Shown: positions 1 through 64,000 of the stretch, in pieces
Layout: each line of letters begins with the position of its first letter
Position numbering within the stretch: position 1 is the stretch's first letter
Source of the DNA: a bacterium
Lineage (GTDB): Bacteria; UBP6; JAFGXH01
NCBI GenBank assembly: GCA_016936735.1
Contig: JAFGXH010000321.1
Span: 7,221-71,220 of the forward strand
Length of the DNA: 64,000 nt
Reading direction: 5' to 3'
Notes under the pieces: model-generated
The model's input: the letters and a program-made list of their open reading frames with translations, nothing else
Database searches by the model: none
What the model was told of the DNA's origin: nothing
Translations under genes and position numbers: made by a program

Positions 1-1
1 T

Positions 2-490
2 AAAAAAAAGAGTAAAGCTAAATATAAAGGATTTAGAGCAAAATGGAATATCAATTTTTTGGGTGCTACTGTTGAGGATTTTAGTATATCTTATGATGAA
101 GAGGATGAAGGGGGAAGCTCAAGTGACTCATATGCTGGAATAACATTTGGTATATTAGCAGATTTTGTTAATGTTGGAACCTCTTTAGTTGATTTTACAC
201 TTTTAAAATTAGGATTTAACCTCACAACATTTGGTTATTTTTCAGCAGTAACAGTTGGATTTGCTTCGACTAAACTAAAAATAGGAGATGCACGTTTAGG
301 AGTATCTTTAGGGCCACTTTTTGGTGATATGCAGATATATTTTTTGAATTCAAATATATTAGTATCTATTGCAACAGTAGATTTTTCAATACTTTTAAAT
401 AGTAAAAGTTTTGATACAAAAATTGGTGTTTGTATTGATGATAATGGAATAGGATTTTTATTTCAAGCTGGAATGAGTTTTAATTTCTAA
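2..490 (+). CDS. Outer-membrane beta-barrel-like protein, 5' partial. It is a paralog of the C-terminal domain of the next gene.
   Basis: The reading frame is open all the way to the window edge, with no upstream stop in frame. The ORF track begins it at a TTG at position 59. The C-terminus ends in ...GMSFNF, an aromatic terminal residue typical of OMPs. It shares the motif GPLFGD..YFLNSN with residues ~290-305 of the 508..1548 product. Confidence 0.4.
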   Translation, partial: KKKSKAKYKGFRAKWNINFLGATVEDFSISYDEEDEGGSSSDSYAGITFGILADFVNVGTSLVDFTLLKLGFNLTTFGYFSAVTVGFASTKLKIGDARLGVSLGPLFGDMQIYFLNSNILVSIATVDFSILLNSKSFDTKIGVCIDDNGIGFLFQAGMSFNF

Positions 491-507
491 TAACTAAAGG
501 ATAAAAC

Positions 508-1548
508 ATGAAGATTCTAATTTTTATATTACTCATAATCTTTTCAAGCACTATTTTTGCAAAAAATAGTGGTGTTATGCTTAAAATTTTTCAGAAAGAG
601 ACAAATCTTAATGAATCAACTCAACATATTATAAGATTAGGAGTTTCTGAAATATTAACATCAAATCAATATTTTCTTATTGATGAACAGTCTCAAGAGG
701 AGGCTTTGAAAGAGCAATCTGAACAAAGAGAGAAGGGGTGTTTTGATGAAAGCTGTTTAGTTGATACAGGAAAAATGCTTGCAGCAAACAAAATATTAAT
801 GGTTGAGTTGTCCCCTATTGGCCAAAATATACTTTTTGCTATTAAATTTATTGATGTTGAAACTGGTTCTATTATAAAAACCTCCTCTACAATATTCAAA
901 GGAGATATTTCTGACTCCGAATCTCTTTTAAATTTTTCAAAAGAGGTCTCTATAGCGATATTTAACTCAAACAAATCTAACAATTCAACACAAATTAATA
1001 AAACTCCAAAAGAACAAAAAATAGAGTCTAATAAAAAAGTAGAAAATATAGAATCTAACAAAAAAGATGATGATTGGGATAGTGAATTCTATTTTGATTG
1101 GTTAAAACTATCTTTAAGCTCAGATTTAGCATATTTTAGTAATGGAGCTTACGATTATTATGATGATTATGAATATACAGCCGAAATTTTTGCTGCTATG
1201 GTTGGATTAGGATTAGAGTTTTTTATTATAGAGGGGGATTGGTATAAAATATCTCTTTTTAGCATAAATATATCTTTGGGAGCATCTAATGAGAGTGCAA
1301 TAACATTAGTTTCTGGAAGTGTTTTAAAAACTCTTATTATCTCTGGCAAATTTAGTTTTGGAATATCAATTGGACCACTATTAGGTGATGCATTTTTTCT
1401 AAATTCAAATGGTTTTGAGACTGCATCAGGATTTACAACTGAAATTGGATATAATTTGAATAAACACCTTAAACTTAAATTAAACTTAGCTCCACCAGTA
1501 TTTGAACAGGATCAAATGTATAAACTAGGAATTGTTTATAATTTCTAA
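508..1548 (+). CDS. Secreted or outer-membrane protein. It has an N-terminal signal peptide, a globular N-domain and a C-terminal beta-barrel-like domain ending in F.
   Basis: The start is MKILIFILLIIFSSTIFA followed by a charged mature N-terminus. The C-terminal 150 aa show alternating hydrophobic residues and end in ...GIVYNF. That domain is paralogous to the preceding ORF. Confidence 0.5.
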   Translation: MKILIFILLIIFSSTIFAKNSGVMLKIFQKETNLNESTQHIIRLGVSEILTSNQYFLIDEQSQEEALKEQSEQREKGCFDESCLVDTGKMLAANKILMVELSPIGQNILFAIKFIDVETGSIIKTSSTIFKGDISDSESLLNFSKEVSIAIFNSNKSNNSTQINKTPKEQKIESNKKVENIESNKKDDDWDSEFYFDWLKLSLSSDLAYFSNGAYDYYDDYEYTAEIFAAMVGLGLEFFIIEGDWYKISLFSINISLGASNESAITLVSGSVLKTLIISGKFSFGISIGPLLGDAFFLNSNGFETASGFTTEIGYNLNKHLKLKLNLAPPVFEQDQMYKLGIVYNF

Positions 1549-1563
1549 TTTAAAGGAAAGTAG

Positions 1564-1875
1564 ATGAAAAAAAAATGGAAAATTATTAAAAGGGTTATTA
1601 TTCCATTTTTAATAATTTTGGTATTAATACCTATTTTTAAAAATAATAACCACAATATGCTATTTAAATATCTCTCTTATGAGGAGGAGTTTTCTGTTAG
1701 AGGTGTAATTCTATACTCCTTTATATTGGGAGTTTTTATCTCTTTAATATTTACACTACCATCTTTGATTATTTTTAAAATTAAATTAAAAAAGATTCAA
1801 GAGGAGTTAGATCAACTTTCCGACAAAAAAGCAATGGATGAGTCTGTTTTAGATAATGATGAAAAAATTGAATAG
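1564..1875 (+). CDS. Small two-TM inner-membrane protein with a C-terminal coiled coil. It is LapA/DUF1049-like.
   Basis: It is 103 aa with two hydrophobic helices, then KIKLKKIQEELDQLSDKK. The architecture is typical of lipopolysaccharide assembly protein A family members. This is an inference from architecture only. Confidence 0.3.
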   Translation: MKKKWKIIKRVIIPFLIILVLIPIFKNNNHNMLFKYLSYEEEFSVRGVILYSFILGVFISLIFTLPSLIIFKIKLKKIQEELDQLSDKKAMDESVLDNDEKIE

Positions 1876-1885
1876 TATAGCTTTA

Positions 1886-2278
1886 TTATCCAAAAGCGAT
1901 TGTTTTATCAGGATTGCTAACAATCTCTTTCCAAGCAGATAAAAGCTCCTCAAATATTTGAATACTATTAGTAAGACCAGATGAATCTTTTTTTATATTT
2001 GCTCGAATAAGCTCCTGCATACAGAAATCATATAAACGATAGAGATTCTCTGCTATCTCTCCTCCAGCCTCAAAATTAAGGGTTATTTGAAGCTCATTTA
2101 CAATACGTTGAGCCTTTATTATAGATTCATTAGCCTTTTCTATATTCTTTTGTTCAATATAGATAATTCCCTGATTCATAAATCTAATGGCTCCCTCATA
2201 AAGCATAACAATCATTTCTCCTTGAGAAGCACCCTCAATACGGTTCTCCTGATATTTTTGATAAGGATTTAGTGCCAT
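1886..2278 (-). CDS. fliS: Flagellar export chaperone FliS
   Basis: It starts MALNPYQKYQENRIEGASQGEMIVMLYEGAIRF, which is the FliS N-terminal signature (NPY..Y....V.TASP.ELI.MLYDGAI). It is about 130 aa and lies immediately downstream of fliD. Confidence 0.85.
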   Translation of the reverse strand: MALNPYQKYQENRIEGASQGEMIVMLYEGAIRFMNQGIIYIEQKNIEKANESIIKAQRIVNELQITLNFEAGGEIAENLYRLYDFCMQELIRANIKKDSSGLTNSIQIFEELLSAWKEIVSNPDKTIAFG

Positions 2279-2308
2279 ATCTTATCTCCTTAAAAGCTAT
2301 TAATCTCT

Positions 2309-5300
2309 TTATGATAATCCCATTTGAGCAAGAAAATTTGTTGAATCTGATTGAATCTTACTCAATTGAGCCTCCATTGTTGCAAATTGGTTATAAAGAG
2401 CAGCCTCTTTTTGTTCATTTCTTGTTTGATAATACTCAATCTGCTCATATAAACTTACCAACTCTTTATCAATTGTTCCATTAACAACAGTTGCCTCTTT
2501 TAGTATTCCACCTCTTTTAACATAATCATTGATTTTATTATCAATAACACGAGCAATTCCTGAATCATATTGAGGATTTGTCTCTGAATTATTAGCAAAA
2601 AGACGATAAACCTCATAACTATTCTCTTTTAAATTTGTTAAAAGAGTGTTATTCTCTTTAAGAGTTTTTAATATTGATTCTCTATATTCATCACTATCAA
2701 CACCATCATCTTTTCCAAATAAAAGATAACCAGCTTTAGCATCATCATTAGAACCTGTTGAGGCAACTTTTAAACCAATAACATCTAAAGATGAAAACTC
2801 ATCAGGCATTCCCCCTCTTATACTTGTTACTGCTTGACGCATATATGATCCAAAATCTTGAAATGTTTTCTCTTTAAAAATTATATTATACTCATTATAC
2901 ATTTTAAAATAGGTATTATAATCCTCTATCTCTGTATATGTCATATTATTCATATCATCACTTGAAAGAGGATTTAGATATTTTTTCTGTTCAGAACTTA
3001 ATTTATCTGGATTTAAGCGAGTCATCAAATCATTATATCCAACAACAAAATCTGCTATCTCCTCTAAAACTTTGTCTGTATCAACCTGAATATCAAGTGT
3101 TACATTTGTTTCACTAACTCCATTAAGTTGAAATGACACATCTTTAATAACATCATCAATATCATTTGTTGAGCGAACATAAGAGACTCCATCAACCATG
3201 AAATTGGCATCTTTTCCTGCTACTCCAATCTCCTCATAAAGAGAACTAACACCATATTCAGCAAAAGCAGATGAAGCAACTGTGCCAGAAACATCTGTTA
3301 TCTGAAACTTTCCAGCAATTCCTGCTGTTTCTGATTCAAATTTGATTCCACCTAATCCATCAGCCTGAACAGAGAGACCACTTCCACCAAAATCAAATTT
3401 CCAAGAGATATCATATGCAATACTTAAAGAGTTATATATAGCTGAAGCAGTATCTGATGTGTTATCACTTTGAGTTACTCCACTTCCAAGACCAATTTGA
3501 GATATATCACTACCAGTATCATTAAAAATAGTAAAAGAGGCTGCAGCCCCTCCTGAAGAGTTAAAAAGACGAACTGATTCCCCTTCTCCTCCCAACATTT
3601 TTACCTGAACATTTGTAGAACTTCCTCCAAGAGTTGTCCAATTTGCTGTATTATTCCACTCCCTTATTAAATCATCTTTACTATATATTGTTTTTCCAGA
3701 GTTATTTGTCCATCTATAACCAGTTGAACCATCTGTTCCAGCCATAATAATAAAACTGGTTCCAGAGGTTATTCCCGTTGTAAAATCAAGATCTAAAAGC
3801 TCTGTATAGGCACCAGTTCCATTTGTTGCAGATAATGTGATATCAGTATTCACTCCACTTGCACCAAAATTTATAGTACTACCTGCAAAATTACCACTTA
3901 TTGATGAAAAATCACCATCTAAAGTTGATTTTTTAGAACTAATATTCATAACCTCTAAAAAGTTTGATGTATCATATGATGAACCAATTGTTACTCTTTT
4001 TTGATTTGTATCTACATCTCCCATTTTTGAGTATAGTAGAAATTGGTCTGTACTAGTATCATAAGATGCTATAACTCCTGCAGAGGAGTTATTTATTTTC
4101 TCAATAACTCCATTTAATGAGTCATTTTGATTAACATATATAGAGACTCCATTTATAGAGAATGTTCCATTTGAGACAGTTGCTCCTAAATTTGCTAGAT
4201 ATAAAGCCTTATTTGTATCTATTGAAGAGGTAGATGATGAGTTATAGGCTGTACCACCACTTGATAATGAGAGTTTTGTTGATGTTAAAAAATTTGAGTT
4301 ATCTGAATTAGCTCCTAATGATATTGCACTATTTGTTGTGTTTGAAGTTAACATAAATCTATCATTTATTGAATCATAAGTTGCTGTAACTCCAGCTTTT
4401 GAGCCATTTATCATTGCTAAAGCATCATTCATTGTGATGTTATCAATATCATTCAATGTTATTGCTACATTATTTATTGTGAATGTTGCACTTTTTTTAC
4501 CATCAGCACCAACAACACCTGTAATTGGTGCCTTAATACCACTATTATTCAGACCTGTTGTAAATAGGTTTATAGTTCCTGTTGCAACATCACTCCCCCC
4601 CTGAATTTTAGATTTTGTAATTGGAGTAGGATTAAGTGTTGATGAAATAACAGTTTCAAAACTCCCTTGCTTAAGAGATGATAAAGTTCTTATAGAATAA
4701 CCATTTAAAAAACTATTATTATTCATTGTTGTTCTAAGAGAATCAAAATCTAATGCTGTTATTTTTTTCTGAATAGAGTTTACAGTTTGAGATGTTGTAT
4801 TAGTTAAACCAAGAGCACTATTCGCAAGATCTCCACCACCATCATTATTTATTTTAACATAAGAGTTGCTATCCTCTGCAACATTATAAAAGGATAATGA
4901 GGCATTATTCGAACCATCTGGATTTGATGACTCAAGCATAACATAGGTTTTATTTTCTGTTCCAAAATGTGAATTAAGTTCACTATTTATTTTCTGCTGA
5001 ATCTCATCTGTTACAGAGGAGATTTTACTACTATTTGCTTGATAAAATCCTAACTCTATATCAAATGTATAATCACCATAACTTATATTAAGTCTATTAT
5101 TAGATCTATTGATATTTGTTCCAATAGTCTGTTCTGTTGTTCCCTCTAAAGATGTTCCAGATGTTTTTTGAATAATCCCCTTTTTATCAAGGGTTAATGT
5201 AGAGGTTGCTTCAACATAACTTGATTTATCTTCAAGATCTATTTTATATTTTCCCTCTATATTATATCTTGAGTTTCCATAAACAGAGGATGCTCCAGAT

Positions 5301-5665
5301 GTATTTGTTTCTGTTATAAACTTCATTTTTGATATACTATTTTTTCCCCATGCAGACTCTGCCAACTGTGAAACTCTCATTGAGTATGTTTTTGAAGAGG
5401 CATTTACACCAGCTGAACCAGTTAAAACAGAACTATTTGAACTTGTTGTCTTTTTTGTTTGAAAAGTAGACTCTAATTTTAGCTTTAAAAGTGTCTTCTG
5501 AAATGACTCCATTTGAGAGGAGACACTTTTATAAACATCCTTTTTTAGAGAAACTAATTTTGTTTTATCCTCAAGACGACTTACAGATTGCTTCTCTATT
5601 TTCATCAAATCTGTAATTAATCCTTGAATATCCATTCCAGATGCAAGACCTGTAATTTGAGTCAT
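2309..5665 (-). CDS. fliD: Flagellar filament cap protein FliD (hook-associated protein 2), giant 1118-aa form
   Basis: The N-terminus MTQITGLASGMDIQGLITDLMKIEKQSV and the C-terminus ...YNQFATMEAQLSKIQSDSTNFLAQM match the conserved FliD terminal coiled-coil segments. It has a very long G/S/T/N-rich central region. Gene order fliD-fliS supports the call. Confidence 0.8.
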   Translation of the reverse strand: MTQITGLASGMDIQGLITDLMKIEKQSVSRLEDKTKLVSLKKDVYKSVSSQMESFQKTLLKLKLESTFQTKKTTSSNSSVLTGSAGVNASSKTYSMRVSQLAESAWGKNSISKMKFITETNTSGASSVYGNSRYNIEGKYKIDLEDKSSYVEATSTLTLDKKGIIQKTSGTSLEGTTEQTIGTNINRSNNRLNISYGDYTFDIELGFYQANSSKISSVTDEIQQKINSELNSHFGTENKTYVMLESSNPDGSNNASLSFYNVAEDSNSYVKINNDGGGDLANSALGLTNTTSQTVNSIQKKITALDFDSLRTTMNNNSFLNGYSIRTLSSLKQGSFETVISSTLNPTPITKSKIQGGSDVATGTINLFTTGLNNSGIKAPITGVVGADGKKSATFTINNVAITLNDIDNITMNDALAMINGSKAGVTATYDSINDRFMLTSNTTNSAISLGANSDNSNFLTSTKLSLSSGGTAYNSSSTSSIDTNKALYLANLGATVSNGTFSINGVSIYVNQNDSLNGVIEKINNSSAGVIASYDTSTDQFLLYSKMGDVDTNQKRVTIGSSYDTSNFLEVMNISSKKSTLDGDFSSISGNFAGSTINFGASGVNTDITLSATNGTGAYTELLDLDFTTGITSGTSFIIMAGTDGSTGYRWTNNSGKTIYSKDDLIREWNNTANWTTLGGSSTNVQVKMLGGEGESVRLFNSSGGAAASFTIFNDTGSDISQIGLGSGVTQSDNTSDTASAIYNSLSIAYDISWKFDFGGSGLSVQADGLGGIKFESETAGIAGKFQITDVSGTVASSAFAEYGVSSLYEEIGVAGKDANFMVDGVSYVRSTNDIDDVIKDVSFQLNGVSETNVTLDIQVDTDKVLEEIADFVVGYNDLMTRLNPDKLSSEQKKYLNPLSSDDMNNMTYTEIEDYNTYFKMYNEYNIIFKEKTFQDFGSYMRQAVTSIRGGMPDEFSSLDVIGLKVASTGSNDDAKAGYLLFGKDDGVDSDEYRESILKTLKENNTLLTNLKENSYEVYRLFANNSETNPQYDSGIARVIDNKINDYVKRGGILKEATVVNGTIDKELVSLYEQIEYYQTRNEQKEAALYNQFATMEAQLSKIQSDSTNFLAQMGLS

Positions 5666-5803
5666 AGTACCCCCTATTTAAAGTACTCTATTTTATTAAT
5701 CGACCAGTAGTATTAAAACTTAAATATCATCATTGATTTTTATAAAAGTTTATCATTTAAGATTTTTATAGTTATTATATTTTATATTTATAAAAATTAA
5801 ACT

Positions 5804-6472
5804 CTATTTTGAGATATTTTTTAATAAATCTTTTGCTTTTTTAGTGGTATCTGTATTTGGATAATTGTTAATATAATAATTTAGAGTTGATTTTGCACTT
5901 TTTAAATCATTCATTAATAGCTCTATTTTTGCTTTTTCAATAAAGGCATCATAAAAATAAAAAAGATTATAACTTCCAATTAAATAGGATGATTCCTCTG
6001 TATTAATAATCTCTTGAAGCATTAATAATGCATTATTATATGCACCAATCTCTTTATATATTAGAAATAGATTCCAATAGGCATCATCTAATAAAACCGA
6101 TTTATGATTGCCACTTTTAACTATTTGTTTATACCAAAAAATAGCTGAATAGTAGTTTGATAATCCTTTCTCTTTATAATATTGTGCTAATTCATAAAAA
6201 ACTCTCTCTTTTAAAGTATAATTACAATCTAAATCAACCAGTTTTTTAAAAAAAATAGTAGGGTCTAAATCTATTTTATATGATATTTTTCTATATTGAA
6301 AAAGTAGTTCAGTCAAAAGTTGAGAATTTTTTAAAACAATATCACTATCCTCTAAAATAGTCTCAATATTTAATATTGCCTCATTATATTTATGTTCTCT
6401 ATAAAGAGATGATATATTATTAAATATTGTTGATATTTCAATAGATAAGATAATAAATGATGTTAGAAACAA
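5804..6472 (-). CDS. Tetratricopeptide-repeat protein
   Basis: It has TPR-like helical repeats (AYWNLFLIYKEIGAYNNALLMLQEII and LKSAKSTLNYYINNYPNT). It lies between the DUF4388 gene and fliD on the same strand. Confidence 0.45.
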   Translation of the reverse strand: MFLTSFIILSIEISTIFNNISSLYREHKYNEAILNIETILEDSDIVLKNSQLLTELLFQYRKISYKIDLDPTIFFKKLVDLDCNYTLKERVFYELAQYYKEKGLSNYYSAIFWYKQIVKSGNHKSVLLDDAYWNLFLIYKEIGAYNNALLMLQEIINTEESSYLIGSYNLFYFYDAFIEKAKIELLMNDLKSAKSTLNYYINNYPNTDTTKKAKDLLKNISK

Positions 6473-6477
6473 ATTAA

Positions 6478-6951
6478 CTAATTTTCATTATCATCAAGTC
6501 CATCAAGACTTGTTGCATCTGGTTTTATTAAATCAAAATCCAGACTCTCTCCAAACTCTTTAGGAGTCTCAAAAGCATCCTCAATACTCTCTTTTATAAA
6601 CTCTTTCTCTTGATTTAATTTTTTGTTATCAATATATTCAGCAGCCTCAAGTAGAAGATTTCCTAAATCAATAACATTTTTATTTAGATTTTTTTCAAAA
6701 TGAATCTCTTTAAATGTTCCATTTTCCCAAGACATCATCTCAAAAAAAGAGTCTTTTCCTGTTTTTCCATCTGAAGATTTTGCAAAAACAACTTTACCAT
6801 TCTGAATTTGAATTACACCAAGATGCTTTCCACTTCTTATTTCAATAATTTTATTTTTATGTGTCATCATAATGAGCTGCATATAGTCGAATAGGGATAT
6901 CCCTGTTATAGTTGCAGAAAAGCCTTCAAAAGGAGAATGATTTGGTGCCAT
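6478..6951 (-). CDS. DUF4388 (PATAN-associated) domain protein
   Basis: The pattern GISLFDYMQLIMMTHKNKIIEIRSGKHLGVIQIQNGKVVFAKSSDGKTGKDSFFEMMSWENGTFKE matches the DUF4388 consensus (G.L..F.L.DLLQ.L....KTG.L........G.I....G.IV.A.....G..A...LL.W..G.F.F). It has an acidic C-tail. Confidence 0.6.
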   Translation of the reverse strand: MAPNHSPFEGFSATITGISLFDYMQLIMMTHKNKIIEIRSGKHLGVIQIQNGKVVFAKSSDGKTGKDSFFEMMSWENGTFKEIHFEKNLNKNVIDLGNLLLEAAEYIDNKKLNQEKEFIKESIEDAFETPKEFGESLDFDLIKPDATSLDGLDDNEN

Positions 6952-7259
6952 TCAATAACTCCTAAATATCAAGAATGATAACACAGAATATTTTTAATTG
7001 TCAACTTATTGATGTTGTAAATTTATACTATTACTATTTTGATAGATAAATAATACTATTTATCTATCATATTTTTTTAATAAAAAACTACTAAAATCTT
7101 TCATTATTTTGAAAAGATAATAAAAAATTAATTATCTTTAATATTAACTAGATTCGGATTATTATTTAAAAACTATAATAATCTAAACCCATTCTATATT
7201 TTTATTGAAATAAAAGAATAAAAATTATAAATAATAACTATACTACCTTAGGAGTAAAA

Positions 7260-8222
7260 ATGAGAACCATAATAATATTATTAACAACTCTACTATTATC
7301 ACCTCCTTTAATTTCAGAAGAGATTGTAAAATTTAAATCACCTCAATTTGAAAAAGCAATAAAAATATCATTAAAAAAAGGGAAAAATGATAAAATAACA
7401 AAAGAGGATGTATTAAAAACTAAAATACTTCTTTTAGCTTTTAAAAATTTGAAAACAATTGATGATATATCAATGTTTGAAAATGCTGAAATTGTTTATC
7501 TTCACAAAAATAAAATAGTGGATATATCTCCTTTAAAAAATTTAACAAAAATAAAAGAGCTTGATCTTTTAGGTAATAAAATAGTAGACATATCTCCGCT
7601 TGAGAATCTGATAAATTTAGAGATTCTAAATTTTGCTGAAAATAGAGTTACAGATATAACAAAACTATCAAAATTAGTAAAATTAACTGATCTATATATT
7701 AGCAATAATAAAATAAAAGATATATCAGTTTTAAAATATTTTACAAATCTTAAACAACTATATAGTATAGATAATTTGATAGTCGATATCTCATCTATAG
7801 AGTTTTGTAAAAATTTAGAACAGCTCTATCTTGATAACAATCCTATTAATAATATAACAGCTCTACAAAACTTAAAAAATTTATCTACTTTATCCCTAAA
7901 TAGTAGTAGAGTAGAGGATTTTTCAATAATTAAAGCACTAAAATCTTTAAGAACAGTATATTTGAAAAATCTAAAAATAGATGATATCTCTTTTTTATCT
8001 GAATTTGAACATCTTAACTCAATAAATATTTCAGATAATAATATTGTTGATTTAACTCCACTTAAAAATATAAAGTGGATAGAGTTTTTAGATATCACAA
8101 ACAATAAAGTAAAAGAGTTAACCCCTCTTAAAAACATTCCAGGAATAGATATAATTCATACTAAAGGAAATCCAATAACAGATTTTAGCCCAATTTCTCA
8201 TGCAAATCACATAACAAAATAG
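7260..8222 (+). CDS. Leucine-rich-repeat (internalin-like) secreted protein
   Basis: It has a signal peptide (MRTIIILLTTLLLSPPLISEE), then about twelve 22-residue LRR units of the form I.DISPL.NL.NL..L.L..N.I. Confidence 0.7.
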   Translation: MRTIIILLTTLLLSPPLISEEIVKFKSPQFEKAIKISLKKGKNDKITKEDVLKTKILLLAFKNLKTIDDISMFENAEIVYLHKNKIVDISPLKNLTKIKELDLLGNKIVDISPLENLINLEILNFAENRVTDITKLSKLVKLTDLYISNNKIKDISVLKYFTNLKQLYSIDNLIVDISSIEFCKNLEQLYLDNNPINNITALQNLKNLSTLSLNSSRVEDFSIIKALKSLRTVYLKNLKIDDISFLSEFEHLNSINISDNNIVDLTPLKNIKWIEFLDITNNKVKELTPLKNIPGIDIIHTKGNPITDFSPISHANHITK

Positions 8223-8275
8223 TTTTAATGAAAATAAATTTAACAAAAAAATTTAATAAAATCTAAGATAAACTA

Positions 8276-9073
8276 TTATTTAAAGTCTGAGAATTTTGAG
8301 GCTTTAAGGTAGTTGGCAATCACTTCATAAATATTTGATATATCTTTAAAAGTGTTATTTTTTAAAAAATTAATGTGTTTTTCAACAATAGAAAAATCAC
8401 CTCTTGAGACAGGACCAGTTAGATTTTGAAGGGGAGTTTCTGAATTTTTAATATTCTCTGTTGCATCCTCTAAAAGTGGTATTACAGATTTTATATCTCC
8501 ATTTGGAATTAATTTTAAGGCAATATCCATAACAGCATGAATATAATTATTTGCAAAAATAGAGGCAATATGATATAGCATCTTCTCATCTTTTTTTATA
8601 ATCTGGTAGTTTTTGGTAATATAGTTTAAAATAGGTGTTGCAATAGATATACTATTATCATCACCCTCAACTGTGAAATAGTGAGACTCTATTTTTTTTA
8701 TTGATAGCTCAATATCATCTGTAAAACTCATCATTGGATGCAATGAGATAGAGTAGTTATTATCTGTTTTTAAAACACTTGATAATATTGTACCAGATGT
8801 ATTTATCAATAACTTTCCACTTAAATCAATACTCTTTAAACACTCAAAAAGACTCTCTATCTGAGTATCTTTTACTGAAACCAATATTATATCACTTTTG
8901 ATATCTTTTATATCAAAACTAATATTTGAATTAAGCCAATAATTAGAAATCTCTATATTTTTATCTGAATTTAGAATAACTAAATCTAGATTAATATGTT
9001 TTTTTAAAAGAAAAGCTAATGGAATTCCAACTTTTCCTGCTCCTATCAATGAAAAAGATACATTATTCATCAC
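8276..9073 (-). CDS. Rossmann-fold NAD(P)-binding protein with a DUF2520-like C-terminal domain
   Basis: The N-terminus is SLIGAGKVGIPLAFLL, a GxGxxG dinucleotide-binding motif. The C-terminus has LTGPVSRGDFSIVEKH, the GP..RGD motif typical of DUF2520. Its start codon overlaps the stop of the upstream gene by 1 nt. Confidence 0.5.
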   Translation of the reverse strand: MMNNVSFSLIGAGKVGIPLAFLLKKHINLDLVILNSDKNIEISNYWLNSNISFDIKDIKSDIILVSVKDTQIESLFECLKSIDLSGKLLINTSGTILSSVLKTDNNYSISLHPMMSFTDDIELSIKKIESHYFTVEGDDNSISIATPILNYITKNYQIIKKDEKMLYHIASIFANNYIHAVMDIALKLIPNGDIKSVIPLLEDATENIKNSETPLQNLTGPVSRGDFSIVEKHINFLKNNTFKDISNIYEVIANYLKASKFSDFK

Positions 9074-10677
9074 TACTCTAAAACCTCATCTGTAAACTCT
9101 GGTGATATCCATAAATCAATATCACTTTTTTTATCAATTATAACCTTTTTATTATCATTAATTGTTGATGATAACATATCAAAATAGAGTATTTTTTTTA
9201 TCACTCTTTTATATTTTTGAAAATTTTCAAAAATTTTTGATTGAGAATAAAACTCCCCTTCTGCCCTTTTTATTTTATCATTTTTATCAATCTCTGCTTC
9301 ACCTATTTTTTGGTAAGACTCAATAGATGCCATTGATAATAGGATTGTTTTATAGTTCTTGGCTTTATTCAGTTGTTCAATCTGTTCTTGATTTGTAGCA
9401 ACTAAATCCTCAAAAGCCTCTGCAACATCTTTTGGTGGATGAACATCTTTTAAATATAAAGATATAATCTCAATACCACTATCAATCTCACTCATTTTCT
9501 CTTTTATCTGCTTCTCAATTAATTTGATAACTTTATCCCTATTCTCTAAAATAATATCATTAAAACTAGTAGCTAGATATATTTTTGTTATTTCAGAATT
9601 AATTGCATCTGTTATAATCTCAACATGATCCTTAAAATTTAAAAAATATTTTTTAGGGTTACCAATCCTATATTCCAAAATAAAATATGGTAATACGAAA
9701 TTATCATCTCCTGTAATCATCATAGTTGGATTGCCATGCTGTTGAGCCCAAATTAAAGGACCATTCCCTATATTTCCAATCTCTATTTTATTAATAATAC
9801 CTGTTTGAATATATACAATTTTATCAATAGGGGTTGGATATTTAAAATAGATTCCTGAAGAGTTCACAGAGATAATTTTACCAAATCTTAGTTGAAGAGC
9901 AGTAAAACCATACTCCACTTTATAAAAAATATTCATAATAAGAGCTATCATCATAAATATTAAAAAGGATATAATAACCCTTTTTTTACTAATATTTATT
10001 TTCTCAAAAATGGATGTAATAAACCATCTCTTTTGAAAAACATCTAAAAGAGAGTCTCTATCAGCCTTTAATGCTGAAATAGTATTAATAAATAGTTGAA
10101 AAGAGAATGATAGTATTACAAATGCTAAAAAAGCGGCAGAATACCTATCAATATTAATTCCCCTACTATATAAAATAAGAGTAAACCCTGTTATTAAAGA
10201 GGTTATCATATCTGTTTTTGAGTGCATACTATCTGCTTTTAGTGCAGGAGAACTCTCTTTTTCTCCAACAATCTGTTGAAATTTAAAAAGAAAATAGGAT
10301 GTAAAAGAGAATATAATAAACAGAATTCCAGTAAATAGAGCACCTTTAATTATCATTTTATTATAGTAAAAAACCTGATAAAATATTGACAACGATATAT
10401 ATGATAGAAAAACTGAGATTAACAATGCTGAAATCAACTCAGGTTTTTTACTTTTTGTTTTAGAAGAGAGTTGTATTGCAATAAAAACAAAAAAGGTTGT
10501 AGCAAAATCACTAAAACCATGCCAAGCCTCTGTGTATGCTGTTAAACTTCCTGAGATAAAATAGACTAAAAATTTACCTGCTGTTACTAAAATAACAATT
10601 ATTATTGATATAAGTGATGTTTTTTGAGATAATGTCATATTCTGTCCTTTTATAGCAAAATTATGGAGATATAACAA
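9073..10677 (-). CDS. Membrane protein fusing a cation-diffusion-facilitator-like 6-TM domain to an SPFH/band-7 (HflK/HflC-like) domain
   Basis: Two HxxxD motifs (AWHGFSD and MHSKTDM) sit in hydrophobic helices, as in CDF transmembrane helices TM2 and TM5. There is an extra TM helix (ISFLIFMMIALIMNIFY). Then VEYGFTALQLRFGKIISV...YLKDVHPPKDVAEAFEDLVATNQEQIEQL is a typical prohibitin-homology domain followed by a coiled coil. Confidence 0.55.
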   Translation of the reverse strand: MLYLHNFAIKGQNMTLSQKTSLISIIIVILVTAGKFLVYFISGSLTAYTEAWHGFSDFATTFFVFIAIQLSSKTKSKKPELISALLISVFLSYISLSIFYQVFYYNKMIIKGALFTGILFIIFSFTSYFLFKFQQIVGEKESSPALKADSMHSKTDMITSLITGFTLILYSRGINIDRYSAAFLAFVILSFSFQLFINTISALKADRDSLLDVFQKRWFITSIFEKINISKKRVIISFLIFMMIALIMNIFYKVEYGFTALQLRFGKIISVNSSGIYFKYPTPIDKIVYIQTGIINKIEIGNIGNGPLIWAQQHGNPTMMITGDDNFVLPYFILEYRIGNPKKYFLNFKDHVEIITDAINSEITKIYLATSFNDIILENRDKVIKLIEKQIKEKMSEIDSGIEIISLYLKDVHPPKDVAEAFEDLVATNQEQIEQLNKAKNYKTILLSMASIESYQKIGEAEIDKNDKIKRAEGEFYSQSKIFENFQKYKRVIKKILYFDMLSSTINDNKKVIIDKKSDIDLWISPEFTDEVLE

Positions 10678-10834
10678 TTTTAATAGATTTTATTCTAAAA
10701 TCTATTTTTCCATAAAGTTATAAACTATAAATTATAACAATACAAATAAAAATTTTTATCTGGTTATAAAATAGTTACCAATTTAATTATTTAAGAAAGT
10801 TCTTTGATTTTAATGAGATATTTTTGTATTGTAA

Positions 10835-12340
10835 TTAGAATTTAATAATTAAGAAAGATGAGAGAGAATAAGCTATTTCAGCACTAAAATCTTTATTGTC
10901 TTCAGAATCATCACCATTTCGCTCTTTATTGCTTCCAAGCCAATCCATACCAGCACCAGGAATAAAAAGTCCTGCAGCAATACCAAAGTTAATTCCATCT
11001 GAAGTAACATATTGTACTTGTAGATCAAACTCTAATCCAAGATATGGATCTCTACCAAATGTAGCCTCATTTTTTAATGCCTGTGTATATACACTCCAAA
11101 AATCTAATGTTATTGTTGGATGAATATTATATGTAACATGAGGTTTAACATAAAATAGATCTGTAAGAATACCAATCTGTTTTAAAAAGATTAAATCAAC
11201 TTGATAATCTGGAGCAAATCTAAAATTACCACTTGGAAGTGCTGAACCATTAAATACAGTATTGTAAGTATCATAATCCTCATCACCAGATGCAACACCA
11301 GCATCAATACCAAACTTTAAAGTGTTTGCTAAAAATGATAGATTGGTTTCAATAGCACCACCCCATTTATTAAAACTGCTACCATTATCATCTCCTGTTA
11401 TCCAAACTAACTCAGATTTTATAGAGAAGAATCTTCCAGAGTAAAAAGATAAAAATGCATCAAGAGTATAAGCAGAGTAGTCATCTGAATTATAGTTGTC
11501 AATAGCCTCTGATGTTGATGGATCAACTGTTTGATAGATATTATCTCTACTTCCATAAGAGGCAAATATACCCCATTCAAAAAGATTTTTACCACTTTTA
11601 AGATACTCATCTCTTTTTTCACTATCCATCTCATCTCTAAGAGTTAAAACCCATTCAGTTTTATCATCTAAATCCTCTCTATCATAATTTAAAGATGAGC
11701 TATAGTTTGAGGGATTTTGACCTGGAAAACTTTCCGAAACCTCATATGATAAAGAGGCTTTAAAATTTGGTAATAGAACCTCTATTGGATTTGTCTCAAA
11801 ATATAGTTGATCTATATAGCTTCCATAGTTTGCTTGAGTTGATTTTCCATCATTTCTAAATATTCCAAGCCCCCAATTAGTTGCAACTCTACCAAGTTTT
11901 ACTTTTCCAAAAGGGGTTTTTAATATAGCATAACCCTCTTTTACAGCTAGTTTATCCCCTTTTACATCTGTACCAAAAAGTGAATTATCAAACACATCAA
12001 GAGTAAAGATAGATTGAACATACTCTCCAACATTCAAAATAGGAGAGAATCTAAATCTTGTATTATATGAGATTACACTATCATCAAGAGGTTTTCCTTT
12101 ATGAACCTCATTAAGTGTTGGAAGATATTGAGATGAACCATATATTTGGCCACTATTTACATCTCTATTCCAAGCATTTAAATCAAAATTATCTCTATAA
12201 AAATATTGAAATCTAAAATATCCATCAAAAGAGAGATATTTTGTAGTCTCCTTTTTAAAAAGGAGTAAATCTGAATCTGTTGTCTCAACTGAAAACAGAA
12301 TTGTTGGTAAAATTAACAGAAATAATAGATATTTTTTCAT
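10835..12340 (-). CDS. Outer-membrane beta-barrel protein (putative porin or export channel)
   Basis: It has a signal peptide (MKKYLLFLLILPTILFSVETT), about 480 aa with an alternating beta-strand pattern, and a C-terminal ...SFLIIKF with terminal Phe. Confidence 0.5.
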   Translation of the reverse strand: MKKYLLFLLILPTILFSVETTDSDLLLFKKETTKYLSFDGYFRFQYFYRDNFDLNAWNRDVNSGQIYGSSQYLPTLNEVHKGKPLDDSVISYNTRFRFSPILNVGEYVQSIFTLDVFDNSLFGTDVKGDKLAVKEGYAILKTPFGKVKLGRVATNWGLGIFRNDGKSTQANYGSYIDQLYFETNPIEVLLPNFKASLSYEVSESFPGQNPSNYSSSLNYDREDLDDKTEWVLTLRDEMDSEKRDEYLKSGKNLFEWGIFASYGSRDNIYQTVDPSTSEAIDNYNSDDYSAYTLDAFLSFYSGRFFSIKSELVWITGDDNGSSFNKWGGAIETNLSFLANTLKFGIDAGVASGDEDYDTYNTVFNGSALPSGNFRFAPDYQVDLIFLKQIGILTDLFYVKPHVTYNIHPTITLDFWSVYTQALKNEATFGRDPYLGLEFDLQVQYVTSDGINFGIAAGLFIPGAGMDWLGSNKERNGDDSEDNKDFSAEIAYSLSSFLIIKF

Positions 12341-12367
12341 AAAAATCTCCAGAAATTAGCAGAGCTT

Positions 12368-12784
12368 CTACTCTATTGCCATTTTTTGATTTAACTCAAT
12401 TAGGTGACCACAATTTTTAGGATGAAGAAAAACTATTTTTGTATTATGAATACCATCTGTTGGTTTTTCATTTATAAAATTAGCCCCCATCTCTTTATAA
12501 TATAATACTGCAGCCTCAATATCAAAAACTTCATAACAGATATGATGAATTCCCTCACCTTTTTTTTCAATATATTTAGCAATTGGTGACTCTGGTGAAG
12601 TTGGTTCTAATAACTCTATTTTAACACCATTTTGAATAAAAATAGCTGTTTTAATTTTTTGAGATTCAACTGTTTCATATCCCATAAACTCCATTTGAAA
12701 TATATCTTTATAAAAATGGTAGGAGCGTTCTAAATTAGATACAGCAAAAGCAACATGGTCAACCTTTTTAATAAAATTATCCAT
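12368..12784 (-). CDS. Methylmalonyl-CoA epimerase / VOC (glyoxalase-fold) family enzyme
   Basis: The motifs DHVAFAV, VKIELLEP, GEGIHHICYEV, IVFLHPK and GHLIELNQ match methylmalonyl-CoA epimerase conserved blocks. Confidence 0.7.
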   Translation of the reverse strand: MDNFIKKVDHVAFAVSNLERSYHFYKDIFQMEFMGYETVESQKIKTAIFIQNGVKIELLEPTSPESPIAKYIEKKGEGIHHICYEVFDIEAAVLYYKEMGANFINEKPTDGIHNTKIVFLHPKNCGHLIELNQKMAIE

Positions 12785-12976
12785 AAAAACCTCAAAACAG
12801 TAAAGAGTTGGATTTTATCATAAGAGATAACTAAAAACAATAGTTTTATAACAAAAAAATAGCAATTTAATTTCAGTAGATTTATTAATAAATTTACTAT
12901 TTAAAGCTATTTTTTCATCAATGAATAGAATTATAAAGTATTTTAAAATAGTGTTTTTTGGAAATAAAATAGTTTA

Positions 12977-15925
12977 TTAAATAATATTCAACTCTTTTTT
13001 CAATCTTCTAACATTTGATAATTTAAGCTGCATATTATAGTTTTCATAAATTGTTTCTGCCTGAAGAAGAAGTTTTTTAGCTTTACTTTTCTTCCCTTTA
13101 CCAAAAAGATATTGAGCATAAGAGATATTTGTTTGTGCCATCAATGGTTCAGATACTTTTCTTAATATATCAGAGCTTTGAAGATAGTAGTTTTCTGCTG
13201 GCTCAACTCCATCATTATCATCTCTGGCTGTATTAAAAATAGTTTCAGCCTCAATATCTCCAAAAATACATAAAACTCTACCTTTAACTTGATTATCTCC
13301 TATCTCTGCACCTAAATCCAAAGCCTGATTTAAAAATATTTTAGCTTTTTGCACCTCTCTTTGTTTAAAAGAGAGTTCTCCAAGATTTAGATAGTTATGA
13401 GCTAAAATTCTTTTATTAGATGTTTCTAATGCAATCTCTAGAGCATTTTTAATATAATCCTCCGCCTTATTCAGTTGATTATTTTCTAAAAGAAGCTCTC
13501 CTAAATTATTAAGACATATTGCTTGGAATTTAACATCACCAATCTCTTCTGCTATTGTTAAAGATTTCATCCATAATGCTTTTGCCTGTGCATCATCCCC
13601 TTTATTATAAGTGAGTGTTGCCATATTATTTAAAGAAGCCATTTCACCTTTTCTATCTTTATTCTCTTTTCTAAGTTTATAAGCCTCTAATAAATACTCC
13701 TCTGCCTCTTTAACAAATCCCTGAGAATAGTATAAAAGACCAATATTATTAAGAGATAATGCTATTGAAATTGTATCATTTAGTTTTTTTCTTATCTCTA
13801 AAGATGTCATATAACGTTGAAGTGCTTTATCAAAAAGCCCCTTTTGCCAATATAAACGTCCCATATCATCTTGAGTTGATGCAATTCCTCTTCTATCTCT
13901 TCCCATATTAAAATAATCATAAGCCTGTTGTAGATATCTTTCAGCCTTTTCATGTTCACCCTGATCTCTACAAATTCTACCAATTTTATTATATGCAGCA
14001 CCAACTTTATTATAATGGATTATTATTATAGCTAACTGTGCCATCTGTTTAAATGATTGAATTGAGGGCTCTATTTTTCCAATAAGATTATATAATGAAC
14101 CTAAATTATGAAGAATCTCTATTCTAAAAAGAGCATTCTCTTGAGGTAAGATTTTAAGAGCCTCTTCATAATACTCAATTGCCTTTCTATTTGCATATCT
14201 CTCTTCAGCTCTCTCTCCAGCCATAAAAAAATATTTAGCTGCCTTATAAAACTCTCCTGCATTTTTATATTGATGTGATATTAACTCAATAAATACCTCA
14301 ACAGATGTATCTGATTTTGATTCAAGATATTGAGCAAGATAGTTATGATATAGTTTTCTATCATTTTCGGGAATAGAGTTATAAAGATACTGTTGCTCAC
14401 TATCATGATTAAATCTAAACTCCTGCTCTTTTCTTGCATTTCCTGAAGTCTGTTTTATTATAATTCCACTATTTATAAGTGTGTCAAGTGTAAAATCTAT
14501 TTTTTCAACAAGGTCTGAAACCATCCATAAAGATTTTTTCTCTGGATTTTTAATGATTGTTAAATCAACATTTATTAAAACCTGAAGATAGTTTTTATAA
14601 AACACTTTTCCTGCAATAGATGCCAATTGTAAAAGAATATATTGAAAGGGATCAATTCTATCAAATTTTGCCTGAATTCTCTCCTCTATTGTAGTAGGAA
14701 TTTTCACTCTTCTTAGTGCCTGTTCATCTAACTCTGTAACTTTTCCTTTTTTTTGAACCAATACATTTGAATCCATAAAGTATTTAATACTCTCTTCAAT
14801 ATGAAAAGGTAGTCCTTTTGTATTTTTTGCAATCATATCTAATGTTTGGGAATCTATTTTAGGAATCTCTTTTAAAATCTCTTTTATCATTGTAAAGGTA
14901 TCATTCATACTTAAGGATTGAAGTTGAATATAATATCTTCTAAAAGACTCCCCTTTTAAAAAGCGTTGGATTCTATCTTGTGGTTCTGATGTCATTATAA
15001 ATATTATATTTTTAAAGTTTGGAAGAGATAGAAAATACTCAATCATATCCATTGAGCGAATATCAGAGTTATGAATATCTTTTATTGCAATAATAAGAGA
15101 TTTTTTAGATGTATATTGACTAAAAAGATGTCTAAAACTTCTTTTTAAAATTCTATCAAAAGACATAATATCCATTTTTTCAATCTCTTCAGAGCTTTTA
15201 AGTTTTAAAAGACGATGAAAAACCCCCTTTAATTCGTGATAAAGATGAAATGGAGTGTTCTCTTTTAAAAATATTTTTAATTTTTGTATCTGAATCTCTT
15301 TTAAATCATTTTCAGATATTTTTCCCATTTTTTGAAGAATTGATTTAAAAATAGAGTAATCCTCATTTTTTGAGTTTAATTTAGCCTGTAACTCAATTCT
15401 AAAAGAGTCATTCTCTCTTAATTTACTAAAAAACTCAGATATAAATCTAGTTTTACCAACACCAGCCTCACCAACAATTGTTATTGAGCAGGCCTGTGTA
15501 TTTATTTTTGCCTCTTGATAAATCTGCCTTAAATTAAAAATCTCTGAATCTCTACCAATAAGCCTACTAGACATCCCTTTTGATTCAAAAACAGGTTTTG
15601 AATCATCTATTTGAACATCTTTTATTATTTCATCAATACTACTCTCTAAATAATCATTATCTTTTATTAATGGATTCTTTTTTTTTATTGATAAATCCTC
15701 TTCAAAAATTAACTCACTTACATCTAATTGATATGTTAAATCATCATTTCTATAAATGGGTTCTTCATTTGAGGAGTTGATTAAACTTTGTAACTCCGTT
15801 TCAAACTCATTTTCACTCTCATTTGGATCTGGGTCAATATCTAAAATATATTGACATTTTGGACAGATATAAAAATCATACTCCTCTTTGTGATTACAGT
15901 TAGGACAAATCATCAAAACCTCCAA
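12977..15925 (-). CDS. Zinc-ribbon / P-loop NTPase (AAA_16/STAND-like) / TPR-repeat protein
   Basis: The N-terminus has CPNCNHKEEYDFYICPKCQY, a double zinc ribbon. There is a Walker A motif, ITIVGEAGVGKTRFISEF. The C-terminal ~450 aa are stacked TPR units (for example AICLNNLGELLLENNQLNKAEDYIKNALEIA). Confidence 0.6.
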   Translation of the reverse strand: MEVLMICPNCNHKEEYDFYICPKCQYILDIDPDPNESENEFETELQSLINSSNEEPIYRNDDLTYQLDVSELIFEEDLSIKKKNPLIKDNDYLESSIDEIIKDVQIDDSKPVFESKGMSSRLIGRDSEIFNLRQIYQEAKINTQACSITIVGEAGVGKTRFISEFFSKLRENDSFRIELQAKLNSKNEDYSIFKSILQKMGKISENDLKEIQIQKLKIFLKENTPFHLYHELKGVFHRLLKLKSSEEIEKMDIMSFDRILKRSFRHLFSQYTSKKSLIIAIKDIHNSDIRSMDMIEYFLSLPNFKNIIFIMTSEPQDRIQRFLKGESFRRYYIQLQSLSMNDTFTMIKEILKEIPKIDSQTLDMIAKNTKGLPFHIEESIKYFMDSNVLVQKKGKVTELDEQALRRVKIPTTIEERIQAKFDRIDPFQYILLQLASIAGKVFYKNYLQVLINVDLTIIKNPEKKSLWMVSDLVEKIDFTLDTLINSGIIIKQTSGNARKEQEFRFNHDSEQQYLYNSIPENDRKLYHNYLAQYLESKSDTSVEVFIELISHQYKNAGEFYKAAKYFFMAGERAEERYANRKAIEYYEEALKILPQENALFRIEILHNLGSLYNLIGKIEPSIQSFKQMAQLAIIIIHYNKVGAAYNKIGRICRDQGEHEKAERYLQQAYDYFNMGRDRRGIASTQDDMGRLYWQKGLFDKALQRYMTSLEIRKKLNDTISIALSLNNIGLLYYSQGFVKEAEEYLLEAYKLRKENKDRKGEMASLNNMATLTYNKGDDAQAKALWMKSLTIAEEIGDVKFQAICLNNLGELLLENNQLNKAEDYIKNALEIALETSNKRILAHNYLNLGELSFKQREVQKAKIFLNQALDLGAEIGDNQVKGRVLCIFGDIEAETIFNTARDDNDGVEPAENYYLQSSDILRKVSEPLMAQTNISYAQYLFGKGKKSKAKKLLLQAETIYENYNMQLKLSNVRRLKKELNII

Positions 15926-16161
15926 ATGTTAAAAAAATATTAGCTTTCAAAGCGTAATATTATAACATAAAGAGAGTAAGTAACCAATTATTTTTTTAAT
16001 TTTGTTGAGAATATAAACTATTTTATATTAAATTAATATACAAAGAGATTATTTAGATAATTAAATAGTTTTTATTATATATAAATTTTGTAACATTATT
16101 ACAATAAAAAACAGAAATTATCTTTTTAAATTAGAAGATTATTTGGGAGTTATAAAACAGA

Positions 16162-17181
16162 CTAATTTTGATTATTTTTTATAGATTCAATCTCTTGAAA
16201 TAGTCTTAAAACTAATTGTTTCACACCTTCATGAAGAGGAGCAGATATAAAATATATCTCATCAGTAACTTCAGAAAAAACAGATTTTATATCTTCAAAA
16301 ATAGAGTCATTATCTATTAAATCTATTTTTGATATAGCAATAATCTCTTTTTTATTTTTTAAATCTTCACTAAACTTCAATAACTCATTTCTGATAGTTT
16401 TATATTGATTCAACAAATAGTCTACTCCATTTTCAGAATTATATGCAACAAGATGAAGAAGAAGTTTTGTTCGTTCAATATGTTTTAAAAACTCCAATCC
16501 CAGTCCAGCTCCTTCATGAGCTCCCTCAATAATACCAGGAATATCTGCAACCACAAAATTATTGTAATAATCAATTGAAACAACACCTAAATGTGGAATT
16601 AGTGTTGTAAATGGATAATCTGCAATCTCTGGTGTTGCATTTGATACAACAGATATAAAAGTTGATTTTCCTGCATTTGGAAATCCAATAATACCAACAT
16701 CTGCAATAGATTTTAACTCAAGCTTTATTTTAAGAGTCTCCCCAGATAATCCTGGTTGTGAATAGTGAGGAACCTGATTTATTGAGTTTCTAAAATGCCA
16801 ATTTCCTAATCCACCCTTTCCACCCTTTAAAAGAGTAATCTCCTGCTCATGTTCAGTAATATCAGCAAGAATTTCATCTGTTTCAGCATCTTTTATAATT
16901 GTTCCACATGGAACATAAAGTATAACATCATCGCCTTTCTTTCCAGCCTTCTTCTGACCTTTTCCAGCAGTTCCATCTGTTGCACGATAATATCTATTCT
17001 GTCTGAGATGATAAAGAGTATTGTAGGAATTTGAACCAATAAAACGGACAGCCCCTCCGTCACCGCCATCGCCTCCATCAGGGCCACCCTCAGGTACATA
17101 TTTCTCTCTTCTGAAGCTTGTTACTCCTGCTCCCCCTTTTCCGGAAGAGACAGTTACAATAACCTCATCTAAAAATTTCAT
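16162..17181 (-). CDS. obg: GTPase Obg/CgtA
   Basis: It has the N-terminal Obg fold with glycine-rich GGxGGxGG runs (GGPDGGDGGDGGAV). The G-domain has GFPNAGKST. It is positioned after rplU-rpmA as in many bacteria. Confidence 0.9.
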   Translation of the reverse strand: MKFLDEVIVTVSSGKGGAGVTSFRREKYVPEGGPDGGDGGDGGAVRFIGSNSYNTLYHLRQNRYYRATDGTAGKGQKKAGKKGDDVILYVPCGTIIKDAETDEILADITEHEQEITLLKGGKGGLGNWHFRNSINQVPHYSQPGLSGETLKIKLELKSIADVGIIGFPNAGKSTFISVVSNATPEIADYPFTTLIPHLGVVSIDYYNNFVVADIPGIIEGAHEGAGLGLEFLKHIERTKLLLHLVAYNSENGVDYLLNQYKTIRNELLKFSEDLKNKKEIIAISKIDLIDNDSIFEDIKSVFSEVTDEIYFISAPLHEGVKQLVLRLFQEIESIKNNQN

Positions 17182-17184
17182 AGC

Positions 17185-17436
17185 TTATTCCGGATAAACC
17201 GAGATCTGTTTTCTTCCGTTACGGAGTTCAAATTTTACAACACCATCAACTAAAGCAAACAGAGTAAAATCTTTTCCTCTACCCACATTTTTTCCAGCAT
17301 GAAAGCTAGAACCTACCTGACGAACAAGAATATTTCCCGCAAGAACTTTTTGTCCACCAAATCTTTTTACACCGCGATATTGTGCATTACTGTCACGACC
17401 ATTACGGCTTGATCCTTGTCCCTTCTTATGAGCCAT
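17185..17436 (-). CDS. rpmA: 50S ribosomal protein L27
   Basis: [29 protein letters not shown]... is the canonical L27 sequence. Confidence 0.95.
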
Positions 17437-17447
17437 TATTTACCTCA

Positions 17448-17762
17448 TTATTTATTTATTTTTTCAACTTTGAGTTCGGTATATTCATGACGAAAACCTT
17501 TAGTTTTCTTATAACCTTGTCTTCTTTTGAAACGAACCACTCTAATTTTATCACCTCTAAGATGACGTACTACAACAAGTTTAACAGAAGCTCCATCAAC
17601 ATATGGTTGACCAACTTTTAAATCATCACCATCTTGAATAAGAAGAACCTCTTTTAAATCGATTTCATTTCCTTGAGCAACTGCGGAGAGGTGATCAACT
17701 TTAAAAAGATCCCCTTCTTGTACTTTGTATTGTTTTCCGGCAGCTTTAATGATTGCATACAT
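17448..17762 (-). CDS. rplU: 50S ribosomal protein L21
   Basis: MYAIIKAAGKQYKVQEGD... is the canonical L21 N-terminus. It is 104 aa and lies upstream of rpmA. Confidence 0.95.
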   Translation of the reverse strand: MYAIIKAAGKQYKVQEGDLFKVDHLSAVAQGNEIDLKEVLLIQDGDDLKVGQPYVDGASVKLVVVRHLRGDKIRVVRFKRRQGYKKTKGFRHEYTELKVEKINK

Positions 17763-17949
17763 GGCAATACTCCACTAATAAACAGACTTGAAATATAACC
17801 TAAAGAGCTAAAATAGTCAAGTCTTTTCTAATTTTTTTTTAAAAAAACTTAAAAACGATTATTTTTTCTAATTAAATAACTCTTATCCTTGACATTTTCT
17901 AATTCATTTTATATTGTATGAAAATATATTGGTTACTGGCAATTAAACC

Positions 17950-18585
17950 ATGCAAAAAGAGACTTTTCAACTAATAAATGAGGCTTCACAACTGTTAGAT
18001 CAGTTTATAGAGGATATTGTTTTACTTGAACGAAAAATAATTGAACAAAAAAATGATAATGATGTTGAGTATTTTGTTGCAATTGCACTCCTTTTAGATT
18101 CTGAAACAAGAAAATCAATTGTAAATTATGCAAACAGATTTAAAATACAGGCTGATATATTTGAAAAATTTGAGGAGTTTCATGAAAGTGTTGAGAAAAA
18201 GGATTATAAAGCTCTTTTTTATACAACACAAACAGTTTCACAAAAACATTCAAAAATTTTAGATAATTTAAGAATTAAAAGAGTTGTAGTTGTTTCTGAT
18301 GCTCCAGTTGAAGAGACTCCAGTAGAGGGAACATGGTCTGGGTATTTCCAAATGAAAACACCACCAACTAATCCATCTCTTCACTCTATCGAACTTATTA
18401 GAAAAGGTAATCTCTCCGAATATTTGAGAATTATGAAAAGACTAAAAGATGATGCAGTAAAGGCCTCAAAAACAAGATACTATCTTGAAATAATAAAACA
18501 GAATCATAAAGAGCATTTTCTAAAATATATTGAGATAAAAAAAGAGATATTAAAAATAAAACAACAATTAAAAAATGGATTTTAA
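17950..18585 (+). CDS. Hypothetical protein (211 aa, no recognisable domain)
   Basis: It is a long ORF in a gene-dense context, divergent from rplU. I recognise no motifs. Confidence 0.35.
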   Translation: MQKETFQLINEASQLLDQFIEDIVLLERKIIEQKNDNDVEYFVAIALLLDSETRKSIVNYANRFKIQADIFEKFEEFHESVEKKDYKALFYTTQTVSQKHSKILDNLRIKRVVVVSDAPVEETPVEGTWSGYFQMKTPPTNPSLHSIELIRKGNLSEYLRIMKRLKDDAVKASKTRYYLEIIKQNHKEHFLKYIEIKKEILKIKQQLKNGF

Positions 18586-18691
18586 CTACCAAAAGATATT
18601 TACTCTATTTTATTGAAGATTTGTTTGAAAAATCTATTTTATTTATAGTATAAATAAAAATTCATGTTATACCATTTAAGAGGTGAAATTT

Positions 18692-19045
18692 ATGAGTATT
18701 GATAAAAGGAAAAATCAGAGAGCAGGAATAAAAGTTTGGGCAGAAAATAATAACCAAAATGAGGTTGCATTATGGTTAGGAGAGGAGTTTAAAAATTTAC
18801 CAGAGTTCACTTTCTGTTACTCTACACGAAATATATCATCCTCAGGGATTTTTCTTGAAACAAAAACTCCTCTTGATTTAGAATCACTACTAGAGCTTGA
18901 ATTTACACTTCCTCCAGATAATGTTAAAATAGAGATTACAGGTAAAGTTGTTCATATTAATGAGGAGGGGATGGGAATTGAGTTTATTGATATGGATGAG
19001 GAGGTAAAAGTGATAATAGATGATTTTGTAGAGAAAAATAGTTAA
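18692..19045 (+). CDS. PilZ-domain (c-di-GMP-binding) protein
   Basis: KRKNQRAG is RxxxR-like, and RNISSSGIFLET is the D/NxSxxG motif; together they make the PilZ signature. I chose the ATG at 18692 because AAGAGGTG sits 7 nt upstream. The ORF track starts at a GTG at 18683. Confidence 0.65.
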   Translation: MSIDKRKNQRAGIKVWAENNNQNEVALWLGEEFKNLPEFTFCYSTRNISSSGIFLETKTPLDLESLLELEFTLPPDNVKIEITGKVVHINEEGMGIEFIDMDEEVKVIIDDFVEKNS

Positions 19046-19065
19046 CTATTATAGAAGGAATATTA

Positions 19066-20574
19066 ATGGCTGTTCTCCAAATAAAGAAAAAATTAACAAC
19101 TCTCAATATGATTACAATTGATACTGAGCCACTCTCTATTGGAAGAGGAAAAGAGAATCGCTTAATTATTCCAGAGGAGTATTTTTCAAGAGAACATCTC
19201 CATATATATCAAGAGGGAAATATTTTTATTTTGGAGATTCTTTCTAAAAGGGGTGCTATTTTAAATCAAAAGGCAATTAACTCTGGTGGATATAAAATAA
19301 AACATGGAGATATTATTGAGGTTGGAGAGTATGAGTTTTTATTTTTAGATAAAAATGAGTTTGGTCATCAAGATACAATTGATTTTAAAACAAATAGCAA
19401 TAGTAGATTACAAAAAGAGCCATTTTATTTTCTTCAAATTATTGAAAATAGACAATCATCTTTTAAACTTTTTAAGAAAGAGCTAAAACAGTATATTGGA
19501 GATCATTTAGTTGAGTTTAACTCAAATAAAATCAAAGTATCTCACTATGAATCTGAAATAAAAAAATATCCATTCTCTTTTGAAGTGGATGATATAAAAT
19601 ATCTTATTTTTGATTCTAGTTATGCCTCATCATTTTTCAAAAAACATAATTTTTATGGATTTTGGTCTATCTCTGAAGAGATAATATCTCAATATATGCA
19701 TATATGGATATCCTCTCATTCAGATTTCTCTATTTTTATTCATGGAGAGACTGGAGCAGGAAAAGATGTAATGGCAAGAGCAATACATAAAATCTCTGGA
19801 AGAAAGGGGAATTTTATACCACTAAACTGTGCATCCATTCCCGAAAACTTATGGGAAAGTGAACTTTTTGGTCATATAAAAGGCTCCTATACAGGAGCTG
19901 AACAGAATCGTAATGGAGCATTTCAAGAGGCAGATGGTGGAACTATTTTTCTTGATGAGATTGCAGATATGCCTCTTGAACAACAGGCAAAACTATTAAG
20001 AGTATTAGAGACATCAAAAGTAAAAAAACTGGGCTCTGATAAAGAGGAGAGAGTTAATGTAAGGGTAATTGCCGCAACACATAAAAATATATTTGACCTT
20101 GTTCAACAGGGAAGATTTAGAGAGGATCTATTTCACAGAATATATGTATTTCCAATAAAAATTCCACCACTAAGAGATAGAAAAGAGGATATCACACTAT
20201 ATACAAATATGTTTTTATCACAAATGAATGAAAAAATGGGAGCAAAAAAGGGATTATCTCAAACAGCTATTGACTCATTAAAAGAGTATTTATGGCCTGG
20301 AAATGTGAGAGAGCTTAAAAATACAATTGAGAGAGCATATTTAATATCAGCAGATGATATAATCCAATCAGAAGCGATTCAATTTTTTGGTTGGAAAAAA
20401 TATATTCCAACCAAATTAGATGATATTATAAATCAGACAATTTTAAATACTCTAATAAAGAATAGTTTTAATAGGAAAGAGACATATGAAGAGCTTGGAA
20501 TCTCAAGAACTAAACTTTATAGATGGATGGATGAACAAAAAGATAATCTTTTAAAAGGGTTTAAATACGATTAG
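19066..20574 (+). CDS. Sigma-54-dependent transcriptional activator (bacterial enhancer-binding protein) with an N-terminal FHA domain
   Basis: LSIGRGKENRLIIPEEYFSREHLHI...GDIIEVGEYEF is FHA-like. HGETGAGKDVMARAIH is Walker A. ESELFGHIKGSYTGA is the GAFTGA-type sigma-54 interaction motif. The C-terminus has an HTH. Confidence 0.85.
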   Translation: MAVLQIKKKLTTLNMITIDTEPLSIGRGKENRLIIPEEYFSREHLHIYQEGNIFILEILSKRGAILNQKAINSGGYKIKHGDIIEVGEYEFLFLDKNEFGHQDTIDFKTNSNSRLQKEPFYFLQIIENRQSSFKLFKKELKQYIGDHLVEFNSNKIKVSHYESEIKKYPFSFEVDDIKYLIFDSSYASSFFKKHNFYGFWSISEEIISQYMHIWISSHSDFSIFIHGETGAGKDVMARAIHKISGRKGNFIPLNCASIPENLWESELFGHIKGSYTGAEQNRNGAFQEADGGTIFLDEIADMPLEQQAKLLRVLETSKVKKLGSDKEERVNVRVIAATHKNIFDLVQQGRFREDLFHRIYVFPIKIPPLRDRKEDITLYTNMFLSQMNEKMGAKKGLSQTAIDSLKEYLWPGNVRELKNTIERAYLISADDIIQSEAIQFFGWKKYIPTKLDDIINQTILNTLIKNSFNRKETYEELGISRTKLYRWMDEQKDNLLKGFKYD

Positions 20575-20588
20575 ATGAAGAGGTTTAA

Positions 20589-21197
20589 ATGATTGATGTA
20601 ATTCGAGGAAGAAAAGAGGTCGATGATATAGATAATAAAATAAAAGAGCTTATTCATGATTATGATATGTTTTTTCAAGGTATTGAGAGAGTTGAACCAG
20701 TAAAGAAAAGGGATGAAATAAAAAGATTACTTCAAAAAATGTATGGAATGAAACTTAATAATGCGATTGTAAAACAGAAATTTGCGAATTTAATCTCTCG
20801 CTTTAACACATATCAACATCAATGGGATAATATTCTTCTTCAAATTGAGAGAGGAACCTATCGAAGAGAACTTGCTAAAATAAAAATAAAAGAGAAACTT
20901 AAAGATTCAGTTGAGAATCAAAATGATTCAGAGGAGAGTGAACAAAATCCAAATTCATCTAAAACACCACAACAAAATAGTAACTCTCAAGATAAAAATT
21001 ATGAACAGCTTTACAAACAGTATCAAACAGCTCAAAAACTTTTAGGAACCGATTCAAATGTTGATTTTGAAAAAATGAGAGATCGTTTAAAACAGCAAGA
21101 GGAGCTTATAAAAGAGAAGTATAAATGTAAAGGTGTTGAGTTTAAAATTGTTGTTAAAGAGGGTAAAGCCACTATTAGACCAATAATTATTGAGTAA
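20589..21197 (+). CDS. Hypothetical coiled-coil protein
   Basis: It is an ORF 15 nt downstream of the activator gene and is probably co-transcribed. It is charged and helical with no known motifs. Confidence 0.35.
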   Translation: MIDVIRGRKEVDDIDNKIKELIHDYDMFFQGIERVEPVKKRDEIKRLLQKMYGMKLNNAIVKQKFANLISRFNTYQHQWDNILLQIERGTYRRELAKIKIKEKLKDSVENQNDSEESEQNPNSSKTPQQNSNSQDKNYEQLYKQYQTAQKLLGTDSNVDFEKMRDRLKQQEELIKEKYKCKGVEFKIVVKEGKATIRPIIIE

Positions 21198-21214
21198 AAA
21201 TAGATTAAAATTTT

Positions 21215-22405
21215 TTATTCAGATGCTTTAAAGTTATATATTGGTTTAATATGATTTAAAAGTTTTACACTATCTTTTGTATACTCAATAATCTCCTCAA
21301 TAGGTTTATATGCCATTGGTGCCTCATCAATAGTATCACTATTTATAGATGTTGTATATATCCCCTCCATACTATTTTTAAACTCATTAAGTGTTATTGT
21401 TGCTTTTGCTTTTGTTCTACTCATTAATCTTCCTGCACCATGAGGTGCAGAGTAGTTCCAATCAGAGTTTCCCAAACCTTCACAAATTAATGAACCATCT
21501 CTCATATTTATAGGAATTAAAACAATCTCCCCTTTTTTAGCAGAGATAGCCCCTTTTCTTAAAATATTTGTATCCATCTCAATATAGTTATGAATTGTTG
21601 TAAATGATTCAGCAATATTCAAACCTAAAGAGTCAATCATTGTATCAACAATAGCTTTTCGATTCCAAAGGGCAAACTGTTGAACAATATTCATATCATG
21701 AAGATATTTTTCCAAATCCTCACCCTTTAAATATGCCAAATTATTTGGAACAGATTCGATTGATATACTATTTAAAGTCTCCTGTATCTCTGACTCTCTT
21801 CCCTCATTTTTTAACTGTTTAATTATCTCTTTTTTTCTCTCTATATTTGAGGAGAGTTTTTTAATTGCCAATTTTTGATAGTACTCTGCAACCTGTTTTC
21901 CAAGATTTCTACTTCCAGAATGAACAACAAGATATATATTCTCATTATCATCAATATTTAATTCAATAAAGTGATTTCCTCCACCCAAAGTACCAATACT
22001 ATATTCAGCTCTCTCTTTATTAATATGGTTAATACAATATAGAGACTCTAAATCTACATTTTTTATATATTTATGAATAGAGTCTCTTGTTTGAAAGCCA
22101 GATGGAACATATTTTCTTATAGATTTATCAACTAGTTCTAAATCTATTTTTCTCTCTTTCAGAATAATAGTCTCCATACCACAGCCAATATCAACACCAA
22201 CAAGATTTGGAACAACTTTATCGGAAATTGTCATAGTTGTACCAATAGTACAACCTGCACCAGCATGAACATCTGGCATTATTCGTATTTTAGAGTTTTT
22301 AGAAAACTCCTGATTACAAAGAGTTTTTATCTGTTGAATAGCCTCATCCTCAATGTTTTTTGTAAAAACAGTTGCATTATTATATTTTCCAATAATCTCT
22401 ATCAT
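21215..22405 (-). CDS. rtcB: RNA ligase RtcB family
   Basis: It has MPDVHAGAGCTIG, VGVDIGCGM, a HSGSRNLG-like block and C-terminal PHGAGR. These are the RtcB metal and GTP-binding motifs. Confidence 0.85.
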   Translation of the reverse strand: MIEIIGKYNNATVFTKNIEDEAIQQIKTLCNQEFSKNSKIRIMPDVHAGAGCTIGTTMTISDKVVPNLVGVDIGCGMETIILKERKIDLELVDKSIRKYVPSGFQTRDSIHKYIKNVDLESLYCINHINKERAEYSIGTLGGGNHFIELNIDDNENIYLVVHSGSRNLGKQVAEYYQKLAIKKLSSNIERKKEIIKQLKNEGRESEIQETLNSISIESVPNNLAYLKGEDLEKYLHDMNIVQQFALWNRKAIVDTMIDSLGLNIAESFTTIHNYIEMDTNILRKGAISAKKGEIVLIPINMRDGSLICEGLGNSDWNYSAPHGAGRLMSRTKAKATITLNEFKNSMEGIYTTSINSDTIDEAPMAYKPIEEIIEYTKDSVKLLNHIKPIYNFKASE

Positions 22406-22661
22406 ATTTTACCCAAAAGATTTAATAAACAACAACATTAACTCTATTTTATTCTATATATCTCTTTTTATCCACAGAAATATTATTGATATAGTGATTT
22501 TGTTTTATCTTTTGTTTAGCATATATTTATTTATAGTGGTTTATAAATCTGTATTATCTTTTATTTTGGGGTAGATTTTTCTTAAAATCGATTTATCTTG
22601 AATTCATTTCTGTTAGTGGTTTGTTATAATTTTATAAAAATATATAAAAAACTATTAGTAT

Positions 22662-23013
22662 CCGAAAAATTTCTAGTACCTTCCGAAAAATTTCTGTCAC
22701 CTTCCGAAAAATTTCTAGCACCTTCCGAAAAATTTCTAGTACCTTCCGAAAAATTTCTAGTACCTTCCGAAAAATTTCTGTTACCTTCCGAAAAATTTTT
22801 AGTACCTTCCGAAAAATTTCTAGTACCTTCCGAAAAATTTCTAGCACCTTCCGAAAAATTTCTAATACCTTCCGAAAAATTTCTAGTACCTTCCGAAAAA
22901 TTTCTAGTACCTTCTGAAAAATTTCTAGTACCTTCTGAAAAATTTCTAGTACCTTCCGAAAAATTTCTGTTACCTTCCGAAAAATTTCTAGTACCTTCCG
23001 AAAAAATTTTTTT
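22662..23013. repeat. Tandem direct repeat array: 16 complete copies plus one partial copy of a 21-bp unit (consensus CCGAAAAATTTCTAGTACCTT)
   Basis: I counted head-to-tail units directly in the sequence. The variation is almost all in the three bases AGT of CTAGTACC (GTC, AGC, GTT, AAT) plus two CCG>CTG changes. The array lies in the 780-bp rtcB/ispH divergent intergenic region. Both strands give repeat-peptide ORFs (PSEKFLV and EIFRKVL). Confidence 0.9.
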
Positions 23014-23186
23014 AAGAAAAAAATAAAAACTTTTAGGTATGAATTCAAGATTTTTAGTTTACTTGAAAAATATCCAAAAAACAAACAGAGAATTAAAGAG
23101 TGTAAAGCAATTTTTAATTATAATTAAAAAACTATCGACATTTATTAATTTATTTTATATTATATCTTTTTAGTTTTGGGAGATTT

Positions 23187-24050
23187 ATGAATTACAAAAT
23201 AGAGATTGCAAGACATGCTGGATTCTGTTTTGGTGTTAAAAGAGCCTATGATATGGTTTTAAATGCACTAAAAACAGATGATTCTTTATATATGCTTGGA
23301 GATTTAATTCATAATAAACAGGTTGTTAATGAGTTAAAAGATAAAGGGGCTAAAGTTATTGAAAATTTAGACGGAATAGAGAATGGAACTCTTGTTATCA
23401 GAGCTCATGGAATTTCTATTGAGGAGTTAAATATAGCCCAGAAAAAAGGGTTTAATATTGTTGATGCAACATGCCCATATGTAAAAATTCCACAAAAGGC
23501 TGCTCAGAAACTCTCTGATGAAGACTATTTTATAATACTTGTTGGAGATAAAGGGCATCCAGAGGTTGACTCAATTGTTAGCTATTTAAAAAAAGATAAC
23601 TTTATTATCACAAAAAAAACATCAGATTTAACCTATGAGTTTTTCAAAAAAAATCCTAAAATAGGTGTTATCGCTCAAACAACACTTCCTCTTCAAACTC
23701 TTCAAGATATAATAACTTACTCACTAAATTATGCAAAAGAGATTAATATTATCAACTCAATTTGTGATGCAACATTTATAAGACAGGAGGAGACTTTAGA
23801 GTTGGCTCGAAATGCAGATTGTATGATTATACTAGGTGGAAAACACTCCGCTAATACAACCAGATTAAAAGAGTTAGCCTCTGTTTATTGCTCAAACACG
23901 CATCATATTGAGTCTGAACAGGAGTTAAAAAACTCTTGGTTTGAGAATGTAAACCACATTGGAATATCAGCGGGAGCATCAACTCCTGATGCTCAAATTG
24001 AGATTGTTAGGCAATATATTATATCTATTTTAGAGGAGAATAGTCTTTAA
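23187..24050 (+). CDS. ispH: 4-hydroxy-3-methylbut-2-enyl diphosphate reductase IspH/LytB
   Basis: MNYKIEIARHAGFCFGVKRA has the first Cys ligand. Further conserved Cys sit in DATCPYV and NSICDAT. It is 287 aa. Confidence 0.9.
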   Translation: MNYKIEIARHAGFCFGVKRAYDMVLNALKTDDSLYMLGDLIHNKQVVNELKDKGAKVIENLDGIENGTLVIRAHGISIEELNIAQKKGFNIVDATCPYVKIPQKAAQKLSDEDYFIILVGDKGHPEVDSIVSYLKKDNFIITKKTSDLTYEFFKKNPKIGVIAQTTLPLQTLQDIITYSLNYAKEINIINSICDATFIRQEETLELARNADCMIILGGKHSANTTRLKELASVYCSNTHHIESEQELKNSWFENVNHIGISAGASTPDAQIEIVRQYIISILEENSL

Positions 24051-24107
24051 TTTGAATTTTTTCCTATTTTTTTCGTCAAAGAGATGTTTATATTTGTGGA
24101 GATTGTT

Positions 24108-24731
24108 ATGAAAAAAATTATTATGCTTTTCTTATTATTATCTTTGTCTGTTTTTGCTGGAAGATGGGATGAGGAGGAGGTTGAGACTTTTAGTGGTGGA
24201 ATTAAAGTTGGTTTTGGTGGTTCAACATTAAATGGTAATTATTTAGATTTAGATGGAGTAACAAAAAAATTTGCAGTTAGTTTTCAGTTTGGTGCATTTT
24301 TTATAACTCCAATAAATGATACATTATCTTTTCAAAGTGAACTTCTATTAGACTATAAAGGAGCTGATTATGATATAGAAGGGATTAATAGTGACCTTGA
24401 GGTAAATCTATCATATCTTACAGTTCCACTATTAATAGCATTTAAAGCTAATGAGAATTTAAAAATTTATGCTGGTGGTTATATATCTTTATTACTTAAT
24501 GCAGAGAGTGTTTTTGATTCAAAAACAAGTAATGCAGAAAAATATTTTAATGACTTTGATTATGGAGTATCAATTGGTGCAATGTTTAAAAGTGATAAAC
24601 TGATTTTTGATTTTAGATATAATCATGGTGTTGCAAATATTAACAATAATGATAATAATGAAGAGGATGGTAGTTCTGATATTGATTCTAAAAATCAACA
24701 ATTTATTTTATCTCTTGGATATCTTTTTTAA
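24108..24731 (+). CDS. Small outer-membrane beta-barrel protein (OmpA-like or OmpW-like barrel)
   Basis: It has a signal peptide (MKKIIMLFLLLSLSVFA), an alternating amphipathic pattern and C-terminal LSLGYLF. GGAG lies 6 nt upstream of the ATG at 24108. The ORF track starts earlier at 24084. Confidence 0.5.
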   Translation: MKKIIMLFLLLSLSVFAGRWDEEEVETFSGGIKVGFGGSTLNGNYLDLDGVTKKFAVSFQFGAFFITPINDTLSFQSELLLDYKGADYDIEGINSDLEVNLSYLTVPLLIAFKANENLKIYAGGYISLLLNAESVFDSKTSNAEKYFNDFDYGVSIGAMFKSDKLIFDFRYNHGVANINNNDNNEEDGSSDIDSKNQQFILSLGYLF

Positions 24732-24939
24732 ATAATTCTAAAAATATCATTTTTAAAAATCAATTACAATATTATGTTTTTCAATTTTGTTTGTTTAAAT
24801 AGAAAAATGCTTTATATCTTTTTTACAATTTAATATATTACCCTCCTTTTTTACAAAAAATAGTGTTATAATAGAAAGTCTCATATTTTTTTAAATATGA
24901 TAAATAAAAAATTAAATATTATAAAATAAGGAGAAAAAT

Positions 24940-26631
24940 TTGTTTTTACCTGAAACAATAAAAGAGATTAAAAATCTTGGTTGGGATAGAGTTGATGTTA
25001 TATTTGTAACTGGAGATGCCTATATTGATTCTCCATATAATGGAGTTGCAATATTGGGAAAACTACTTTTAAAAAATGGTTTTCGAGTTGCAATTATTCC
25101 TCAACCAGATATTAACTCATCTGAAGATATAATGAGATTTGGAGAACCAACACTTTTCTGGGGTGTAACAGCAGGTATGGTTGACTCAATGGTTGCAAAC
25201 TATACAGCATCTTTCAAAAAAAGAAATAAAGATGATTTAACTCCAGGTGGAGTTAATAATCGTCGACCAGATAGAGCAACTATTGTTTATACAAATCTTA
25301 TAAGAAGATATTTTAAAAATACAGTCCCCATTGTTTTGGGGGGTGTTGAGGCAAGTTTAAGAAGAGTTGCACATTATGATGCTTGGAAAAATGAGATAAA
25401 AAAATCGATTCTTTTTGATGCTAAAGGTGACTACCTTGTTTATGGAATGGGTGAAAAAACAGTTCTTGAGATAGCAAACTCTCTTAAAAACAGAGACTCT
25501 TTAAAATCAATAAGAGGATTATGCTATATATCAAAAGAGATTCCAGAAAACTATATTGAGTTACCAACATTTAATGAGGTATTAAAAGATAAAAAAAGTT
25601 TTTTTAACATGTTTTCAACTTTCTATGAAAATAGTGATCCAATTATTGCAAAAGGGTTAGTTCAAAAACATGATGAAACAAGATATTTAGTTCAAAATCC
25701 TCCTCAATATTATGAAAAGCAGAGTGAGCTAGACTTATATTATGACTCTCTTGATTATGAGTATGATTTACATCCTAATGAGAGAGCTATTGGTTCTGTA
25801 AAAGCATTAGATACAATAAAATCATCAATAACAACACATCGTGGATGTTTTGGAGAGTGTAACTTTTGCTCAATAGCAATTCATCAGGGAAGAGTTATAA
25901 GAAGTCGCTCTGAATCATCTATTCTTAAAGAGATTGATATATTAACTAAACAGAAAAACTTTAAAGGCTTTATATTTGATGTTGGTGGTGCAACAGCAAA
26001 TATGTATGAGATGAGCTGTGCTAAAGCAGAAAAACATGGTGTATGCAAAGATAAACGATGTATTTTTCCAAAAATATGTCCATCTTTAAAGTTAAATCAT
26101 GAAAAACAGATATCTTTACTGAAAAAACTTAGAGATAATAAAAAAATTAAAAAACTATTTATCTCCTCTGGAATAAGATATGATTTAATTGTGAATGATA
26201 AAATAAATGGAGAGAGATATCTAAAAGATATTTTAACTCATCACATATCAGGACAGATGAAAATTGCTCCAGAGCATACAGGAAAAAATGTTTTAGAGTG
26301 TATGGGAAAACCAGATAAAAAAACACTTTTTGATTTTTTATCAATGTTTCATAAAACAAATCAAAAATTGGAGAAGAAACTATTTTTAAGCTACTATTTT
26401 ATGACATCTCACCCTAATTCAACAGTTAATGATCAAAAAGAGTTAAAAAATGATTTAAGAAATATTTTAAAATATCGACCAGAACAGGTTCAAATATTTA
26501 CACCAACACCATCAACTTGGTCAACTCTTTTTTATTACACAGAGTATGATTATAAAAAAAATACTCCAATTTTTGTTGAAAAAAATAGAGATAAAAAAGA
26601 GAAAGAAAAAAGCGAAACTATCTCCCTTTGA
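24940..26631 (+). CDS. ygiQ: YgiQ-family radical SAM protein (UPF0313)
   Basis: The N-terminus is WDRVDVIFVTGDAYIDSPYNGVAILGKLL, the YgiQ N-domain. The radical-SAM cysteine cluster is CFGECNFCS. It has a TTG start. Confidence 0.8.
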   Translation: MFLPETIKEIKNLGWDRVDVIFVTGDAYIDSPYNGVAILGKLLLKNGFRVAIIPQPDINSSEDIMRFGEPTLFWGVTAGMVDSMVANYTASFKKRNKDDLTPGGVNNRRPDRATIVYTNLIRRYFKNTVPIVLGGVEASLRRVAHYDAWKNEIKKSILFDAKGDYLVYGMGEKTVLEIANSLKNRDSLKSIRGLCYISKEIPENYIELPTFNEVLKDKKSFFNMFSTFYENSDPIIAKGLVQKHDETRYLVQNPPQYYEKQSELDLYYDSLDYEYDLHPNERAIGSVKALDTIKSSITTHRGCFGECNFCSIAIHQGRVIRSRSESSILKEIDILTKQKNFKGFIFDVGGATANMYEMSCAKAEKHGVCKDKRCIFPKICPSLKLNHEKQISLLKKLRDNKKIKKLFISSGIRYDLIVNDKINGERYLKDILTHHISGQMKIAPEHTGKNVLECMGKPDKKTLFDFLSMFHKTNQKLEKKLFLSYYFMTSHPNSTVNDQKELKNDLRNILKYRPEQVQIFTPTPSTWSTLFYYTEYDYKKNTPIFVEKNRDKKEKEKSETISL

Positions 26632-27955
26632 AAAAAAACATAACACCCACTGTTTTTATAAAAATAATTATATCTAACATTAAATTATTATGTTTTATAT
26701 AGTATAAATCATACTGTAATTTTTCAAAAGCATCATCAATTGAGGCACCATATTGAAACTCAACTTGAGCCCAACCTGTAATTCCTGGTTTAACAAGATG
26801 TCTTATTTTATAGTATGGAATTTTTTTCTCATACTCATTAACAAGTTTTATCCATTCAGCTCTTGGACCAATAATTGACATCTCCCCTTTTAAAACATTT
26901 ATAAATTGAGGAATCTCATCAACTCTTGTTTTTCTTATAAAATTCCCTATTCTAGTTATTCTAGAGTCACCTTTTGCTGTATATAAAGCACCCTTTTCTG
27001 AACCAACTTTCATTGAACGAAATTTAATTATTTTAAAAATATCTCCATTTAGTCCAACTCGCTCCTGCAAAAAAAATATAGGACCTCTATCCTCTAATTT
27101 TATTAAAAGCATTGTTATCAAAATAATAGGGGAAGTAAGTATTAATCCAATTATAGAGCCAATTATATCTATTATTCGTTTAATATTTTGAAAAAATTTA
27201 CTATAGATGGAGTAGAAATCTGAATTAATAAACCAGTTATTATTTATAAATTTTATAGGAACTTTACCTGTTAAAGATTCATAAATATCTGCCATATATA
27301 CAACTTTATACCCTTTTAACTTCATATTAACAACATATTGTAATAGTAGATCATCCTGCTCTAACTCTTGAGCCAATATTATTAAATTAACATCATTTTT
27401 TTTAAGAGTCTCCTCTATATTATCAATATCTCGATATATATATTTAGGATCTAAATCCTCATAATGAGATTTTTCATAATCAATATAACCCTTTAACTTA
27501 TAAAGAAGGTTATATTTTTCAATACAGTCACCTATAATTTTAGCAGCCTTTCCTGAGCCAATAATCATAACATTCTCAATAGATTTAGTTGTAAATCTAT
27601 AAAGAATAACTCTAAAAACATAGACAAAAAATAGTATTATGAATGATAAATAGACAAGAGCTCTAGGATTAAATCTCCATAATGGAAGATAGTAGGATAT
27701 TGCACTTGAAAATAGACCAGCTGTTCCAATTGAGAATACCAATCGTATCAGAAACTCTAGTGAGAATGGATTTCTTTCATTTATAGATAGCAAAGATAGA
27801 AGATATATACTAAATGTAAAAACTGTTGCACCTGTATATATATCAAATAGATTCTCTATCCAACCATAAGCAAAATAGTGTCCTAAATAAAATGATGATA
27901 TAATAATAATTGTGTAGAATAGAAGAAGTATTGGGTCTTTTTTTATTTTTACCAC
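26618..27955 (-). CDS. Polyprenyl-phosphate hexose-1-phosphate transferase (WbaP/exopolysaccharide sugar transferase family)
   Basis: It has N-terminal TM helices. The C-terminal bacterial sugar-transferase domain has PIFFLQERVGLNGDIFKIIKFRSM...DEIPQFINVLKGEMSIIGPR. Confidence 0.85.
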   Translation of the reverse strand: MVKIKKDPILLLFYTIIIISSFYLGHYFAYGWIENLFDIYTGATVFTFSIYLLSLLSINERNPFSLEFLIRLVFSIGTAGLFSSAISYYLPLWRFNPRALVYLSFIILFFVYVFRVILYRFTTKSIENVMIIGSGKAAKIIGDCIEKYNLLYKLKGYIDYEKSHYEDLDPKYIYRDIDNIEETLKKNDVNLIILAQELEQDDLLLQYVVNMKLKGYKVVYMADIYESLTGKVPIKFINNNWFINSDFYSIYSKFFQNIKRIIDIIGSIIGLILTSPIILITMLLIKLEDRGPIFFLQERVGLNGDIFKIIKFRSMKVGSEKGALYTAKGDSRITRIGNFIRKTRVDEIPQFINVLKGEMSIIGPRAEWIKLVNEYEKKIPYYKIRHLVKPGITGWAQVEFQYGASIDDAFEKLQYDLYYIKHNNLMLDIIIFIKTVGVMFFFKGR

Positions 27956-27960
27956 AATTT

Positions 27961-28407
27961 TTAATCCTCATCAGAAATTAATTTTGTTATAGTCTGTTCT
28001 GCCCTTGCTATAATAACTTTCTCAAAACGCTCTTTTAAAGAGTGATATATATGTATTAGTTTTTCAAGAGCATCTTTATGAAAAAAGATAACTTTAGTCT
28101 CCTCAAAAGCTGTTACAGTTGCAGTTCTTTTTGCCCCTGTTAATGCAGCAACCTCTCCAATAATTGCTCCAGTCTCTAATCTTGCAAGCTCTGTTGGAAT
28201 ACCATCTTTAAGAGTACTTACAGAAACTGAGCCAGAAACAACCATACAGAAACGATCTCCACTATCACCCTCTTTAAGAATTACATCTCCTATTTTATAA
28301 CTTCTAATCACAGCATTCTCAAAAAGGATTTTAAAACCATTTGCATCAAGTTCTCGAAACATAAAGTTACTAAGAACAATTTTTATATACTCCTTTTGGT
28401 CAGACAT
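27961..28407 (-). CDS. Cyclic-nucleotide-binding-domain protein (stand-alone cNMP-binding, no HTH)
   Basis: GDVILKEGDSGDRFCMVVSGSVSV...GEVAALTGAKRTATV has the cNMP-binding beta-roll and the phosphate-binding cassette GE..AL......RTA. I chose the ATG at 28407 because AAGGAG sits 6 nt upstream. Confidence 0.65.
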   Translation of the reverse strand: MSDQKEYIKIVLSNFMFRELDANGFKILFENAVIRSYKIGDVILKEGDSGDRFCMVVSGSVSVSTLKDGIPTELARLETGAIIGEVAALTGAKRTATVTAFEETKVIFFHKDALEKLIHIYHSLKERFEKVIIARAEQTITKLISDED

Positions 28408-28535
28408 CTTCTGCTCCTTAATAAACACAATCAATATTATAAAAAAATATAAAAAGAGTCAATCATATTTTAACAAAATAGGATTTTAAATCAATCTCTT
28501 TTGTATTTATCTAAAATAAAAAAATATAGTGAAGA

Positions 28536-29570
28536 TTATTTTGTTTTTTTAGATATTTTTCCACTATTTGAGATTGAGATTTCTGTATTTGGAAAATCCT
28601 CTTTTGTAAGGCGAGATATCTCTTTTGCTGCTGAATGATTAGAATCGAATTCAATACCACCTCTTCCAATCTGTTTAAATGATACTATTTCACCTGATAC
28701 AAAAGAGCCATCCTCTGCAAGATCTATCATTGCAAAAGGTGCATATCCAGCTTTACCTTTAAGACTAAAACGACCATAGGTTGTAAAATTTCCTAAGCTA
28801 TAAAGGATTAATCTATTTTTATAAATTTCTGTTCCACGTGGAACATGAGGTCCATGACCAATTACAATATCTGCTCCAGCATCAATAACTTCATGAGTAA
28901 ATTTTTTCAAATCACCTCTATTTTCTCCTAAATAGTTTTCCATTCCATCAACAACATTTGATGCATTTTTTCCCTCCGCTCCACCATGAAAAGATACTAT
29001 AACAATATCAACTTTTTTTGATAGCTCTTTTACTAATTTTGATGCCTCTGGAATATTATTTATACTATATGTTCCCCAATTTGGAGCAAAACCAATCATT
29101 CCTATTTTTTTCCCTTTTTTCTCAATAATAGCAATATCACCAATAATACCAGAGTATGCAATTCCTGCTTTCTCTAGTGTAGCTTTTGTTTCTACCCTTC
29201 CCTCCTCTCCAAAATCTCCAGAGTGGTTATTTGCTAAATTTAACAGATGAAATCCTGCCTCTATATAATTTTTTATATATGTTGTTGGAGTTTTAAATGC
29301 ATAGCAGTTCTTTGGATTACTACATTTTTTATGAAGTGGAGCATTATCAGCAAGAGGTCCTTCCAAATTTCCAAAAAGAACATCAACTTTTTTAAAATAT
29401 TTATATGCAGCTCTCATTAAATTTGAACCATCTTTTTCAGGTAGATAGCTTTCATCAGGATAGTTTGTTCCTAACATTATATCACCAACAGCTCCAATTG
29501 TAATAAATCTCTCTCCTCCAAAAAGAGATAAAGATATTGCAAATAGTAAAAACAGAATTAATTTTTTCAT
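28536..29570 (-). CDS. CapA/PgsA-family metallophosphatase-like protein (poly-gamma-glutamate capsule synthesis family), secreted
   Basis: It has a signal peptide. GAVGDIM, GNLEGP, NNH and VSFHGG..EG are the CapA / calcineurin-like motifs. Confidence 0.75.
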   Translation of the reverse strand: MKKLILFLLFAISLSLFGGERFITIGAVGDIMLGTNYPDESYLPEKDGSNLMRAAYKYFKKVDVLFGNLEGPLADNAPLHKKCSNPKNCYAFKTPTTYIKNYIEAGFHLLNLANNHSGDFGEEGRVETKATLEKAGIAYSGIIGDIAIIEKKGKKIGMIGFAPNWGTYSINNIPEASKLVKELSKKVDIVIVSFHGGAEGKNASNVVDGMENYLGENRGDLKKFTHEVIDAGADIVIGHGPHVPRGTEIYKNRLILYSLGNFTTYGRFSLKGKAGYAPFAMIDLAEDGSFVSGEIVSFKQIGRGGIEFDSNHSAAKEISRLTKEDFPNTEISISNSGKISKKTK

Positions 29571-29596
29571 TATTTCCTCTAAATAGTAAACAGAAA

Positions 29597-29630
29597 TTAA
29601 AAAAGGGGAAGAAAGCTTCCCCTTTTTTAA
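29597..29630 (-). terminator. Rho-independent terminator downstream of rpoC
   Basis: GGGGAAG-AAAG-CTTCCCC is a perfect 7-bp GC-rich stem. It is flanked by an A-run and a T-run (bidirectional architecture) 36 nt after the rpoC stop. Confidence 0.6.
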
Positions 29631-29665
29631 TAATATATTTTAAACTATTTTTCAAGTTTTAGATA

Positions 29666-32600
29666 TTAAAGAATCTCATCCTCAGAACGAACAACCTCCA
29701 TCTCTAATCTGGAGTAGTTTTGAATACCAGTTCCAGCAGGAATTAAACGTCCCATAATAACATTCTCTTTTAATCCCATAAGGTAATCGATTTTACCATG
29801 AATAGCTGCTTCTGTGAGAACTTTAGTTGTCTCTTGGAAAGATGCAGCAGAGATAAAAGACTCTGTTGTTAATGCAGCACGGCTAATACCTAAAAGAAGC
29901 GGTTTTGCAGTTGCTGGTCTTTTACGAAGTTTGAGAAGCTTCATTTTCTCATCTTCAAATCTAAAGCGGTCAATATTCTCTTCACTTAAGAAAACGCTAT
30001 CTCCAGCATGAATAATCTGAACTTTTTTAAGCATTTGGCGAACAATAACCTCAATGTGTTTATCATTGATTGCAACACCCTGGCTACGATAAACTTTCTG
30101 GATCTCTTTTACAAGAAATTTAGAAAGCTCTTTTTCACCCTTAATTTTAAGAATATCATGTGGGTTAATATCCCCTTCAGTAATACGCTCTCCAGCACGA
30201 ATATAGTCACCATCTTTTACAACAGTCTCTTTTGTACGTGGAATCTCATACTGTTTCTCTTTACCAACTTCAGGTTTGATTTTAATTCTAACTTTTGTTT
30301 TAGTTGCAGTTCCAAACTCAACAATACCATCAATTTCAGATACAAGTGCAGTATCTTTTGGTTTTCTAGCTTCAAAAAGCTCTTCAACTCTAGGAAGACC
30401 AGCAACAATATCCTCATTTTTACGCTGTGTTTTGGTTTTACTTGCTAAAACAGTTCCAGGCTCTATTTTCTGACCATCTCTTATAGCAGCAGCAATACCA
30501 AAATCTTTTGTAAGATGGTAAACCGCAATCTCCTCTCTATCTTTTGTGGATCTAACTGTAATTGGTTGACCAAACTCATCAACTATAGCAATTGCAGGTT
30601 TAAACTCCTTTTTACCTTTATGTTCAATAATTCTTTTAATAGTACTTTCATGTCCTGTTTTTGCTTTACTTTGAGAAACCTCCTCTTTGTAAGTAACATC
30701 TTGTACTAAATCCATAAATTTTACAGTTCCACCAACCTCAGATATAATAACTTTGGAGTGTGGATCTTTTTGTAGAATTTTTGAATTTTTAAGAACCTCT
30801 TGAGCATCTTTTACAAATATTTTTGAACCATACTCAACATTAATAACCTCTTTTTCACGACCATTTTTATCAATAAGTCTAAGATTACCATTACGAGTAA
30901 CAACAACATCAACACCATCTTTATCTTTAATTGTTGATATACGGTCAAAAACAACTTTACCTTCAACTTTAGAGAGATATTCAAGTTCTGAAGCAGAACC
31001 AGATGCAACCCCTCCTTGATGGAATACACGCATTGTTAACTGTGTTCCTGGCTCTCCAATTGATTGAGCAGCAATAACTCCAATTGCTTCACCAATATTA
31101 ACCTGCTCTCCTCTTGCAAGATCTCTACCATAACATTTACGGCAAACACCTTTTCTTGATTTACAAGTTAGAACAGATCTAATTCTTACAGTCTCAATAC
31201 CTGCCTCTAAAATATCATCAATAACTTTCTCATTAATCTCTTCACCTTTTGGAACAATAACTCTTCCATCAGATGTAACAACATCATCTAATGCTGTACG
31301 ACCAAGTATTCTATCAATAAATAGTTCCTGTTTTTCAGCATTGTTTTTACCCTCAATCTCATCAATATCCACCTCAAGACCAACAATTGTACCACAATCA
31401 TAAGATGTAACAATAGCATCATGAGCAACATCAACAAGTTTTCTTGTTAAATAACCAGATGAAGCTGTTTTAAGAGCTGTATCTGAAAGACCTTTTCTAG
31501 CACCATGTGTTGAAATAAAATACTCTGACACAGACAAACCTTCACGAAAGTTTGCTTTAATTGGTGTTGGAATAATATCTCCATTAGGTTTAGTCATAAG
31601 ACCACGCATCCCTGATACCTGTTTAATCTGGCTATCAGAACCACGAGCTCCAGAGTCTTTCATAATATAGATTGGATTTAAACTATCCTCCTCTTTTACA
31701 ACAGAGAATCCATATTTATCAACAGTTTTAACATTCACTTTACTAATGTATTTTGTAATAGCATTAGATACTCTTTCTGTTGTTTTTTCCCAAAGCTCTT
31801 TTACTCTATTAATTTTTTCATCTTCAGAGAGAAGTTCATTTGCAACCTGCTCATCAAACTCCTCAATTTTATGTTGAGCCTCTTCAAGAATAGATTTTTT
31901 TGCTTCAGGAATAATCATATCATTGATATTAACAGAGATTCCAGAAAGTGTTGCCTGTCTAAAACCAAGATCTTTAATTTTATCAGCAAAAATAACAGTT
32001 GCCTTAGGTCCAACCTCAATAAAACATTTATGAAGTAGTTTTGTAATCTCTTTTTTACCTAAAACTTTATTTATATCCATAAATCTTAATCCTCTTCCTT
32101 CAAATTCAGGATCAGATTTTTTAGGAGTAATTTGCCAAAACAGAATTCTACCAGGAGTTGTATCCTCAAGTTTTCCCTCTATTCTAACTTTAACTTTAGC
32201 ATGAATATCAACTTTATCATACTCAAGAGCCATTACTGCCTCTTCAGGAGATGAGAATACCATTCCTCCATTCTCTCTAAAAAGACCAAGCTCAATTTGA
32301 GCAGGAGTTAATAGTGATTTTTTACCATTTGAAACAACTGGTAAAAGAGTATCTCCTTGAATTTTTTCATATTCAAATCTATTTTGTTGAGACAATTTAT
32401 ATACACAATATGCCTCTTTTAATGATGAAAATTGAAAATCTTTCTTTCCAAGTTTTTTTAAATCAACATCAACTCCAAGAGATTTAAGTGCATCTTTTGA
32501 TGTTAAACCAGCCTCCTCATTCTCTTTTAAATCAAGATTAGGAATATCAGGTAACCAACCACCACCTTTACGAAAATATCTCTCTCTTGTTATATAGTAT

Positions 32601-34666
32601 AAACCAAGTACAATATCTTGATGTGGAGATATAATTGGTTTTCCACTTGCAGGAGAAAGAATATTGTTTGTAGACATCATCAATACTCTTGCCTCAATTT
32701 GAGCCTCAATTGATAAAGGAAGATGTACAGCCATCTGGTCACCATCAAAGTCCGCATTAAATGCAACACAAACAAGAGGATGAAGCTGAATAGATTTACT
32801 TTCAACTAAAATTGGTTCAAATGCCTGAATACCAAGTCTATGAAGAGTTGGAGCACGGTTTAGTAATACTGGATGCTCTTTTACAATATCTTCAAGAACT
32901 TCAAATACTACCTCTTCCTGATCTTCAACTTTTTTCTTAGCTGATTTTACATTAGTAACTAAACCTCTTTCTATCAATTTGTTGAAAATAAATGGTTTAA
33001 ATAACTCAAGAGCCATTTTTTTAGGTAAACCACATTGATGTAATTTTAAATCTGGACCAATTGTAATAACTGAACGACCAGAGTAGTCAACACGTTTTCC
33101 TAATAGATGTTGACGAAAACGTCCCTGTTTTCCTTTTAAAGACTCTGTAAGAGATTTTAATGGGCGACCATTATTTGATTTTGCAGGTTTTGTCATTGAT
33201 GAGTTATCAAAAAGAGCATCAACAGCCTCTTGAAGCATTCTTTTCTCATTTCTAACAATGATAGATGGAGCTCCAATATCAATAAGTTTTTTTAAACGAT
33301 TATTTCTTGTAATAATACGACGATATAGATCATTTAAATCACTTGTTGCAAAACGTCCACCCTCAAGAGGAACTAATGGTCTTAAATCTGGAGGAAGAAC
33401 AGGAATAACATTTAAAATCATCCACTCTGCTTTGTTTTCTGATATATAAAAAGCCTCAACAATTTTGAGTCTTTGTGAATATTTTTTCTTTTTTGTTTCA
33501 GATGTCTCTTTTTTTAGTTGTATACGAAGAATATCTGAGAGACTTTTTAAATCAATTCTTTCTAATAAGGCACTTAGTGATTCAGCACCTCTATCTGCAG
33601 AAAATGTATCAAAAAACTTTTTAAGCATTGAGAAACCTGTTTCTGCTTCAAAAAGCTTGGTTTCACCAATTAATGCAAGATATTCATCTTTATTTAACCA
33701 ATCACCAACTGATGGAAGAGATATAGTTTCTACTCCCTTAATATCTTGTACTGTTGTTACACAATAAACCTCTCCAAAAAGGAGATCTACAAGATAGGAT
33801 GGATTGATAAAGTTTGATGGTAGATGTGAAAAATCTGAATCATAAAGATACTCTTTTCCCTCTAAATCACAAAAACTATCAATAAGAGCATTGAGATATT
33901 TTCTATTTTTATAAAAATCACCTAATTTCTCTCTTAAGAAATTTAATGCAGTTTCACCAGTTTCTGCACCAATTGATCGATTATCCATAAACTCTTCAAG
34001 TGTTATAAGGGAACACTCTTTAAAATCATCATTTCCCCTTGTAACAACATAAAGTTTTCTATTTTTAATATCAGATAATCTCTCCTCTGGAATATTTAAA
34101 AAAATTTGAGGAAGTGTGTCTGTTAATAATTGATATGCCTCTTCGGTCATAATCAATCCCTCTTTCATCACATCATCTCTATAAAGACCTGTAAATCCAG
34201 GATTTACAACAGCATAAAAATCCTCAAACAAAAGTTTACTCATCTCAACATGAGTATAATTTAGTAGGTAACCGATTTTACTTGGAGAACGAAAAAACCA
34301 AGGATGAATTACAGGACTTGCCAATTCAATATGACCAATCCAATTTCTTCTTACTGAAGAACTTGTAATTTTTACACCACATTTCTCACAAGTTAGCCCC
34401 TCATATTTTCTTTTTTTATATTTTCCACATAAACAGGTATAATCTTTTACTGGACCAAATATTTTTGCACAAAAAAGGCCATCTGGTTCAGGTTTATGTG
34501 TTCTATAATTGATTGTTTCAGGTTTTTTAACCTCTCCATTTGAGTGATCTCTGATATCATCAGGAGAGGTTAGAGAGATTCTTAGTGCAGTATAGTTTTT
34601 ATCATTAATCTCTTTTTTTATATTGTTGGTTCCAAAAAAAACGTCGTTCAAGCTTCCTCCAATCAA
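29666..34666 (-). CDS. rpoC: DNA-directed RNA polymerase subunit beta-prime (1666 aa, with lineage-specific insertions)
   Basis: It has the zinc-binding [28 protein letters not shown] (the catalytic DFDGD) and a trigger loop/bridge helix. It lies downstream of rpoB. Confidence 0.97.
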
Positions 34667-34738
34667 AAGAGTTTAAAAGTCCCCCTGATTTCACAGAGGG
34701 ACAAGTTTTGTATTATATAAAAATAAAAATTCTCATCA

Positions 34739-37700
34739 TCAATCGATAATGGTTCCCAGCTTTTCACGACGAAGCTCTTCATAACGATTGATACTCTCAT
34801 CATCGAGTTTCTCAATTTTTAAACAAAGAGCCTCAAGTTCTTTTAATAAAACATTAAAGGCCTCCGGGGTACCTGCACGAAGAACATTGTCACCCTTAAC
34901 AATAGCTTCATACATACGGTCTCTACCATTAATATCATCAGATTTAACAGTTAAAAACTCTTGAAGAATATAAGCCGCACCATATGCCTCTAGAGCCCAA
35001 ACCTCCATCTCTCCAAGACGTTGGCCTCCAAATTGAGCTTTACCTCCAAGAGGTTGTTGAGTAACAAGAGAGTATGGTCCTGTTGAACGAGCATGTATTT
35101 TTTCATCAACTAAGTGATGTAGTTTTAGAATATACATAACACCAACAGTAACCTCTTGGTCAAATGGCTCTCCTGATTGACCATCAAAAAGAATAGTTCT
35201 TCCATTTTCAGGAAGATCAGCAAGAATTAGTTTTTTTCTAATTCCCTCCTCTGTGATTCCATCAAACACAGGGTTAGCAAAAAATAGACCAGTTTTATGT
35301 TTTTCAACAAAAAGCTCTAAATTATCCTTATTTAAAGCATCAACATAAACTTTCTCTTCAGGTTTATCATATATTTGATAAAGAAACTCTTTAATCTCTT
35401 CAAGAGATCTTTTTTCTTGATACATTTTATAAAGTTTCTCTCCAAGACCTTTTGCAGCCCAACCAAGATGAACCTCTAAAATCTGGCCAATATTCATACG
35501 TGATGGAACACCAAGAGGATTTAAAACCATCTCAACAGGAGTACCATCTGGTAAATATGGAAGATCCTCCTCTGCAAGAATACGAGATACAACCCCTTTA
35601 TTACCATGACGTCCAGACATTTTATCACCAACCTGTAGTTTTCTTTTAATAGCTAAAATAACTTTAACCATTTTTCTAACTCCAGGTGTAAGCTCATCCC
35701 CTTTAGAGAGAGTCTCTATTTTCTTTTTATACATTTGATCAATGTATTTCACTTTTTTAGATAGATTACTAATAATAGCTTTTAGTTTTTTATTAACAGA
35801 GGAGTCCTCTACTTTAACATCACTATAAAGCTCTTCATTTAAAAGTGCAAAATTATCTTTTGTATATGAATCACCTTTTGCAATTATTTTTCTTCCATCT
35901 TTAGAAAATAGTGTTTCAGATGCAACTTTTCCAACAACAAGCTCCTCAATACGAGCATAAGCATTTTTCTTAATAATTCTTTTTTGGTCATTTGCATCTT
36001 TTTTAAGACGTTGTTCCTCCTCATTCTCTATTAAAATAGAGCGAGCATCTTTTTCAACACCTTTTCTTGTAAATATTTTAACATCAATAACAGTACCAGA
36101 TATACCAGTAGATACTCTTAATGATGTATCCTTCACTTCATCAGCTTTACTTCCAAAAATAGCTCTTAACAATCTCTCTTCTGGAGTTAATTGTTGCTCT
36201 GCTCTTGGAGTAATTTTACCAACAAGAATATCATCCTGCTTTACTTTTGAACCAATTCGGATAATACCACTCTCATCAAGTTTTGAAAGCTTATCCTCTT
36301 TAGCACCAGGAACATCTCGTGTAATAGTCTCTGCACCAAGTTTTACATCTCTTGCAAAAACCTCCTCCTCTTCAATGTGAATAGAGGTAAAAATATCATT
36401 TTTAACAACTTTTTCAGAGATAAGAATTGCATCCTCATAGTTGTAACCATTCCAAGGCATAAAGGCAACAACTATATTACGACCAAGGGCAATCTCACCC
36501 ATATCGGTTGCAGGTCCATCAGCAAGAACATCACCTTTATTAATTCTATCACCTTTATGAACAACAGGAAGCTGATTAATACAGGTGTTCTGATTTGAAC
36601 GACGATATTTTGATAAATTATAAATATCAGCCTCTGTCTCTTCAATATCCTCTGTTGCATCTGCTCTTACAACAATTCTATTTGCATCAACATACTCAAC
36701 AACACCAGATCTACGGGCAATAACAACCATACCAGAGTCTTTTCCAACATGAACCTCCATACCAGTTCCAATAAAAGGAGCCTCTGTATGAAGAAGAGGA
36801 ACAGCCTGACGTTGCATATTAGAACCCATTAAAGCACGGTTTGCATCATCATGTTGTAAAAATGGAATCATTGATGCAGCAACAGAAACCATTTGGTATG
36901 TTGAAATATCCATTATCTCAACATCAGATGGTTTAACATAAACAAAATCACCATCTTTTCTTGCATAAACATAATCATATGTTATTTTTTGATTTTCATC
37001 AAATTTTACTTTAGCTTGAGCTATAATTTTTCCAGACTCTTCAAGAGCAGAAAAATAGTGGAGTTTATTTGTTATAACTCCGTTTTCAACCATACGATAT
37101 GGACTTTCAAGAAAGCCATAATCATTAATCTCAGCAAAAACAGCTAAAGAGGATATAAGACCAATATTTTGTCCCTCTGGTGTTTCAATAGGACAGATTC
37201 TTCCATAGTGAGTTGCATGAACGTCACGAACCTCATAACCTGCACGCTCTCTTTTTAAACCTGATGGTCCAAGAGCAGATAATCTTCTTTTATGAGTAAT
37301 TTCAGAAAGAGGATTTGTCTGATCCATAAATTGAGAAAGCTGAGATGAACCAAAAAACTCATTTAATGTTGCATGTAATGGTTTTGGATTAATTAGTTCA
37401 TGAGGATTAACAAGCTCAATATCAGAAGATGATACCATTTTATCCTCAATTGCTTTGATGATTTTGAGAAAACCTTTTTTAAACTCAAGTTCAACTAACT
37501 CACCAACAGCACGAACTCTTCTATTTGAAAGATGATCTATATCATCAACAATAGCTCCATTTAAACCATTATTTTTAATATCAATAAGATATTTTAAAGA
37601 CTCTATTATATCCTCTTTTGTTAAAGTTTTCTTGGTAAAAAAGAAAGCCTCTTCCATTAAAAGATATGTAAATCTCTCTTTTGCCTCTTCACTATCAAAC

Positions 37701-39574
37701 TCTAATTTAGGAAGAATATTCTCTTCAATAAAGGATTTAATCCAAAGAAGAGTATTTAAAATAATCTGTTTATTTTCTGGAAATAAAAGAATCTCATCTA
37801 AAATTTTTTGTGATAATGTTTTTTCAAATGATGTTGTAATCTTATCACTCATTTTGGAAACAATATCTTTAAACCCAACAGAAAGAACTGTTTTTGTGAT
37901 ATGTAATAGAGAATCAGTAACAATACTAACAGATGAAAATTCTGATAAATCCTCATTTTTAGCACTATCTCTTCTCATTATTTTTTCAAAATATTTTGTT
38001 ACTTTTTCTTCAAGAGACTTAGAGAAAAGATATGATAATTTTTTGAATGCTAAATGCTCTTTTCGAAGTTTGATATTGAATTTAATTCTACCAACTTCTG
38101 ACAAATCATATCTATTTGAATCAAATAACATTTGGTATAAGAAGCCTTCAGCCTCTTTAAATGTTGCAGGTTCATTAGGTCTCATTCTTCTAAAAATCTC
38201 TTTTAATGCTTGACGATGAATCTCTTCATTAAAAAAGTCAGATCCAAGAAGATCAAAAACCATTTTTGTAAATTTCTCTCTAACCTCTGCATTTTGTGTT
38301 GGTGAAGAGGTAAATCTGCGTGCAAGCTCTTTAAAATCCCCCTCATCTTCACTATTTTTAAATTTAAGCCTTGTAATAAGATCTTTGTGATCTTCATCTC
38401 TAATTCTATCAAGAGAACAGAGTGCAACATCTTTTAATAAAAGATCGGTTACTTTGTCAGATAGAAGAGTATCTTTTATATATGGTCCAGAGCTTGTTTT
38501 ATCAAGATATATAATATCAAACTCTCTTATACCTGAATCATAAAGAGTCTCTAAATCCTCTTTGTTTATCTCCTCTCCAACCATTTTAAGAAGATTATTT
38601 TTGGTATCAAGAATATTTGAATATGCAAAAAAACTTACATCAGCCTCTTTAATTGGAATCTCTGTAATATTTGCCTGTCTTAACTTATCAAGATTACGTT
38701 TATTTAAAAGCATTGATGCTTTTACAACAACCTCTCCTGTTTCAGGATGTCTAAACTCATGATTAATTTTTTTTCCAAGAAGCCAATCAAAGTTAACTTT
38801 TTTAAAAAGAAGAATTTTCTCCTCTTTTTTCCCTGTTTCAGGATCAACTTCAATTCCTCTTTCCATACGGATTTTTTCATTTTCATAGAAATAATGAATA
38901 ATCTCCTCTCCTGAATATCCAAGAGCTTTTAAAAGTGTTGTAACTTGAAGTTTTCTTTTTGTATCAATTTGAACATAACAGAGCTCTTTTGAATCAAATT
39001 CAAAAACAAGCCAAGAACCAACTGCAGGTATTATTTTAGCTTGATAAGTTACAGCTCTATTTAAAAGAGTAGTTGCCTCCTTAACATAAGATAAACCAGG
39101 TGAACGATGAAGCTGCATTACAACAACACGCTCTGTTCCATTTACAATAAATGTACCCTCATTTGTCATTATGTGGATCTCACCAAAATATACATTTTGA
39201 TTTCTTATCTCTTTTGTTTGAAGTTTAAATTGATTTCCTGGTAATGGAATTTTCTCATTAATAGTTAACTGAAACTCAACATTAAGAGGAACAGCATAAT
39301 TAGCACCTCTATATCTACACTCATCAACATCATATTTAGGATCTCCTATTTTGAATCCTAAATAGTCAATAATAACTGTTCCATCACTACTTCTTACTGG
39401 AAAAAGAGATTGGAATAGTCTATGTAGACCTGTTTGAGTAGGATCAACATTTAAATCTAAAAATTTTTTAAATGAATCAACCTGGTTTTTAAGAAGATTT
39501 GGAACAGTTATTAAATTTTTAATTTTTGCAAAACTTTTTCTTAATCTAAAGTTAGATTGAATTAATTCTGACAT
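34739..39574 (-). CDS. rpoB: DNA-directed RNA polymerase subunit beta (1611 aa, with a large insertion in the N-terminal third)
   Basis: It has conserved beta blocks: the Rif-region [33 protein letters not shown], and GNKGVVSRI...EDLPY....P. It lies downstream of rplL. Confidence 0.97.
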
Positions 39575-39593
39575 GTAACCTCACTCAGAATAA

Positions 39594-39637
39594 AATCGAA
39601 AAAAAAGGAAAACCTAGCTTGTTTTTGACAAGCTAGG
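39594..39637 (-). terminator. rplL-rpoB intergenic attenuator/terminator hairpin
   Basis: CCTAGCTTG-(7 nt loop)-CAAGCTAGG is a perfect 9-bp stem. It is followed on the transcribed minus strand by UUUUCCUUUUUUUU. A partial terminator between rplL and rpoB is the classical arrangement. Confidence 0.5.
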
Positions 39638-39693
39638 TTAAGATAATGTAGAAATACTATTTTCAAAGGCAACGCCTTCATAAAATTAAAAAA

Positions 39694-40068
39694 CTATTTC
39701 ATTTCAGCTACAGCACCTGCTGCAATTAATTTTTGAACAAGGTCTTCTGCTTGGTCTTTAGGGAGAGCCTGTTTAACAACTTGAGGTGCACCATCAACTA
39801 ATGCTTTTGCCTCTTTAAGTCCTAAACCTGTTACATCTTTAACAACTTTGATAACTTTAATTTTCTCTTGTCCACCATCAGTAAGAACAACATCAAATTC
39901 AGTTTTTTCTTCAACTGCTGCTGTAGATTCTCCACCACCTGTTGCAACTGCAACTGCTGCTGCTGCACTAACACCCCATTGTGTTTCTAATTCTTTTACA
40001 AGATCTGACATCTCTAAAATGGTTAAGTTGCTCAAAAAATCAATAACTTCTGCTCTTGTTACAGCCAT
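39694..40068 (-). CDS. rplL: 50S ribosomal protein L7/L12
   Basis: It has [28 protein letters not shown], an Ala-rich hinge, and C-terminal [17 protein letters not shown]. Confidence 0.95.
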
Positions 40069-40102
40069 TTTTAACTCCTTAAAATAAAATTACAATTTGA
40101 AA

Positions 40103-40618
40103 TTAATTTTGTCCCTCTTGCTTCTCTTTATATGCATTAACAAGACGTGCAAATTTTGAAGGAACACCCATTAAAACGCTTAAAAAACGTGCTCTCATAC
40201 CATCAAGTGATGGAAGTTTAGCTAATGCTCTTACTTCATCAGGAGATAGCATTTTTCCTGAAAGATAACCACCTAAAATCTCAAGTGATTTAAATCTTCT
40301 AGCAAACTCATCTAACTCTTTTGCAGGAGCAACAGCATCTGTTGCAGAAACAGCAACACTAATGGGACCTCTAAACATTTTCCCGATTACACTAAGTTCT
40401 GTATCATTAGTTGCAATACGAGCAAGGCTGTTTTTTACAACATAAAAATCAATACCTTTTGTACGGAGAGTTTTTCTCAATTCATCCATATCTCCAGCTT
40501 TAACTCCTTGATAATTAAGGACAACTGCAGATACAGCTGATTCAAACTTTCCATGCAAAGCATCGATTAACTCTTTTTTTTGGGCTTTGCTTTTCACAAT
40601 AAACTCCTTTCTCAACAA
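40103..40618 (-). CDS. rplJ: 50S ribosomal protein L10
   Basis: It is 171 aa with an L10-like sequence (VVLNYQGVKAGDMDELRKTLR). It is positioned between rplA and rplL. Confidence 0.9.
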   Translation of the reverse strand: MLRKEFIVKSKAQKKELIDALHGKFESAVSAVVLNYQGVKAGDMDELRKTLRTKGIDFYVVKNSLARIATNDTELSVIGKMFRGPISVAVSATDAVAPAKELDEFARRFKSLEILGGYLSGKMLSPDEVRALAKLPSLDGMRARFLSVLMGVPSKFARLVNAYKEKQEGQN

Positions 40619-40693
40619 TTGTTGTCAAAGAAGCAGAAATTTCTGTCTCAACAGGATTATTAAGTCTAAACCCCCGTTTTCTTTGACTAAGTA
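40619..40693 (-). promoter_or_regulatory. Possible L10 (rplJ) leader / autoregulatory structure
   Basis: The 75-nt rplA-rplJ spacer contains the inverted repeat GTCAAAGAA...TTCTTTGAC (9 bp). The L10-L12 binding leader occupies this position in many bacteria. I cannot confirm a covariance-model fit by eye. Confidence 0.25.
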
Positions 40694-41389
40694 CTACTTA
40701 ACCACAGACGAAACATCCACTTTCACACCAGGTCCCATAGTTGAGCTTACAGTCATTTTTTTAAAGTAAGTTCCTTTGGAGCTGGATGGTTTTAATTTTT
40801 TCAATACATCAACTAATGAATCAATATTCTCTATTAAATCACCTGTTTCAAAAGATATTTTACCAACAGGTGCATGGATGATACCTTTTTTATCAACACG
40901 GAAAGATACTTTTCCCGCTTTTAATTCTCTAATCGCCTCTGCAACATTTGCTGTAACAGTTCCTGTTTTTGGGTTTGGCATTAATCCTCTTGGTCCAAGA
41001 ACTTTACCAAGTTTACCCACAACACGCATCATATCTGGAGTTGCAACAACAACATCAAAATCCATCCATCCTTCTGATTGGATTTTTGTAGCTAATTCAT
41101 CTCCACCAACATAATCTGCACCAGCATTTTTAGCAATAGTCTCATTTTCGCCTTGGCAAAAAACTAAAATACGAACAGTTTTTCCAAGACCTTTTGGCAT
41201 TAATGCTGCACCACGAATATTTTGATCTGCATGACGAGGGTCAACACCAAGATTAATTGCAACCTCTACAGTCTCATTAAATTTTGCAAATTTTACTTTT
41301 TTAAGTATATCAATCCCTTCTGCTAATGTATAAGTAGCTGTTGTATCAAAGGATTCGTACACTTTTTTTATGTTTTTACCATGTTTCAT
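40694..41389 (-). CDS. rplA: 50S ribosomal protein L1
   Basis: [15 protein letters not shown]... has canonical L1 blocks ([17 protein letters not shown]). Confidence 0.95.
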
Positions 41390-41401
41390 TATACACTCCT
41401 T

Positions 41402-41830
41402 TTAGTCAACAACTTTAATTCCCATACTTCTAGCAGTACCTAAAATACTATTAATTGCAGTCTCAACATTTGCTGCATTTAAGTCAGGCATTTTAAATTC
41501 TGCAATTTCACGAACCTGTTTCATTGTTACAGAACCAACTTTAACTTTATTTGGCTCTCCAGAACCACTTTTAATACCTGCAGCTTTTTTCAAAAGAACA
41601 GATGCTGGTGGTGTTTTTGTAACAAATGTAAAAGAACGATCTGCATAGATTGTTATAACAGTTGGGATAATTAATCCTTTTTCAAGATTTTGTGTTTCAG
41701 CATTAAATGCTTTAACAAATGCCATAATATTAACCCCATGTTGACCAAGAGCTGGACCAACTGGTGGTTGTGGTGTTGCACTTTGTGCAGGAAGTTGCAA
41801 TTTTACCATACCGGTAATTTTCTTTGCCAT
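41402..41830 (-). CDS. rplK: 50S ribosomal protein L11
   Basis: [43 protein letters not shown] is canonical L11. Confidence 0.95.
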
Positions 41831-41840
41831 GAATTACTCC

Positions 41841-42410
41841 TTAATCACGCCACAATTCAACATCACTTAGCTCGAGTTCTACTGGTGTTTCACGACCAAA
41901 GATATTAATACTTACTCTTAATTTGCCATTACGAATATCATCAATAATCGCAGGAAAATTAACAAATGGTCCATTAATAACTTTAACTTGATCACCAACA
42001 GCAAAACTCTCTTTAGGCTTAGCTGATTTAGCGGCTCCCTCTTTTTGTTGATTCATAATATGTGCCACCTCTGCATTTGAGAGTGGCTGAGGTTTATTTT
42101 TACTACCCACGAAGTAGGTTACTTTTGGTACACTTTTTACTAAAGACCATGTTGTGTCATTTAATACCATCTGAATAAGAACATATCCAGGATAGAATTT
42201 TCTTTCAGAAACTCTTGTAGAGTCTTTTCCAGCACCAATAACACGTTCAACAGGAATCATTATCTCACCGAAATACTCTTGAAGACTATTTTTGATAATC
42301 ATATCCTCCAAAGATTTTTTTACACTTTTCTCAAATTGAGAGTATGTATGTACAATGTACCACTTCATCTCTGGGTTTTTGGCCTTATCTTCTGTAGTAT
42401 ATTCAGTCAT
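41841..42410 (-). CDS. nusG: Transcription termination/antitermination factor NusG
   Basis: KWYIVHTYSQFEKSVKKSLE is the NGN domain. The C-terminal KOW has FAVGDQVKVINGPFVNFPAIIDDI. It lies upstream of rplK. Confidence 0.9.
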   Translation of the reverse strand: MTEYTTEDKAKNPEMKWYIVHTYSQFEKSVKKSLEDMIIKNSLQEYFGEIMIPVERVIGAGKDSTRVSERKFYPGYVLIQMVLNDTTWSLVKSVPKVTYFVGSKNKPQPLSNAEVAHIMNQQKEGAAKSAKPKESFAVGDQVKVINGPFVNFPAIIDDIRNGKLRVSINIFGRETPVELELSDVELWRD

Positions 42411-42736
42411 AATTTCTCCTCAGAACTAAAGAGTCCATATAATAAGCGTTAGAAGATATCATAAAACGAACTATTTTTCAAGAGAAAAAACTATTTTATA
42501 TACGATTATTCTTCAATTCTGGAATTTAAAAATCTAAATAGTAATTATTATAATATCATTTTTAAAATTAATTCCACACATTATATTTTTATTATTTATA
42601 AAAAAAATAGAAAACAGTTTCATCTTCTTATTTAAGCTGATTTAATATTACTATAAAATATTATTTTTGAATTTTAATATAGTAAAATAAAGATATTTGT
42701 AAAAATAGATTTTATCTCTTTAATAAAACGAATTAT

Positions 42737-45361
42737 TTGATTTATTACTCTTTTAATGTTACTCTTATAATAACTATTTTAATGACTGAAAGTATGGTAC
42801 TTTTTATAAAAAATAGCTTAAAATTCACTTATAAAATATTAAACAAATTGGATTTTAAGTTATTCTTTGTGTTTTTATATCTCATATCTGAAACAATTTT
42901 TTCAACAACAATATTAACACAACAGGAAAAAGATTGGTTAAATATCAATAAAAACTCAATTAATCTATATTTTGAAACAAATTTTCCACCAATTGAGTTT
43001 CTTTCTGATAAAAAAGAGTTTGATGGAATGAGTTCTGATATAATGAAAATTATAGAAAAAAAACTTAATATTAAACTTCAAAAAAAATATTCAGATAATT
43101 GGAGTATTGTTTTAGACTCTTTAAAGTCAGGAGAGGCATCTATTCTCCCAAGCATTACAAAAACAACAGAACGAGAGGATTATAGTTTTTTTACAACTCC
43201 ATATATATCTATACCTATTGTTCTTATTACAACAACAAAAAATAACACTCTAAATAGCTTTATAAAACTATCAGGTAAAAAAGTTGGAGTTGTATTAAAT
43301 TATTCCACAGAAAAATATCTTAAAGATAAAGGGATATTAAATAATTTTGAGGTTATTTCAGTAAAAAATATCTCTGAGGGGTTAATAAAATTATCTGCAG
43401 GTGAATATGATGCCTTTGTAGAAAACATAGCTACAGCATCATATTACATTGAAAAACTTAATTTACCAAATTTAAGTATTGTTTCTGAAGTAGATTTTTC
43501 TTTTCAACTTACAATTGGTATTAGTAGAAAATATCCTTTACTATATAGTATCATTCAAAAAACACTTGACTCTATCTCAAATGAAGAGATTGAGAAAATA
43601 AGAAAAAAATGGATTCCATTAGAGTTAAATATAGGATTATCTTCAGAAATGATATTTTTTATAAAAATATCAACTGGATTTTTTGTAATATTGATAATAT
43701 CTCTTATATCCATATCAATTATTTTAAAAAAAAGATTAAATTTGAAAATAAAAGATTTAAAAGAGGGTGAAGAGTTTAGAGAGAGAGTTTTTGAGAGTTC
43801 AAGAGTTCCAATTATTATCATGGATTCATTTAATTTTCAATATATTGATTGTAATCAAGCTGCTATTAATATCTATGGTTTTAAGGATAAAAATGAACTT
43901 ATTGGAAAAACTCCACTTGATGTATCAACATTAATTCAATGTAATGGAGAAAGTTCTGAGAAAGCATCTAAATATTATATTGATTATGCTATAAAAAATG
44001 AATCAATAATATTTGAATGGAGGCATCAGAGAGCTAATGGTGAGATTTGGGATGCTGAGGTTCATCTTTTATCTTTTACTCTTAGAGATACTAAATTACT
44101 CCAATTCTCTTTAATTGATATAACTCAAAGAAAAAAAGCAGAGGCAGAAAAAGAGAGACTTCAAACTCAATTGTCTCAGGCACAAAAAATGGAGTCTATT
44201 GGGAGACTTGCTGGAGGAATTGCTCATGACTTTAACAACATGTTGAGTGTAATATTGGGGTATAGTGATATTATTATAGAACAAACAAAAGATAACAAAG
44301 ATATTTTAAATAATATAAATGAGATTAAAAAAGCTGCTCAACGCTCAATAGAACTAACACAACAACTACTTGCTTTTGCAAGAAAACAGGTTATCACACC
44401 TAAAATACTAAATATCAATAATGCAATTGAGAACCTACTAAACATGTTAAGAAGAGTAATTGGAGAGAATATAAAACTCTGTTGGATACCAAATAATAAC
44501 ATAAAAAATGTAAAAATGGATCCAACTCAATTAGATCAAATTTTAACCAATTTATGTATCAACTCAAAAGATGCTATATTAAAAAATGATGGAATCATAA
44601 CAATATCAACAGATTTAGTTGAATTCACAAAAGAGTTTTGTGAAAAAAATATAAAATTCTCTATTGGAGAGTATGTAAAAATATCTGTTTCAGATAATGG
44701 TTCTGGTATTGATGAAGAGGTTTTAGGAAAAATATTTGAACCCTTTTTTACAACAAAAGAGATTGGAAAAGGGACAGGATTAGGTCTTTCAACAGTCTAT
44801 GGAATTGTAAAACAGAATGGTGGATTTATTGATATAACAACTCAAATTGGAGTAGGAACAGTTTTTTGCATCTATCTACCTATAGATGATCAAAATATTA
44901 ATACAGAAAAGATTTTAGAAACAAATATAACAATAAAACAGGAATCACAAGAGAATAAAAATATCACCATTTTATTGGTTGAAGATGAGCCTCTTATATT
45001 AAAAATAACATCAAAAATGCTAAAAAAATTTGGTTATAATGTGATATCAACCGCTAGTTCCCTTAAAGCAGTAGAGATTGTAAATAGTTATAAAAATAAA
45101 CAACAAAATAGTGATAATTCAGCAGATTTATTGGAGTTCCATAGTAAAATTGACTTTCTTATAACAGATGTCATAATGCCTGAACTTAATGGTTATGAGT
45201 TATCACAAAAAATAAAACAGATTGCACCAGAAGTAAAATCAATATTTATTTCTGGATACACTGCTGATATTATTGAATTTGATAAAATATCAAACTCAGT
45301 TTTTCTTCAAAAACCATTTACAATTCAAGAGCTTATATCAAAAATAGAGGAGAATTTATAA
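42737..45361 (+). CDS. Hybrid sensor histidine kinase with a periplasmic solute-binding-protein (SBP_bac_3-like) domain, a PAS domain, HisKA/HATPase and a C-terminal receiver
   Basis: The periplasmic region resembles amino-acid-binding proteins and is followed by a TM helix. The H-box is IAHDFNNMLSVILGY. The G-boxes are DNGSGID and GTGLGLS. The receiver has LLVEDEP...LITDVIMPELNGYEL. The true start may be the in-frame ATG at 42782. Confidence 0.85.
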   Translation: MIYYSFNVTLIITILMTESMVLFIKNSLKFTYKILNKLDFKLFFVFLYLISETIFSTTILTQQEKDWLNINKNSINLYFETNFPPIEFLSDKKEFDGMSSDIMKIIEKKLNIKLQKKYSDNWSIVLDSLKSGEASILPSITKTTEREDYSFFTTPYISIPIVLITTTKNNTLNSFIKLSGKKVGVVLNYSTEKYLKDKGILNNFEVISVKNISEGLIKLSAGEYDAFVENIATASYYIEKLNLPNLSIVSEVDFSFQLTIGISRKYPLLYSIIQKTLDSISNEEIEKIRKKWIPLELNIGLSSEMIFFIKISTGFFVILIISLISISIILKKRLNLKIKDLKEGEEFRERVFESSRVPIIIMDSFNFQYIDCNQAAINIYGFKDKNELIGKTPLDVSTLIQCNGESSEKASKYYIDYAIKNESIIFEWRHQRANGEIWDAEVHLLSFTLRDTKLLQFSLIDITQRKKAEAEKERLQTQLSQAQKMESIGRLAGGIAHDFNNMLSVILGYSDIIIEQTKDNKDILNNINEIKKAAQRSIELTQQLLAFARKQVITPKILNINNAIENLLNMLRRVIGENIKLCWIPNNNIKNVKMDPTQLDQILTNLCINSKDAILKNDGIITISTDLVEFTKEFCEKNIKFSIGEYVKISVSDNGSGIDEEVLGKIFEPFFTTKEIGKGTGLGLSTVYGIVKQNGGFIDITTQIGVGTVFCIYLPIDDQNINTEKILETNITIKQESQENKNITILLVEDEPLILKITSKMLKKFGYNVISTASSLKAVEIVNSYKNKQQNSDNSADLLEFHSKIDFLITDVIMPELNGYELSQKIKQIAPEVKSIFISGYTADIIEFDKISNSVFLQKPFTIQELISKIEENL

Positions 45362-45362
45362 G

Positions 45363-45830
45363 CTATTTACTAATTGATATTGCCTGTGTTGCCATTTTTT
45401 TTATAGCATCAATAACAGATACATTTGCCTCATAAGATCTGGATGTTGATATTAAATCTACCATCTCCATAACAGGATCAATATCTGGATAAGATACATA
45501 ACCATCGGCATTAGCATCTGGATGAGATGGCTCATATACAACTCTAACTCTATCACTTGACTCTATTGAGTCAATTTTTACAGTTGAAACTTTATCATGA
45601 AAATTTTCATCCTCATCCTCCATTTTAATCTCCATTGAATCCTCGTTTTCAGATTCAAATATCTCTTCAAGTGGCTGTGATTCAAAAACAGGTGATTTTT
45701 TCCTAAAAGCTCCCCCCTCTGCAGTTCTTGTTGTGTTCACATTTGCTAAATTACTTGCAACAGTATTCAGGCGGGTTCTTTGTGAGGATAATCCATCATA
45801 TGATACTCTAAAAGCTGTAAAAAGATCCAT
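45363..45830 (-). CDS. flgC: Flagellar basal-body rod protein FlgC
   Basis: MDLFTAFRVSYDGLSSQRTRLNTVASNLANVNTTRT and the C-terminal MVDLISTSRSYEANVSVIDAIKKM are FlgC signatures. It has an acidic internal insert. Confidence 0.9.
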   Translation of the reverse strand: MDLFTAFRVSYDGLSSQRTRLNTVASNLANVNTTRTAEGGAFRKKSPVFESQPLEEIFESENEDSMEIKMEDEDENFHDKVSTVKIDSIESSDRVRVVYEPSHPDANADGYVSYPDIDPVMEMVDLISTSRSYEANVSVIDAIKKMATQAISISK

Positions 45831-45926
45831 TTTAACCTCCTGAAAATCTATATAAAAACTATTTTTCTTTTAAATAAAGAAAAAAACATATAAAAACTAT
45901 TTTTTTAATAAAGAAACATATCTATA

Positions 45927-46349
45927 TCATCTATTACCATCACTTGCAGCATATTTTAAAAGAGCAAGTTTTTTGCTCATAACAGTTGTTTGAGCATTAT
46001 ATAGTATTGAGTTCATTGAGAGTTTTGACATCTCTCTATCAATATCAACACTATTTTTATCATTATTAGGTGATATAGATGGGTCAAAAAAAAGCTCTCC
46101 CTCTTTATTTTCTTTTATATCATCATTAGAGATATGAGTTTCAGATGTCTGCTTAAATTCAACATTATCAATAGAATTAACATCTTTATTAAGAGTCTCT
46201 TTTAATTGCTCTTCAAAGGATATATCCATTGGAGTATATCCAGGAGTATCACTATTTGCAACATTTGCAGCTAAAATATTCTCTCTTTTTACTCTCATTG
46301 AGAGTGATTGCTCAGTTACATCAAGTAAATTTTCAAAAATCCTACTCAT
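45927..46349 (-). CDS. flgB: Flagellar basal-body rod protein FlgB
   Basis: SLSMRVKRENILAANVANSDTPGYTPMDISFEE is the FlgB N-terminal rod motif. The C-terminal part is LALLKY.... Confidence 0.9.
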   Translation of the reverse strand: MSRIFENLLDVTEQSLSMRVKRENILAANVANSDTPGYTPMDISFEEQLKETLNKDVNSIDNVEFKQTSETHISNDDIKENKEGELFFDPSISPNNDKNSVDIDREMSKLSMNSILYNAQTTVMSKKLALLKYAASDGNR

Positions 46350-46357
46350 AATACCCC

Positions 46358-48781
46358 CTATTTTTTCTCTATCTCTATCTCATTTAATTTTTTTAAATTT
46401 TCACGATATCTCATAGATGAAAGAGTTTTTTTTGATAACTCATTCCAAAAAAAATCTCCCTCCTCCTTTGATAAACTCTCTAAAATTTTTTCACCCTTAT
46501 CAAAATCATCAGAATATATATATGCATTTCCTAATCGATATCTTGCCTCAAAATTTTTTTCAGATACCTCATTAACTTTTGTTAAATAGTTTGTAAAACC
46601 AGAGATTGCTTTTGGATAATCTTTTATAAAATAGTACATTTGTGCTATTTTAAATAGTGTATCATTATACTCTTTTGTTTTTGGGGTATATAAATCTAAT
46701 AACTCTCTATATATGCTTAAGGCGGGAGAGTAGGCTCTTTTTTTCGAATAAAATCTACTCATAATTTTAAGAATTGCAATTTTATCTTTTTTAGGAATAT
46801 CTTTAAACTCCATTGCTTTATCAAAAAATCGAAATCCTGTTTTTATACTATTTTGATAAAACCAAAAGTATCCATAAAAAAGTGGATATCTATAGTTATT
46901 TTTTACCTCTTTATTTCTAAAAACAAGATACTCTAAAGCCTGCTTTGATTTATAATAATTTTTTAATTTAAGATATGACCATCCTAAATAATAGACAAAA
47001 TTAAACTCAAAAGGTATTCTTTTAGCTGTTTTCAAAACAAAATCAACAGCAGTTGTAATCTCTTTATACTGCTCTAAATTCAAAAGAGACTCTATTATCA
47101 TATATATAAGGCTATAATACTCTGGATGTTCTGATATTAATTCACCTCTATCTTTATATATTTGTGCAATATCTATATAGTTTTTTTCACTAAAAAAACT
47201 ATAATAGATTCCATAAATAATTCTATTCATCATCTCTGTTGCTGTTTTTTTCAGAGATGTATTTGGATACTCCTGTAAAAGATATTTTAACTCAAAATAT
47301 GCCTCTAAATACTCTCCTCTGTAAAAATGAAGTTGAGCCTTTCTAAAAAGAGTCTCTTGAAGTAGAACAGGCTCTTTTGCAGAGTATTTCATCTCATTAA
47401 AAATCTGAAGCATTGTAGATATATCCCCACCTTTTAACTCTAATAATCTAATTCTTGCAAGAGAAGAGCCCAAATCATCTCCCTGAAAAGCCTTCTCCTC
47501 TTTTAAAAAATAGTCTATTGCCTCTGAATACTTAAATTGATAAAGAAGAGTATCTGCAATTCTCATTTTTAGATATGTTTGTAGAAATCTATTTGCTGTT
47601 TTTAAAATTACATTATCATAGATCTCCTTTGCAGCTTCAAAACTCTTGCTATAAAATAGAGTATCTGCATAAGATGTCATTAATAAAGGATATTTTTCAA
47701 AAAGTTCTGGAAATCTTATTTTGTATGTTGAGATTGTATTATATGCTAATGGTAAATCATTCTCTTCAAAATAGTATCGATATAATTTATAAATAGAGTA
47801 GAATTTTAACTCTAAATCTTTTGTATAGGCAATAATTTGAGTCATTTTTTTCTGGAAATCTATTTTATTCCCATTTTGTAAATCAATAAGAGCATTTGCA
47901 TATAGAAATGGATAATAATATATTGAATTTGCATAAAGAGTTATGGCTTTTTCTAAAATAACACTTACATCTGAAAGAGCATCTAATGAGAGATAACATT
48001 TATAAATAAAAACTGTTGCTCTATCATTATATGGATGCTCTCTATTATTTTCAATAAGAGACTTAAATTTTAAAGAGGAATCAATACAAGAGGCATTTTG
48101 ATCAAAAGACAGGTAAAAATCTATTTCAGTTTCAAGATATCTTAACATTAATTCACTCTCTTTTGTTAACTCTTTTCTTAATAGATATCTTACAACCTCT
48201 TTTGCATCTAAATATCTATTCTCTTCATACAACTTAATAAGATAATTATAGCTTTGAGCAACTTGATGAGTTGAGATAATTGGAGAAAGTTTTAATTTAT
48301 CAATATGAATTTGATAAGGCTCTGTTTCAAAAATATATGGAACAAAAACAAGATTATGACTTGTTTTTAATGGAATTATTTTCCTTCCTCTTCCTATTGA
48401 TAATGTAAATTGATTATTCTCTATTTTATAATCATAAAAAAAATTATAAAGAATTGTAGATATCTCATACTCTGTAGTATTTCTATTTTTACCTATCTGT
48501 TTTATAGAATCCAAATGATTATCCTGATAAGCCAATAGTTTCTCTTCAAAATCTATTGGTGGATTAGTAATTTTTAAATATATTTTCCTTTTATAATAGT
48601 TTTCAGAAACCTCTATTTTTGTTATTGGAGTAATCTCAATTCTAATTTTTGTCAAATGATCAAAAATCTCAACATCAGTTAAAGCTTGGATATTAATCCA
48701 AAAAAAACATAAAAATAGAAAAAATATGAAAATTCTCATAATTACCATAAAAAAACTAAAAATCTCTTTTTTATAAAACAA
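46358..48781 (-). CDS. Large TPR-repeat protein with an N-terminal membrane anchor or signal peptide, co-directional and 8 nt upstream of flgB
   Basis: It has a hydrophobic N-terminus (IFIFFLFLCFFWINIQAL) and many TPR-like helices throughout the 807 aa. The size and architecture recall PflA-type flagellar motor accessory proteins. That link is an inference only. Confidence 0.5.
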   Translation of the reverse strand: MFYKKEIFSFFMVIMRIFIFFLFLCFFWINIQALTDVEIFDHLTKIRIEITPITKIEVSENYYKRKIYLKITNPPIDFEEKLLAYQDNHLDSIKQIGKNRNTTEYEISTILYNFFYDYKIENNQFTLSIGRGRKIIPLKTSHNLVFVPYIFETEPYQIHIDKLKLSPIISTHQVAQSYNYLIKLYEENRYLDAKEVVRYLLRKELTKESELMLRYLETEIDFYLSFDQNASCIDSSLKFKSLIENNREHPYNDRATVFIYKCYLSLDALSDVSVILEKAITLYANSIYYYPFLYANALIDLQNGNKIDFQKKMTQIIAYTKDLELKFYSIYKLYRYYFEENDLPLAYNTISTYKIRFPELFEKYPLLMTSYADTLFYSKSFEAAKEIYDNVILKTANRFLQTYLKMRIADTLLYQFKYSEAIDYFLKEEKAFQGDDLGSSLARIRLLELKGGDISTMLQIFNEMKYSAKEPVLLQETLFRKAQLHFYRGEYLEAYFELKYLLQEYPNTSLKKTATEMMNRIIYGIYYSFFSEKNYIDIAQIYKDRGELISEHPEYYSLIYMIIESLLNLEQYKEITTAVDFVLKTAKRIPFEFNFVYYLGWSYLKLKNYYKSKQALEYLVFRNKEVKNNYRYPLFYGYFWFYQNSIKTGFRFFDKAMEFKDIPKKDKIAILKIMSRFYSKKRAYSPALSIYRELLDLYTPKTKEYNDTLFKIAQMYYFIKDYPKAISGFTNYLTKVNEVSEKNFEARYRLGNAYIYSDDFDKGEKILESLSKEEGDFFWNELSKKTLSSMRYRENLKKLNEIEIEKK

Positions 48782-48903
48782 TAATCAATAACAAAAAATA
48801 GAGACTCTATTTTTTAGATTTTATAGCATTTTTTTTTCCTAATCAATGATTTTATTAATGGTTTTTATTGATATTTGATTTCCAACAGCTTGACAATGTC
48901 AAA

Positions 48904-50610
48904 TTATTGATTAAAAAATGGGGTAAGAACTTTTGCTCTACTTTTATGACGAAGTTTTTCAATTGCTTTAAACTCAATCTGACGAATACGTTCACGAGTA
49001 ACATTAAAATCACGACCCACCTCTTCAAGTGTGTGGTCTGTTCTTTCTCCAATTCCAAAACGCATTCTTAAAACCTGCTCCTCTCTTGGGGATAGAGAGC
49101 TTAAAACTTTTCTGATTTGAGCCTCTAAATCATTTTTGAGAACAACATCAAATGGAGATTTGATTTTTTTGTCCTCAATAAAATCACCAAGATGGGAATC
49201 ATCATCATCACTAATAGGTGTTTCTAAAGAGATAGGCTCTTTTGATATTTTCATAACTTTTCGAACTTTCTCTGGAGTAATAGACATTTTACCAGCAATC
49301 TCATCAGCAGTTGCCTCTCTTCCATTATCTTGAAACAGATTTCTAGAAACTCTTGCAAGTTTATTTATTGTCTCAATCATATGAACAGGAATTCTGATTG
49401 TTCTAGCCTGATCTGCAATGGCTCTTGTGATAGCTTGACGAATCCACCAAGTTGCATAAGTTGAAAATTTAAAGCCTCTTCTATACTCAAATTTATCAAC
49501 CGCTTTCATCAAACCAATATTTCCCTCTTGAACAAGATCAAGAAACTGAAGACCACGATTTGTATATTTTTTAGCAATAGAGACAACTAATCTTAAATTT
49601 GCCTCTACAAGCTCCTGTTTAGCACCATCAGTAATAGATTCACTCTCTTCAACTTCATGATAAAGCTCCTCAAGTCTTTCAAGATTCATTCCTGCTTCAA
49701 GCATAATTCTTTCAAGACGAATATGAGCCATATTTATAATTTTTGCAAATTTTAGAATCTGATGCATCTGTTCAAGATAGCTTAAATCTATATCATCATC
49801 CTCTCTTTCTCTTACAACCTGTTCATACTCAACAGCTTTGGTTAATAGTTGTCCCTCTTTTTCATTAAGAGTTAACTCTCTCCATTCACCTTTATCTGTT
49901 TTAATCTGTTTAAATTTAAGATTATCAAAAATAGTACAGATATCATTTTTTGCATAATCCATTCTTGTTTTCAGTTTTTTAACCTTAGCAATCATTCTTT
50001 TTATTGTGCTTTTTGAGAATTTCATATCAACAAAAGAGCGAAGCATTTCATAATAGCACTCATCAATGCTTTTTTTAATTTCGGGATGTTTAGCAGATGC
50101 AACTTTACCTTTTTTTTCTAAAAGTTTCTGTTTTGTTTTTACTGTTTTATAAAGTTCAAAAAAGTTAGCAACAAAATCAAAAACCTCTTTATTTTTAACC
50201 TCAGTATCAACATTTGCAATATCAACATCTTCACACTCAAGAAGAATATTTTTAACTGTTAATTTGTTTTTACGAAGTTTATCAACAATGATGTTGAGCT
50301 CTTGCATAATAATATCTGTTTTAAGGAGAGCTTTTATAATATTAATCTCCCCCTCCTCTATCTTTTTTGCAATCTCAATCTCTTGTTCTTTAGTAAGAAG
50401 CTCAATATCTCCCATTTTTTTCAAATACTGTCGTATAGGATCTGAAGCTTTTACATATTGAGAATCATCCAGAATAATACTCTTTGCATCAAGAATATCC
50501 TCATCTGTTGTCGTTTTCTTTTTCTGATTTTGTTGAGGAGTTTTACTTTTTTTTAAGGCAATAACAGATTGTATCTCCTTAGCATGTTTTAATCGTTGGT
50601 TTTCCATCAA
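48904..50610 (-). CDS. rpoD: RNA polymerase sigma-70 factor RpoD
   Basis: Region 2 has [54 protein letters not shown]. Region 4 has [18 protein letters not shown]. It overlaps the dnaG stop by 4 nt. Confidence 0.95.
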
Positions 50611-52445
50611 TCCCCCGAAATATTTCCTTGTGTGGCTTTTCTTATATTATCTATCTGTTTTTTCAATAAAAATATCTCATAAGTTTTATCATTTTTTATA
50701 TCTTTCATTCCCTCTGGATCAAGTGAAAGATACTCACTTTCCAACTCTATGATTTCTTGAGTTAAAAATTCAATTTTTTCCTGTATATATAGTACTTTTA
50801 AATTTTTTATATAATCATTTATCTCTATAATCTCTTTTTTTTCATCACTTTCTGGCAAATCATCTATTTTTGACTTTATGTAGTTTATCTGTTGAAGAGT
50901 CAACTCATTAGTCTGTTGATTTATAAAAAAATCGGTAGAAAAAAATTGATTTGTTTGAACAGACTCAAATAATTCATTTAATATGTATTGAAATCTCTCA
51001 TTCTTAATAGCAGAGATATACTCTCTTTTAAGAAGAGATGAGTATTTTAAAAATATACATAATAATCTTATTTCATACTCTTTAATTTTTTTCCCAATAT
51101 GAGAGAGTTTATTTTCTAAACCTTTTGTTGTTGCTATTTGAACAACTGTTTCGCCATTTTTTTGTTGTAAAGATACTCTTTTCTTGTCTAAATAGACCTC
51201 TCTAAGTGCATTAATAGATATACCAAGTTTAGAGGCTGTTTTTTTTAGTATAAATTCAACTGTTAAGGGATCTGTTATCTCTAATAATAGCTCTATAATG
51301 GTTCTTGATATCTCTAGTTCATCAACACCTTTAGATTTATGATATGATATAACATAATCTAAAATCTCCTTTTTATGCTGTGTTATATATGTTAAAAAAT
51401 CATCTTTACCAAAATGATTAATATATGTATCTGGATCATGTTCAACAGGTAATGTTAATACAAATGAGTTAAAATTTAATTTAAGAGCAAGTGGTGCAAC
51501 TTTCATTGCAGCTCCTCTACCAGCCTCATCACCATCAAAACAGAATATCACTGAATTTGCATATCTTTTTAAAAGAGATAATTGATGCTCTGTAACAGCT
51601 GTTCCACAAGGAGCAACAACATTCTCTATTCCATGTTTATAAAGAGAGATAACATCTAAATATCCCTCAACAACAATAGCCTCTTTTCTCTCTAAAATAG
51701 CCTGTTTACCATGAAAAAGACCATAAAGAATTCTACTTTTATTATATAAAAGACTATCTGATGAATTTAAATATTTTGGAATGCCATCTTTTTGAGATAG
51801 TGCCCTTCCTCCAAAACCAGTAAGGTTTCCTAATTCATCATAAATAGGAAACATAATCCTATCTCTGAATTTATCAATTGGTGAACCATTTTGAGCAATT
51901 TTTATCAAACCTAAATCAATAAGAGTTTTATCTGAATATGAGCTGTTTTTTAAATAAGAATATAATATAGCAAAACCATCTGGAGCATAACCAATAGAGA
52001 ATGTTTTTATCATAGTTTTAGTTAATTTTCGCTTATTAATAAAATACTCTAGTTTTAAAAAATTTTTATTTAGTTGCTCTTTAAAAAAACTCATTGCCTT
52101 TAAATTAATAGAGGCCATTCTTTTTTTATCATCCTCTTCAGGTTGCTCCTCTTTTGTAAGGGCAATATGGTATCTCTCAGCTAAATACTCTAAAGTTTGA
52201 ACAAAATCAAACTTTTCATACTCCATAAGAAAACCAATAACATCTCCCCCTTTTCCACAACCAAAACATTTATATATATTTTTTTCTGGATTAACAACAA
52301 ATGAGGGTGTCTTCTCTTGGTGGAAGGGACATCTTCCTTTGAATAGAGAACCTGCTTTTTTTAAAGGAACTCTTTCAGAAATAATATCAATTATATTTGC
52401 AATAGAGAGTATTTCTGTTTTACTCTCATCTCTATATTTTGCCAA
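50607..52445 (-). CDS. dnaG: DNA primase DnaG
   Basis: The zinc finger is [34 protein letters not shown]. The TOPRIM domain has EGYLDVISL and DGDEAG. Confidence 0.95.
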
Positions 52446-52450
52446 TTAAA

Positions 52451-52894
52451 TTACGATAATAGTTCTTTTACTAATTTTGAAACTGTTTTGCCATCAGCAC
52501 TTTGACCAACCTCAGCCATCACTGCTTTCATAAGAGTTCCCATCTCTTTTGGAGAGGAGATATTAAGTTCCTCTTTTTTACTAGCAATTAATGTTTTTAG
52601 TTCATCCTCTGTAAGCTGCTTTGGTAGATAAAGCGAAAGGAGTTCAATCTCTTTTAACTCTTGTTCTGCAACATCTGAACGACCACCTTTTATATACTGT
52701 TCAGCAGAGTCTTTTCTTGTTTTAATCATTTTAGCAATCAACTCAAGAATCTCATTATCATCTATCTCTCTAATAAGTTCAACCTCTTTGTATTTGATCT
52801 CAGATTTAACTGCACGAACCACAAGAAGTTTGAGTTGCTCTTTTGACTTCATTGCCTCTTTTAATTCCACTGTAAGACGTTCTTTTAGAGACAC
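52451..52894 (-). CDS. GatB/YqeY-domain protein
   Basis: LKERLTVELKEAMKSKEQLKL...IKTRKDSAEQY is the YqeY family pattern. It is in the classical position upstream of dnaG-rpoD. Confidence 0.8.
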   Translation of the reverse strand: MSLKERLTVELKEAMKSKEQLKLLVVRAVKSEIKYKEVELIREIDDNEILELIAKMIKTRKDSAEQYIKGGRSDVAEQELKEIELLSLYLPKQLTEDELKTLIASKKEELNISSPKEMGTLMKAVMAEVGQSADGKTVSKLVKELLS

Positions 52895-53061
52895 AATCCC
52901 CCCAAAATAGAAATATTCATAATATACAATATATTTTTATTTTGTCAAGCATTTTACAATATTTTCTATTATTTTTCTAATTTTTTAAACTTTTTAATTG
53001 TTTTTTGTTTTATAGATATTAATTTTTGTTATTTTAGCTGGAAAAAACTCTTTTGGGTTTA

Positions 53062-53751
53062 TTAGAAAGGCCAAATAAAATCAATAAATGATGAAAACCA
53101 TCCTGGAGATGATTTCTCTGAAATAACACCTCTTCCTGTAAACTCTATCTGAGCCTCAGCTATTCTATCTGAATATATCTGATTTCCCTCCTCAACATCT
53201 TGAGGTCTAATCACACCACTTATATAAAAATGATGCTCCTCATCATTAAGAAGTATAACTTTTTGTCCCTCAATAAAATAGTTTCCTGATGGCAATTTTT
53301 TCTCTATTGTTGCAGTAACAGTTGCATAAAGAGTCCCTTTTCTTGATGTTTTACCACTTCCAGCAAACTCATTACTATAACTTTGACCTATAAGTTTTGA
53401 TGTATCAACATCAGGATATGCTTTCTTCAAATAACCCATAAAATTAAATAGAGCATCAACCGATATATTTGTTTCTGATGCTCTTGTTGCCTCTGTATTT
53501 GCCTCTCCACTTGCTGATGAGTTTTCAGAAACAACAATTGTTATTAAATCTCCCTCTCTAAGAGCAGGGGTATCTGTAAATAGTGAACCCATCTCCGAAT
53601 TATCACTCCATAAAGAGCCTTTTTGAGAACTATTTTGAACCTCTTTTGGACCACTATATTTATAAAGCCGTTTTTTAGGAGAGTATGGAGCAATATGCTG
53701 AACACATCCTCCCAAAAATACAACAACTATTATTATTGTAAACAATCTCAT
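53062..53751 (-). CDS. flgH: Flagellar L-ring lipoprotein FlgH
   Basis: It has a lipoprotein signal (LGGC). GSLFTD....GDLITIVVSENSSAS, ISGVIRPQDV and AEAQIEFTGRG...GWFSSF match FlgH conserved blocks. Confidence 0.85.
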   Translation of the reverse strand: MRLFTIIIVVVFLGGCVQHIAPYSPKKRLYKYSGPKEVQNSSQKGSLWSDNSEMGSLFTDTPALREGDLITIVVSENSSASGEANTEATRASETNISVDALFNFMGYLKKAYPDVDTSKLIGQSYSNEFAGSGKTSRKGTLYATVTATIEKKLPSGNYFIEGQKVILLNDEEHHFYISGVIRPQDVEEGNQIYSDRIAEAQIEFTGRGVISEKSSPGWFSSFIDFIWPF

Positions 53752-53768
53752 TCTCCCCTCCTTAAAAT

Positions 53769-54452
53769 CTAATTTCCAACAAAAACAGCAACTTTTTTAG
53801 AGTCAATAACTTTTGCTCTTAAAAGTTTACTATTTTGAATATTTTGAACCATCACATAGCCACCTTTTTTCCCATTCTGTTTTGCAATACCTGTTGTTGT
53901 TATTATTAATCCCCCTTTTTGAGCTGTTATCAAAACATAATCACCCTTTTTTACCTCATCAGCAACCTCAAATTGATAGTCATAAAGTGGTGTATTCTCA
54001 AGAACTCTCATTTTTAATATAAGAGATTTAACTTTTGTTAAATCTGTAAGTTGATGATTTTGCCTATTTGATGAATATAGTTTTTTAACTAAAATAACAT
54101 CTGTTTCATCAATTAATTCACCCTTCTCTAAATCTCTAACTGCATAATAAAAAGATTTTTCAACCTCAACAATAACACTTCCATAATATCTATTTTTGTT
54201 TGTATAAATCTCAAAAGAGATATTTCCAATAAGCTCTCCACTATATTTTAGTTCAACTTTTTTTATCTCTTCTCCAAAAGGAATATCAGGAATGAGTAAC
54301 TGTTTTAAATTAAATGAGGATGATACTTTATTTTTAATAGCCTTTTCAACCATTATTTTTGAAGCTATTTGATTACCATTAAATGAACCACTTAATATTA
54401 TTGAGAATAGTATCATTAAGATAAAAGGGAGATTTTTCATACCATACCTCAT
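53769..54452 (-). CDS. flgA: Flagellar P-ring assembly chaperone FlgA
   Basis: It has a signal peptide. The C-terminal SAF domain is GDYVLITAQKGGLIITTTGIAKQNGKKGGYVMVQNIQNSKLLRAKVI, comparable to the E. coli FlgA C-terminus. Confidence 0.75.
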   Translation of the reverse strand: MRYGMKNLPFILMILFSIILSGSFNGNQIASKIMVEKAIKNKVSSSFNLKQLLIPDIPFGEEIKKVELKYSGELIGNISFEIYTNKNRYYGSVIVEVEKSFYYAVRDLEKGELIDETDVILVKKLYSSNRQNHQLTDLTKVKSLILKMRVLENTPLYDYQFEVADEVKKGDYVLITAQKGGLIITTTGIAKQNGKKGGYVMVQNIQNSKLLRAKVIDSKKVAVFVGN

Positions 54453-54469
54453 AAAAAATAACTAAGATA

Positions 54470-55255
54470 TTACTTCAAACTACTTGTTGTTCTTAACATC
54501 TGATCAGCAGTTTGAACAGATTTAGAGTTAAACTCATAGGCTCTTTGTGTTGTTATTAAATTTATCATCTCCTCAACAACTTTAACATTGGAGGACTCTA
54601 AAAATCCTTGAGTTAAAGTTCCCATACCATTTTCACCAGGAACACCAACAATAGCATCTCCAGAGGCATTTGATGGAAGAAATATATTTCTTCCATTTGC
54701 ACTTAATCCAGCTGGATTAATAAATGTAGCTAATTGAATATTCCCAATAACATTAGCAGCAGTTTGTCCTGGTTGTGTTACAGATACAGTTCCATCATTC
54801 CCAATATTTACAGAAAGAGCATCTTGAGGAATAATAATATTAGGAACTAAAGGATAACCATCAGCATTAACAATAACCCCTTGACTATTTCTATGAAGTG
54901 AGCCATCTCTTGTATAACCAATATCTCCTGTTGGTAGCTGAATTTGTAAAAATCCATCACCCTCTATTGCAACATCAAGAGCGTTATTTGTAAGAAGCAT
55001 ATCTCCTGCTGTAAATATTTTTTGAGTATCAACAGTTTTAACCCCTGCACCAATTTGAACTCCAGTTGGATTTTCAACACCATCAGCACTTGATGTTCCT
55101 GGAGCTTTAAATGTTTGATATAATAGATCTTGAAAATCTGCTCTATTTTTTTTAAAGCCAGTTGTACTAACATTGGCTAAATTGTTGGATGTAACATCCA
55201 ATTTTGTTTGTTGTGCCTCCATTCCTGTTGCACCACTATTTAATCCTCTTAACAT
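54470..55255 (-). CDS. flgG: Flagellar distal rod protein FlgG
   Basis: MLRGLNSGATGMEAQQTKLDVTSNNLANVSTTGFKKNRADFQDLLYQT is almost the FlgG N-terminal consensus. It is 261 aa. Confidence 0.9.
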   Translation of the reverse strand: MLRGLNSGATGMEAQQTKLDVTSNNLANVSTTGFKKNRADFQDLLYQTFKAPGTSSADGVENPTGVQIGAGVKTVDTQKIFTAGDMLLTNNALDVAIEGDGFLQIQLPTGDIGYTRDGSLHRNSQGVIVNADGYPLVPNIIIPQDALSVNIGNDGTVSVTQPGQTAANVIGNIQLATFINPAGLSANGRNIFLPSNASGDAIVGVPGENGMGTLTQGFLESSNVKVVEEMINLITTQRAYEFNSKSVQTADQMLRTTSSLK

Positions 55256-55273
55256 TTTATACCTCCTTAAAAA

Positions 55274-56041
55274 TTATACTCTACCAACATCTGTTGCAGC
55301 TTTTCTATTAAGCTCTCCAAATGTCTCAATAACACGAGTATTCATCTCAAATGTTCTATGAAGTGATATTAAATTAACCATCTCCTCTATTGGATTTACA
55401 TTAGCACCCTCTAAAAAACCCTGATGAATAGTAGAGTTAACCTCTATCTCCTGCTGATTTTGATCTGTTTGTGAGAAAAATGTTTTAGCCTCTTTTGATA
55501 GAGTATTTATATTTTGGAATGTAACAACAGCAATATTTGCAATCTCTTCATTATTTGAGAAAATAGTTCCACTTTCATTAATAGTAATTTTTCCATTAGG
55601 TAGAGTAATTGATTGGTTATTCTTATTTAAAAGAGGATAACCATCAGATGTTACAACTTTATTCTCTTTTGATAAAAAAAATGAGCCATCTCTTGTATAT
55701 CTAACACCTTGAGGTGTATCTATTTTAAAAAATCCATCCCCTTGAATTGCTAAATCAAGAGGATTATCTGTTTTTTTTAAAACCCCTTGTTGAAAATCGG
55801 TAAATGTCTCTGTTACCACAACATTATGTTTATCAACAGGCAAAACTTTTTGAGGCATATCAACATCTTTAGCCTGTGCTTCAAGTAGATTAAACTCAAT
55901 TTCAGCCAATTGACTAGCAAAAATAGTCTTCTCTTTTTTATATCCTGTTGTATCAATATTAGCTAAATTATGGGATGTTATATCTAAATGTTTTGAGGTT
56001 CCCATTCCTCCACTCATTGCAGTATAAAGTCCATCACTCAT
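55274..56041 (-). CDS. flgF: Flagellar proximal rod protein FlgF
   Basis: GLYTAMSGGMGTSKHLDITSHNLANIDTTGYKKEK is the rod N-terminal motif. The C-terminus is LISLHRTFE. I chose the start at 56041 (MSDGLY) because GGAGG sits 7 nt upstream and because of the promoter position. The ORF track extends to 56056. Confidence 0.85.
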   Translation of the reverse strand: MSDGLYTAMSGGMGTSKHLDITSHNLANIDTTGYKKEKTIFASQLAEIEFNLLEAQAKDVDMPQKVLPVDKHNVVVTETFTDFQQGVLKKTDNPLDLAIQGDGFFKIDTPQGVRYTRDGSFFLSKENKVVTSDGYPLLNKNNQSITLPNGKITINESGTIFSNNEEIANIAVVTFQNINTLSKEAKTFFSQTDQNQQEIEVNSTIHQGFLEGANVNPIEEMVNLISLHRTFEMNTRVIETFGELNRKAATDVGRV

Positions 56042-56070
56042 GACAAACCTCCACATTTTTAATTTTTAAT

Positions 56071-56086
56071 AGCAATAAAAATACCA
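56071..56086 (-). promoter_or_regulatory. Candidate sigma-54 (-24/-12) promoter for flgF-flgG-flgA-flgH
   Basis: The minus strand reads TGGTAT-TTTTA-TTGCT. GG and GC sit at the exact spacing of the consensus TGGCAC-N5-TTGC. It lies about 30 nt upstream of the flgF ATG. Confidence 0.45.
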
Positions 56087-56181
56087 TAAATTTTTTATTG
56101 ATTTATTTGATTTTATTATGAGATTAAAAGCTATTTATATATATTGTTAAAAAATATATTGACAACTATTAGTATAGTCAT

Positions 56182-58206
56182 TTATTTGACTCTTTTTTGA
56201 ATAACTCCATAATCCTGAATATTATACTCTTTAAAATTTTCAAGAATTTTTGAGGAATAGTGGGTATGTTTAAATCTTGAATCTAAAATATATATCTCTC
56301 CTGAATCATCTTTTGAACGAATTAGACGTCCAATTCCCTGTTTTAAAGATAGTATCATCTCATCTAGCATCCATTTAAAAAATAGAGATTTATTATTTGA
56401 TAACCTCTCTTTATTAAACATTATAGGATCCTCTTTTGAGGAGAATGGAAGTTTTACAATAACAACTCGAGAGAGTTTCTCCCCTTTTATATCAACCCCT
56501 TCCCAAAAAGATTTAGTCCCAAAAATTATTCCATTACTACTTTTTTTAAACTCCTCAATTAACATTGTTCTTGAGTAGTTCTCTCCCTGAACAAAAAGCT
56601 CTATTGATTTTGATTTAAAACCACTTTTAAATCTTTTAACTATCTGATTCATATCACTATATGAAGCAAACAGAACCATTCCCTGCCCCTTTTTTAAAAT
56701 TTTAATCAATTCAGATGCCATATCATCATAATATTTTGTATTTTGATAGCCATACTCAACAACTCCTGCAAAAAATGAGACCTGTTTTTTTAAATCAAAA
56801 GGGGATTTTAAAATCATTTCGGATGCTTTTGATATATTTAACCCTTTTTTCATATAATCAAAAGAGTTTGATATACTTAAAGTTGCTGATGTAAAAAGAT
56901 AGTTTTTATCCTCATCTAAAAATGTTTTTGCCAGTTTTGGGATTTCACTTAAATCAAGTGAATTAAAATTAAAGCCAGCTTTAACTTCATTAAATGTAAG
57001 CCATTTAACAACATTTATATCATCTTTTTTTAAATCAAAATGTGTTACAAACAGTTTATAAAAATCAATAAAAAAGGATTCTGATTCAATAAGAGATAGA
57101 TTTATTGCTTCATATAATGCTTTTTGTGGCTCAGAAAATTGTCCAGAGTCTCTCTCTATTGATGAGAAAAATAGTCTAAAATCTGAGTAAAAAATCTCAA
57201 AAGATGTTCTAAAAGTTTTTAATAGATTTAAAAATGGGCTATTTTTTTCAAAATCTGGATGATTGAGATTTATATTTTTATATGAGTTCAAATAGGATGA
57301 TATCTCAATAGAAAACTCATCAATTTTTTCTCTAAAAAGTGAAATCTGTTCTGATATGTTTTTAGCCTCATCAATAAAACTTACTCTTTTAAAAAGAGAG
57401 TAAATTGTTCCATTTGATAGAAAATCCTCAAGTTTTAAAAGATTATAGTTTAACTCATTATCTGAAACAGAGAGTGTTGTAACAGATTCAAGAGATTTTA
57501 ATAGATGATGAGCCTCATCAAAAACAATACCATTCATGTTTTTTAAAAATGGTATCTCTCGTTTATAGGCATCAGTCAGAAATAGGTGATGATTCATAAC
57601 TAATAAATCGGCTCTCTCTGCACTCACTCTTGTTTTAAAAAAATAGCATTTACTATAATGAGGACACTGCTTACCTCTACAGGAGTGTAGATTAGCATGT
57701 AACATTTTCCAAACAGATTGTGGAATCTCATGCTCCATCTCCTGATACTCTCCATTTTCACTTGATGCGATCCATTGAAATAGAGGTAGATGATATGGAG
57801 TAGATGGTTCATTTAAAAATTTATGAGCCCTCATAAGACAGAGATAATTAGAGCGTCCTTTTAATATTTGTACATTTATATCTCCTAATATTTCAGATAA
57901 TATTGGAATATCTTTATAAAAAATCTGCTCTTGTAGATGAATTGTACTTGTTGCAACAAGTGCTTTAAATTTCTCACCCCTCTCTTTTGCCTCTAAAACT
58001 TTCAAAAATATTGGTAAAAGATAACCAAATGTTTTACCAACACCTGTTGGAGCCTCAATAAATAGATAGCCATTTGAAGATAGCTGTTTATACCACTCCT
58101 CTCCAAATACAATCTGCTCATTACGAGTTTCAAAAGAGAAATCAGGATGTTCTTTTGAATAGTTTTGAAATTTATCAATAAAAAATTTTTTAAAATCAAT
58201 AGACAT
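56182..58206 (-). CDS. dinG: DinG/Rad3-family (XPD-like) ATP-dependent DNA helicase with an Fe-S cluster domain
   Basis: Walker A is EAPTGVGKT. The DEAH box is VFDEAHHL. The Cys cluster is CRGKQCPHYSKCYFF...C. It has C-terminal helicase C motifs. Confidence 0.75.
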   Translation of the reverse strand: MSIDFKKFFIDKFQNYSKEHPDFSFETRNEQIVFGEEWYKQLSSNGYLFIEAPTGVGKTFGYLLPIFLKVLEAKERGEKFKALVATSTIHLQEQIFYKDIPILSEILGDINVQILKGRSNYLCLMRAHKFLNEPSTPYHLPLFQWIASSENGEYQEMEHEIPQSVWKMLHANLHSCRGKQCPHYSKCYFFKTRVSAERADLLVMNHHLFLTDAYKREIPFLKNMNGIVFDEAHHLLKSLESVTTLSVSDNELNYNLLKLEDFLSNGTIYSLFKRVSFIDEAKNISEQISLFREKIDEFSIEISSYLNSYKNINLNHPDFEKNSPFLNLLKTFRTSFEIFYSDFRLFFSSIERDSGQFSEPQKALYEAINLSLIESESFFIDFYKLFVTHFDLKKDDINVVKWLTFNEVKAGFNFNSLDLSEIPKLAKTFLDEDKNYLFTSATLSISNSFDYMKKGLNISKASEMILKSPFDLKKQVSFFAGVVEYGYQNTKYYDDMASELIKILKKGQGMVLFASYSDMNQIVKRFKSGFKSKSIELFVQGENYSRTMLIEEFKKSSNGIIFGTKSFWEGVDIKGEKLSRVVIVKLPFSSKEDPIMFNKERLSNNKSLFFKWMLDEMILSLKQGIGRLIRSKDDSGEIYILDSRFKHTHYSSKILENFKEYNIQDYGVIQKRVK

Positions 58207-58516
58207 TTATAATCTCACTTTTCAAAAATAGTAAAAAATATAACAAAAAACTATTTAATAAATAGTTTTTATAATTTCTGATTATATCACAAATTTACTA
58301 AAATTATAGTAATAAAATGGTGTTTAGAAAAATATATTTGTTCATTATAGATTTTTCATGTAAAAATAAAATCTTGAATTCAAATCTATAGGTTATTATA
58401 GCAAAATATTTATTCCTAGAGTAAATGAGATATACTTCATGTAATAAATAGTTTTATTAGATGAAAAAAGATATCTCTTTTTACCTATTATTATTGAAAT
58501 AAAGAGGTTGTTATAA

Positions 58517-59677
58517 TTAAAACTCAGAATTAAAACGCTTAATAACATTAGAGATTATGTAAGCATAATCTAATAGTTCATTAATAGATATATTTTCATT
58601 CACTTGATGGTAAAAATCGAGATCTCCAGCTGAATAACATATTGCAAGAGCACCATTTCTTGCTAAATCTTTACAAACAGTTCCACCACCCATTCCTGTT
58701 ATTTTTACTATTTTTCCATGAACTCTTTCTCCCTCCTCTTTAATTATTTGAACTAATGGATGATTTGGGGAAACATATAGTGGTTGAGCATCTGCTTTTA
58801 TCTCAAATTTTATATCAACTTTATTATCCATCTCTTTTAGTTTAGATGCGATTTTTTCAAAATCTGCAACAATATCTGAACTTTTTTGTGATGGTAAATA
58901 ACGAATATCAATTGTTGTCTCTGCATAAGATGGTACAGAGTTTACAACTGTTCCACCTGAAATTAAACCAATATTCATTGTTGGTTTTACTAAAAGTTCA
59001 TCATTTTCATATCTAAATTGATAATTTTGAAGCTCAATAATAAATCTAGAGAGATTAACAATTGCATTAATACCCTTTTCAGGACTCATTGCATGTGCTT
59101 GAACTCCATAAGATTTTGCTTTTAATGTGAGATGTCCCTTCTCCGCAATATTTATTTCACAAAGATTTCCTGCATTATCTGGAATTATTGCAAAATCTGG
59201 TTTTAATATAGATGTATCTGCAAGCCAAGTCATTCCAAACTCAGACCCCTTCTCTTCATCTGCAACTCCAGCAATAATAATTTTTAAGTTTAAGGAATCT
59301 TCAATACTTTTAAGATATTTTGCAAGAACAAGAAGTGATGCCATAAGACCCTTATCATCAAGAACTCCTCTTCCAAAAACTCTATCCTCTTTTATCTCCA
59401 TTTTAAAAGGGTCTGTATTCCAACCATCTCCAGCAGGAACAACATCAGTATGTGCTGCAATCAATAGAGTCTTTTCCCCTTTTCCAATAGTTCCAAATAT
59501 ATTTGTCCTCTCTTTCTCTTTTTCATGTATTTCATATGGGATATCTAATTTTTCAAACTCCTGTTTTACAATTTCAGCAGCTAAATACTCATTTCCAGGA
59601 GGATTTGTTGTATTTTGCTCAACAAGTTTTGATAAAATCTCAAGTAGATAGTTTTTTTCGTTTCTAAAATAGTCCAT
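58517..59677 (-). CDS. M20-family metallopeptidase (ArgE/DapE-type deacylase)
   Basis: LIAAHTDVVPAGDGWNTDPF, GRGVLDDKG and ADEEKGSEFG are M20 metal-binding blocks. I chose the start at ATG 59677 (MDYFRNEKNYLLEIL). The ORF track extends to a TTG at 59740. Confidence 0.75.
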   Translation of the reverse strand: MDYFRNEKNYLLEILSKLVEQNTTNPPGNEYLAAEIVKQEFEKLDIPYEIHEKEKERTNIFGTIGKGEKTLLIAAHTDVVPAGDGWNTDPFKMEIKEDRVFGRGVLDDKGLMASLLVLAKYLKSIEDSLNLKIIIAGVADEEKGSEFGMTWLADTSILKPDFAIIPDNAGNLCEINIAEKGHLTLKAKSYGVQAHAMSPEKGINAIVNLSRFIIELQNYQFRYENDELLVKPTMNIGLISGGTVVNSVPSYAETTIDIRYLPSQKSSDIVADFEKIASKLKEMDNKVDIKFEIKADAQPLYVSPNHPLVQIIKEEGERVHGKIVKITGMGGGTVCKDLARNGALAICYSAGDLDFYHQVNENISINELLDYAYIISNVIKRFNSEF

Positions 59678-60000
59678 TATTAAAACCCCATAAATATTAT
59701 AAATCCTATAATATATTAAATAGTTTTTCAATTCAAGCAATAGTTCGGAAAATCTTTTAAAAGAGGGAATACATTAAAACATATCTAAATTCAAATTTAA
59801 TTACTAATATTATTGTTATAAAAAAATAAAATAGATCTATTTGTGCTATGAATTTAATTTTTATAAGATTTTAAGAAAAATCTGGAGGGAACAAAAGTTT
59901 TTGTTCCCAACCCAAAATAGAGAATTAATCAATATATAGTTTTTTAAAACATCTAAAAAGATAAAAATTTATCTCATATAAACAGATATAATATCATAAA

Positions 60001-60429
60001 CTAAAGAGATTCAGCATACTCTTTATACTGTTGCATTAATTTGGGTAATCCAACATTAATAAGGCTATCACTTACTGCTGATGGAATTAATGCTCCCAAT
60101 TTTAACTCAGCATGATACTCTGCCTCAACCTCATTATTACCTTTTGGAGTCAATTTCCAATATCCTGAATTATCTTTCATTTTATTACCTTTTATAAAAC
60201 TCCATCTAATTGTATGATATGGTTCAAACTCAAATTTAAGAGTATACTCAATTGAGACACCAAACATTTTTAAAAAATACTCAACAACTGCACCTTTATC
60301 ATCTTTTGAATGAATAACTATTTTTTTTACATCAGGAATAAAATCTGGACAAGCCTCAAAATCACGAATCACATCATAAAACTTCTCAACAGTTGTATTT
60401 ACTGTTACATTTGTTGTTGCTCCTGGCAT
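60001..60429 (-). CDS. SRPBCC (START/polyketide-cyclase-like) family protein
   Basis: It is 142 aa and starts ..VTVNTTVEKFYDVIRDFEACPDFIPDVKKIV.... This fits a Polyketide_cyc2-like ligand-binding fold. It is an inference from pattern and size. Confidence 0.5.
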   Translation of the reverse strand: MPGATTNVTVNTTVEKFYDVIRDFEACPDFIPDVKKIVIHSKDDKGAVVEYFLKMFGVSIEYTLKFEFEPYHTIRWSFIKGNKMKDNSGYWKLTPKGNNEVEAEYHAELKLGALIPSAVSDSLINVGLPKLMQQYKEYAESL

Positions 60430-60565
60430 ATTAACTCCTCAAATAATAACAGTTTATTATAAACTATTTTTATATATTTTTCTATTAAAAGATTAAATTT
60501 TTATACTTTTATGATATTTTAATATTTTTTAATTTTAAGGATTGTTTAGTTTCAATAAAGAATTT

Positions 60566-62581
60566 TTATAAAGAGAGGCAAACACCAATAACTCCAGCAG
60601 GTACTTGTTGTTGCATTGTATGAACATCAACACAGATTCCTCTTGAGCATGGCTCACCATTTGGAATACACATCTCTTGACATCTCTCCTGATTTTGAGC
60701 ACCAATACAATAAAATCCCTCTTCACAAAGAGTTTCAGTTGAATATGGAACCCCTATTTGATATTCAGGATTAACACATCCCTCTGAATTTTTTGGAAGA
60801 GTTCCATACTCTAAACAGTGATATTTTGACGTAACAGATAGTGTACACCCTTTTCCATCTATACATTCATTACTATTTTCTGGAGAGCATTGATCTACAT
60901 CACAAATCCCTTGATTTGCTGTAAGAGGAAAACAGATTGAATCCTCACCTTCACATGTTGAATTGTTGTATATTCCATTATCAGGATTACATGTTTCTGG
61001 TAAATTAAAACAAACCCCATTTAATCCCTCAGGATACTCTTGAGCATAAGTGTTTATATCAATACATCTTAAAGATGGATCATTTACACAACTATTTTCA
61101 GATGTTGGATCACATAACTCTTGACAAGTACCACGCTCTCCCTGATTTGCAGAGATACAAAATAAACCCTCTTTGCAAAGCTCCTCTGGATTATAGGTTA
61201 CATTTTCATTAAATTCAGGATTTACACAACCACTATCTTGATAATCTAATATTCCAACAGGAAGACATTTATTAACAGACATATAGCCTTTTTGACATGC
61301 TAATCCCTCTTCACAATCATCTCCACCTATTTCACACTCATCCTGAACACAGATTGAGTTATCTCCTGCTGGAAAACATAAGGCTTCATTTGGACAAGCT
61401 GGATTATTTTGAATCCCATTTTCTGAATTACAAAAAGATGGAACATCCATACATAATCCTATCTCTCTGTTTAATACTGCTGGACTTACATCTTCAAGGG
61501 CAATACATCTTCCGATTTCGCAATTATCGGTTTGAGCCAAAGGTGAACATAATTCCTGACATTTATATGGTTCTCCATCATCATCATCACCAACACAAAA
61601 TAATCCAACTTCACAAGCATCAAGTGCTGAAGTTGAATCCATGTTATCACAATCATCACCATATTTACCTAATCCAACTGGTCGACAAACTTTTGCTGTA
61701 ATCATTAAATCACAAACCCAGTTTTCAGGACATTGTGCTGTTGCATTTGATTGACATTCTGCATCCTCTTTAACACAAATTCCTGTATTTAATAAAATAT
61801 CGTCCAAATAGGGAACACAAATTCCTTTTTCACCACATGAACCTTCTGTTGTCATATCACAAAAAGCTCTACATTTATAAAAACCATCTTTAAAAACATC
61901 TGCACAAATAGTTCCCTCTTCACAATCAAACTCAGAAGGCATACATCTTTCTGCCTCTTTTTTTGAACCATCATTTGTGGATATACAGATTCCATCTTTA
62001 CAAGTTAATATAATTCCATCAATTGCAGGACAAACACCATCAGGATTTTCAATAGAACATTCATCTTTTAAATAACATTCACCTTCCAAACAATAAGAAT
62101 TTGTATCACAGGTCACATCAGTGCAATCATCATCTAATTCACATTTTTCAGTTAAACCATTATAAAAAGAGCCCTCTTGACAAACACACTCTCCATTTGA
62201 TGGATTACAAACTCTCCCACCAGAGCAACTAACATCACTGCATAATAATACACAATCTAACCCATTTGCTTTATAACCATCATCACAAGAACATGAAGCA
62301 ACACCATTACTATTTTGGCACTCTCCATGATTTGAACATGTTACATCTTCACAGGGATCAATGGTTGGCTCTTCACAAGCATGAGTCTCTGTATTACAGA
62401 TTTGAGATGTTAAACAGTTACTACTTGTATTACAACGCCCCGCTTTTAAAACACAAGCTCCATCATTACACTCCTCCCACTCTGAACACTCTGGAGAGCA
62501 TGTTTGGGTTTGATTATTGTTATTTGAGTCTCCACATCCTAAAAAAGTTAGAACAAAGAGAAAATATACTACTATTCTCAT
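60566..62581 (-). CDS. Extremely cysteine-rich secreted lipoprotein with EGF-like or follistatin-like internal repeats
   Basis: I chose the start at 62581 (MRIVVYFLFVLTFLGCGDS, with a lipobox Cys) because AGGAGG sits 5 nt upstream. It has about 100 Cys residues. It has recurring modules: GCVNPE(F/Y)..., CxEG(L/F)(F/Y)C(I/V), and CxDGYK.NGLDCV. Confidence 0.6.
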   Translation of the reverse strand: MRIVVYFLFVLTFLGCGDSNNNNQTQTCSPECSEWEECNDGACVLKAGRCNTSSNCLTSQICNTETHACEEPTIDPCEDVTCSNHGECQNSNGVASCSCDDGYKANGLDCVLLCSDVSCSGGRVCNPSNGECVCQEGSFYNGLTEKCELDDDCTDVTCDTNSYCLEGECYLKDECSIENPDGVCPAIDGIILTCKDGICISTNDGSKKEAERCMPSEFDCEEGTICADVFKDGFYKCRAFCDMTTEGSCGEKGICVPYLDDILLNTGICVKEDAECQSNATAQCPENWVCDLMITAKVCRPVGLGKYGDDCDNMDSTSALDACEVGLFCVGDDDDGEPYKCQELCSPLAQTDNCEIGRCIALEDVSPAVLNREIGLCMDVPSFCNSENGIQNNPACPNEALCFPAGDNSICVQDECEIGGDDCEEGLACQKGYMSVNKCLPVGILDYQDSGCVNPEFNENVTYNPEELCKEGLFCISANQGERGTCQELCDPTSENSCVNDPSLRCIDINTYAQEYPEGLNGVCFNLPETCNPDNGIYNNSTCEGEDSICFPLTANQGICDVDQCSPENSNECIDGKGCTLSVTSKYHCLEYGTLPKNSEGCVNPEYQIGVPYSTETLCEEGFYCIGAQNQERCQEMCIPNGEPCSRGICVDVHTMQQQVPAGVIGVCLSL

Positions 62582-62802
62582 AATACCTCCTAAAAAAAAA
62601 AGAAAAAACATCTATTAGACATAAAAAATAGGGTTTTATTTAAAAATTTAATAAAATGCTAATGATATTTATCAAAAAAAATATAAATAAACTAAAAATT
62701 ATCTATTTTTAATTTTCATTAAAAAATTTTTATCAGTTTAACCGAAAAACATTTTCTTTTCAAATAATTATTGTATAATGGGTTATATTTTGTGGAGCCT
62801 TT

Positions 62803-63318
62803 ATGGTTAAAATTAAGGATAATTTAGCAGAACTAGAAAAAAACCTTGATATATGTCGAGGATTAGCTGCAAAAAATCCAAATTCATCGAATTTAATGAA
62901 GTTGATATCAATATGTCACCAATTAAATCTCCATGAAGAGGAGTTTTTAAATTATGAAAAGCTCTATCAACAGTTACAAAATGAGGATGAACAAAAAATA
63001 GAGGAGATTATACTAAGAGTAAATGAGGAGAAATTTACAGATTTTCTTATACTTTCAAAATCGGTAGATTTTATAGAAAAGGCATTTATAGAAAGGATAG
63101 AGTATTGGCTTGAACGTGAGATTAGAGATAATCAGTTCTCTGAAGATTTTGTTGATATTCTAAAAGGAGATAAAGGATTAACCGATAAAGTAAGAAAAAA
63201 AATAAAATGTAAGTTAGAAAGAAAAAAAGATAATTTTAAAACACTCTTTTTTTCTGAAAAATTTGATAATTCAATATATGTATTTAAAATGATAAAAGAT
63301 ATAGTGAATTTTTTATAA
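62803..63318 (+). CDS. Hypothetical protein (171 aa)
   Basis: It is an ORF in an intergenic-looking context. It is charged and helical with no recognised motifs. Confidence 0.3.
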   Translation: MVKIKDNLAELEKNLDICRGLAAKNPNSSNLMKLISICHQLNLHEEEFLNYEKLYQQLQNEDEQKIEEIILRVNEEKFTDFLILSKSVDFIEKAFIERIEYWLEREIRDNQFSEDFVDILKGDKGLTDKVRKKIKCKLERKKDNFKTLFFSEKFDNSIYVFKMIKDIVNFL

Positions 63319-63360
63319 TTATTTGTTATACTAAACTTAGATTTTTCTTAAGGATTTTTA

Positions 63361-64000
63361 TGAAAATTATACCAAAAATTATAGCAATGATTGTACTAAT
63401 ATTACAACTATCAGGTTGTGCTGGTGATAAAATTATACAGGTTAAAGAGGCTGATAGAGTAAAAGATATTGAGAGTTTTTTTCAGATAATCTCAAAAAAA
63501 AGGGAAAATACTCCAAGAATTATTGCAGAAGCTGGTGTAGATACATTTCAAAAAGGGGAGAGAGTAAGAGGTGTTTTTATGCTTATGACAGAGAGACCCT
63601 ACTCTTTTAGATTAGATACAATATCTCCTTTTGAACAACCAATATCAACATTAATTATAAAAGATAAGGATATAAATTTTTATGAATTTGAAAAAAATAG
63701 ATGCTATTTTGGAGAAACAACAAGAGAGAATTTAAACAGATTTCTTCCAATGGAGTTAACATTACCACAATTAATAGATCTTTTTAGTGGAATTGCACCA
63801 ATGATAGTTTATGAAAATTACCAGTTTGAATATGATGAAAAAGAGGCTTTATATAAAATAACACTTATCAATGGTGAGCAAAAAGAGATTATTAGCTATA
63901 TTGCAGCAACTTTTCAAATAAAAAAATTAGCACTCTATAACAAAAATAAAAAAATATTAAATATCTCTTTTGATGAGTTTAACTCAAAATATGCAAAAAA
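63361..64000 (+). CDS. Lipoprotein, 3' partial (LolB/DUF4292-like fold is a guess). It runs off the window end.
   Basis: It starts ATG MKIIPKIIAMIVLILQLSGCAGDK, a lipobox. The frame stays open to position 64000. It is not in the ORF track because no stop is reached. Confidence 0.45.

Follow-up and report, generated by a model that had tools for sequence, protein, structure and literature searches.

A CDF-type transmembrane domain joined to an HflK-like SPFH region in a rare but widespread family of bacterial proteins

The window, a stretch of 64,000 nucleotides of bacterial DNA, contains a gene in which a CDF-type (Cation_efflux) transmembrane domain is followed by an HflK-like SPFH region. 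The encoded protein belongs to a rare, unnamed yet widespread and recurrent bacterial family. The conserved genetic unit of this family is fusion-hflC-hflK, although the three genes are unlinked in the lineage of the window. We consider it fairly probable, on the strength of sequence comparisons and structural models, that the fusion is a metal/H+ antiporter module forming part of an HflK/C-type cage. The term "scaffolded or regulated metal transporter", used in a preliminary description of this DNA, stays the best reading of the predicted CDF core, site A and HflK-like region. The gene, its domains and its downstream neighbour have the following positions in the window.

9073..10638, minus strand: coding sequence of the fusion (CDF transmembrane domain and HflK-like region), start at ATG 10638 (521 aa), stop codon TAG at 9075..9073
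10066..10638, minus strand: predicted six-helix CDF (Cation_efflux) transmembrane domain, aa 1-191 in the 521-aa numbering (PF01545, YiiP/FieF profile, AF2, Foldseek)
10507..10521, minus strand: HxxxD of TM2, part of putative site A, H40 and D44 in the 521-aa numbering (H53/D57 in the 534-aa numbering), motif AWHGFSD
10210..10233, minus strand: DxxHxxxD of TM5, D136/H139/D143 in the 521-aa numbering (D149/H152/D156 in the 534-aa numbering), motif KADSMHSKTDM
9934..10065, minus strand: predicted basic cytoplasmic linker (aa 192-217) and TM7 (aa 218-235), from AF2
9439..9933, minus strand: SPFH (Band_7) domain, HflK-like, predicted periplasmic (PF01145, TIGR01933, HflK profile, Foldseek)
9076..9438, minus strand: predicted long coiled-coil helix (aa 403-494) and HflK-type C-terminal tail (AF2, HflK profile)
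8276..9073, minus strand: Rossmann and DUF2520 gene, packed against the fusion gene (TAGTGATG; PF10728; PDB 3d1l)

The mechanical listing of open reading frames contains 9073..10677 on the minus strand, and its longest form opens at a TTG at 10677. The 534-aa product assumed in the preliminary description corresponds to this form; the frame is real, but translation likely starts at the ATG at 10638 and yields a product of 521 aa. This start is preferred because a Shine-Dalgarno sequence, AAGGA at 10649..10645, lies 6 nt before it and because the protein MBN2695384.1 at NCBI, which is 100% identical to the fusion, is 521 aa long. A scan of 7900..12900 for sigma-70 promoters and terminators was uninformative in this DNA of 26-29% GC (44 promoter-like sites where 35.6 were expected, no terminators).

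Judged by sequence and by model, the N-terminus of the fusion is a true transmembrane core of the CDF type, and it has a predicted tetrahedral transport site A that is intact and near-invariant in the family. Pfam Cation_efflux (PF01545) matches aa 22-203 with E=6.3e-14 and 52.6 bits, twice the gathering cut-off of 26.6 bits, and the match covers positions 2-197 of the 198 in the profile. In a profile search of the PDB the CDF half matches YiiP/FieF (E ~3e-8), and Foldseek aligns the N-terminal half to YiiP with an rmsd of 2.5-3.3 Å over ~200 residues. In the AF2 model the transmembrane helices of this half span residues 3-29, 32-61, 65-91, 100-128, 131-158 and 164-191. Pfam, the YiiP alignment, AF2 and Foldseek thus agree with the earlier observation of a six-helix CDF region with two HxxxD motifs in TM2 and TM5. 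A Kyte-Doolittle scan overlooked TM2 and TM5, the helices with the polar metal ligands, and the topology was therefore taken from the AF2 helices and the alignment to YiiP.

When aligned to site A of Shewanella YiiP (534-aa numbering), H53/D57 correspond to D47/D51 and H152/D156 to H155/D159. The fusion shares the six-helix fold, the site-A ligand positions and the glutamate before TM3 with YiiP/FieF and other CDF (SLC30-type) antiporters (5vrf, 8f6e, 3h90), while the pair in TM2 is H-D instead of the D-D of YiiP. Among 85 family sequences, whose overall identity is only 25-45%, the ligands in TM2 are conserved in 83 (H) and 83 (D), and the D, H and D of TM5 are each present in all 85. The family also conserves the glutamate where TM3 begins and a further aspartate on TM5.

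What follows TM6 is different from YiiP. There is no match to PF16916 (ZT_dimer), the cytoplasmic C-terminal domain of CDFs, and the alignment to YiiP stops at about residue 211 of the chain. The loop carrying site B in YiiP is also absent from the fusion in the PDB alignment. Instead of the C-terminal domain, which in YiiP/FieF holds site C and the dimer contact, the AF2 model continues through a linker into TM7 and then into the SPFH domain, which is presumably periplasmic. CDFs act as dimers, normally via the cytoplasmic C-terminal domain, which serves dimerisation and regulation. As both this domain and the site-B loop are missing, the activity of the fusion could be altered or lost.

It can be asked whether the CDF-like helices are an inert anchor, i.e. 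a captured and decayed membrane anchor of an ordinary HflK paralogue. The missing C-terminal domain would fit, as would two weak scores: the fusion reaches 75.4 bits with TIGR01297, the CDF model of NCBI, which is under the cut-off of 82.35, and the CDF half scores low (E=0.003) in a single-sequence search against the PDB. However, a decayed anchor would not be expected to have four metal ligands that persist in 83-85 of the 85 members, which span more than 10 phyla, or a Pfam score at double the threshold. Compared with the sister species, the CDF part is moreover the best conserved and most constrained region of the protein (86% identity, dN/dS 0.10). We regard an inert anchor as improbable.

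The second half of the protein resembles HflK. Pfam Band_7 (PF01145) matches aa 253-441 with E=6e-19 and 69.2 bits (cut-off 23.6), and a profile search of the PDB finds residues 82-348 of E. coli HflK (7vhp_E) with E=1.5e-43. Foldseek also aligns the C-terminal half to HflK (9cz2/7vhq, E ~1e-12). Against TIGR01933, the HflK equivalog model, the fusion scores 123 bits and the orthologue from Desulfobacter curvatus 100.6 bits; the former is below the cut-off of 159.4, so that the fusion is to be seen as an HflK-like paralogue and not as an equivalog. From TM7 onwards it is similar to E. coli HflK/HflC, the SPFH cage around FtsH (7vhp, 7wi3, 9cz2), with a helix, an SPFH domain, a coiled coil and a tail, while the region before residue 82 of E. 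coli HflK is replaced by the six-helix CDF domain. From sequence and model, TM7 is the counterpart of the one helix that anchors HflK in the membrane.

The AF2 monomer has six transmembrane helices, TM7, the alpha/beta SPFH domain and a helix of ~90 residues; its confidence is moderate (mean pLDDT 73.8, pTM 0.53) and, as a monomer, it is silent on oligomers. The coiled coil is the oligomerisation region in SPFH assemblies that are already known. Using the AF2 helix boundaries, ~17 lysines and arginines fall in the predicted cytoplasmic segments versus 4 in the outside loops, and this distribution, together with the CDF topology, is why the SPFH domain is predicted to be periplasmic. The linker and TM7 are the fastest-evolving part of the protein (41% identity to the sister species, dN/dS 0.69), and the SPFH domain and the coiled coil have a dN/dS of 0.18. 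The HMM search and the topology and full-length structure predictions that the preliminary description had proposed speak with one voice: Cation_efflux and Band_7 are both far beyond chance and AF2 agrees. Its seventh helix, followed by a prohibitin-homology domain and a coiled coil, is likewise recovered by Band_7, the HflK profile, AF2 and Foldseek.

The architecture is found in at least 80 full-length loci from more than 10 phyla among the GTDB species genomes, and 112 of the best 150 representatives of clusters at 50% identity are full fusions. One host is cultured, D. curvatus DSM 3379, in which WP_020586992.1 has the same continuous architecture. The window itself appears to come from an uncultured MAG deposited as "[bacterium]", and adjacent CDF and hflK genes could in principle have been merged there by an assembly or frameshift error. 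Such an artefact is rejected as practically negligible, since 80 independent genomes, including the isolate, and also the 112 cluster representatives share the architecture, and the junction contains neither a CDF C-terminal domain nor a separate start.

In the databases, members of the family are named merely "cation transporter" or "HflK family protein", the label depending on whether the CDF or the HflK half scores higher. Literature searches found no paper describing a CDF-SPFH fusion, and it is also missing from the 2009 census of prokaryotic SPFH proteins. The architecture, which the preliminary description called unusual and did not recognise, is rare and without a name, but it is not a one-off. 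That description had given a common annotated family as something that would refute it, and the distribution search bears this out in part: the family recurs and has database entries, yet it is far from frequent and its names are generic.

The gene neighbourhood of the family is well conserved. Of 90 related loci, 81 have an HflC-type gene and then an HflK-type gene after the fusion, and hflC is directly downstream of it in 84. Seven of the nine loci without the full trio end at a contig edge and the other two are those of the window's clade. The second gene of the operon passes the HflC equivalog cut-off (171 vs 134 bits) and the third that of HflK (178 vs 159 bits), and every other neighbour family is confined to at most 9 of 83 loci. 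As in E. coli, a protein of this family is encoded beside HflC (above the NCBI cut-off) and HflK; however, E. coli hflK/hflC are two SPFH genes, while the operon of the fusion has three.

At the locus in the window, there is no further SPFH gene within the 64 kb. In two assemblies of the sister species the fusion, hflC and hflK lie on three separate contigs. MBN2695146.1 (HflC) and MBN2693534.1 (HflK) are, like MBN2695384.1, deposited as "[bacterium]", and their orthologues in the sister species are 86% and 84% identical, respectively, in assemblies that both also carry the sister fusion gene. Given the proximity of the accessions and the sister species, these two proteins are probably the HflC and HflK copies of the window's MAG, in which the three genes very probably lie apart as they do in the sister species. 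A loss of HflC and HflK in this lineage was considered and rejected, as the partners are retained at other loci.

The gene directly downstream of the fusion in the window is instead a NAD(P)-binding Rossmann and DUF2520 gene, as was recognised earlier. It matches PF10728 (DUF2520) with E=9.5e-25, has the N-terminal GxGxxG motif IGAGKVG and aligns over aa 6-252 with PDB 3d1l, a "putative NADP oxidoreductase" (E=5.5e-10). Where the two genes meet, the letters are GAG TAG TG ATG, so that TAG and GTG overlap by 1 nt or the gene starts at an ATG 2 nt past the stop. The genes are thus tightly packed and the 1-nt overlap that was described is possible, but it would be of the TAG/GTG and not of the ATGA type. 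The DUF2520 gene is probably co-transcribed with the fusion.

The two were earlier taken to imply a functional unit, and a fusion and a coupled oxidoreductase that act jointly, for instance in redox-linked metal handling, would agree with the packing of stop and start and with its repetition in the sister species. However, the adjacency is specific to this clade: it exists only in the window and the sister species (76% identical; loci L001 and L011) and at none of the remaining 88 loci, in which the fusion is followed by hflC and hflK or by a contig end. The Pfam context of seven more distant family members also contains no DUF2520. Its best explanation is that the operon was rearranged and dispersed in this clade, bringing the two genes together, and the DUF2520 gene would then be a chance neighbour that arose from the break-up of the operon. 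PanG, an alternative ketopantoate reductase, may be a DUF2520 protein, but the literature consulted did not bear this out and we do not claim it. To our knowledge DUF2520 proteins have no link to metals; the PDB relatives of this one are structural-genomics entries. Because its adjacency is limited to the window and the sister species, the DUF2520 protein is rejected as a functional partner, and we find joint action very improbable.

We suggest that the fusion is a paralogue of HflK in which the N-terminal cytoplasmic tail has been swapped for a complete CDF transmembrane domain without the CDF C-terminal domain. Its N-terminus would be inside, followed by the six CDF helices, the basic linker in the cytoplasm, TM7 running outward and the SPFH domain with the coiled coil in the periplasm. 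Together with HflC and HflK, the fusion could assemble into a ring or vault of the HflK/C type, and some wall subunits would thus bear a divalent-metal/H+ antiporter module. The cage would fix the position of this module and would probably gate it or control its turnover, possibly together with FtsH, around which HflK/C forms a cage (PMC12005517). Related arrangements, both among the Foldseek matches, are stomatin with aquaporin-1 (9zd2) and the SPFH-NfeD pair QmcA-YbbJ (8z5g), in which an SPFH oligomer has a polytopic membrane partner. There, however, the partner is non-covalent, whereas in the fusion the presumed client is joined to a scaffold subunit whose SPFH domain would be periplasmic as in HflK.

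It can also be speculated that the CDF domain is a metal sensor: metal binding at site A would be relayed by TM7 to the SPFH ring, making the opening of the cage, and thereby the access of FtsH to its substrates, dependent on metal. The conserved residues of site A suit binding as well as transport, and both the canonical C-terminal domain and the site-B loop are gone. Further, the domain is covalently joined to a protease-modulator scaffold with HflC and HflK as operon partners, and phenotypes of E. coli HflKC involve iron and Fe-S proteins (PMC12005517). However, the family keeps the entire six-helix transport fold, including the glutamate of TM3 and the extra aspartate of TM5, under strong constraint, which is more than a sensor requires. 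Nor did we see any linkage to ftsH, which was not among the scanned ORFs of the window and has no counterpart as a recurrent FtsH-sized neighbour family across the loci; this result also speaks against a part for FtsH in the antiporter model. A CDF transmembrane domain with sensing as its sole function is not known to us, and this alternative seems to us rather doubtful.

Returning to the antiporter module in a cage, a bolder version, which we put forward only tentatively, is that the wall subunits of the vault are metal/H+ antiporters. A client would then be covalently wired into its cage, forming a metal-handling micro-compartment of the membrane, where Fe2+ or Zn2+ is exported to the periplasmic space or the patch of membrane inside the vault, or where metal status is coupled to FtsH-dependent proteolysis. 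A fusion of an ArsP_1 permease to SPFH (P0018) suggests that there may be a wider, unrecognised class of such "transporter-in-cage" SPFH systems.

The substrate is probably Fe2+ or Zn2+, which is a weak call. The best-scoring named CDF models of NCBI for the CDF half are those of the magnetosome Fe2+ CDFs MamB/MamM (E=1e-17), followed by FieF (1e-13), with ZitB at just 2e-4. The MamB/MamM models match 11 of 11 family members tested, at scores of ~35-45 bits that are far under the equivalog cut-offs (350). MamB and MamM, however, have their own C-terminal domain and no SPFH domain, and no magnetosome genes lie near the fusion. FeoB, DtxR-like, NifU/NUBPL and Fer4-CbiA genes recur beside the operon in 19 of 83 loci (23%) from several phyla, too few for a universal iron-gene neighbourhood, which we reject; since several of these loci belong to related Desulfobacterota, they represent only a few independent events. 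A site of the H-D/H-D kind is classically a zinc site, which is what makes the call weak.

How SPFH cages such as HflK/C, prohibitin, stomatin and flotillin affect the membrane proteins that they enclose is a long-standing question, in part owing to the difficulty of finding their clients. In this family a client that can be recognised, namely a CDF core with a predicted intact site, is joined to the scaffold, giving a genetically defined scaffold-client pair that is directly testable. The fusion would also show a CDF working, or sensing, in the absence of the cytoplasmic domain credited with dimerisation and regulation. The family merits its own name in annotation and, kept beside HflC and HflK as a three-gene operon in more than 10 phyla, it may reveal what such membrane cages enclose.

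The mechanical open reading frame 9073..10677 on the reverse strand is present in the window, as is its DUF2520 neighbour, but the TTG at 10677 (534 aa) is probably not its start. No ribosome-binding site precedes this TTG, while AAGGA lies six bases upstream of the ATG at 10638, and MBN2695384.1 (NCBI, "cation transporter [bacterium]"), identical to the window protein, is 521 aa long; the gene is therefore taken as 9073..10638. Residue numbers in the 534-aa frame equal those of the 521-aa protein plus 13. The two genes are tightly packed, but the junction reads GAG-TAG-TG-ATG, i.e., it is not the ATGA overlap from which translational coupling had been proposed.

Fusion gene and its downstream neighbour
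9073..10638, reverse strand: fusion gene, ATG with AAGGA, 521 aa
8276..9073, reverse strand: gene for a Rossmann (GxGxxG) and DUF2520 protein, from sequence motif and domain match

Both halves of the fusion are genuine by Pfam, PDB profile, AlphaFold2 and Foldseek. A Pfam search finds Cation_efflux at residues 22-203 (E=6.3e-14, 52.6 bits against a gathering cut-off of 26.6), spanning nearly the whole profile, Band_7 at residues 253-441 (E=6e-19), and DUF2520 in the neighbour. In NCBIfam, the fusion resembles HflK (TIGR01933, 123 bits) and CDF (TIGR01297, 75.4 bits) but scores slightly under both curated cut-offs and lacks the CDF C-terminal domain; it is thus a full member of neither equivalog, and NCBIfam holds no model dedicated to a CDF-HflK fusion family. 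A profile built from 15 family members matches E. coli HflK in the PDB (E=1.5e-43, chain residues 82-348, so that the match starts inside the HflK N-terminal region) and YiiP/FieF (E about 3e-8).

At the residue level, H40/D44 align with D47/D51 and H139/D143 with H155/D159 of Shewanella YiiP (521-aa numbering), the four ligands of transport site A; the two HxxxD pairs on TM2 and TM5 had rightly been read as a CDF metal site. The site-B loop and the entire cytoplasmic C-terminal domain of YiiP have no counterpart in this alignment. Among 85 family members (534-aa numbering), D149, H152 and D156 are kept in all, E80 in 84, and H53 and D57 in 83 each.

The AlphaFold2 model (pLDDT 73.8, pTM 0.53) predicts the following order:

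Predicted structural elements of the fusion (AlphaFold2)
N-terminal: six TM helices
Between TM6 and TM7: basic linker, poorly ordered
218-235: seventh TM helix
238-400: alpha/beta SPFH domain
403-494: single long helix

In a Foldseek search of the PDB, the model matches HflK chains at E about 1e-12 and, with an rmsd of 2.5-3.3 A across roughly 200 residues, YiiP chains. CDF proteins have an N-in topology, with TM6 ending in the cytoplasm, and the charge distribution over the modelled helix boundaries fits this, with about 17 Lys and Arg in predicted cytoplasmic segments vs 4 in outside loops. The SPFH domains of HflK and HflC are periplasmic (PMC12005517), and by analogy we infer that TM7 places that of the fusion in the periplasm. 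The fusion is shown to be a CDF core without the cytoplasmic C-terminal domain, with its metal site intact, covalently linked to an HflK-type subunit.

The preliminary description did not recognise this architecture; it is a recurrent family, and the recurrence refutes an assembly artefact. A word-indexed search gave 16 clusters with both Pfam domains, and scanning a single genome for each GTDB species by pattern and tblastn gave 87 relatives, 80 of which were kept, all spanning nearly the full query. Hosts are Desulfobacterota, including the cultured Desulfobacter curvatus DSM 3379, Planctomycetota, Spirochaetales, Verrucomicrobiota/PVC, Hydrogenedentota, Muiribacteriota, Acidobacteriota, Gemmatimonadota, Eisenbacteria, Fermentibacteria, SAR324 and others; the family is rare yet phylogenetically wide. 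In an exhaustive HMMER search of 1.84 billion 50%-identity representatives with a profile restricted to the CDF half (111 matches at E<=1e-30, 1444 at E<=1e-10), 112 of the best 150 are complete fusions, 500 aa or longer. The shorter ones are mostly truncated fusions, and the first ordinary CDF with a C-terminal domain appears among them only at about E=1e-25; this CDF clade is thus essentially always fused. Database names are generic ("cation transporter", also for WP_020586992.1; "protease modulator HflK family protein"; "hypothetical protein"), and no description of a CDF-SPFH fusion was found in the literature searched, including the 2009 SPFH census.

HMMs of both downstream genes were scanned over all 90 loci:

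What follows the fusion gene
81 of 90 loci: a Band_7 gene of ~295 aa, then one of ~320 aa
4 of 90 loci: contig end within 260 nt
3 of 90 loci: contig end in or after the first partner gene
2 of 90 loci: DUF2520 gene (L001 and L011, the 76%-identical sister species of the window)

The first partner is HflC (171-175 bits, NCBIfam cut-off 134) and the second HflK (178 bits in D. curvatus and 152 in L004, a locus of the clade nearest to the window's; cut-off 159). As every other flanking gene family occurs in at most 9 of 83 non-redundant loci, the conserved genetic unit is fusion-hflC-hflK. Comparative genomics thus argues against a functional unit of fusion and DUF2520, a reading we disfavour; of the earlier interpretation, the CDF core with an intact metal site joined to a scaffold stands. 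Two genomes carry two complete operons each, on Desulfobulbaceae contig CAXXDG010000003.1 (L021, L029) and on Desulfobacter chromosome OY762069.1 (L058, L063); such paralogous operons could serve different metals or conditions.

Besides the fusion, the 64-kb window contains no SPFH gene, and none of the large ORFs that were scanned is an ftsH. A search with the HflC-type gene from the closest clade that has the operon finds MBN2695146.1 ("protease modulator HflC [bacterium]", 63% identity), 238 accessions from the window protein, and an HflK-type query finds MBN2693534.1 (49%). Both assemblies with the sister fusion hold orthologues of the former (86% identical; CCZJPT010000163.1, DYRY01000176.1), standing alone upstream of a Pterin_bind gene, and of the latter (84%) on third contigs (CCZJPT010000009.1, DYRY01000039.1). 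Loss of the partners in the window's lineage is rejected, as the sister assemblies keep both at separate loci. In the nearest clade (P0003 and P0006, fusions 43-45% identical; loci L004 and L002) the operon is intact. Most parsimoniously, a rearrangement in the window's clade split the operon into three loci and, as a by-product, placed DUF2520 next to the fusion.

The fusion gene remains under purifying selection there (overall dS about 0.8):

Window vs sister species, dN/dS and amino acid identity
CDF domain: 0.10, 86%
SPFH domain: 0.18, 71.5%
Coiled coil and C-terminus: 0.18, 78.6%
Linker and TM7: 0.69, 41%

These dN/dS values and the metal-site conservation speak against the CDF helices being an inert anchor, which we disfavour. 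Between the two species the fusion (76% identity) is more diverged than HflC or HflK, and this divergence is concentrated in the linker and TM7. The record DYRY01000027.1 (L011) names the sister MAG "Anaeromyxobacter dehalogenans"; since contigs of that assembly and its sister assembly (L091-L093) have about 28% GC and Anaeromyxobacter has a high GC content, the deposited label looks taxonomically wrong.

Upstream of the fusion lie a gene for a glyoxalase-fold protein and a TIGR04551-family gene, with 194.5 bits (cut-off 300) and a weak Alginate_exp match, whose product may be an outer-membrane barrel, judging by an N-terminus that resembles a signal peptide. This order is kept in the sister species, and neither gene has an evident link to the fusion.

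Other genes of the window
2309..5665, reverse strand: FliD (flagellar cap), 1118 aa, seemingly unusually long for FliD, about 700 residues separating its Pfam matches FliD_N and FliD_C
7260..8222, forward strand: leucine-rich-repeat protein, 320 aa, hydrophobic signal-peptide-like N-terminus
10835..12340, reverse strand: TIGR04551-family protein
12368..12784, reverse strand: glyoxalase-fold protein
12977..15925, reverse strand: 982 aa, Cys-rich N-terminus (CxxC pairs), AAA_16 and TPR domains, resembling STAND proteins
29666..34666, reverse strand: RpoC, unusually long (1666 aa), Rpb1_5 spanning aa 1043-1563, split by large insertions
34739..39574, reverse strand: RpoB, unusually long (1611 aa), Rpb2_1 spanning aa 26-729, split by large insertions

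An H-D/H-D site is classically of the zinc type. The CDF half matches MamB/MamM and FieF models best (1e-17 and 1e-13), and the ZitB model only at 2e-4, with 4 of 11 members matched. Iron-related neighbours occur in 19 of 83 loci from several phyla: FeoB (7 loci, several divergent and adjacent to the operon), a DtxR-like repressor (5), a NifU/NUBPL-type ATPase (7) and CbiA-Fer4/Nitro_FeMo-Co genes (5). As several of these loci are from related Desulfobacterota, the neighbourhood is only suggestive of iron; the predicted substrate is Fe2+ or Zn2+, neither of them at more than low confidence. FeoB adjoins the operon at L019, L024, L032, L034, L038 and L043, often divergently and often with a DtxR-like gene, and in the sister species (L094/L095) it and the relocated hflK are about 5 kb apart; the system may be linked to iron homeostasis.

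Going beyond the observed anatomy and genomic linkage, we suggest that the fusion, HflC and HflK would form an HflK/C-like ring in which (i) the fusion takes HflK positions and (ii) the CDF modules sit against the ring wall. The cage would then localise the antiporter and probably control its activity, dimerisation or turnover. That the CDF domain is instead a metal sensor gating the cage is plausible, and the missing cytoplasmic C-terminal domain would favour it.

The closest parallels to an SPFH cage that holds a transporter are stomatin with aquaporin-1 (PDB 9zd2) and QmcA-YbbJ (PDB 8z5g), both among the Foldseek matches; there the association is non-covalent, whereas in the fusion it is covalent. 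In P0018, a JGI metagenome protein of 737 aa, an ArsP_1 "predicted permease" domain (PF03773, aa 15-328, E=6e-42) precedes an HflK-like Band_7 domain (aa 417-613). Its domain matches suggest that HflK-type scaffolds have acquired polytopic transporter domains on more than one occasion, and hint at transporter-SPFH fusions as a wider phenomenon. The family described here is unnamed and uncharacterised; it unites two familiar modules within a conserved system of three genes, and gives a defined pair of scaffold and client with which to ask about the role of SPFH cages.

Follow-up and report, generated by a model that had tools for sequence, protein, structure and literature searches.

Bacterial minisatellites, or VNTR loci (MLVA markers and loci of the MIRU type), are intergenic arrays of head-to-tail units of 10–100 bp that share high identity. 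They are restricted to a species or strain, they contain a few variant units that have spread by duplication, and their defining trait is copy-number polymorphism between strains. Direct repeats are also found in iteron arrays and in the repeat-type centromeres of plasmids, such as sopC of F and parC of R1, in which repeats of ~20 bp (or multiples of this length) lie on one face of the helix and accompany rep or par genes on plasmids. Natural curved DNA with phased A-tracts contains 3–6 tracts with a spacing of ~10–11 bp, close to the −35 element. In the A-tract work of Hagerman and Crothers, AnTn tracts in helical phase are reportedly predicted to sum to a large planar bend.

A further type of array is found inside small dispersed elements. 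The BrickBuilt elements of Porphyromonas gingivalis carry 1 to 22.8 copies of a 23-nt tandem repeat, together with a leader, a tail and 12-nt TIRs (PMC4596501). They are intergenic and species-restricted in sequence, and they occur in ~19 copies per genome, or 1 per ~120 kb (PMC4596501). The BrickBuilt TIRs match IS5-family elements, and PgRS/MITE464 is a minisatellite inside a MITE (PMC4596501).

The 21-bp array described here, which lies between the divergent genes rtcB and ispH of a bacterium from an uncultured and poorly sampled lineage with ~29% GC, resembles each of these systems in part. It has the unit length, the identity between units, the intergenic position, the restricted distribution and the few duplicated variants of a VNTR locus, but it is known from one genome, while VNTR loci are defined by polymorphism between strains. 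With 16 near-perfect copies and A-tracts phased at exactly two turns, it stands at the tidy end of the VNTR range. Like iterons, sopC and parC, it consists of direct repeats of similar length that present their sites on one face. Unlike them, it is found on the core chromosome and lacks rep and par genes, a cluster of DnaA boxes and a GC-skew switch. Like the phased A-tract DNA upstream of promoters, it has AnTn tracts that recur in helical phase; however, it has 16 tracts with a 21-bp spacing at 125–520 bp from either promoter, in contrast to known curved promoters. Finally, it shares with BrickBuilt and PgRS/MITE464 a tandem array (23- and 41-nt units there, 21-nt units here) with a unique leader and tail and short inverted ends, an intergenic position, and the lack of any sequence match outside the species. 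It differs from BrickBuilt in that a single array is seen, the inverted arms form the center of a longer conserved patch with no terminus, neither a target-site duplication nor a transposase was found, and a third copy of the arm stands alone.

Genomic Setting and Anatomy of the Array

The array is located in the 780-bp, AT-rich spacer between rtcB (21215–22405, minus strand), which encodes a 396-aa protein of the RtcB family, and ispH (23187–24050, plus strand), which encodes a 287-aa protein of the LytB family. The window, meaning the whole 64-kb stretch of DNA that was analyzed, has a core-chromosome context that includes rpoD, dnaG, rpoB/rpoC-sized open reading frames (ORFs), ribosomal proteins L21/L27 and flagellar genes. 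A sigma-54 activator gene lies two genes from rtcB. A sigma-54 promoter or enhancer array for rtcB was considered and rejected, as 22406–23186 contains no TGGCAC-N5-TTGCW-like site.

Repeat finding and consensus matching place 16 head-to-tail units of 21 bp, with the consensus CCGAAAAATTTCTAGTACCTT, at 22662–22997. These are followed by a degenerate 17th unit, and the array of 16 copies plus a partial unit that an earlier note on this DNA had described is thus real. Tandem Repeats Finder reports 22661–23005 (period 21, 16.4 copies, 93% matches, score 604) as by far the strongest tandem array in the window. When up to 3 mismatches are permitted, the consensus 21-mer has 16 matches in the window compared to 0 expected. 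The unit types follow one another in the order ABCAADEACFAAGGDA. Variant types recur in neighboring units (13 and 14) as well as in separated ones (3/9 and 6/15), which fits duplication or conversion within the array.

A leader of about 54 nt (22607–22661), which holds an extended −10-like sequence, separates the left copy of a flanking motif (see below) from the array. On the other side, the degenerate 17th unit and an A/T-rich tail, as delimited by unit alignment, span the 41 nt from the array to the right motif copy (22998–23038). Over 44 nt, the sequence at 23005–23048 shares 84% identity with intergenic DNA of a relative (L004, 5549–5591), although the homology is uncertain because this sequence is AT-rich. 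The GC content of the array is 33%, well above the 18–19% of the intergenic flanks, a difference that hints at a source other than slippage of the local intergenic DNA.

The locus is known from one genome and one sequencing run (SRR13394436). All k-mers of the array with a length of at least 52 are unique, and an assembler could therefore in principle resolve 16 copies. An independent assembly of this run at k=31, which cannot resolve the array interior, confirms the two edges only (up to 22597, and from 22976 on). The left k=31 contig (Logan) stops at 22597, which is 65 nt short of the array. Population heterogeneity was considered as the cause of this contig end and dropped, since k=31 contigs also stop in AT-rich intergenic sequence at 15985 and at 60481–60496. 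The contig end at 22597 is given no weight, because neither an inversion nor a repeat boundary would place it there and similar ends occur elsewhere.

The comparison across relatives that the earlier note had proposed finds the 21-bp repeat absent from the nearest relatives available, in which the gene order differs as well. These relatives (L006 and L010–L012), whose IspH is 83% identical, have only ~105–128 bp upstream of ispH and no array. Their ispH has another divergent neighbor, while their rtcB (81% identical) is found in another operon. The DNA pattern of the unit has 0 matches in one genome per GTDB species, in JGI metagenome contigs and in IMG/VR, and no solitary 21-bp unit occurs elsewhere in the 64-kb window. 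A literature search for “21-bp tandem repeat” found nothing relevant.

Variation between Units

The variants listed in the earlier note, and the clustering of the variation, are borne out when the array is compared unit by unit. At unit positions 14–16, AGT is replaced by GTC, AGC (in two units), GTT (in two units) or AAT. C>T changes are also seen, at position 2 in a pair of neighboring units and at position 12 in a single one. At least 5 of the 7 substitution events fall within 3 of the 21 unit positions (p ~0.001 if events are counted liberally, ~0.02 if conservatively), and the other 18 positions are nearly invariant.

The variable triplet overlaps the tetranucleotide CTAG, which occupies unit positions 12–15 and is avoided by the genome. 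The observed/expected ratio of CTAG is 0.38 in the window, where the array contributes 11 of the 52 occurrences, and 4 of the 6 variant alleles strike this word (binomial p ~0.014). This overlap provides a simpler explanation of the hypervariable triplet than a “non-contacted spacer” or a variable residue, and avoidance of CTAG by the genome may thus account for it. Alternatively, the variation could be clustered because the other 18 positions are under constraint, and not because CTAG is being eroded.

Coding Potential and Promoters

Two ORFs run through the array, one of 142 codons with PSEKFLV heptads (22598–23026, plus strand) and one of 150 codons with EIFRKVL heptads (22632–23084, minus strand). 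The earlier note had allowed for a heptad-repeat protein, and in support of such a protein it can be said that both frames are open throughout the array, and that changes in the plus frame are synonymous outside one codon, at which the variable residue is mostly hydrophobic. However, the consensus unit is open in 4 of 6 frames, and open frames are therefore uninformative; the number of synonymous alleles in the plus frame (3 of 6) is not significant. Both ORFs begin with TTG and have no Shine-Dalgarno sequence. Their CAI-like scores are 0.52 and 0.28, lower than that of every one of 31 real genes (0.61–0.81). The codon CGG, which is essentially unused by this genome (1 in 16,625 real codons and 0.2% of the Arg codons in real genes), occurs ~14 times in the minus-strand ORF. 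No homologue of the array peptide, in four frames, was found among 5.8 billion proteins, and the protein collection, which does include RtcB and IspH from this NCBI contig, has no entry for either ORF. Matches of the ORFs to Pfam are below or near threshold and fall on low-complexity sequence. On codon usage, ribosome-binding site, homology and annotation, both ORFs are judged not to be genes, and a genuine repeat protein in either frame is scarcely credible.

The core promoters of both genes are gene-proximal and lie outside 22662–22997, and therefore the array cannot be a −35/−10 spacer. The suggestion of a phase-variable promoter spacer does not fit these positions. The ispH promoter, TCGACA-17-TATTAT (23135–23163, plus strand; 10 of 12 matches), is conserved in relatives, with hexamers and spacing identical in L006 and L010. 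The candidate rtcB promoter, TGGATA-17-TAAAAT (22446–22474, minus strand; 9 of 12 matches), is a consensus match only. No Rfam match was found in the window or in the corresponding loci of relatives. A CsrB/RsmZ-like sponge RNA was also considered and rejected, as there is neither an Rfam match nor a terminator. The motif of sponge-type RNAs is A(N)GGA in a loop, which is unlike the CGGAAGG of the minus strand of the unit.

The Flanking Bipartite Motif

The 13-bp inverted pair around the array is exact, as the earlier note had reported, with arms at 22595–22607 and 23039–23051 that are 431 bp apart. The further claim that such a pair is unlikely by chance is wrong: the window has 15 different perfect inverted pairs that are 13 bp or longer and fall within 600 bp, compared to 3.3 in Markov simulations. 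The sole unusual thing about this pair is its placement around the array. In a post hoc test, only 0.22% of arbitrary 352-bp segments had an inverted pair within 70 bp of each side, an uncommon arrangement that a neutral minisatellite does not require.

The arms are part of a bipartite motif of 35 nt, TGAATTCAAGAT-N13-GAAAAATMTM, which has three perfect copies in the window compared to 0.06 matches expected even with 3 mismatches permitted. The left copy (22572–22606, minus strand), which includes the left arm, points toward rtcB at 166 nt from its ATG. The right copy (23040–23074, plus strand), which includes the right arm, points toward ispH at 112 nt from its ATG. The third copy (58348–58382, minus strand) is solitary, 35 kb from the array and without an inverted partner, and it is found 141 nt upstream of the gene for a DinG-like helicase (56182–58206, minus strand). 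All three copies face the 5′ end of the adjoining gene. The inverted repeat is thus part of a dispersed motif, and not the specific bracket of the array that the earlier note had seen in it. The same note had reasoned that dispersed copies would speak against a role particular to this locus; such dispersal is found in part for the 13-mer, through the third motif copy, but not for the 21-mer.

The 35-nt motif is most simply read as a candidate upstream regulatory site. A conserved RNA structure was not found in it, as its hairpin is weak (−1.5 kcal/mol), shows no compensatory changes and is broken in one copy. The motif has 0 matches in viral contigs. A relationship between the array unit and the distal box of the motif (GAAAAATTTCTA compared to GAAAAATCTA) was considered and rejected, since 6–48% of shuffled units score equally.

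Helical Phasing and Predicted Curvature

The 21-bp period corresponds to two helical turns, a point on which the earlier note is upheld, and in the curvature models the contributions of the A-tracts sum in phase. Each unit holds an A5T3 tract, and with these tracts in phase every two helical turns, strong intrinsic curvature of the array is predicted. The ratio of end-to-end distance to contour length is 0.08–0.15 in two wedge models, where the array is more curved than any other 336-bp stretch of the window; the remaining two models place it in the lowest 0–6% of the window. Three of the four models predict a total bend of ~320–420 degrees. The observed curvature is matched by 1–5% of shuffled 21-bp units in the wedge models and by ~30% in the others, under the model parameters that were entered. 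Moreover, arrays with a 21-bp period are mostly somewhat curved in any case.

The inverted GAA/TTC motif that had been proposed forms at best a dyad with 6 of 10 pairs, which is equalled by 51% of shuffled units. The proposed likeness to iteron or operator arrays does not hold either, as there is no rep gene, DnaA-box cluster, sigma-54 promoter, solitary unit or dyad symmetry. A replication origin was rejected on the basis of a single DnaA box (22468), with no cluster and no skew switch. With up to 1 mismatch, the window contains 21 DnaA-box matches compared to 23 expected, and its GC skew is monotonic save for the effect of gene orientation. The sequence GTACTAG on the minus strand of the unit recalls the half-site of the E. 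coli trp operator, which is presumably the coincidence to be expected of a 7-mer.

Origin and Possible Functions of the Array

The array is probably a young, non-coding and lineage-specific minisatellite. Of the readings in the earlier note, that of a recently expanded minisatellite is favored here, given the identity between units (10 of the 16 are identical), the absence from relatives and the non-coding character. The array would have expanded by replication slippage or unequal recombination within the AT-rich rtcB/ispH spacer, which is present in this lineage alone, at a synteny breakpoint. It does not look translated, lies upstream of both core promoters and between inverted copies of the 35-nt motif that each face their own gene, and would have no sequence-specific function. 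Changes in copy number, in steps of 21 bp, would preserve the helical phase between the flanking motif copies. The phased architecture is regarded as a by-product and not as an evolved device.

Two alternatives involve DNA mobility or rearrangement. The array could be the internal minisatellite of a MITE-like, non-autonomous element in the style of BrickBuilt and PgRS, with the motif copies as TIRs, the leader of about 54 nt and the 41-nt tail as unique arms, and the third motif copy as a solo end. Its architecture matches that of BrickBuilt of Porphyromonas gingivalis, with inverted arms near both array ends, a dispersed arm motif, a GC content unlike that of the flanks and a location at a synteny breakpoint. 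Such an element is nevertheless doubtful, because the similarity among the three motif copies extends past the 12-mer core on both sides, and thus no TIR terminus is defined. The only potential target-site duplication is TTT on each side, which is not convincing in a genome with ~36% T. There are no transposase genes across the 64-kb window, nor is there a second array, leader or tail, and the third motif copy lacks an inverted partner. A scan of JGI metagenomes for the motif arm and subterminal bases gave one chance match, inside a methyltransferase-like ORF. No second copy of the whole element was found in the 64 kb or in the searched collections, an outcome that the density of BrickBuilt would also permit. 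An inverton, in which a recombinase would flip 22608–23038 between the 13-bp repeats and turn the leader promoter from ispH to rtcB, is very improbable. Exact inverted repeats at a distance of 431 bp between divergent genes would suit it, as would the candidate promoter inside the segment (extended −10-like, with no −35 element). However, no recombinase gene occurs across the 64-kb window, the third motif copy is solitary, and rtcB and ispH each have their own proximal promoter. In the k=31 assembly, a contig (L002) in the reference orientation links the last array unit to ispH across the right inverted repeat without branching, and the left contig stops at 22597 rather than at 22607, where an inversion would branch the graph.

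Other alternatives assign the array a function in place. It is unlikely to be a functional architectural or protein-binding element, in which a nucleoid-associated protein or a specific DNA-binding one would be drawn to 16 same-face sites or to the intrinsic bend, with looping or insulation of the two flanking motif copies and of the promoters of rtcB and ispH as the result. The exact two-turn period, the phased A-tracts and the large predicted bend are consistent with such an element, as are the near-invariance of 18 of the 21 unit positions and the location between inverted, likely regulatory motif copies in a divergent promoter region. On the other hand, relatives do not share the array, the 64 kb contain no single unit apart from it, the unit has no dyad symmetry, and the hotspot of variation coincides with the avoided CTAG. 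Recent expansion alone would yield near-identical units without selection, and most 21-bp-period arrays are somewhat curved regardless. There is little chance that the array is an evolved device in which a bend of ~360 degrees, as modeled, would pair the inverted TGAATTCAAGAT-N13-GAAAAAT copies so that one regulator co-controls rtcB and ispH via a pre-formed loop, with two-turn steps in copy number that would tune the loop and leave the phase unchanged. Transcription of the array is similarly improbable. The extended −10-like TGTTATAAT of the leader (22622–22630, plus strand) would read through the array toward ispH and produce a long ispH leader or a 16-repeat non-coding RNA. In its favor, TGNTATAAT is enriched (17 occurrences compared to 7.6 expected), with four other copies 34–75 nt upstream of gene starts, and no terminator is predicted from the array to ispH. 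RNA folding differs by strand (z = +2.4 for the plus strand and z = −5.3 for the minus strand, the latter via G-U pairs), and CCUUCC on the plus strand is, by inspection, a candidate partner for the GGGAG ribosome-binding site of ispH. However, TGTTATAAT has no −35 element, ispH is already served by a conserved proximal promoter, and the 21-bp repeat is not kept in relatives.

Implications

Should intrinsic curvature be the means by which the array acts, it would stand out among natural examples for its unusual length, but nothing found here demands this. The value of the young minisatellite reading is mostly corrective, in that iteron, inverton and repeat-protein readings of a tidy, flanked array fail simple tests. 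The dispersed 35-nt motif is the more useful lead, as a candidate regulatory site upstream of rtcB, ispH and the gene for the DinG-like helicase.

The minisatellite and its variation

The spacer between the divergent, Pfam-confirmed genes rtcB (21215–22405, minus strand) and ispH (23187–24050, plus strand) is 780 bp long (22406–23186) and very AT-rich. It contains 16 head-to-tail 21-bp units with the consensus CCGAAAAATTTCTAGTACCTT (22662–22997), followed by a degenerate 17th unit. This array, first reported in the earlier note, is real: its Tandem Repeats Finder score is 604, compared to about 90 or less for every other array in the window, and the unit consensus has 16 matches in the window compared to 0 expected. 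All k-mers of 52 nt or more are unique across the region, which means that a standard assembler can resolve the 16 copies. A second, independent assembly (Logan, k=31) made from run SRR13394436 is 100% identical to the window in all overlaps, but stops on the left at 22597 and restarts on the right at 22976, so that it confirms the array edges only. Its left contig (L001) ends 65 nt short of the array and three bases inside the flanking 13-mer, which matches neither an inversion junction nor a repeat boundary. This break is likely due to low coverage. Other contigs of the same assembly also break in AT-rich spacers (15985, 60481–60496).

Ten units are identical to one another. At unit positions 14–16, AGT is replaced by GTC, AGC (twice), GTT (twice) or AAT; the remaining changes are C>T at position 2 in two neighbouring units and C>T at position 12 in a single unit. 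At least 5 of 7 substitution events fall within 3 of the 21 unit positions (p ~0.001, or ~0.02 with AG-to-GT counted as one event). The variable triplet is a genuine cluster, but neither a protein-contact spacer nor a variable residue is needed to account for it, since CTAG avoidance could suffice. CTAG is observed 41 times compared to 108 expected (ratio 0.38), GATC is depleted likewise (observed/expected 0.36), and GCGC occurs 0 times in the window compared to 5 expected; these depletions may reflect restriction-modification pressure or repair bias. The array carries 11 CTAGs, one fifth of the window total, and the CTAG at unit positions 12–15 is lost in 4 of 6 variant alleles (binomial p ~0.014). 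Erosion of an avoided CTAG in a newly amplified unit would explain the hotspot, with no need for constraint elsewhere in the unit, and argues that the array is young.

Coding potential

Heptad-repeat frames cover the array on both strands (PSEKFLV on plus, EIFRKVL on minus), and a repeat-peptide gene had been considered on this basis. Both ORFs have TTG as their start codon and no Shine-Dalgarno sequence, while a core Shine-Dalgarno is found in 16 of 31 real genes. The minus frame requires CGG in almost all units, a codon found a single time among 16,625 codons of real genes, and CAI-like scores are 0.28 (minus) and 0.52 (plus) compared to 0.61–0.81 for real genes. Joined with the unit's two other open frames and searched against 5.8 billion protein clusters, the two ORFs returned one irrelevant low-complexity match only. 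A 15-billion-protein collection that includes RtcB and IspH from this NCBI contig contains neither ORF, and no pipeline calls them as genes. Synonymous changes account for 3 of 6 variant alleles in the plus frame, a share that is not significant, and four of the six consensus-unit frames are open, so that openness is uninformative. A heptad-repeat protein can be set aside, as it fails on start codon, ribosome-binding site, codon usage, homology and annotation.

The flanking inverted pair and a dispersed motif

The array lies between ATCTTGAATTCAT (22595–22607) and its exact reverse complement (23039–23051). This 13-bp pair was described correctly, but the argument that it is unlikely by chance is wrong, as the window holds 15 different perfect inverted pairs with arms of 13 bp or longer, spaced within 600 bp. 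Only its position is out of the ordinary: among arbitrary 352-bp segments, 0.22% are flanked by such a pair within 70 bp on both sides.

A third related site emerged when the spacer flanks were compared with the window by BLAST. A gapless three-way alignment places the 13-bp arms at the core of a longer, 35-nt bipartite motif, TGAATTCAAGAT-N13-GAAAAATMTM, with exactly three perfect copies in the window; 0.06 would be expected even with three mismatches allowed. The left copy (22572–22606, minus) points toward rtcB, whose ATG is 166 nt away, the right copy (23040–23074, plus) toward ispH (112 nt), and the third (58348–58382, minus) toward a DinG-like helicase gene (141 nt). Read from TGAATTCA to GAAAAAT, all three face the 5′ end of the next gene. 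The third copy and this orientation indicate that the apparent bracket consists of two back-to-back copies of a dispersed intergenic motif, in a region where two promoters diverge. The possibility that both repeats are dispersed is borne out in part for the 13-mer but not for the 21-mer; no solitary 21-bp unit was found in the window outside the array.

A separate perfect palindrome with 13-nt arms (TGATAGATAAATA ... TATTTATCTATCA) occurs at 7040–7069, inside a loose 35-bp repeat of 2.9 copies (7021–7125). It lies in the spacer between a divergent DUF4388/PatA_N gene (6478–6951, minus) and a leucine-rich-repeat gene (7260–8222, plus), and looks like a candidate operator.

Promoters, transcription and predicted curvature

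The best sigma-70-like site in the spacer is that for ispH (23135–23163, TCGACA-17-TATTAT), and relatives have the same hexamers and spacing ahead of their ispH. For rtcB there is a weaker candidate at 22474–22446. No sigma-54 promoter was found, and the array contains no promoter-like sites or terminators. Because the array is upstream of both core promoters, classical phase variation through a change in −35/−10 spacing is inapplicable, and the proposed phase-variable promoter spacer is not supported. An extended −10-like word, TGTTATAAT (22622–22630), would read into the array. It is enriched in the window (17 compared to 7.6 expected), with other copies 34–75 nt upstream of gene starts, so transcription through the array, giving ispH a distal leader, is possible. 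Promoters of the extended −10 type may be widespread in this lineage: TGNTATAAT occurs, for example, at 10731–10739 (minus), 15959–15967 (minus), 24864–24872 (plus) and 58281–58289 (minus), 17 times compared to 7.6 expected, often with start codons 34–75 nt downstream. Plus-strand RNA across 22650–23030 has less structure than shuffled sequence (z = +2.4), and minus-strand RNA reaches −99 kcal/mol (z = −5.3) by G-U pairs between units. No Rfam family was matched.

There is one A5T3 tract per unit, and the period, as the earlier note pointed out, equals two helical turns. Curvature was predicted with four dinucleotide wedge/roll models, whose results are semi-quantitative. The summed bend is ~360–420 degrees in two wedge models, ~320 in De Santis and ~120 in Calladine-Drew. 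The two wedge models give an end-to-end/contour ratio of 0.08–0.15, the most curved 336-bp stretch of the window, and the other two place the array among the window's lowest 0–6%. Shuffled 21-bp units are often curved too, which means that curvature is partly automatic for this period.

The context lends no support to the suggested iteron or operator array. A replication origin is rejected, as there is neither a DnaA-box cluster nor a skew switch, and an operator array lacks solitary units in the window and dyad symmetry. The latter was looked for in the unit and none was found, which also removes the supposed inverted GAA/TTC motif.

Relatives and synteny

The source of the window is an NCBI metagenome-assembled genome (RtcB, MBN2695395.1, on a 78-kb contig) with no close relative among GTDB species, represented by one genome each. 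In the nearest relatives (GCA_973787025.1, GCA_020718465.1, a JGI contig and SRR1560850; IspH 83% identical), the region upstream of ispH is just ~105–128 bp, with a gene for a 904-aa surface-type protein opposite, and neither the array nor rtcB is present there. Their rtcB (81% identical) lies in a different operon, after a hydrolase gene, and none of their remaining flanking genes is present in the window. This short spacer and the different neighbours place the array in a lineage-only spacer, at a synteny breakpoint. The relatives' loci contain neither the 21-mer nor a motif copy, and the unit pattern has 0 matches in GTDB species representatives, JGI metagenomes and IMG/VR.

Beyond one relative at 81% identity (L004, 10001–11191), the closest rtcB homologues are 62–67% identical, the named ones mostly from Clostridia, and the next ispH homologues (~46–51%) are Desulfuromonadales/Geobacter-like, which hints that rtcB (21215–22405) was acquired by horizontal transfer. 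Relatives also have a second RtcB of 448 aa (L004, 5969–7315) adjoining an RF-1-family (PrfH-like) gene. Within the long spacer upstream of this operon, a stretch at L004 5620–5740 is noticeably GC-richer and has hairpin potential; it matches no Rfam family and might represent an RNA that lacks annotation. In a more distant relative (L007, IspH 51% identical), a 41-bp repeat of 3.1 copies lies directly downstream of ispH and runs into the contig end (8918–9045); intergenic minisatellites may be frequent in the group.

Origin of the array

Among described systems, BrickBuilt/PgRS of Porphyromonas gingivalis comes closest in architecture: a 23-nt or 41-nt minisatellite lies within a MITE that has a leader, a tail and terminal inverted repeats of 12 nt. 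A genome has ~19 copies, which are confined to the species and in every case intergenic (PMC4596501). A MITE of this kind and a functional architectural array are jointly the main rival explanations. The layout of the rtcB-ispH locus agrees with the former, with unique DNA between each motif copy and the array. However, the locus shows no target-site duplication and no defined terminus, and the available sequence yields no second copy and no IS with matching ends, so it is not classed as a MITE here. No recombinase or transposase is found in the window, which belongs to the core chromosome, with rpoD, dnaG, two rpoB/rpoC-sized ORFs, ribosomal proteins L21/L27 and flagellar genes. At 2309–5665 (minus), a homologue of the flagellar cap protein FliD (1118 aa) has a large insert of ~700 aa without a Pfam match between its N- and C-terminal FliD domains.

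The locus behaves as an ordinary bacterial intergenic minisatellite. On balance, it is probably a young, non-coding, lineage-specific array that would have grown in the interval between two inverted copies of the dispersed upstream motif, with its strong predicted curvature as a by-product. What the earlier note observed is largely correct, but its interpretation is mostly unsupported.

The part of the locus most worth pursuing is the dispersed 35-nt motif. No conserved RNA structure was found in it, and by inspection its spacing is not that of a sigma-70, sigma-54 or ECF promoter. The simplest reading is that it is a candidate upstream regulator-binding site, for which three copies are no proof.

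Follow-up and report, generated by a model that had tools for sequence, protein, structure and literature searches.

An acidic, cysteine-rich lipoprotein with EGF-like N-terminal modules and three copies of a 16-cysteine unit in an uncultured bacterium

Introduction

Tandem arrays of small, cysteine-spaced modules are represented by the EGF arrays, whose eukaryotic members vary in module copy number. Cys-rich repeat lipoproteins of Myxococcota carry many tandem disulfide-type repeats and belong to "deltaproteobacterial" lineages; one example is the NCBIfam family TIGR02232, the "Myxococcus cysteine-rich repeat". Two further precedents concern T-rich sequence in front of a gene. In Escherichia coli, AGGAGG is the most efficient Shine-Dalgarno (SD) sequence and A/U-rich enhancers cooperate with strong SDs (PMC2176067), while intergenic T-tracts can work as promoter rheostats, for example that of Helicobacter pylori sabA (PMC4081817).

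The locus described here lies in a 64-kb window, the whole stretch of bacterial DNA that was analysed, and touches on each of these systems: it encodes a lipoprotein built from repeated cysteine-spaced modules and is preceded by a T-rich tract abutting a perfect SD sequence. A literature search found no relevant similar bacterial proteins.

Results

Gene, start site and host context

The coding sequence occupies 60566..62581 on the minus strand, with its stop codon at 60566-60568 and its ATG start at 62581-62579, and its product matches exactly the hypothetical protein JXR93_12250 (bacterium; NCBI). Support for ATG 62581 comes from the N-termini of homologs, which align there on MR/MK, and from the AGGAGG located 4 nt upstream. 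The first-pass annotation had given an ORF at 60566..62611 (-) encoding 671 aa; this ORF is present in both the ORF list and the sequence, and the length holds when counted from ATG 62581. The extended start at ATG 62611, which would place the T tract inside the ORF and make frameshift switching possible, was discarded because an SD is missing in front of it and the related loci L007, L002 and L014 do not conserve it, the homologs aligning instead at 62581. The tract, previously placed within the extended ORF, consequently lies outside the supported one, which starts at ATG 62581.

Recent horizontal acquisition of the gene was also considered and rejected. The gene is native, because its GC3 of 0.152 equals that of rpoB/rpoC. 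Its neighbours in the window are housekeeping genes, including flgF/G/A/H and genes for a dinG-like helicase, an M20 peptidase and an SRPBCC protein; no conserved operon context was found for it in the window, nor do distant relatives have any context in common. The presence of flgH and a LolA/LolB-like lipoprotein gene nearby marks the host as a diderm. The best named relatives of its RpoB are approximately 60% identical and come from Myxococcota, Deltaproteobacteria and Binatia MAGs, a coarse placement.

Lipoprotein signal and cysteine content

The N-terminus carries a type II signal peptide and lipobox (62534..62581 (-)), in which MRIVVYFLFVLTFLG immediately precedes C16, the predicted lipidated residue. 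The PROSITE PS51257-type pattern applied here combines an N-terminal basic residue, an uncharged hydrophobic stretch and [LIVMFWSTAG](2)-[LIVMFYSTAGCQ]-[AGS]-C within the first ~35 residues. The segment MRIVVYFLFVLTFLGC fits this pattern, as do P0002-P0005 and P0007, and the pattern is conserved in all full-length homologs. Lipobox prediction thereby bears out the earlier assignment as a lipoprotein, and the motif MRIVVYFLFVLTFLGCG on which that assignment was built is indeed found at the N-terminus.

Cysteine accounts for 81 of the 671 residues (12.1%), approximately 20 times the median ORF value of the window (0.6%); the extreme cysteine richness noted earlier is thus real, although the figure of ~15% was too high. 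The number of cysteines in each module is even, at 4+4+6+6+4+4+4, plus 3x16, plus the lipid Cys, and all cysteine positions are invariant in an alignment of seven orthologs. The spacings are mainly C-x4-6-C, with no CC, no CxxC and only two CxC motifs. Additionally, the mature protein is strongly acidic, with a pI of 4.05 and 116 D+E residues against 31 K+R.

N-terminal 4-Cys and EGF-like modules

The module architecture bears out the proposal of repeated cysteine-spaced modules. Beyond the lipid anchor, aa 28-69 form two 4-Cys modules (CSPECSEWEECNDGAC / CNTSSNCLTSQICNTETHAC; 62375..62500 (-)), which are also present in the unrelated lipoproteins P0008 and P0010. These are followed by two 6-Cys EGF-like domains, the first at aa 77-110 (62252..62353 (-)), containing the PROSITE EGF_2 signature CSCDDGYKANGLDC, and the second, degenerate one at aa 114-147 (62141..62242 (-)), recognised from the EGF module alignment. 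The EGF test combined the spacing C-x4-C-x5-C-x6-9-C-x-C-x8-12-C with the signature C-x-C-x2-[GP]-[FYW]-x4-8-C; aa 77-110 match both and aa 114-147 match the spacing alone. All six cysteine columns are invariant across the EGF module set, including aa 114-147.

Pfam scores for these modules fall below the gathering thresholds (EGF_2, 17.4 bits against a cut-off of 22.1; EGF_3, 15.5 against 28.5). A profile built from the EGF modules of the family matches the EGF domains of NELL, Notch, uromodulin, fibrillin and factor X in the PDB, with E-values down to 2e-9. The model of the whole protein consists entirely of beta-hairpins (pLDDT 70) and retrieves EGF arrays from the PDB with Foldseek. Judged from these profile and structure comparisons, both 6-Cys modules near the N-terminus are true members of the EGF-like class.

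The first-pass annotation had described a near-continuous series of EGF-like or follistatin-like modules with a recurrent N-terminal EGF pattern. Profile searches confine the EGF-like part to aa 77-147 and leave out the rest of the protein, which is its bulk; within that part, one module (aa 77-110) fits the pattern with its PROSITE EGF_2 signature and the second is degenerate. The series does not continue further, since hhalign assigns the C-terminal unit a probability of only 0.9% against the EGF module profile. Follistatin-like modules likewise found no backing: Pfam gave no FOLN or Kazal match at E<=10, and follistatin structures appear only at Foldseek E-values of 6.6-7.9.

Following the EGF-like domains, aa 148-237 (61871..62140 (-)) comprise three 4-Cys hairpin modules, defined by cysteine count and by the beta-hairpins in the model. 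These modules constitute the first part of a strongly conserved core, being 87% identical to P0002 with a dN/dS of 0.12-0.19.

The C-terminal 16-Cys unit

The remaining residues, aa 238-671, make up 65% of the protein and comprise three copies of a ~145-aa unit with 16 cysteines each. Copy 1 spans aa 238-377 (61451..61870 (-)), copy 2 aa 378-524 (61010..61450 (-)) and copy 3 aa 525-671 (60569..61009 (-)). All three were delineated by fragment-versus-whole BLAST and local iterative HMMs, self-BLAST of the whole protein having given no match. Copies 2 and 3 are approximately 40% identical (E about 1e-24). The internal repeat analysis replaces the ~90-aa period proposed earlier with one of ~145-147 aa. 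The three motifs read as marking at least three copies of that period also recur unequally: the CxEG(L/F)(F/Y)C-type and CQE(L/M)C.P motifs occur three times each, and GCVNPE(F/Y) only twice.

Searches of Pfam, NCBIfam and PDB sequences gave no significant match to the unit, and a set of 29 units yielded no EGF match beyond noise at E 0.014. NCBIfam returned zero families for the protein at E<=10 and, apart from noise, none for 10 relatives at E<=1. Copy 2, modelled with AF2, reached a pLDDT of 92.2 and a pTM of 0.81, and because of these values the unit is regarded as one compact domain. Compared with the PDB by Foldseek, this model shows only noise-level likeness to colipase and prokineticin. 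Diverged copies of the unit are present in the high-GC lipoprotein-like proteins P0015, P0016 and P0018.

Rarity, orthologs and evolution

The family is very rare: a search of 5.8 billion clusters yields 7 proteins, and one of 241 million metagenome records yields 4 loci. All family loci have a GC content of ~28-30%. One of them, L007, carries the label "Anaeromyxobacter", which is at odds with its 28% GC. Module number differs among orthologs, which contain 1-5 EGF modules and 2-3 16-Cys units.

Conservation is distributed unevenly along the chain. It peaks in copy 1 of the 16-Cys unit, with 93% identity to P0002 and 53-58% to P0003-7; copy 2 diverges fast (39% identical to P0002), and copy 3 occurs only in P0001 and P0002, being absent from P0003-P0007. 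Overall, conservation is strong in a central core (aa 147-377); the distal units change quickly but retain all of their cysteines. The dN/dS ratios of 0.07-0.19 in the core and 0.28-0.51 in the flanks indicate purifying selection throughout, and at the regional level the latter range gives no support for positive selection on the distal units. Because dS is also ~2-fold lower in the core, part of the conserved-core signal could reflect recombination rather than selection alone.

A neighbouring TlpA-like oxidoreductase

Three orthologs (L004/L005, L006 and L011) are immediately preceded, in the same orientation, by a gene for a TlpA-like WCPPC thioredoxin lipoprotein, and the surrounding genes otherwise differ. 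P0005 is one of the proteins with this neighbour. The P0002, P0003 and L007 loci lack it, and tblastn found no thioredoxin-like gene in the 64-kb window. Because of these absences, the adjacency may partly reflect synteny among close relatives.

The T6-C-T10 tract and the 5' leader

The intergenic region in front of the gene is 220 bp long, and the 5' leader contains a T6-C-T10 tract on the coding strand (62592..62608 (-); A10-G-A6 on the plus strand), composed of T6 at 62608-62603, C at 62602 and T10 at 62601-62592. As the first-pass annotation had stated, the tract stands upstream of the SD, with T10 directly abutting AGGAGG (62586..62591 (-)), which is followed by the 4-nt spacer TATT and the ATG. 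The independent L001 re-assembly of the same run in Logan contains an identical tract on a contig unbroken through it, which is weak evidence since both assemblies derive from the same reads. An upstream alignment, in which the clade shares TGT(C/A)(T/A)AAT, suggests a -10-like element, TGTCTAAT, at 62614..62621 (-). A consensus promoter scan did not call this element and placed the tract within no predicted -35/-10 spacer. Use of this element would put the transcription start within the T tract or close to it. Scanning the window for Rfam families and tRNAs gave no hits, and upstream of the gene there is no known riboswitch or leader RNA.

Within the window, T10 is the only A/T run of at least 10, against an expectation of 2.5 from an iid compositional model, so that such runs are not enriched. 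Runs of nine (T9/A9) lie at 1567, 15678, 17832 and 48829. Among 30 SD-preceded starts in the window, this gene ranks first both for the T content of its 20-nt leader (85%, the mean being 47%) and for run length (10, with 7 the next best). Relatives carry tracts at the same site, namely T3-C-T5-A-T7 in L007, T5-C-T4 in L002 and T6-C-T3-C in L014. The T-rich tract and (A/G)GGAGG are thus conserved in position in all four clade members, and the run lengths differ.

These observations bear on the possibility that the protein is a phase-variable or rheostat-controlled surface antigen, in which slipped-strand mispairing at T10 alters leader or promoter geometry and thereby tunes or switches expression. 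The longest homopolymer of the window does precede a probable surface protein gene, intergenic T-tract rheostats have a precedent (PMC4081817), the distal units evolve fast, and run lengths vary among relatives (T10, T5-A-T7, T4, T3), down to a 1-nt T5/T6 difference in the first run of the close pair L002/L014; neutral drift, however, would give the same variation. Mechanistically the proposal is weak. The tract lies outside the ORF and neither inside nor next to a predicted -35/-10 pair, and in its position between the -10-like element and the SD a change of one nucleotide alters neither the reading frame nor the SD-ATG spacing. Moreover, runs of this length are no more numerous than composition predicts (1 against 2.5), the run is interrupted in the closest relative, the two assemblies agree on its length (with the same-reads reservation given above), and the window holds no other candidate contingency tract. 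Phase variation is accordingly judged unlikely: nothing shows the tract acting as a switch, and its length drifts between lineages. A strong-expression leader is more likely than a switch, and by analogy with E. coli the tract would most plausibly serve as an A/U-rich translational enhancer supporting high expression.

Discussion

The reading preferred here, to which we assign a probability of roughly 60%, is that the gene encodes a disulfide-stabilised binding or scaffold lipoprotein of the cell envelope, expressed from a U-rich leader with strong translation initiation. The protein would be exported, lipid-anchored at its N-terminus and very acidic (mature pI about 4), with its 80 mature cysteines paired in about 40 disulfides, which would lock the small beta-hairpin modules of the chain. 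The 4-Cys and EGF-like modules, variable in number among orthologs, would form an anchor-proximal stalk, followed by the conserved core (aa 147-377), of which copy 1 of the 16-Cys domain is a part. Outermost would be one or two additional copies, in which all cysteines are retained and the remaining sequence diverges fast. Most likely the protein serves in binding or as a scaffold, being rigid, resistant to proteases and stress, and probably exposed at the surface; a conserved partner would be bound by the core and variable ligands by the distal copies. Folding would rely on periplasmic thiol-disulfide oxidoreductases, for which the TlpA-like WCPPC lipoprotein encoded directly upstream in one sub-clade is a candidate. 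The T6-C-T10 tract would be the U-rich part of a short leader beside its perfect AGGAGG.

A more specific proposal is offered tentatively. The 16-Cys unit might be an undescribed extracellular domain, possibly derived from a colipase-like two-finger core, that an uncultured AT-rich deltaproteobacteria-like lineage deploys as tandem copies on its lipoproteins, with diverged versions in high-GC relatives. Its anchor-proximal copy would be conserved, its distal copies would diversify around a constant disulfide framework as a variable surface that recognises ligands or prey, and a dedicated TlpA-like oxidoreductase would act as the folding partner.

A rival reading is a periplasmic or secreted hydrolase inhibitor or cofactor, whose 16-Cys units would be multi-headed disulfide-knotted domains of the colipase, WAP or Kazal type. 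Genes consistent with such a role are an alpha-2-macroglobulin (A2M/bMG10) gene upstream in L002 and a serpin gene near the distant relative P0015; each of these protease-inhibitor neighbours, however, is seen at a single locus, either beyond a gap of 440 bp or in opposite orientation. The similarity scores are all non-significant, no reactive-site-like motif was identified, and the reading is considered improbable. A metallothionein-like thiol protein that buffers metal or sulfide, with cysteines as ligands rather than disulfide partners, would suit 12% Cys in a very acidic protein and the sulfidic settings that the MAG record names of relatives may suggest, but is very improbable for an exported protein with a lipobox, EGF-like N-terminal modules, an even cysteine number in each module, predicted beta-hairpins, a compact and confidently predicted unit fold, and CC, CxxC and CxC motifs too few (0, 0 and two) to form a metallothionein motif cluster.

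If the envelope binding or scaffold reading is correct, the few disulfide-rich domain families known in bacteria would gain a new member. The 16-Cys unit, confidently modelled and with no significant counterpart in solved structures or curated families, is a good target for structure determination and may serve as a compact, very stable scaffold. A bacterium investing ~40 disulfides in one envelope protein would also bear on oxidative folding in poorly known, probably anaerobic lineages. Where a thioredoxin-like lipoprotein is encoded next to the gene, as in one sub-clade, it may be a dedicated folding partner. The homopolymer is of lesser importance than the protein.

Comparison with known systems

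The EGF arrays (EGF_2/EGF_3; NELL1/2, Notch, uromodulin, Pfs25) share with the target the two 6-Cys modules with EGF spacing at aa 77-147 and a module copy number that varies among orthologs, as in eukaryotic arrays. The target differs in being bacterial and lipid-anchored, in scoring below the Pfam gathering thresholds, in having no convincing calcium-binding EGF motif in its EGF modules, and in being ~90% non-EGF, with five 4-Cys hairpins and three 16-Cys units. For the middle of the 16-Cys unit, the only recurring likeness, weak in both structure and sequence, is to colipase-fold proteins (colipase, prokineticin/MIT1/Bv8 and the Dickkopf Cys-rich domain), and consists of two disulfide-pinned beta-hairpin fingers and the pattern C..G..C...C..GL.C.

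The Cys-rich repeat lipoproteins of Myxococcota resemble the target as lipoproteins with tandem repeats, and the host RpoB is ~60% identical to those of Myxococcota, Deltaproteobacteria and Binatia; they differ in that neither the target nor its relatives match an NCBIfam family and in that the target repeat is far longer, at ~145 aa.

For the leader, the H. pylori sabA T-tract (PMC4081817) provides an intergenic poly-T before a probable surface protein gene, with a length that differs among related genomes. Tracts of the sabA type, however, adjoin the -35 and shift the alignment of UP element and core promoter, whereas the target run lies downstream of the sole conserved -10-like element and abuts the SD, and its variation is known between genomes. 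The A/U-rich enhancers (PMC2176067) have a function shown in E. coli, whereas the tract here is a near-pure homopolymer in an unrelated uncultured lineage; the likeness lies in a U-rich stretch directly 5' of a six-base AGGAGG at standard spacing.

Gene assignment and product

The minus-strand ORF at 60566..62611 of the window is confirmed, and its 671-aa product (P0001) exactly matches the NCBI MAG entry 'hypothetical protein JXR93_12250 [bacterium]'. The supported start is the ATG at 62581–62579, which is preceded by AGGAGG (62591–62586) with a 4-nt spacer and yields an MR/MK start shared by every full-length homolog in the alignment. An alternative in-frame ATG further upstream, at 62611, lacks a Shine–Dalgarno (SD) sequence and is unconserved in the nearest relatives. 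The GC3 of the gene (0.152) lies close to that of rpoC and rpoB (0.154–0.159), indicating a native gene. As proposed in the first-pass annotation, the N-terminus, MRIVVYFLFVLTFLG followed by Cys, fits the lipobox pattern, as do those of the homologs, and the mature protein is strongly acidic (pI 4.05). The gene and its upstream T-tract described in that annotation are both real, but its cysteine fraction, repeat length and GCVNPE copy number require correction: the protein contains 81 cysteines, or 12.1% rather than ~15%, which is ~20x the median of window ORFs.

Modular architecture

Beyond the lipid Cys16, the other 80 cysteines fall into modules with even Cys numbers: two 4-Cys modules (aa 28–69), two 6-Cys modules (aa 77–110 and 114–147), three further 4-Cys modules (aa 153–237), and three copies of a 16-Cys unit (aa 238–377, 378–524, and 525–671). 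The boundaries of this unit give a repeat period of ~145 aa in place of the ~90 aa first reported, and GCVNPE, previously counted in at least three copies, is present in only two. Copies 2 and 3 share ~40% identity (E about 1e-24, fragment BLAST), and every Cys is invariant across the seven-member family alignment.

Both N-terminal 6-Cys modules are EGF-like. Pfam gives sub-threshold EGF_2/EGF_3 matches at aa 77–110, and an NCBIfam search of the protein returns no match. The assignment is carried by a profile built from the family's 6-Cys modules and the alignable modules of P0008–P0010 (proteins sharing only N-terminal modules), which matches solved EGF domains in the PDB with E down to 2e-9, including those of NELL1/2, uromodulin, Notch1, fibrillin, selectins and factor X, together with an AlphaFold model of the full-length protein, which consists entirely of beta-hairpins (pLDDT 70) and retrieves EGF arrays in Foldseek. 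The EGF-like assignment does not extend to the 16-Cys unit: its profile aligns to the EGF profile with an hhalign probability of 0.9%, Pfam gives no significant match for any of 29 unit sequences, and PDB sequences searched with profiles of the family or the unit yield nothing significant. The EGF-like reading thus covers roughly one-tenth of the protein. The remainder, mainly the three 16-Cys units, is an undescribed disulfide-type domain family, with a presumed disulfide pattern and a very narrow distribution.

An N-terminal 8-Cys element (C..WEEC...G.C.LKAGRC....C) also occurs outside the window in P0008 and P0010, otherwise unrelated lipoproteins with beta-propeller (SBBP) or lamin-tail domains, which suggests that the element is an independently mobile module.

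Distribution and host lineage

Besides its own entry, the protein retrieves six family members and three further proteins with only N-terminal modules in common when 5.8 billion protein clusters are searched by word index. When 1.84 billion representatives are scanned exhaustively with HMMER, the profile of the non-EGF core finds three representative clusters belonging to the family itself and eight weak matches (E 7e-9 to 7e-4), in which local iterative HMMs detect the 16-Cys unit, including the high-GC proteins P0015, P0016 and P0018. Among 185,579 species genomes just 2 loci encode the family, and 241 million metagenome records contain just 4, all family loci having 27.5–33% GC.

The host is diderm, with a flagellar L-ring gene, and represents a deep, poorly sampled lineage, since the closest named sequences to the C-terminal half of its RpoB, from Myxococcota, Deltaproteobacteria and Binatia MAGs, reach at most ~60% identity. 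The rpoB (1611 aa) and rpoC (1666 aa) genes (29666–39574, minus strand) are unusually long for bacteria, implying large lineage-specific insertions. Elsewhere in the window, the flagellar cap protein FliD (2309–5665, minus strand) reaches 1118 aa, far longer than usual, with ~700 residues separating its FliD_N and FliD_C domains, and one ORF (9073–10677, minus strand) combines Cation_efflux (CDF transporter) and SPFH/Band 7 domains. The closest relative, L007 (DYRY01000171.1), is titled an 'Anaeromyxobacter dehalogenans' MAG, yet its contig has 27.9% GC and is syntenic with the window; the label looks wrong.

Mosaic divergence

Among orthologs, the number of EGF-like modules ranges from one to five and that of 16-Cys units is two or three; divergence is mosaic along the gene. 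Against the ortholog P0002, the core (aa 147–377) retains 87–93% amino acid identity (dN/dS 0.07–0.12, dS 0.63–0.69), compared with 55% at the N-terminus (0.29, 1.48) and 39–48% in units 2 and 3 (0.38–0.51, 1.14–1.34). The pattern against L007 is the same but milder, with dN/dS 0.19 and dS 0.17–0.29 in the core versus 0.28–0.29 and 0.44–0.57 in aa 17–146 and 378–500. Purifying selection acts across the whole gene, most strongly on the core. In both comparisons (L007 and L002, the P0002 locus), dS in the central segment (61451–62143, minus strand) is ~2-fold below both flanks and dN/dS is lower too; the lower dS hints at recombination or synonymous-site constraint besides purifying selection.

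Genomic context

Set apart by AT-rich spacers (17% and 12.5% GC), the gene sits by itself among housekeeping genes, with an SRPBCC protein, an M20 peptidase, a DinG-like helicase and flgF/G/A/H downstream. Upstream lies a divergent 171-aa ORF (62803–63318, plus strand) without a Pfam match, which also adjoins the gene in L007, and past it a lipoprotein with an LSGC lipobox (63360–64000, plus strand), whose weak, sub-threshold LolA-family similarity (E 0.0019) suggests that it may be a LolB-like lipoprotein-insertion factor.

At the P0004, P0005 and P0007 ortholog loci, a ~200-aa TlpA-like lipoprotein gene lies directly upstream on the same strand (L004 7328–8000; L006 7270–8000; L011 512–1220), encoding an AhpC-TSA/Redoxin/thioredoxin fold with a WCPPC motif, and the remaining flanking genes differ. 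This arrangement fits a dedicated thiol-disulfide partner of the Cys-rich ortholog; however, no such gene occurs in the window or at the P0002, P0003 and L007 loci. The spacer between the two genes contains a tandem motif, AAATCACATA(T/A)AAATCACATA(T/A)AA (ATTCACGTAAAATTCACATAAAA in L011), a possible operator or promoter element that does not occur upstream of the gene in the window. At the P0002 locus, the same-strand upstream gene (L002 2471–4678) encodes an alpha-2-macroglobulin-type protein (A2M/bMG10), separated from the P0002 gene by a 440-bp spacer with inverted repeats, and a serpin gene lies near the distant relative P0015 (L009). Distant relatives share no gene context.

Probable function

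Most likely, the protein serves in binding or as a scaffold in the cell envelope, anchored by its lipid and stabilised by disulfides, with surface exposure, ligand and disulfide pattern all inferred. A role as a hydrolase inhibitor or cofactor is less well supported, as is that of a metal-thiolate protein; a motif scan of the protein finds no CC or CxxC. This orphan family does not amount to a novel type of system; it is moderately interesting and a reasonable target for structural biology.

The T-rich leader

The T6-C-T10 tract (coding strand, 62608–62592) immediately adjoins the SD, as the first-pass annotation described, and reads identically in a second assembly, from Logan, of the same sequencing run. 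Long A/T runs are not enriched in the 64 kb (one run of at least 10, the tract itself, versus 2.5 expected from composition). The placement of the tract stands out: among the leaders of 30 SD-preceded window starts, it is the longest run and its leader the most T-rich 20 nt (85% versus a mean of 47%). At the homologous site, four clade members carry T6-C-T10, T3-C-T5-A-T7, T5-C-T4 and T6-C-T3-C, each followed by (A/G)GGAGG, so that a pyrimidine-rich leader is conserved but only this genome has the long uninterrupted run; in orthologs further removed, just AATTATTT stands ahead of the SD. A consensus promoter scan predicts no -35/-10 pair in the vicinity of the tract, and the only conserved promoter-like element is TGT(C/A)(T/A)AAT just upstream, which would position the tract at the extreme 5' end of the transcript.

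A change of +/-1 in tract length leaves the reading frame and SD–ATG spacing unaltered; a phase-variable antigen is a less well supported reading of the protein, and slippage-based tuning of expression a minor possibility. In E. coli, AGGAGG is the most efficient SD, and A/U-rich enhancers cooperate with strong SDs (PMC2176067). From its position, its conservation and comparison with known systems, the tract is best read as part of a putative strong translation-initiation leader: the T-tract rheostats documented in H. pylori adjoin the -35 element (PMC4081817), whereas this tract lies downstream of the promoter-like element and abuts the SD.
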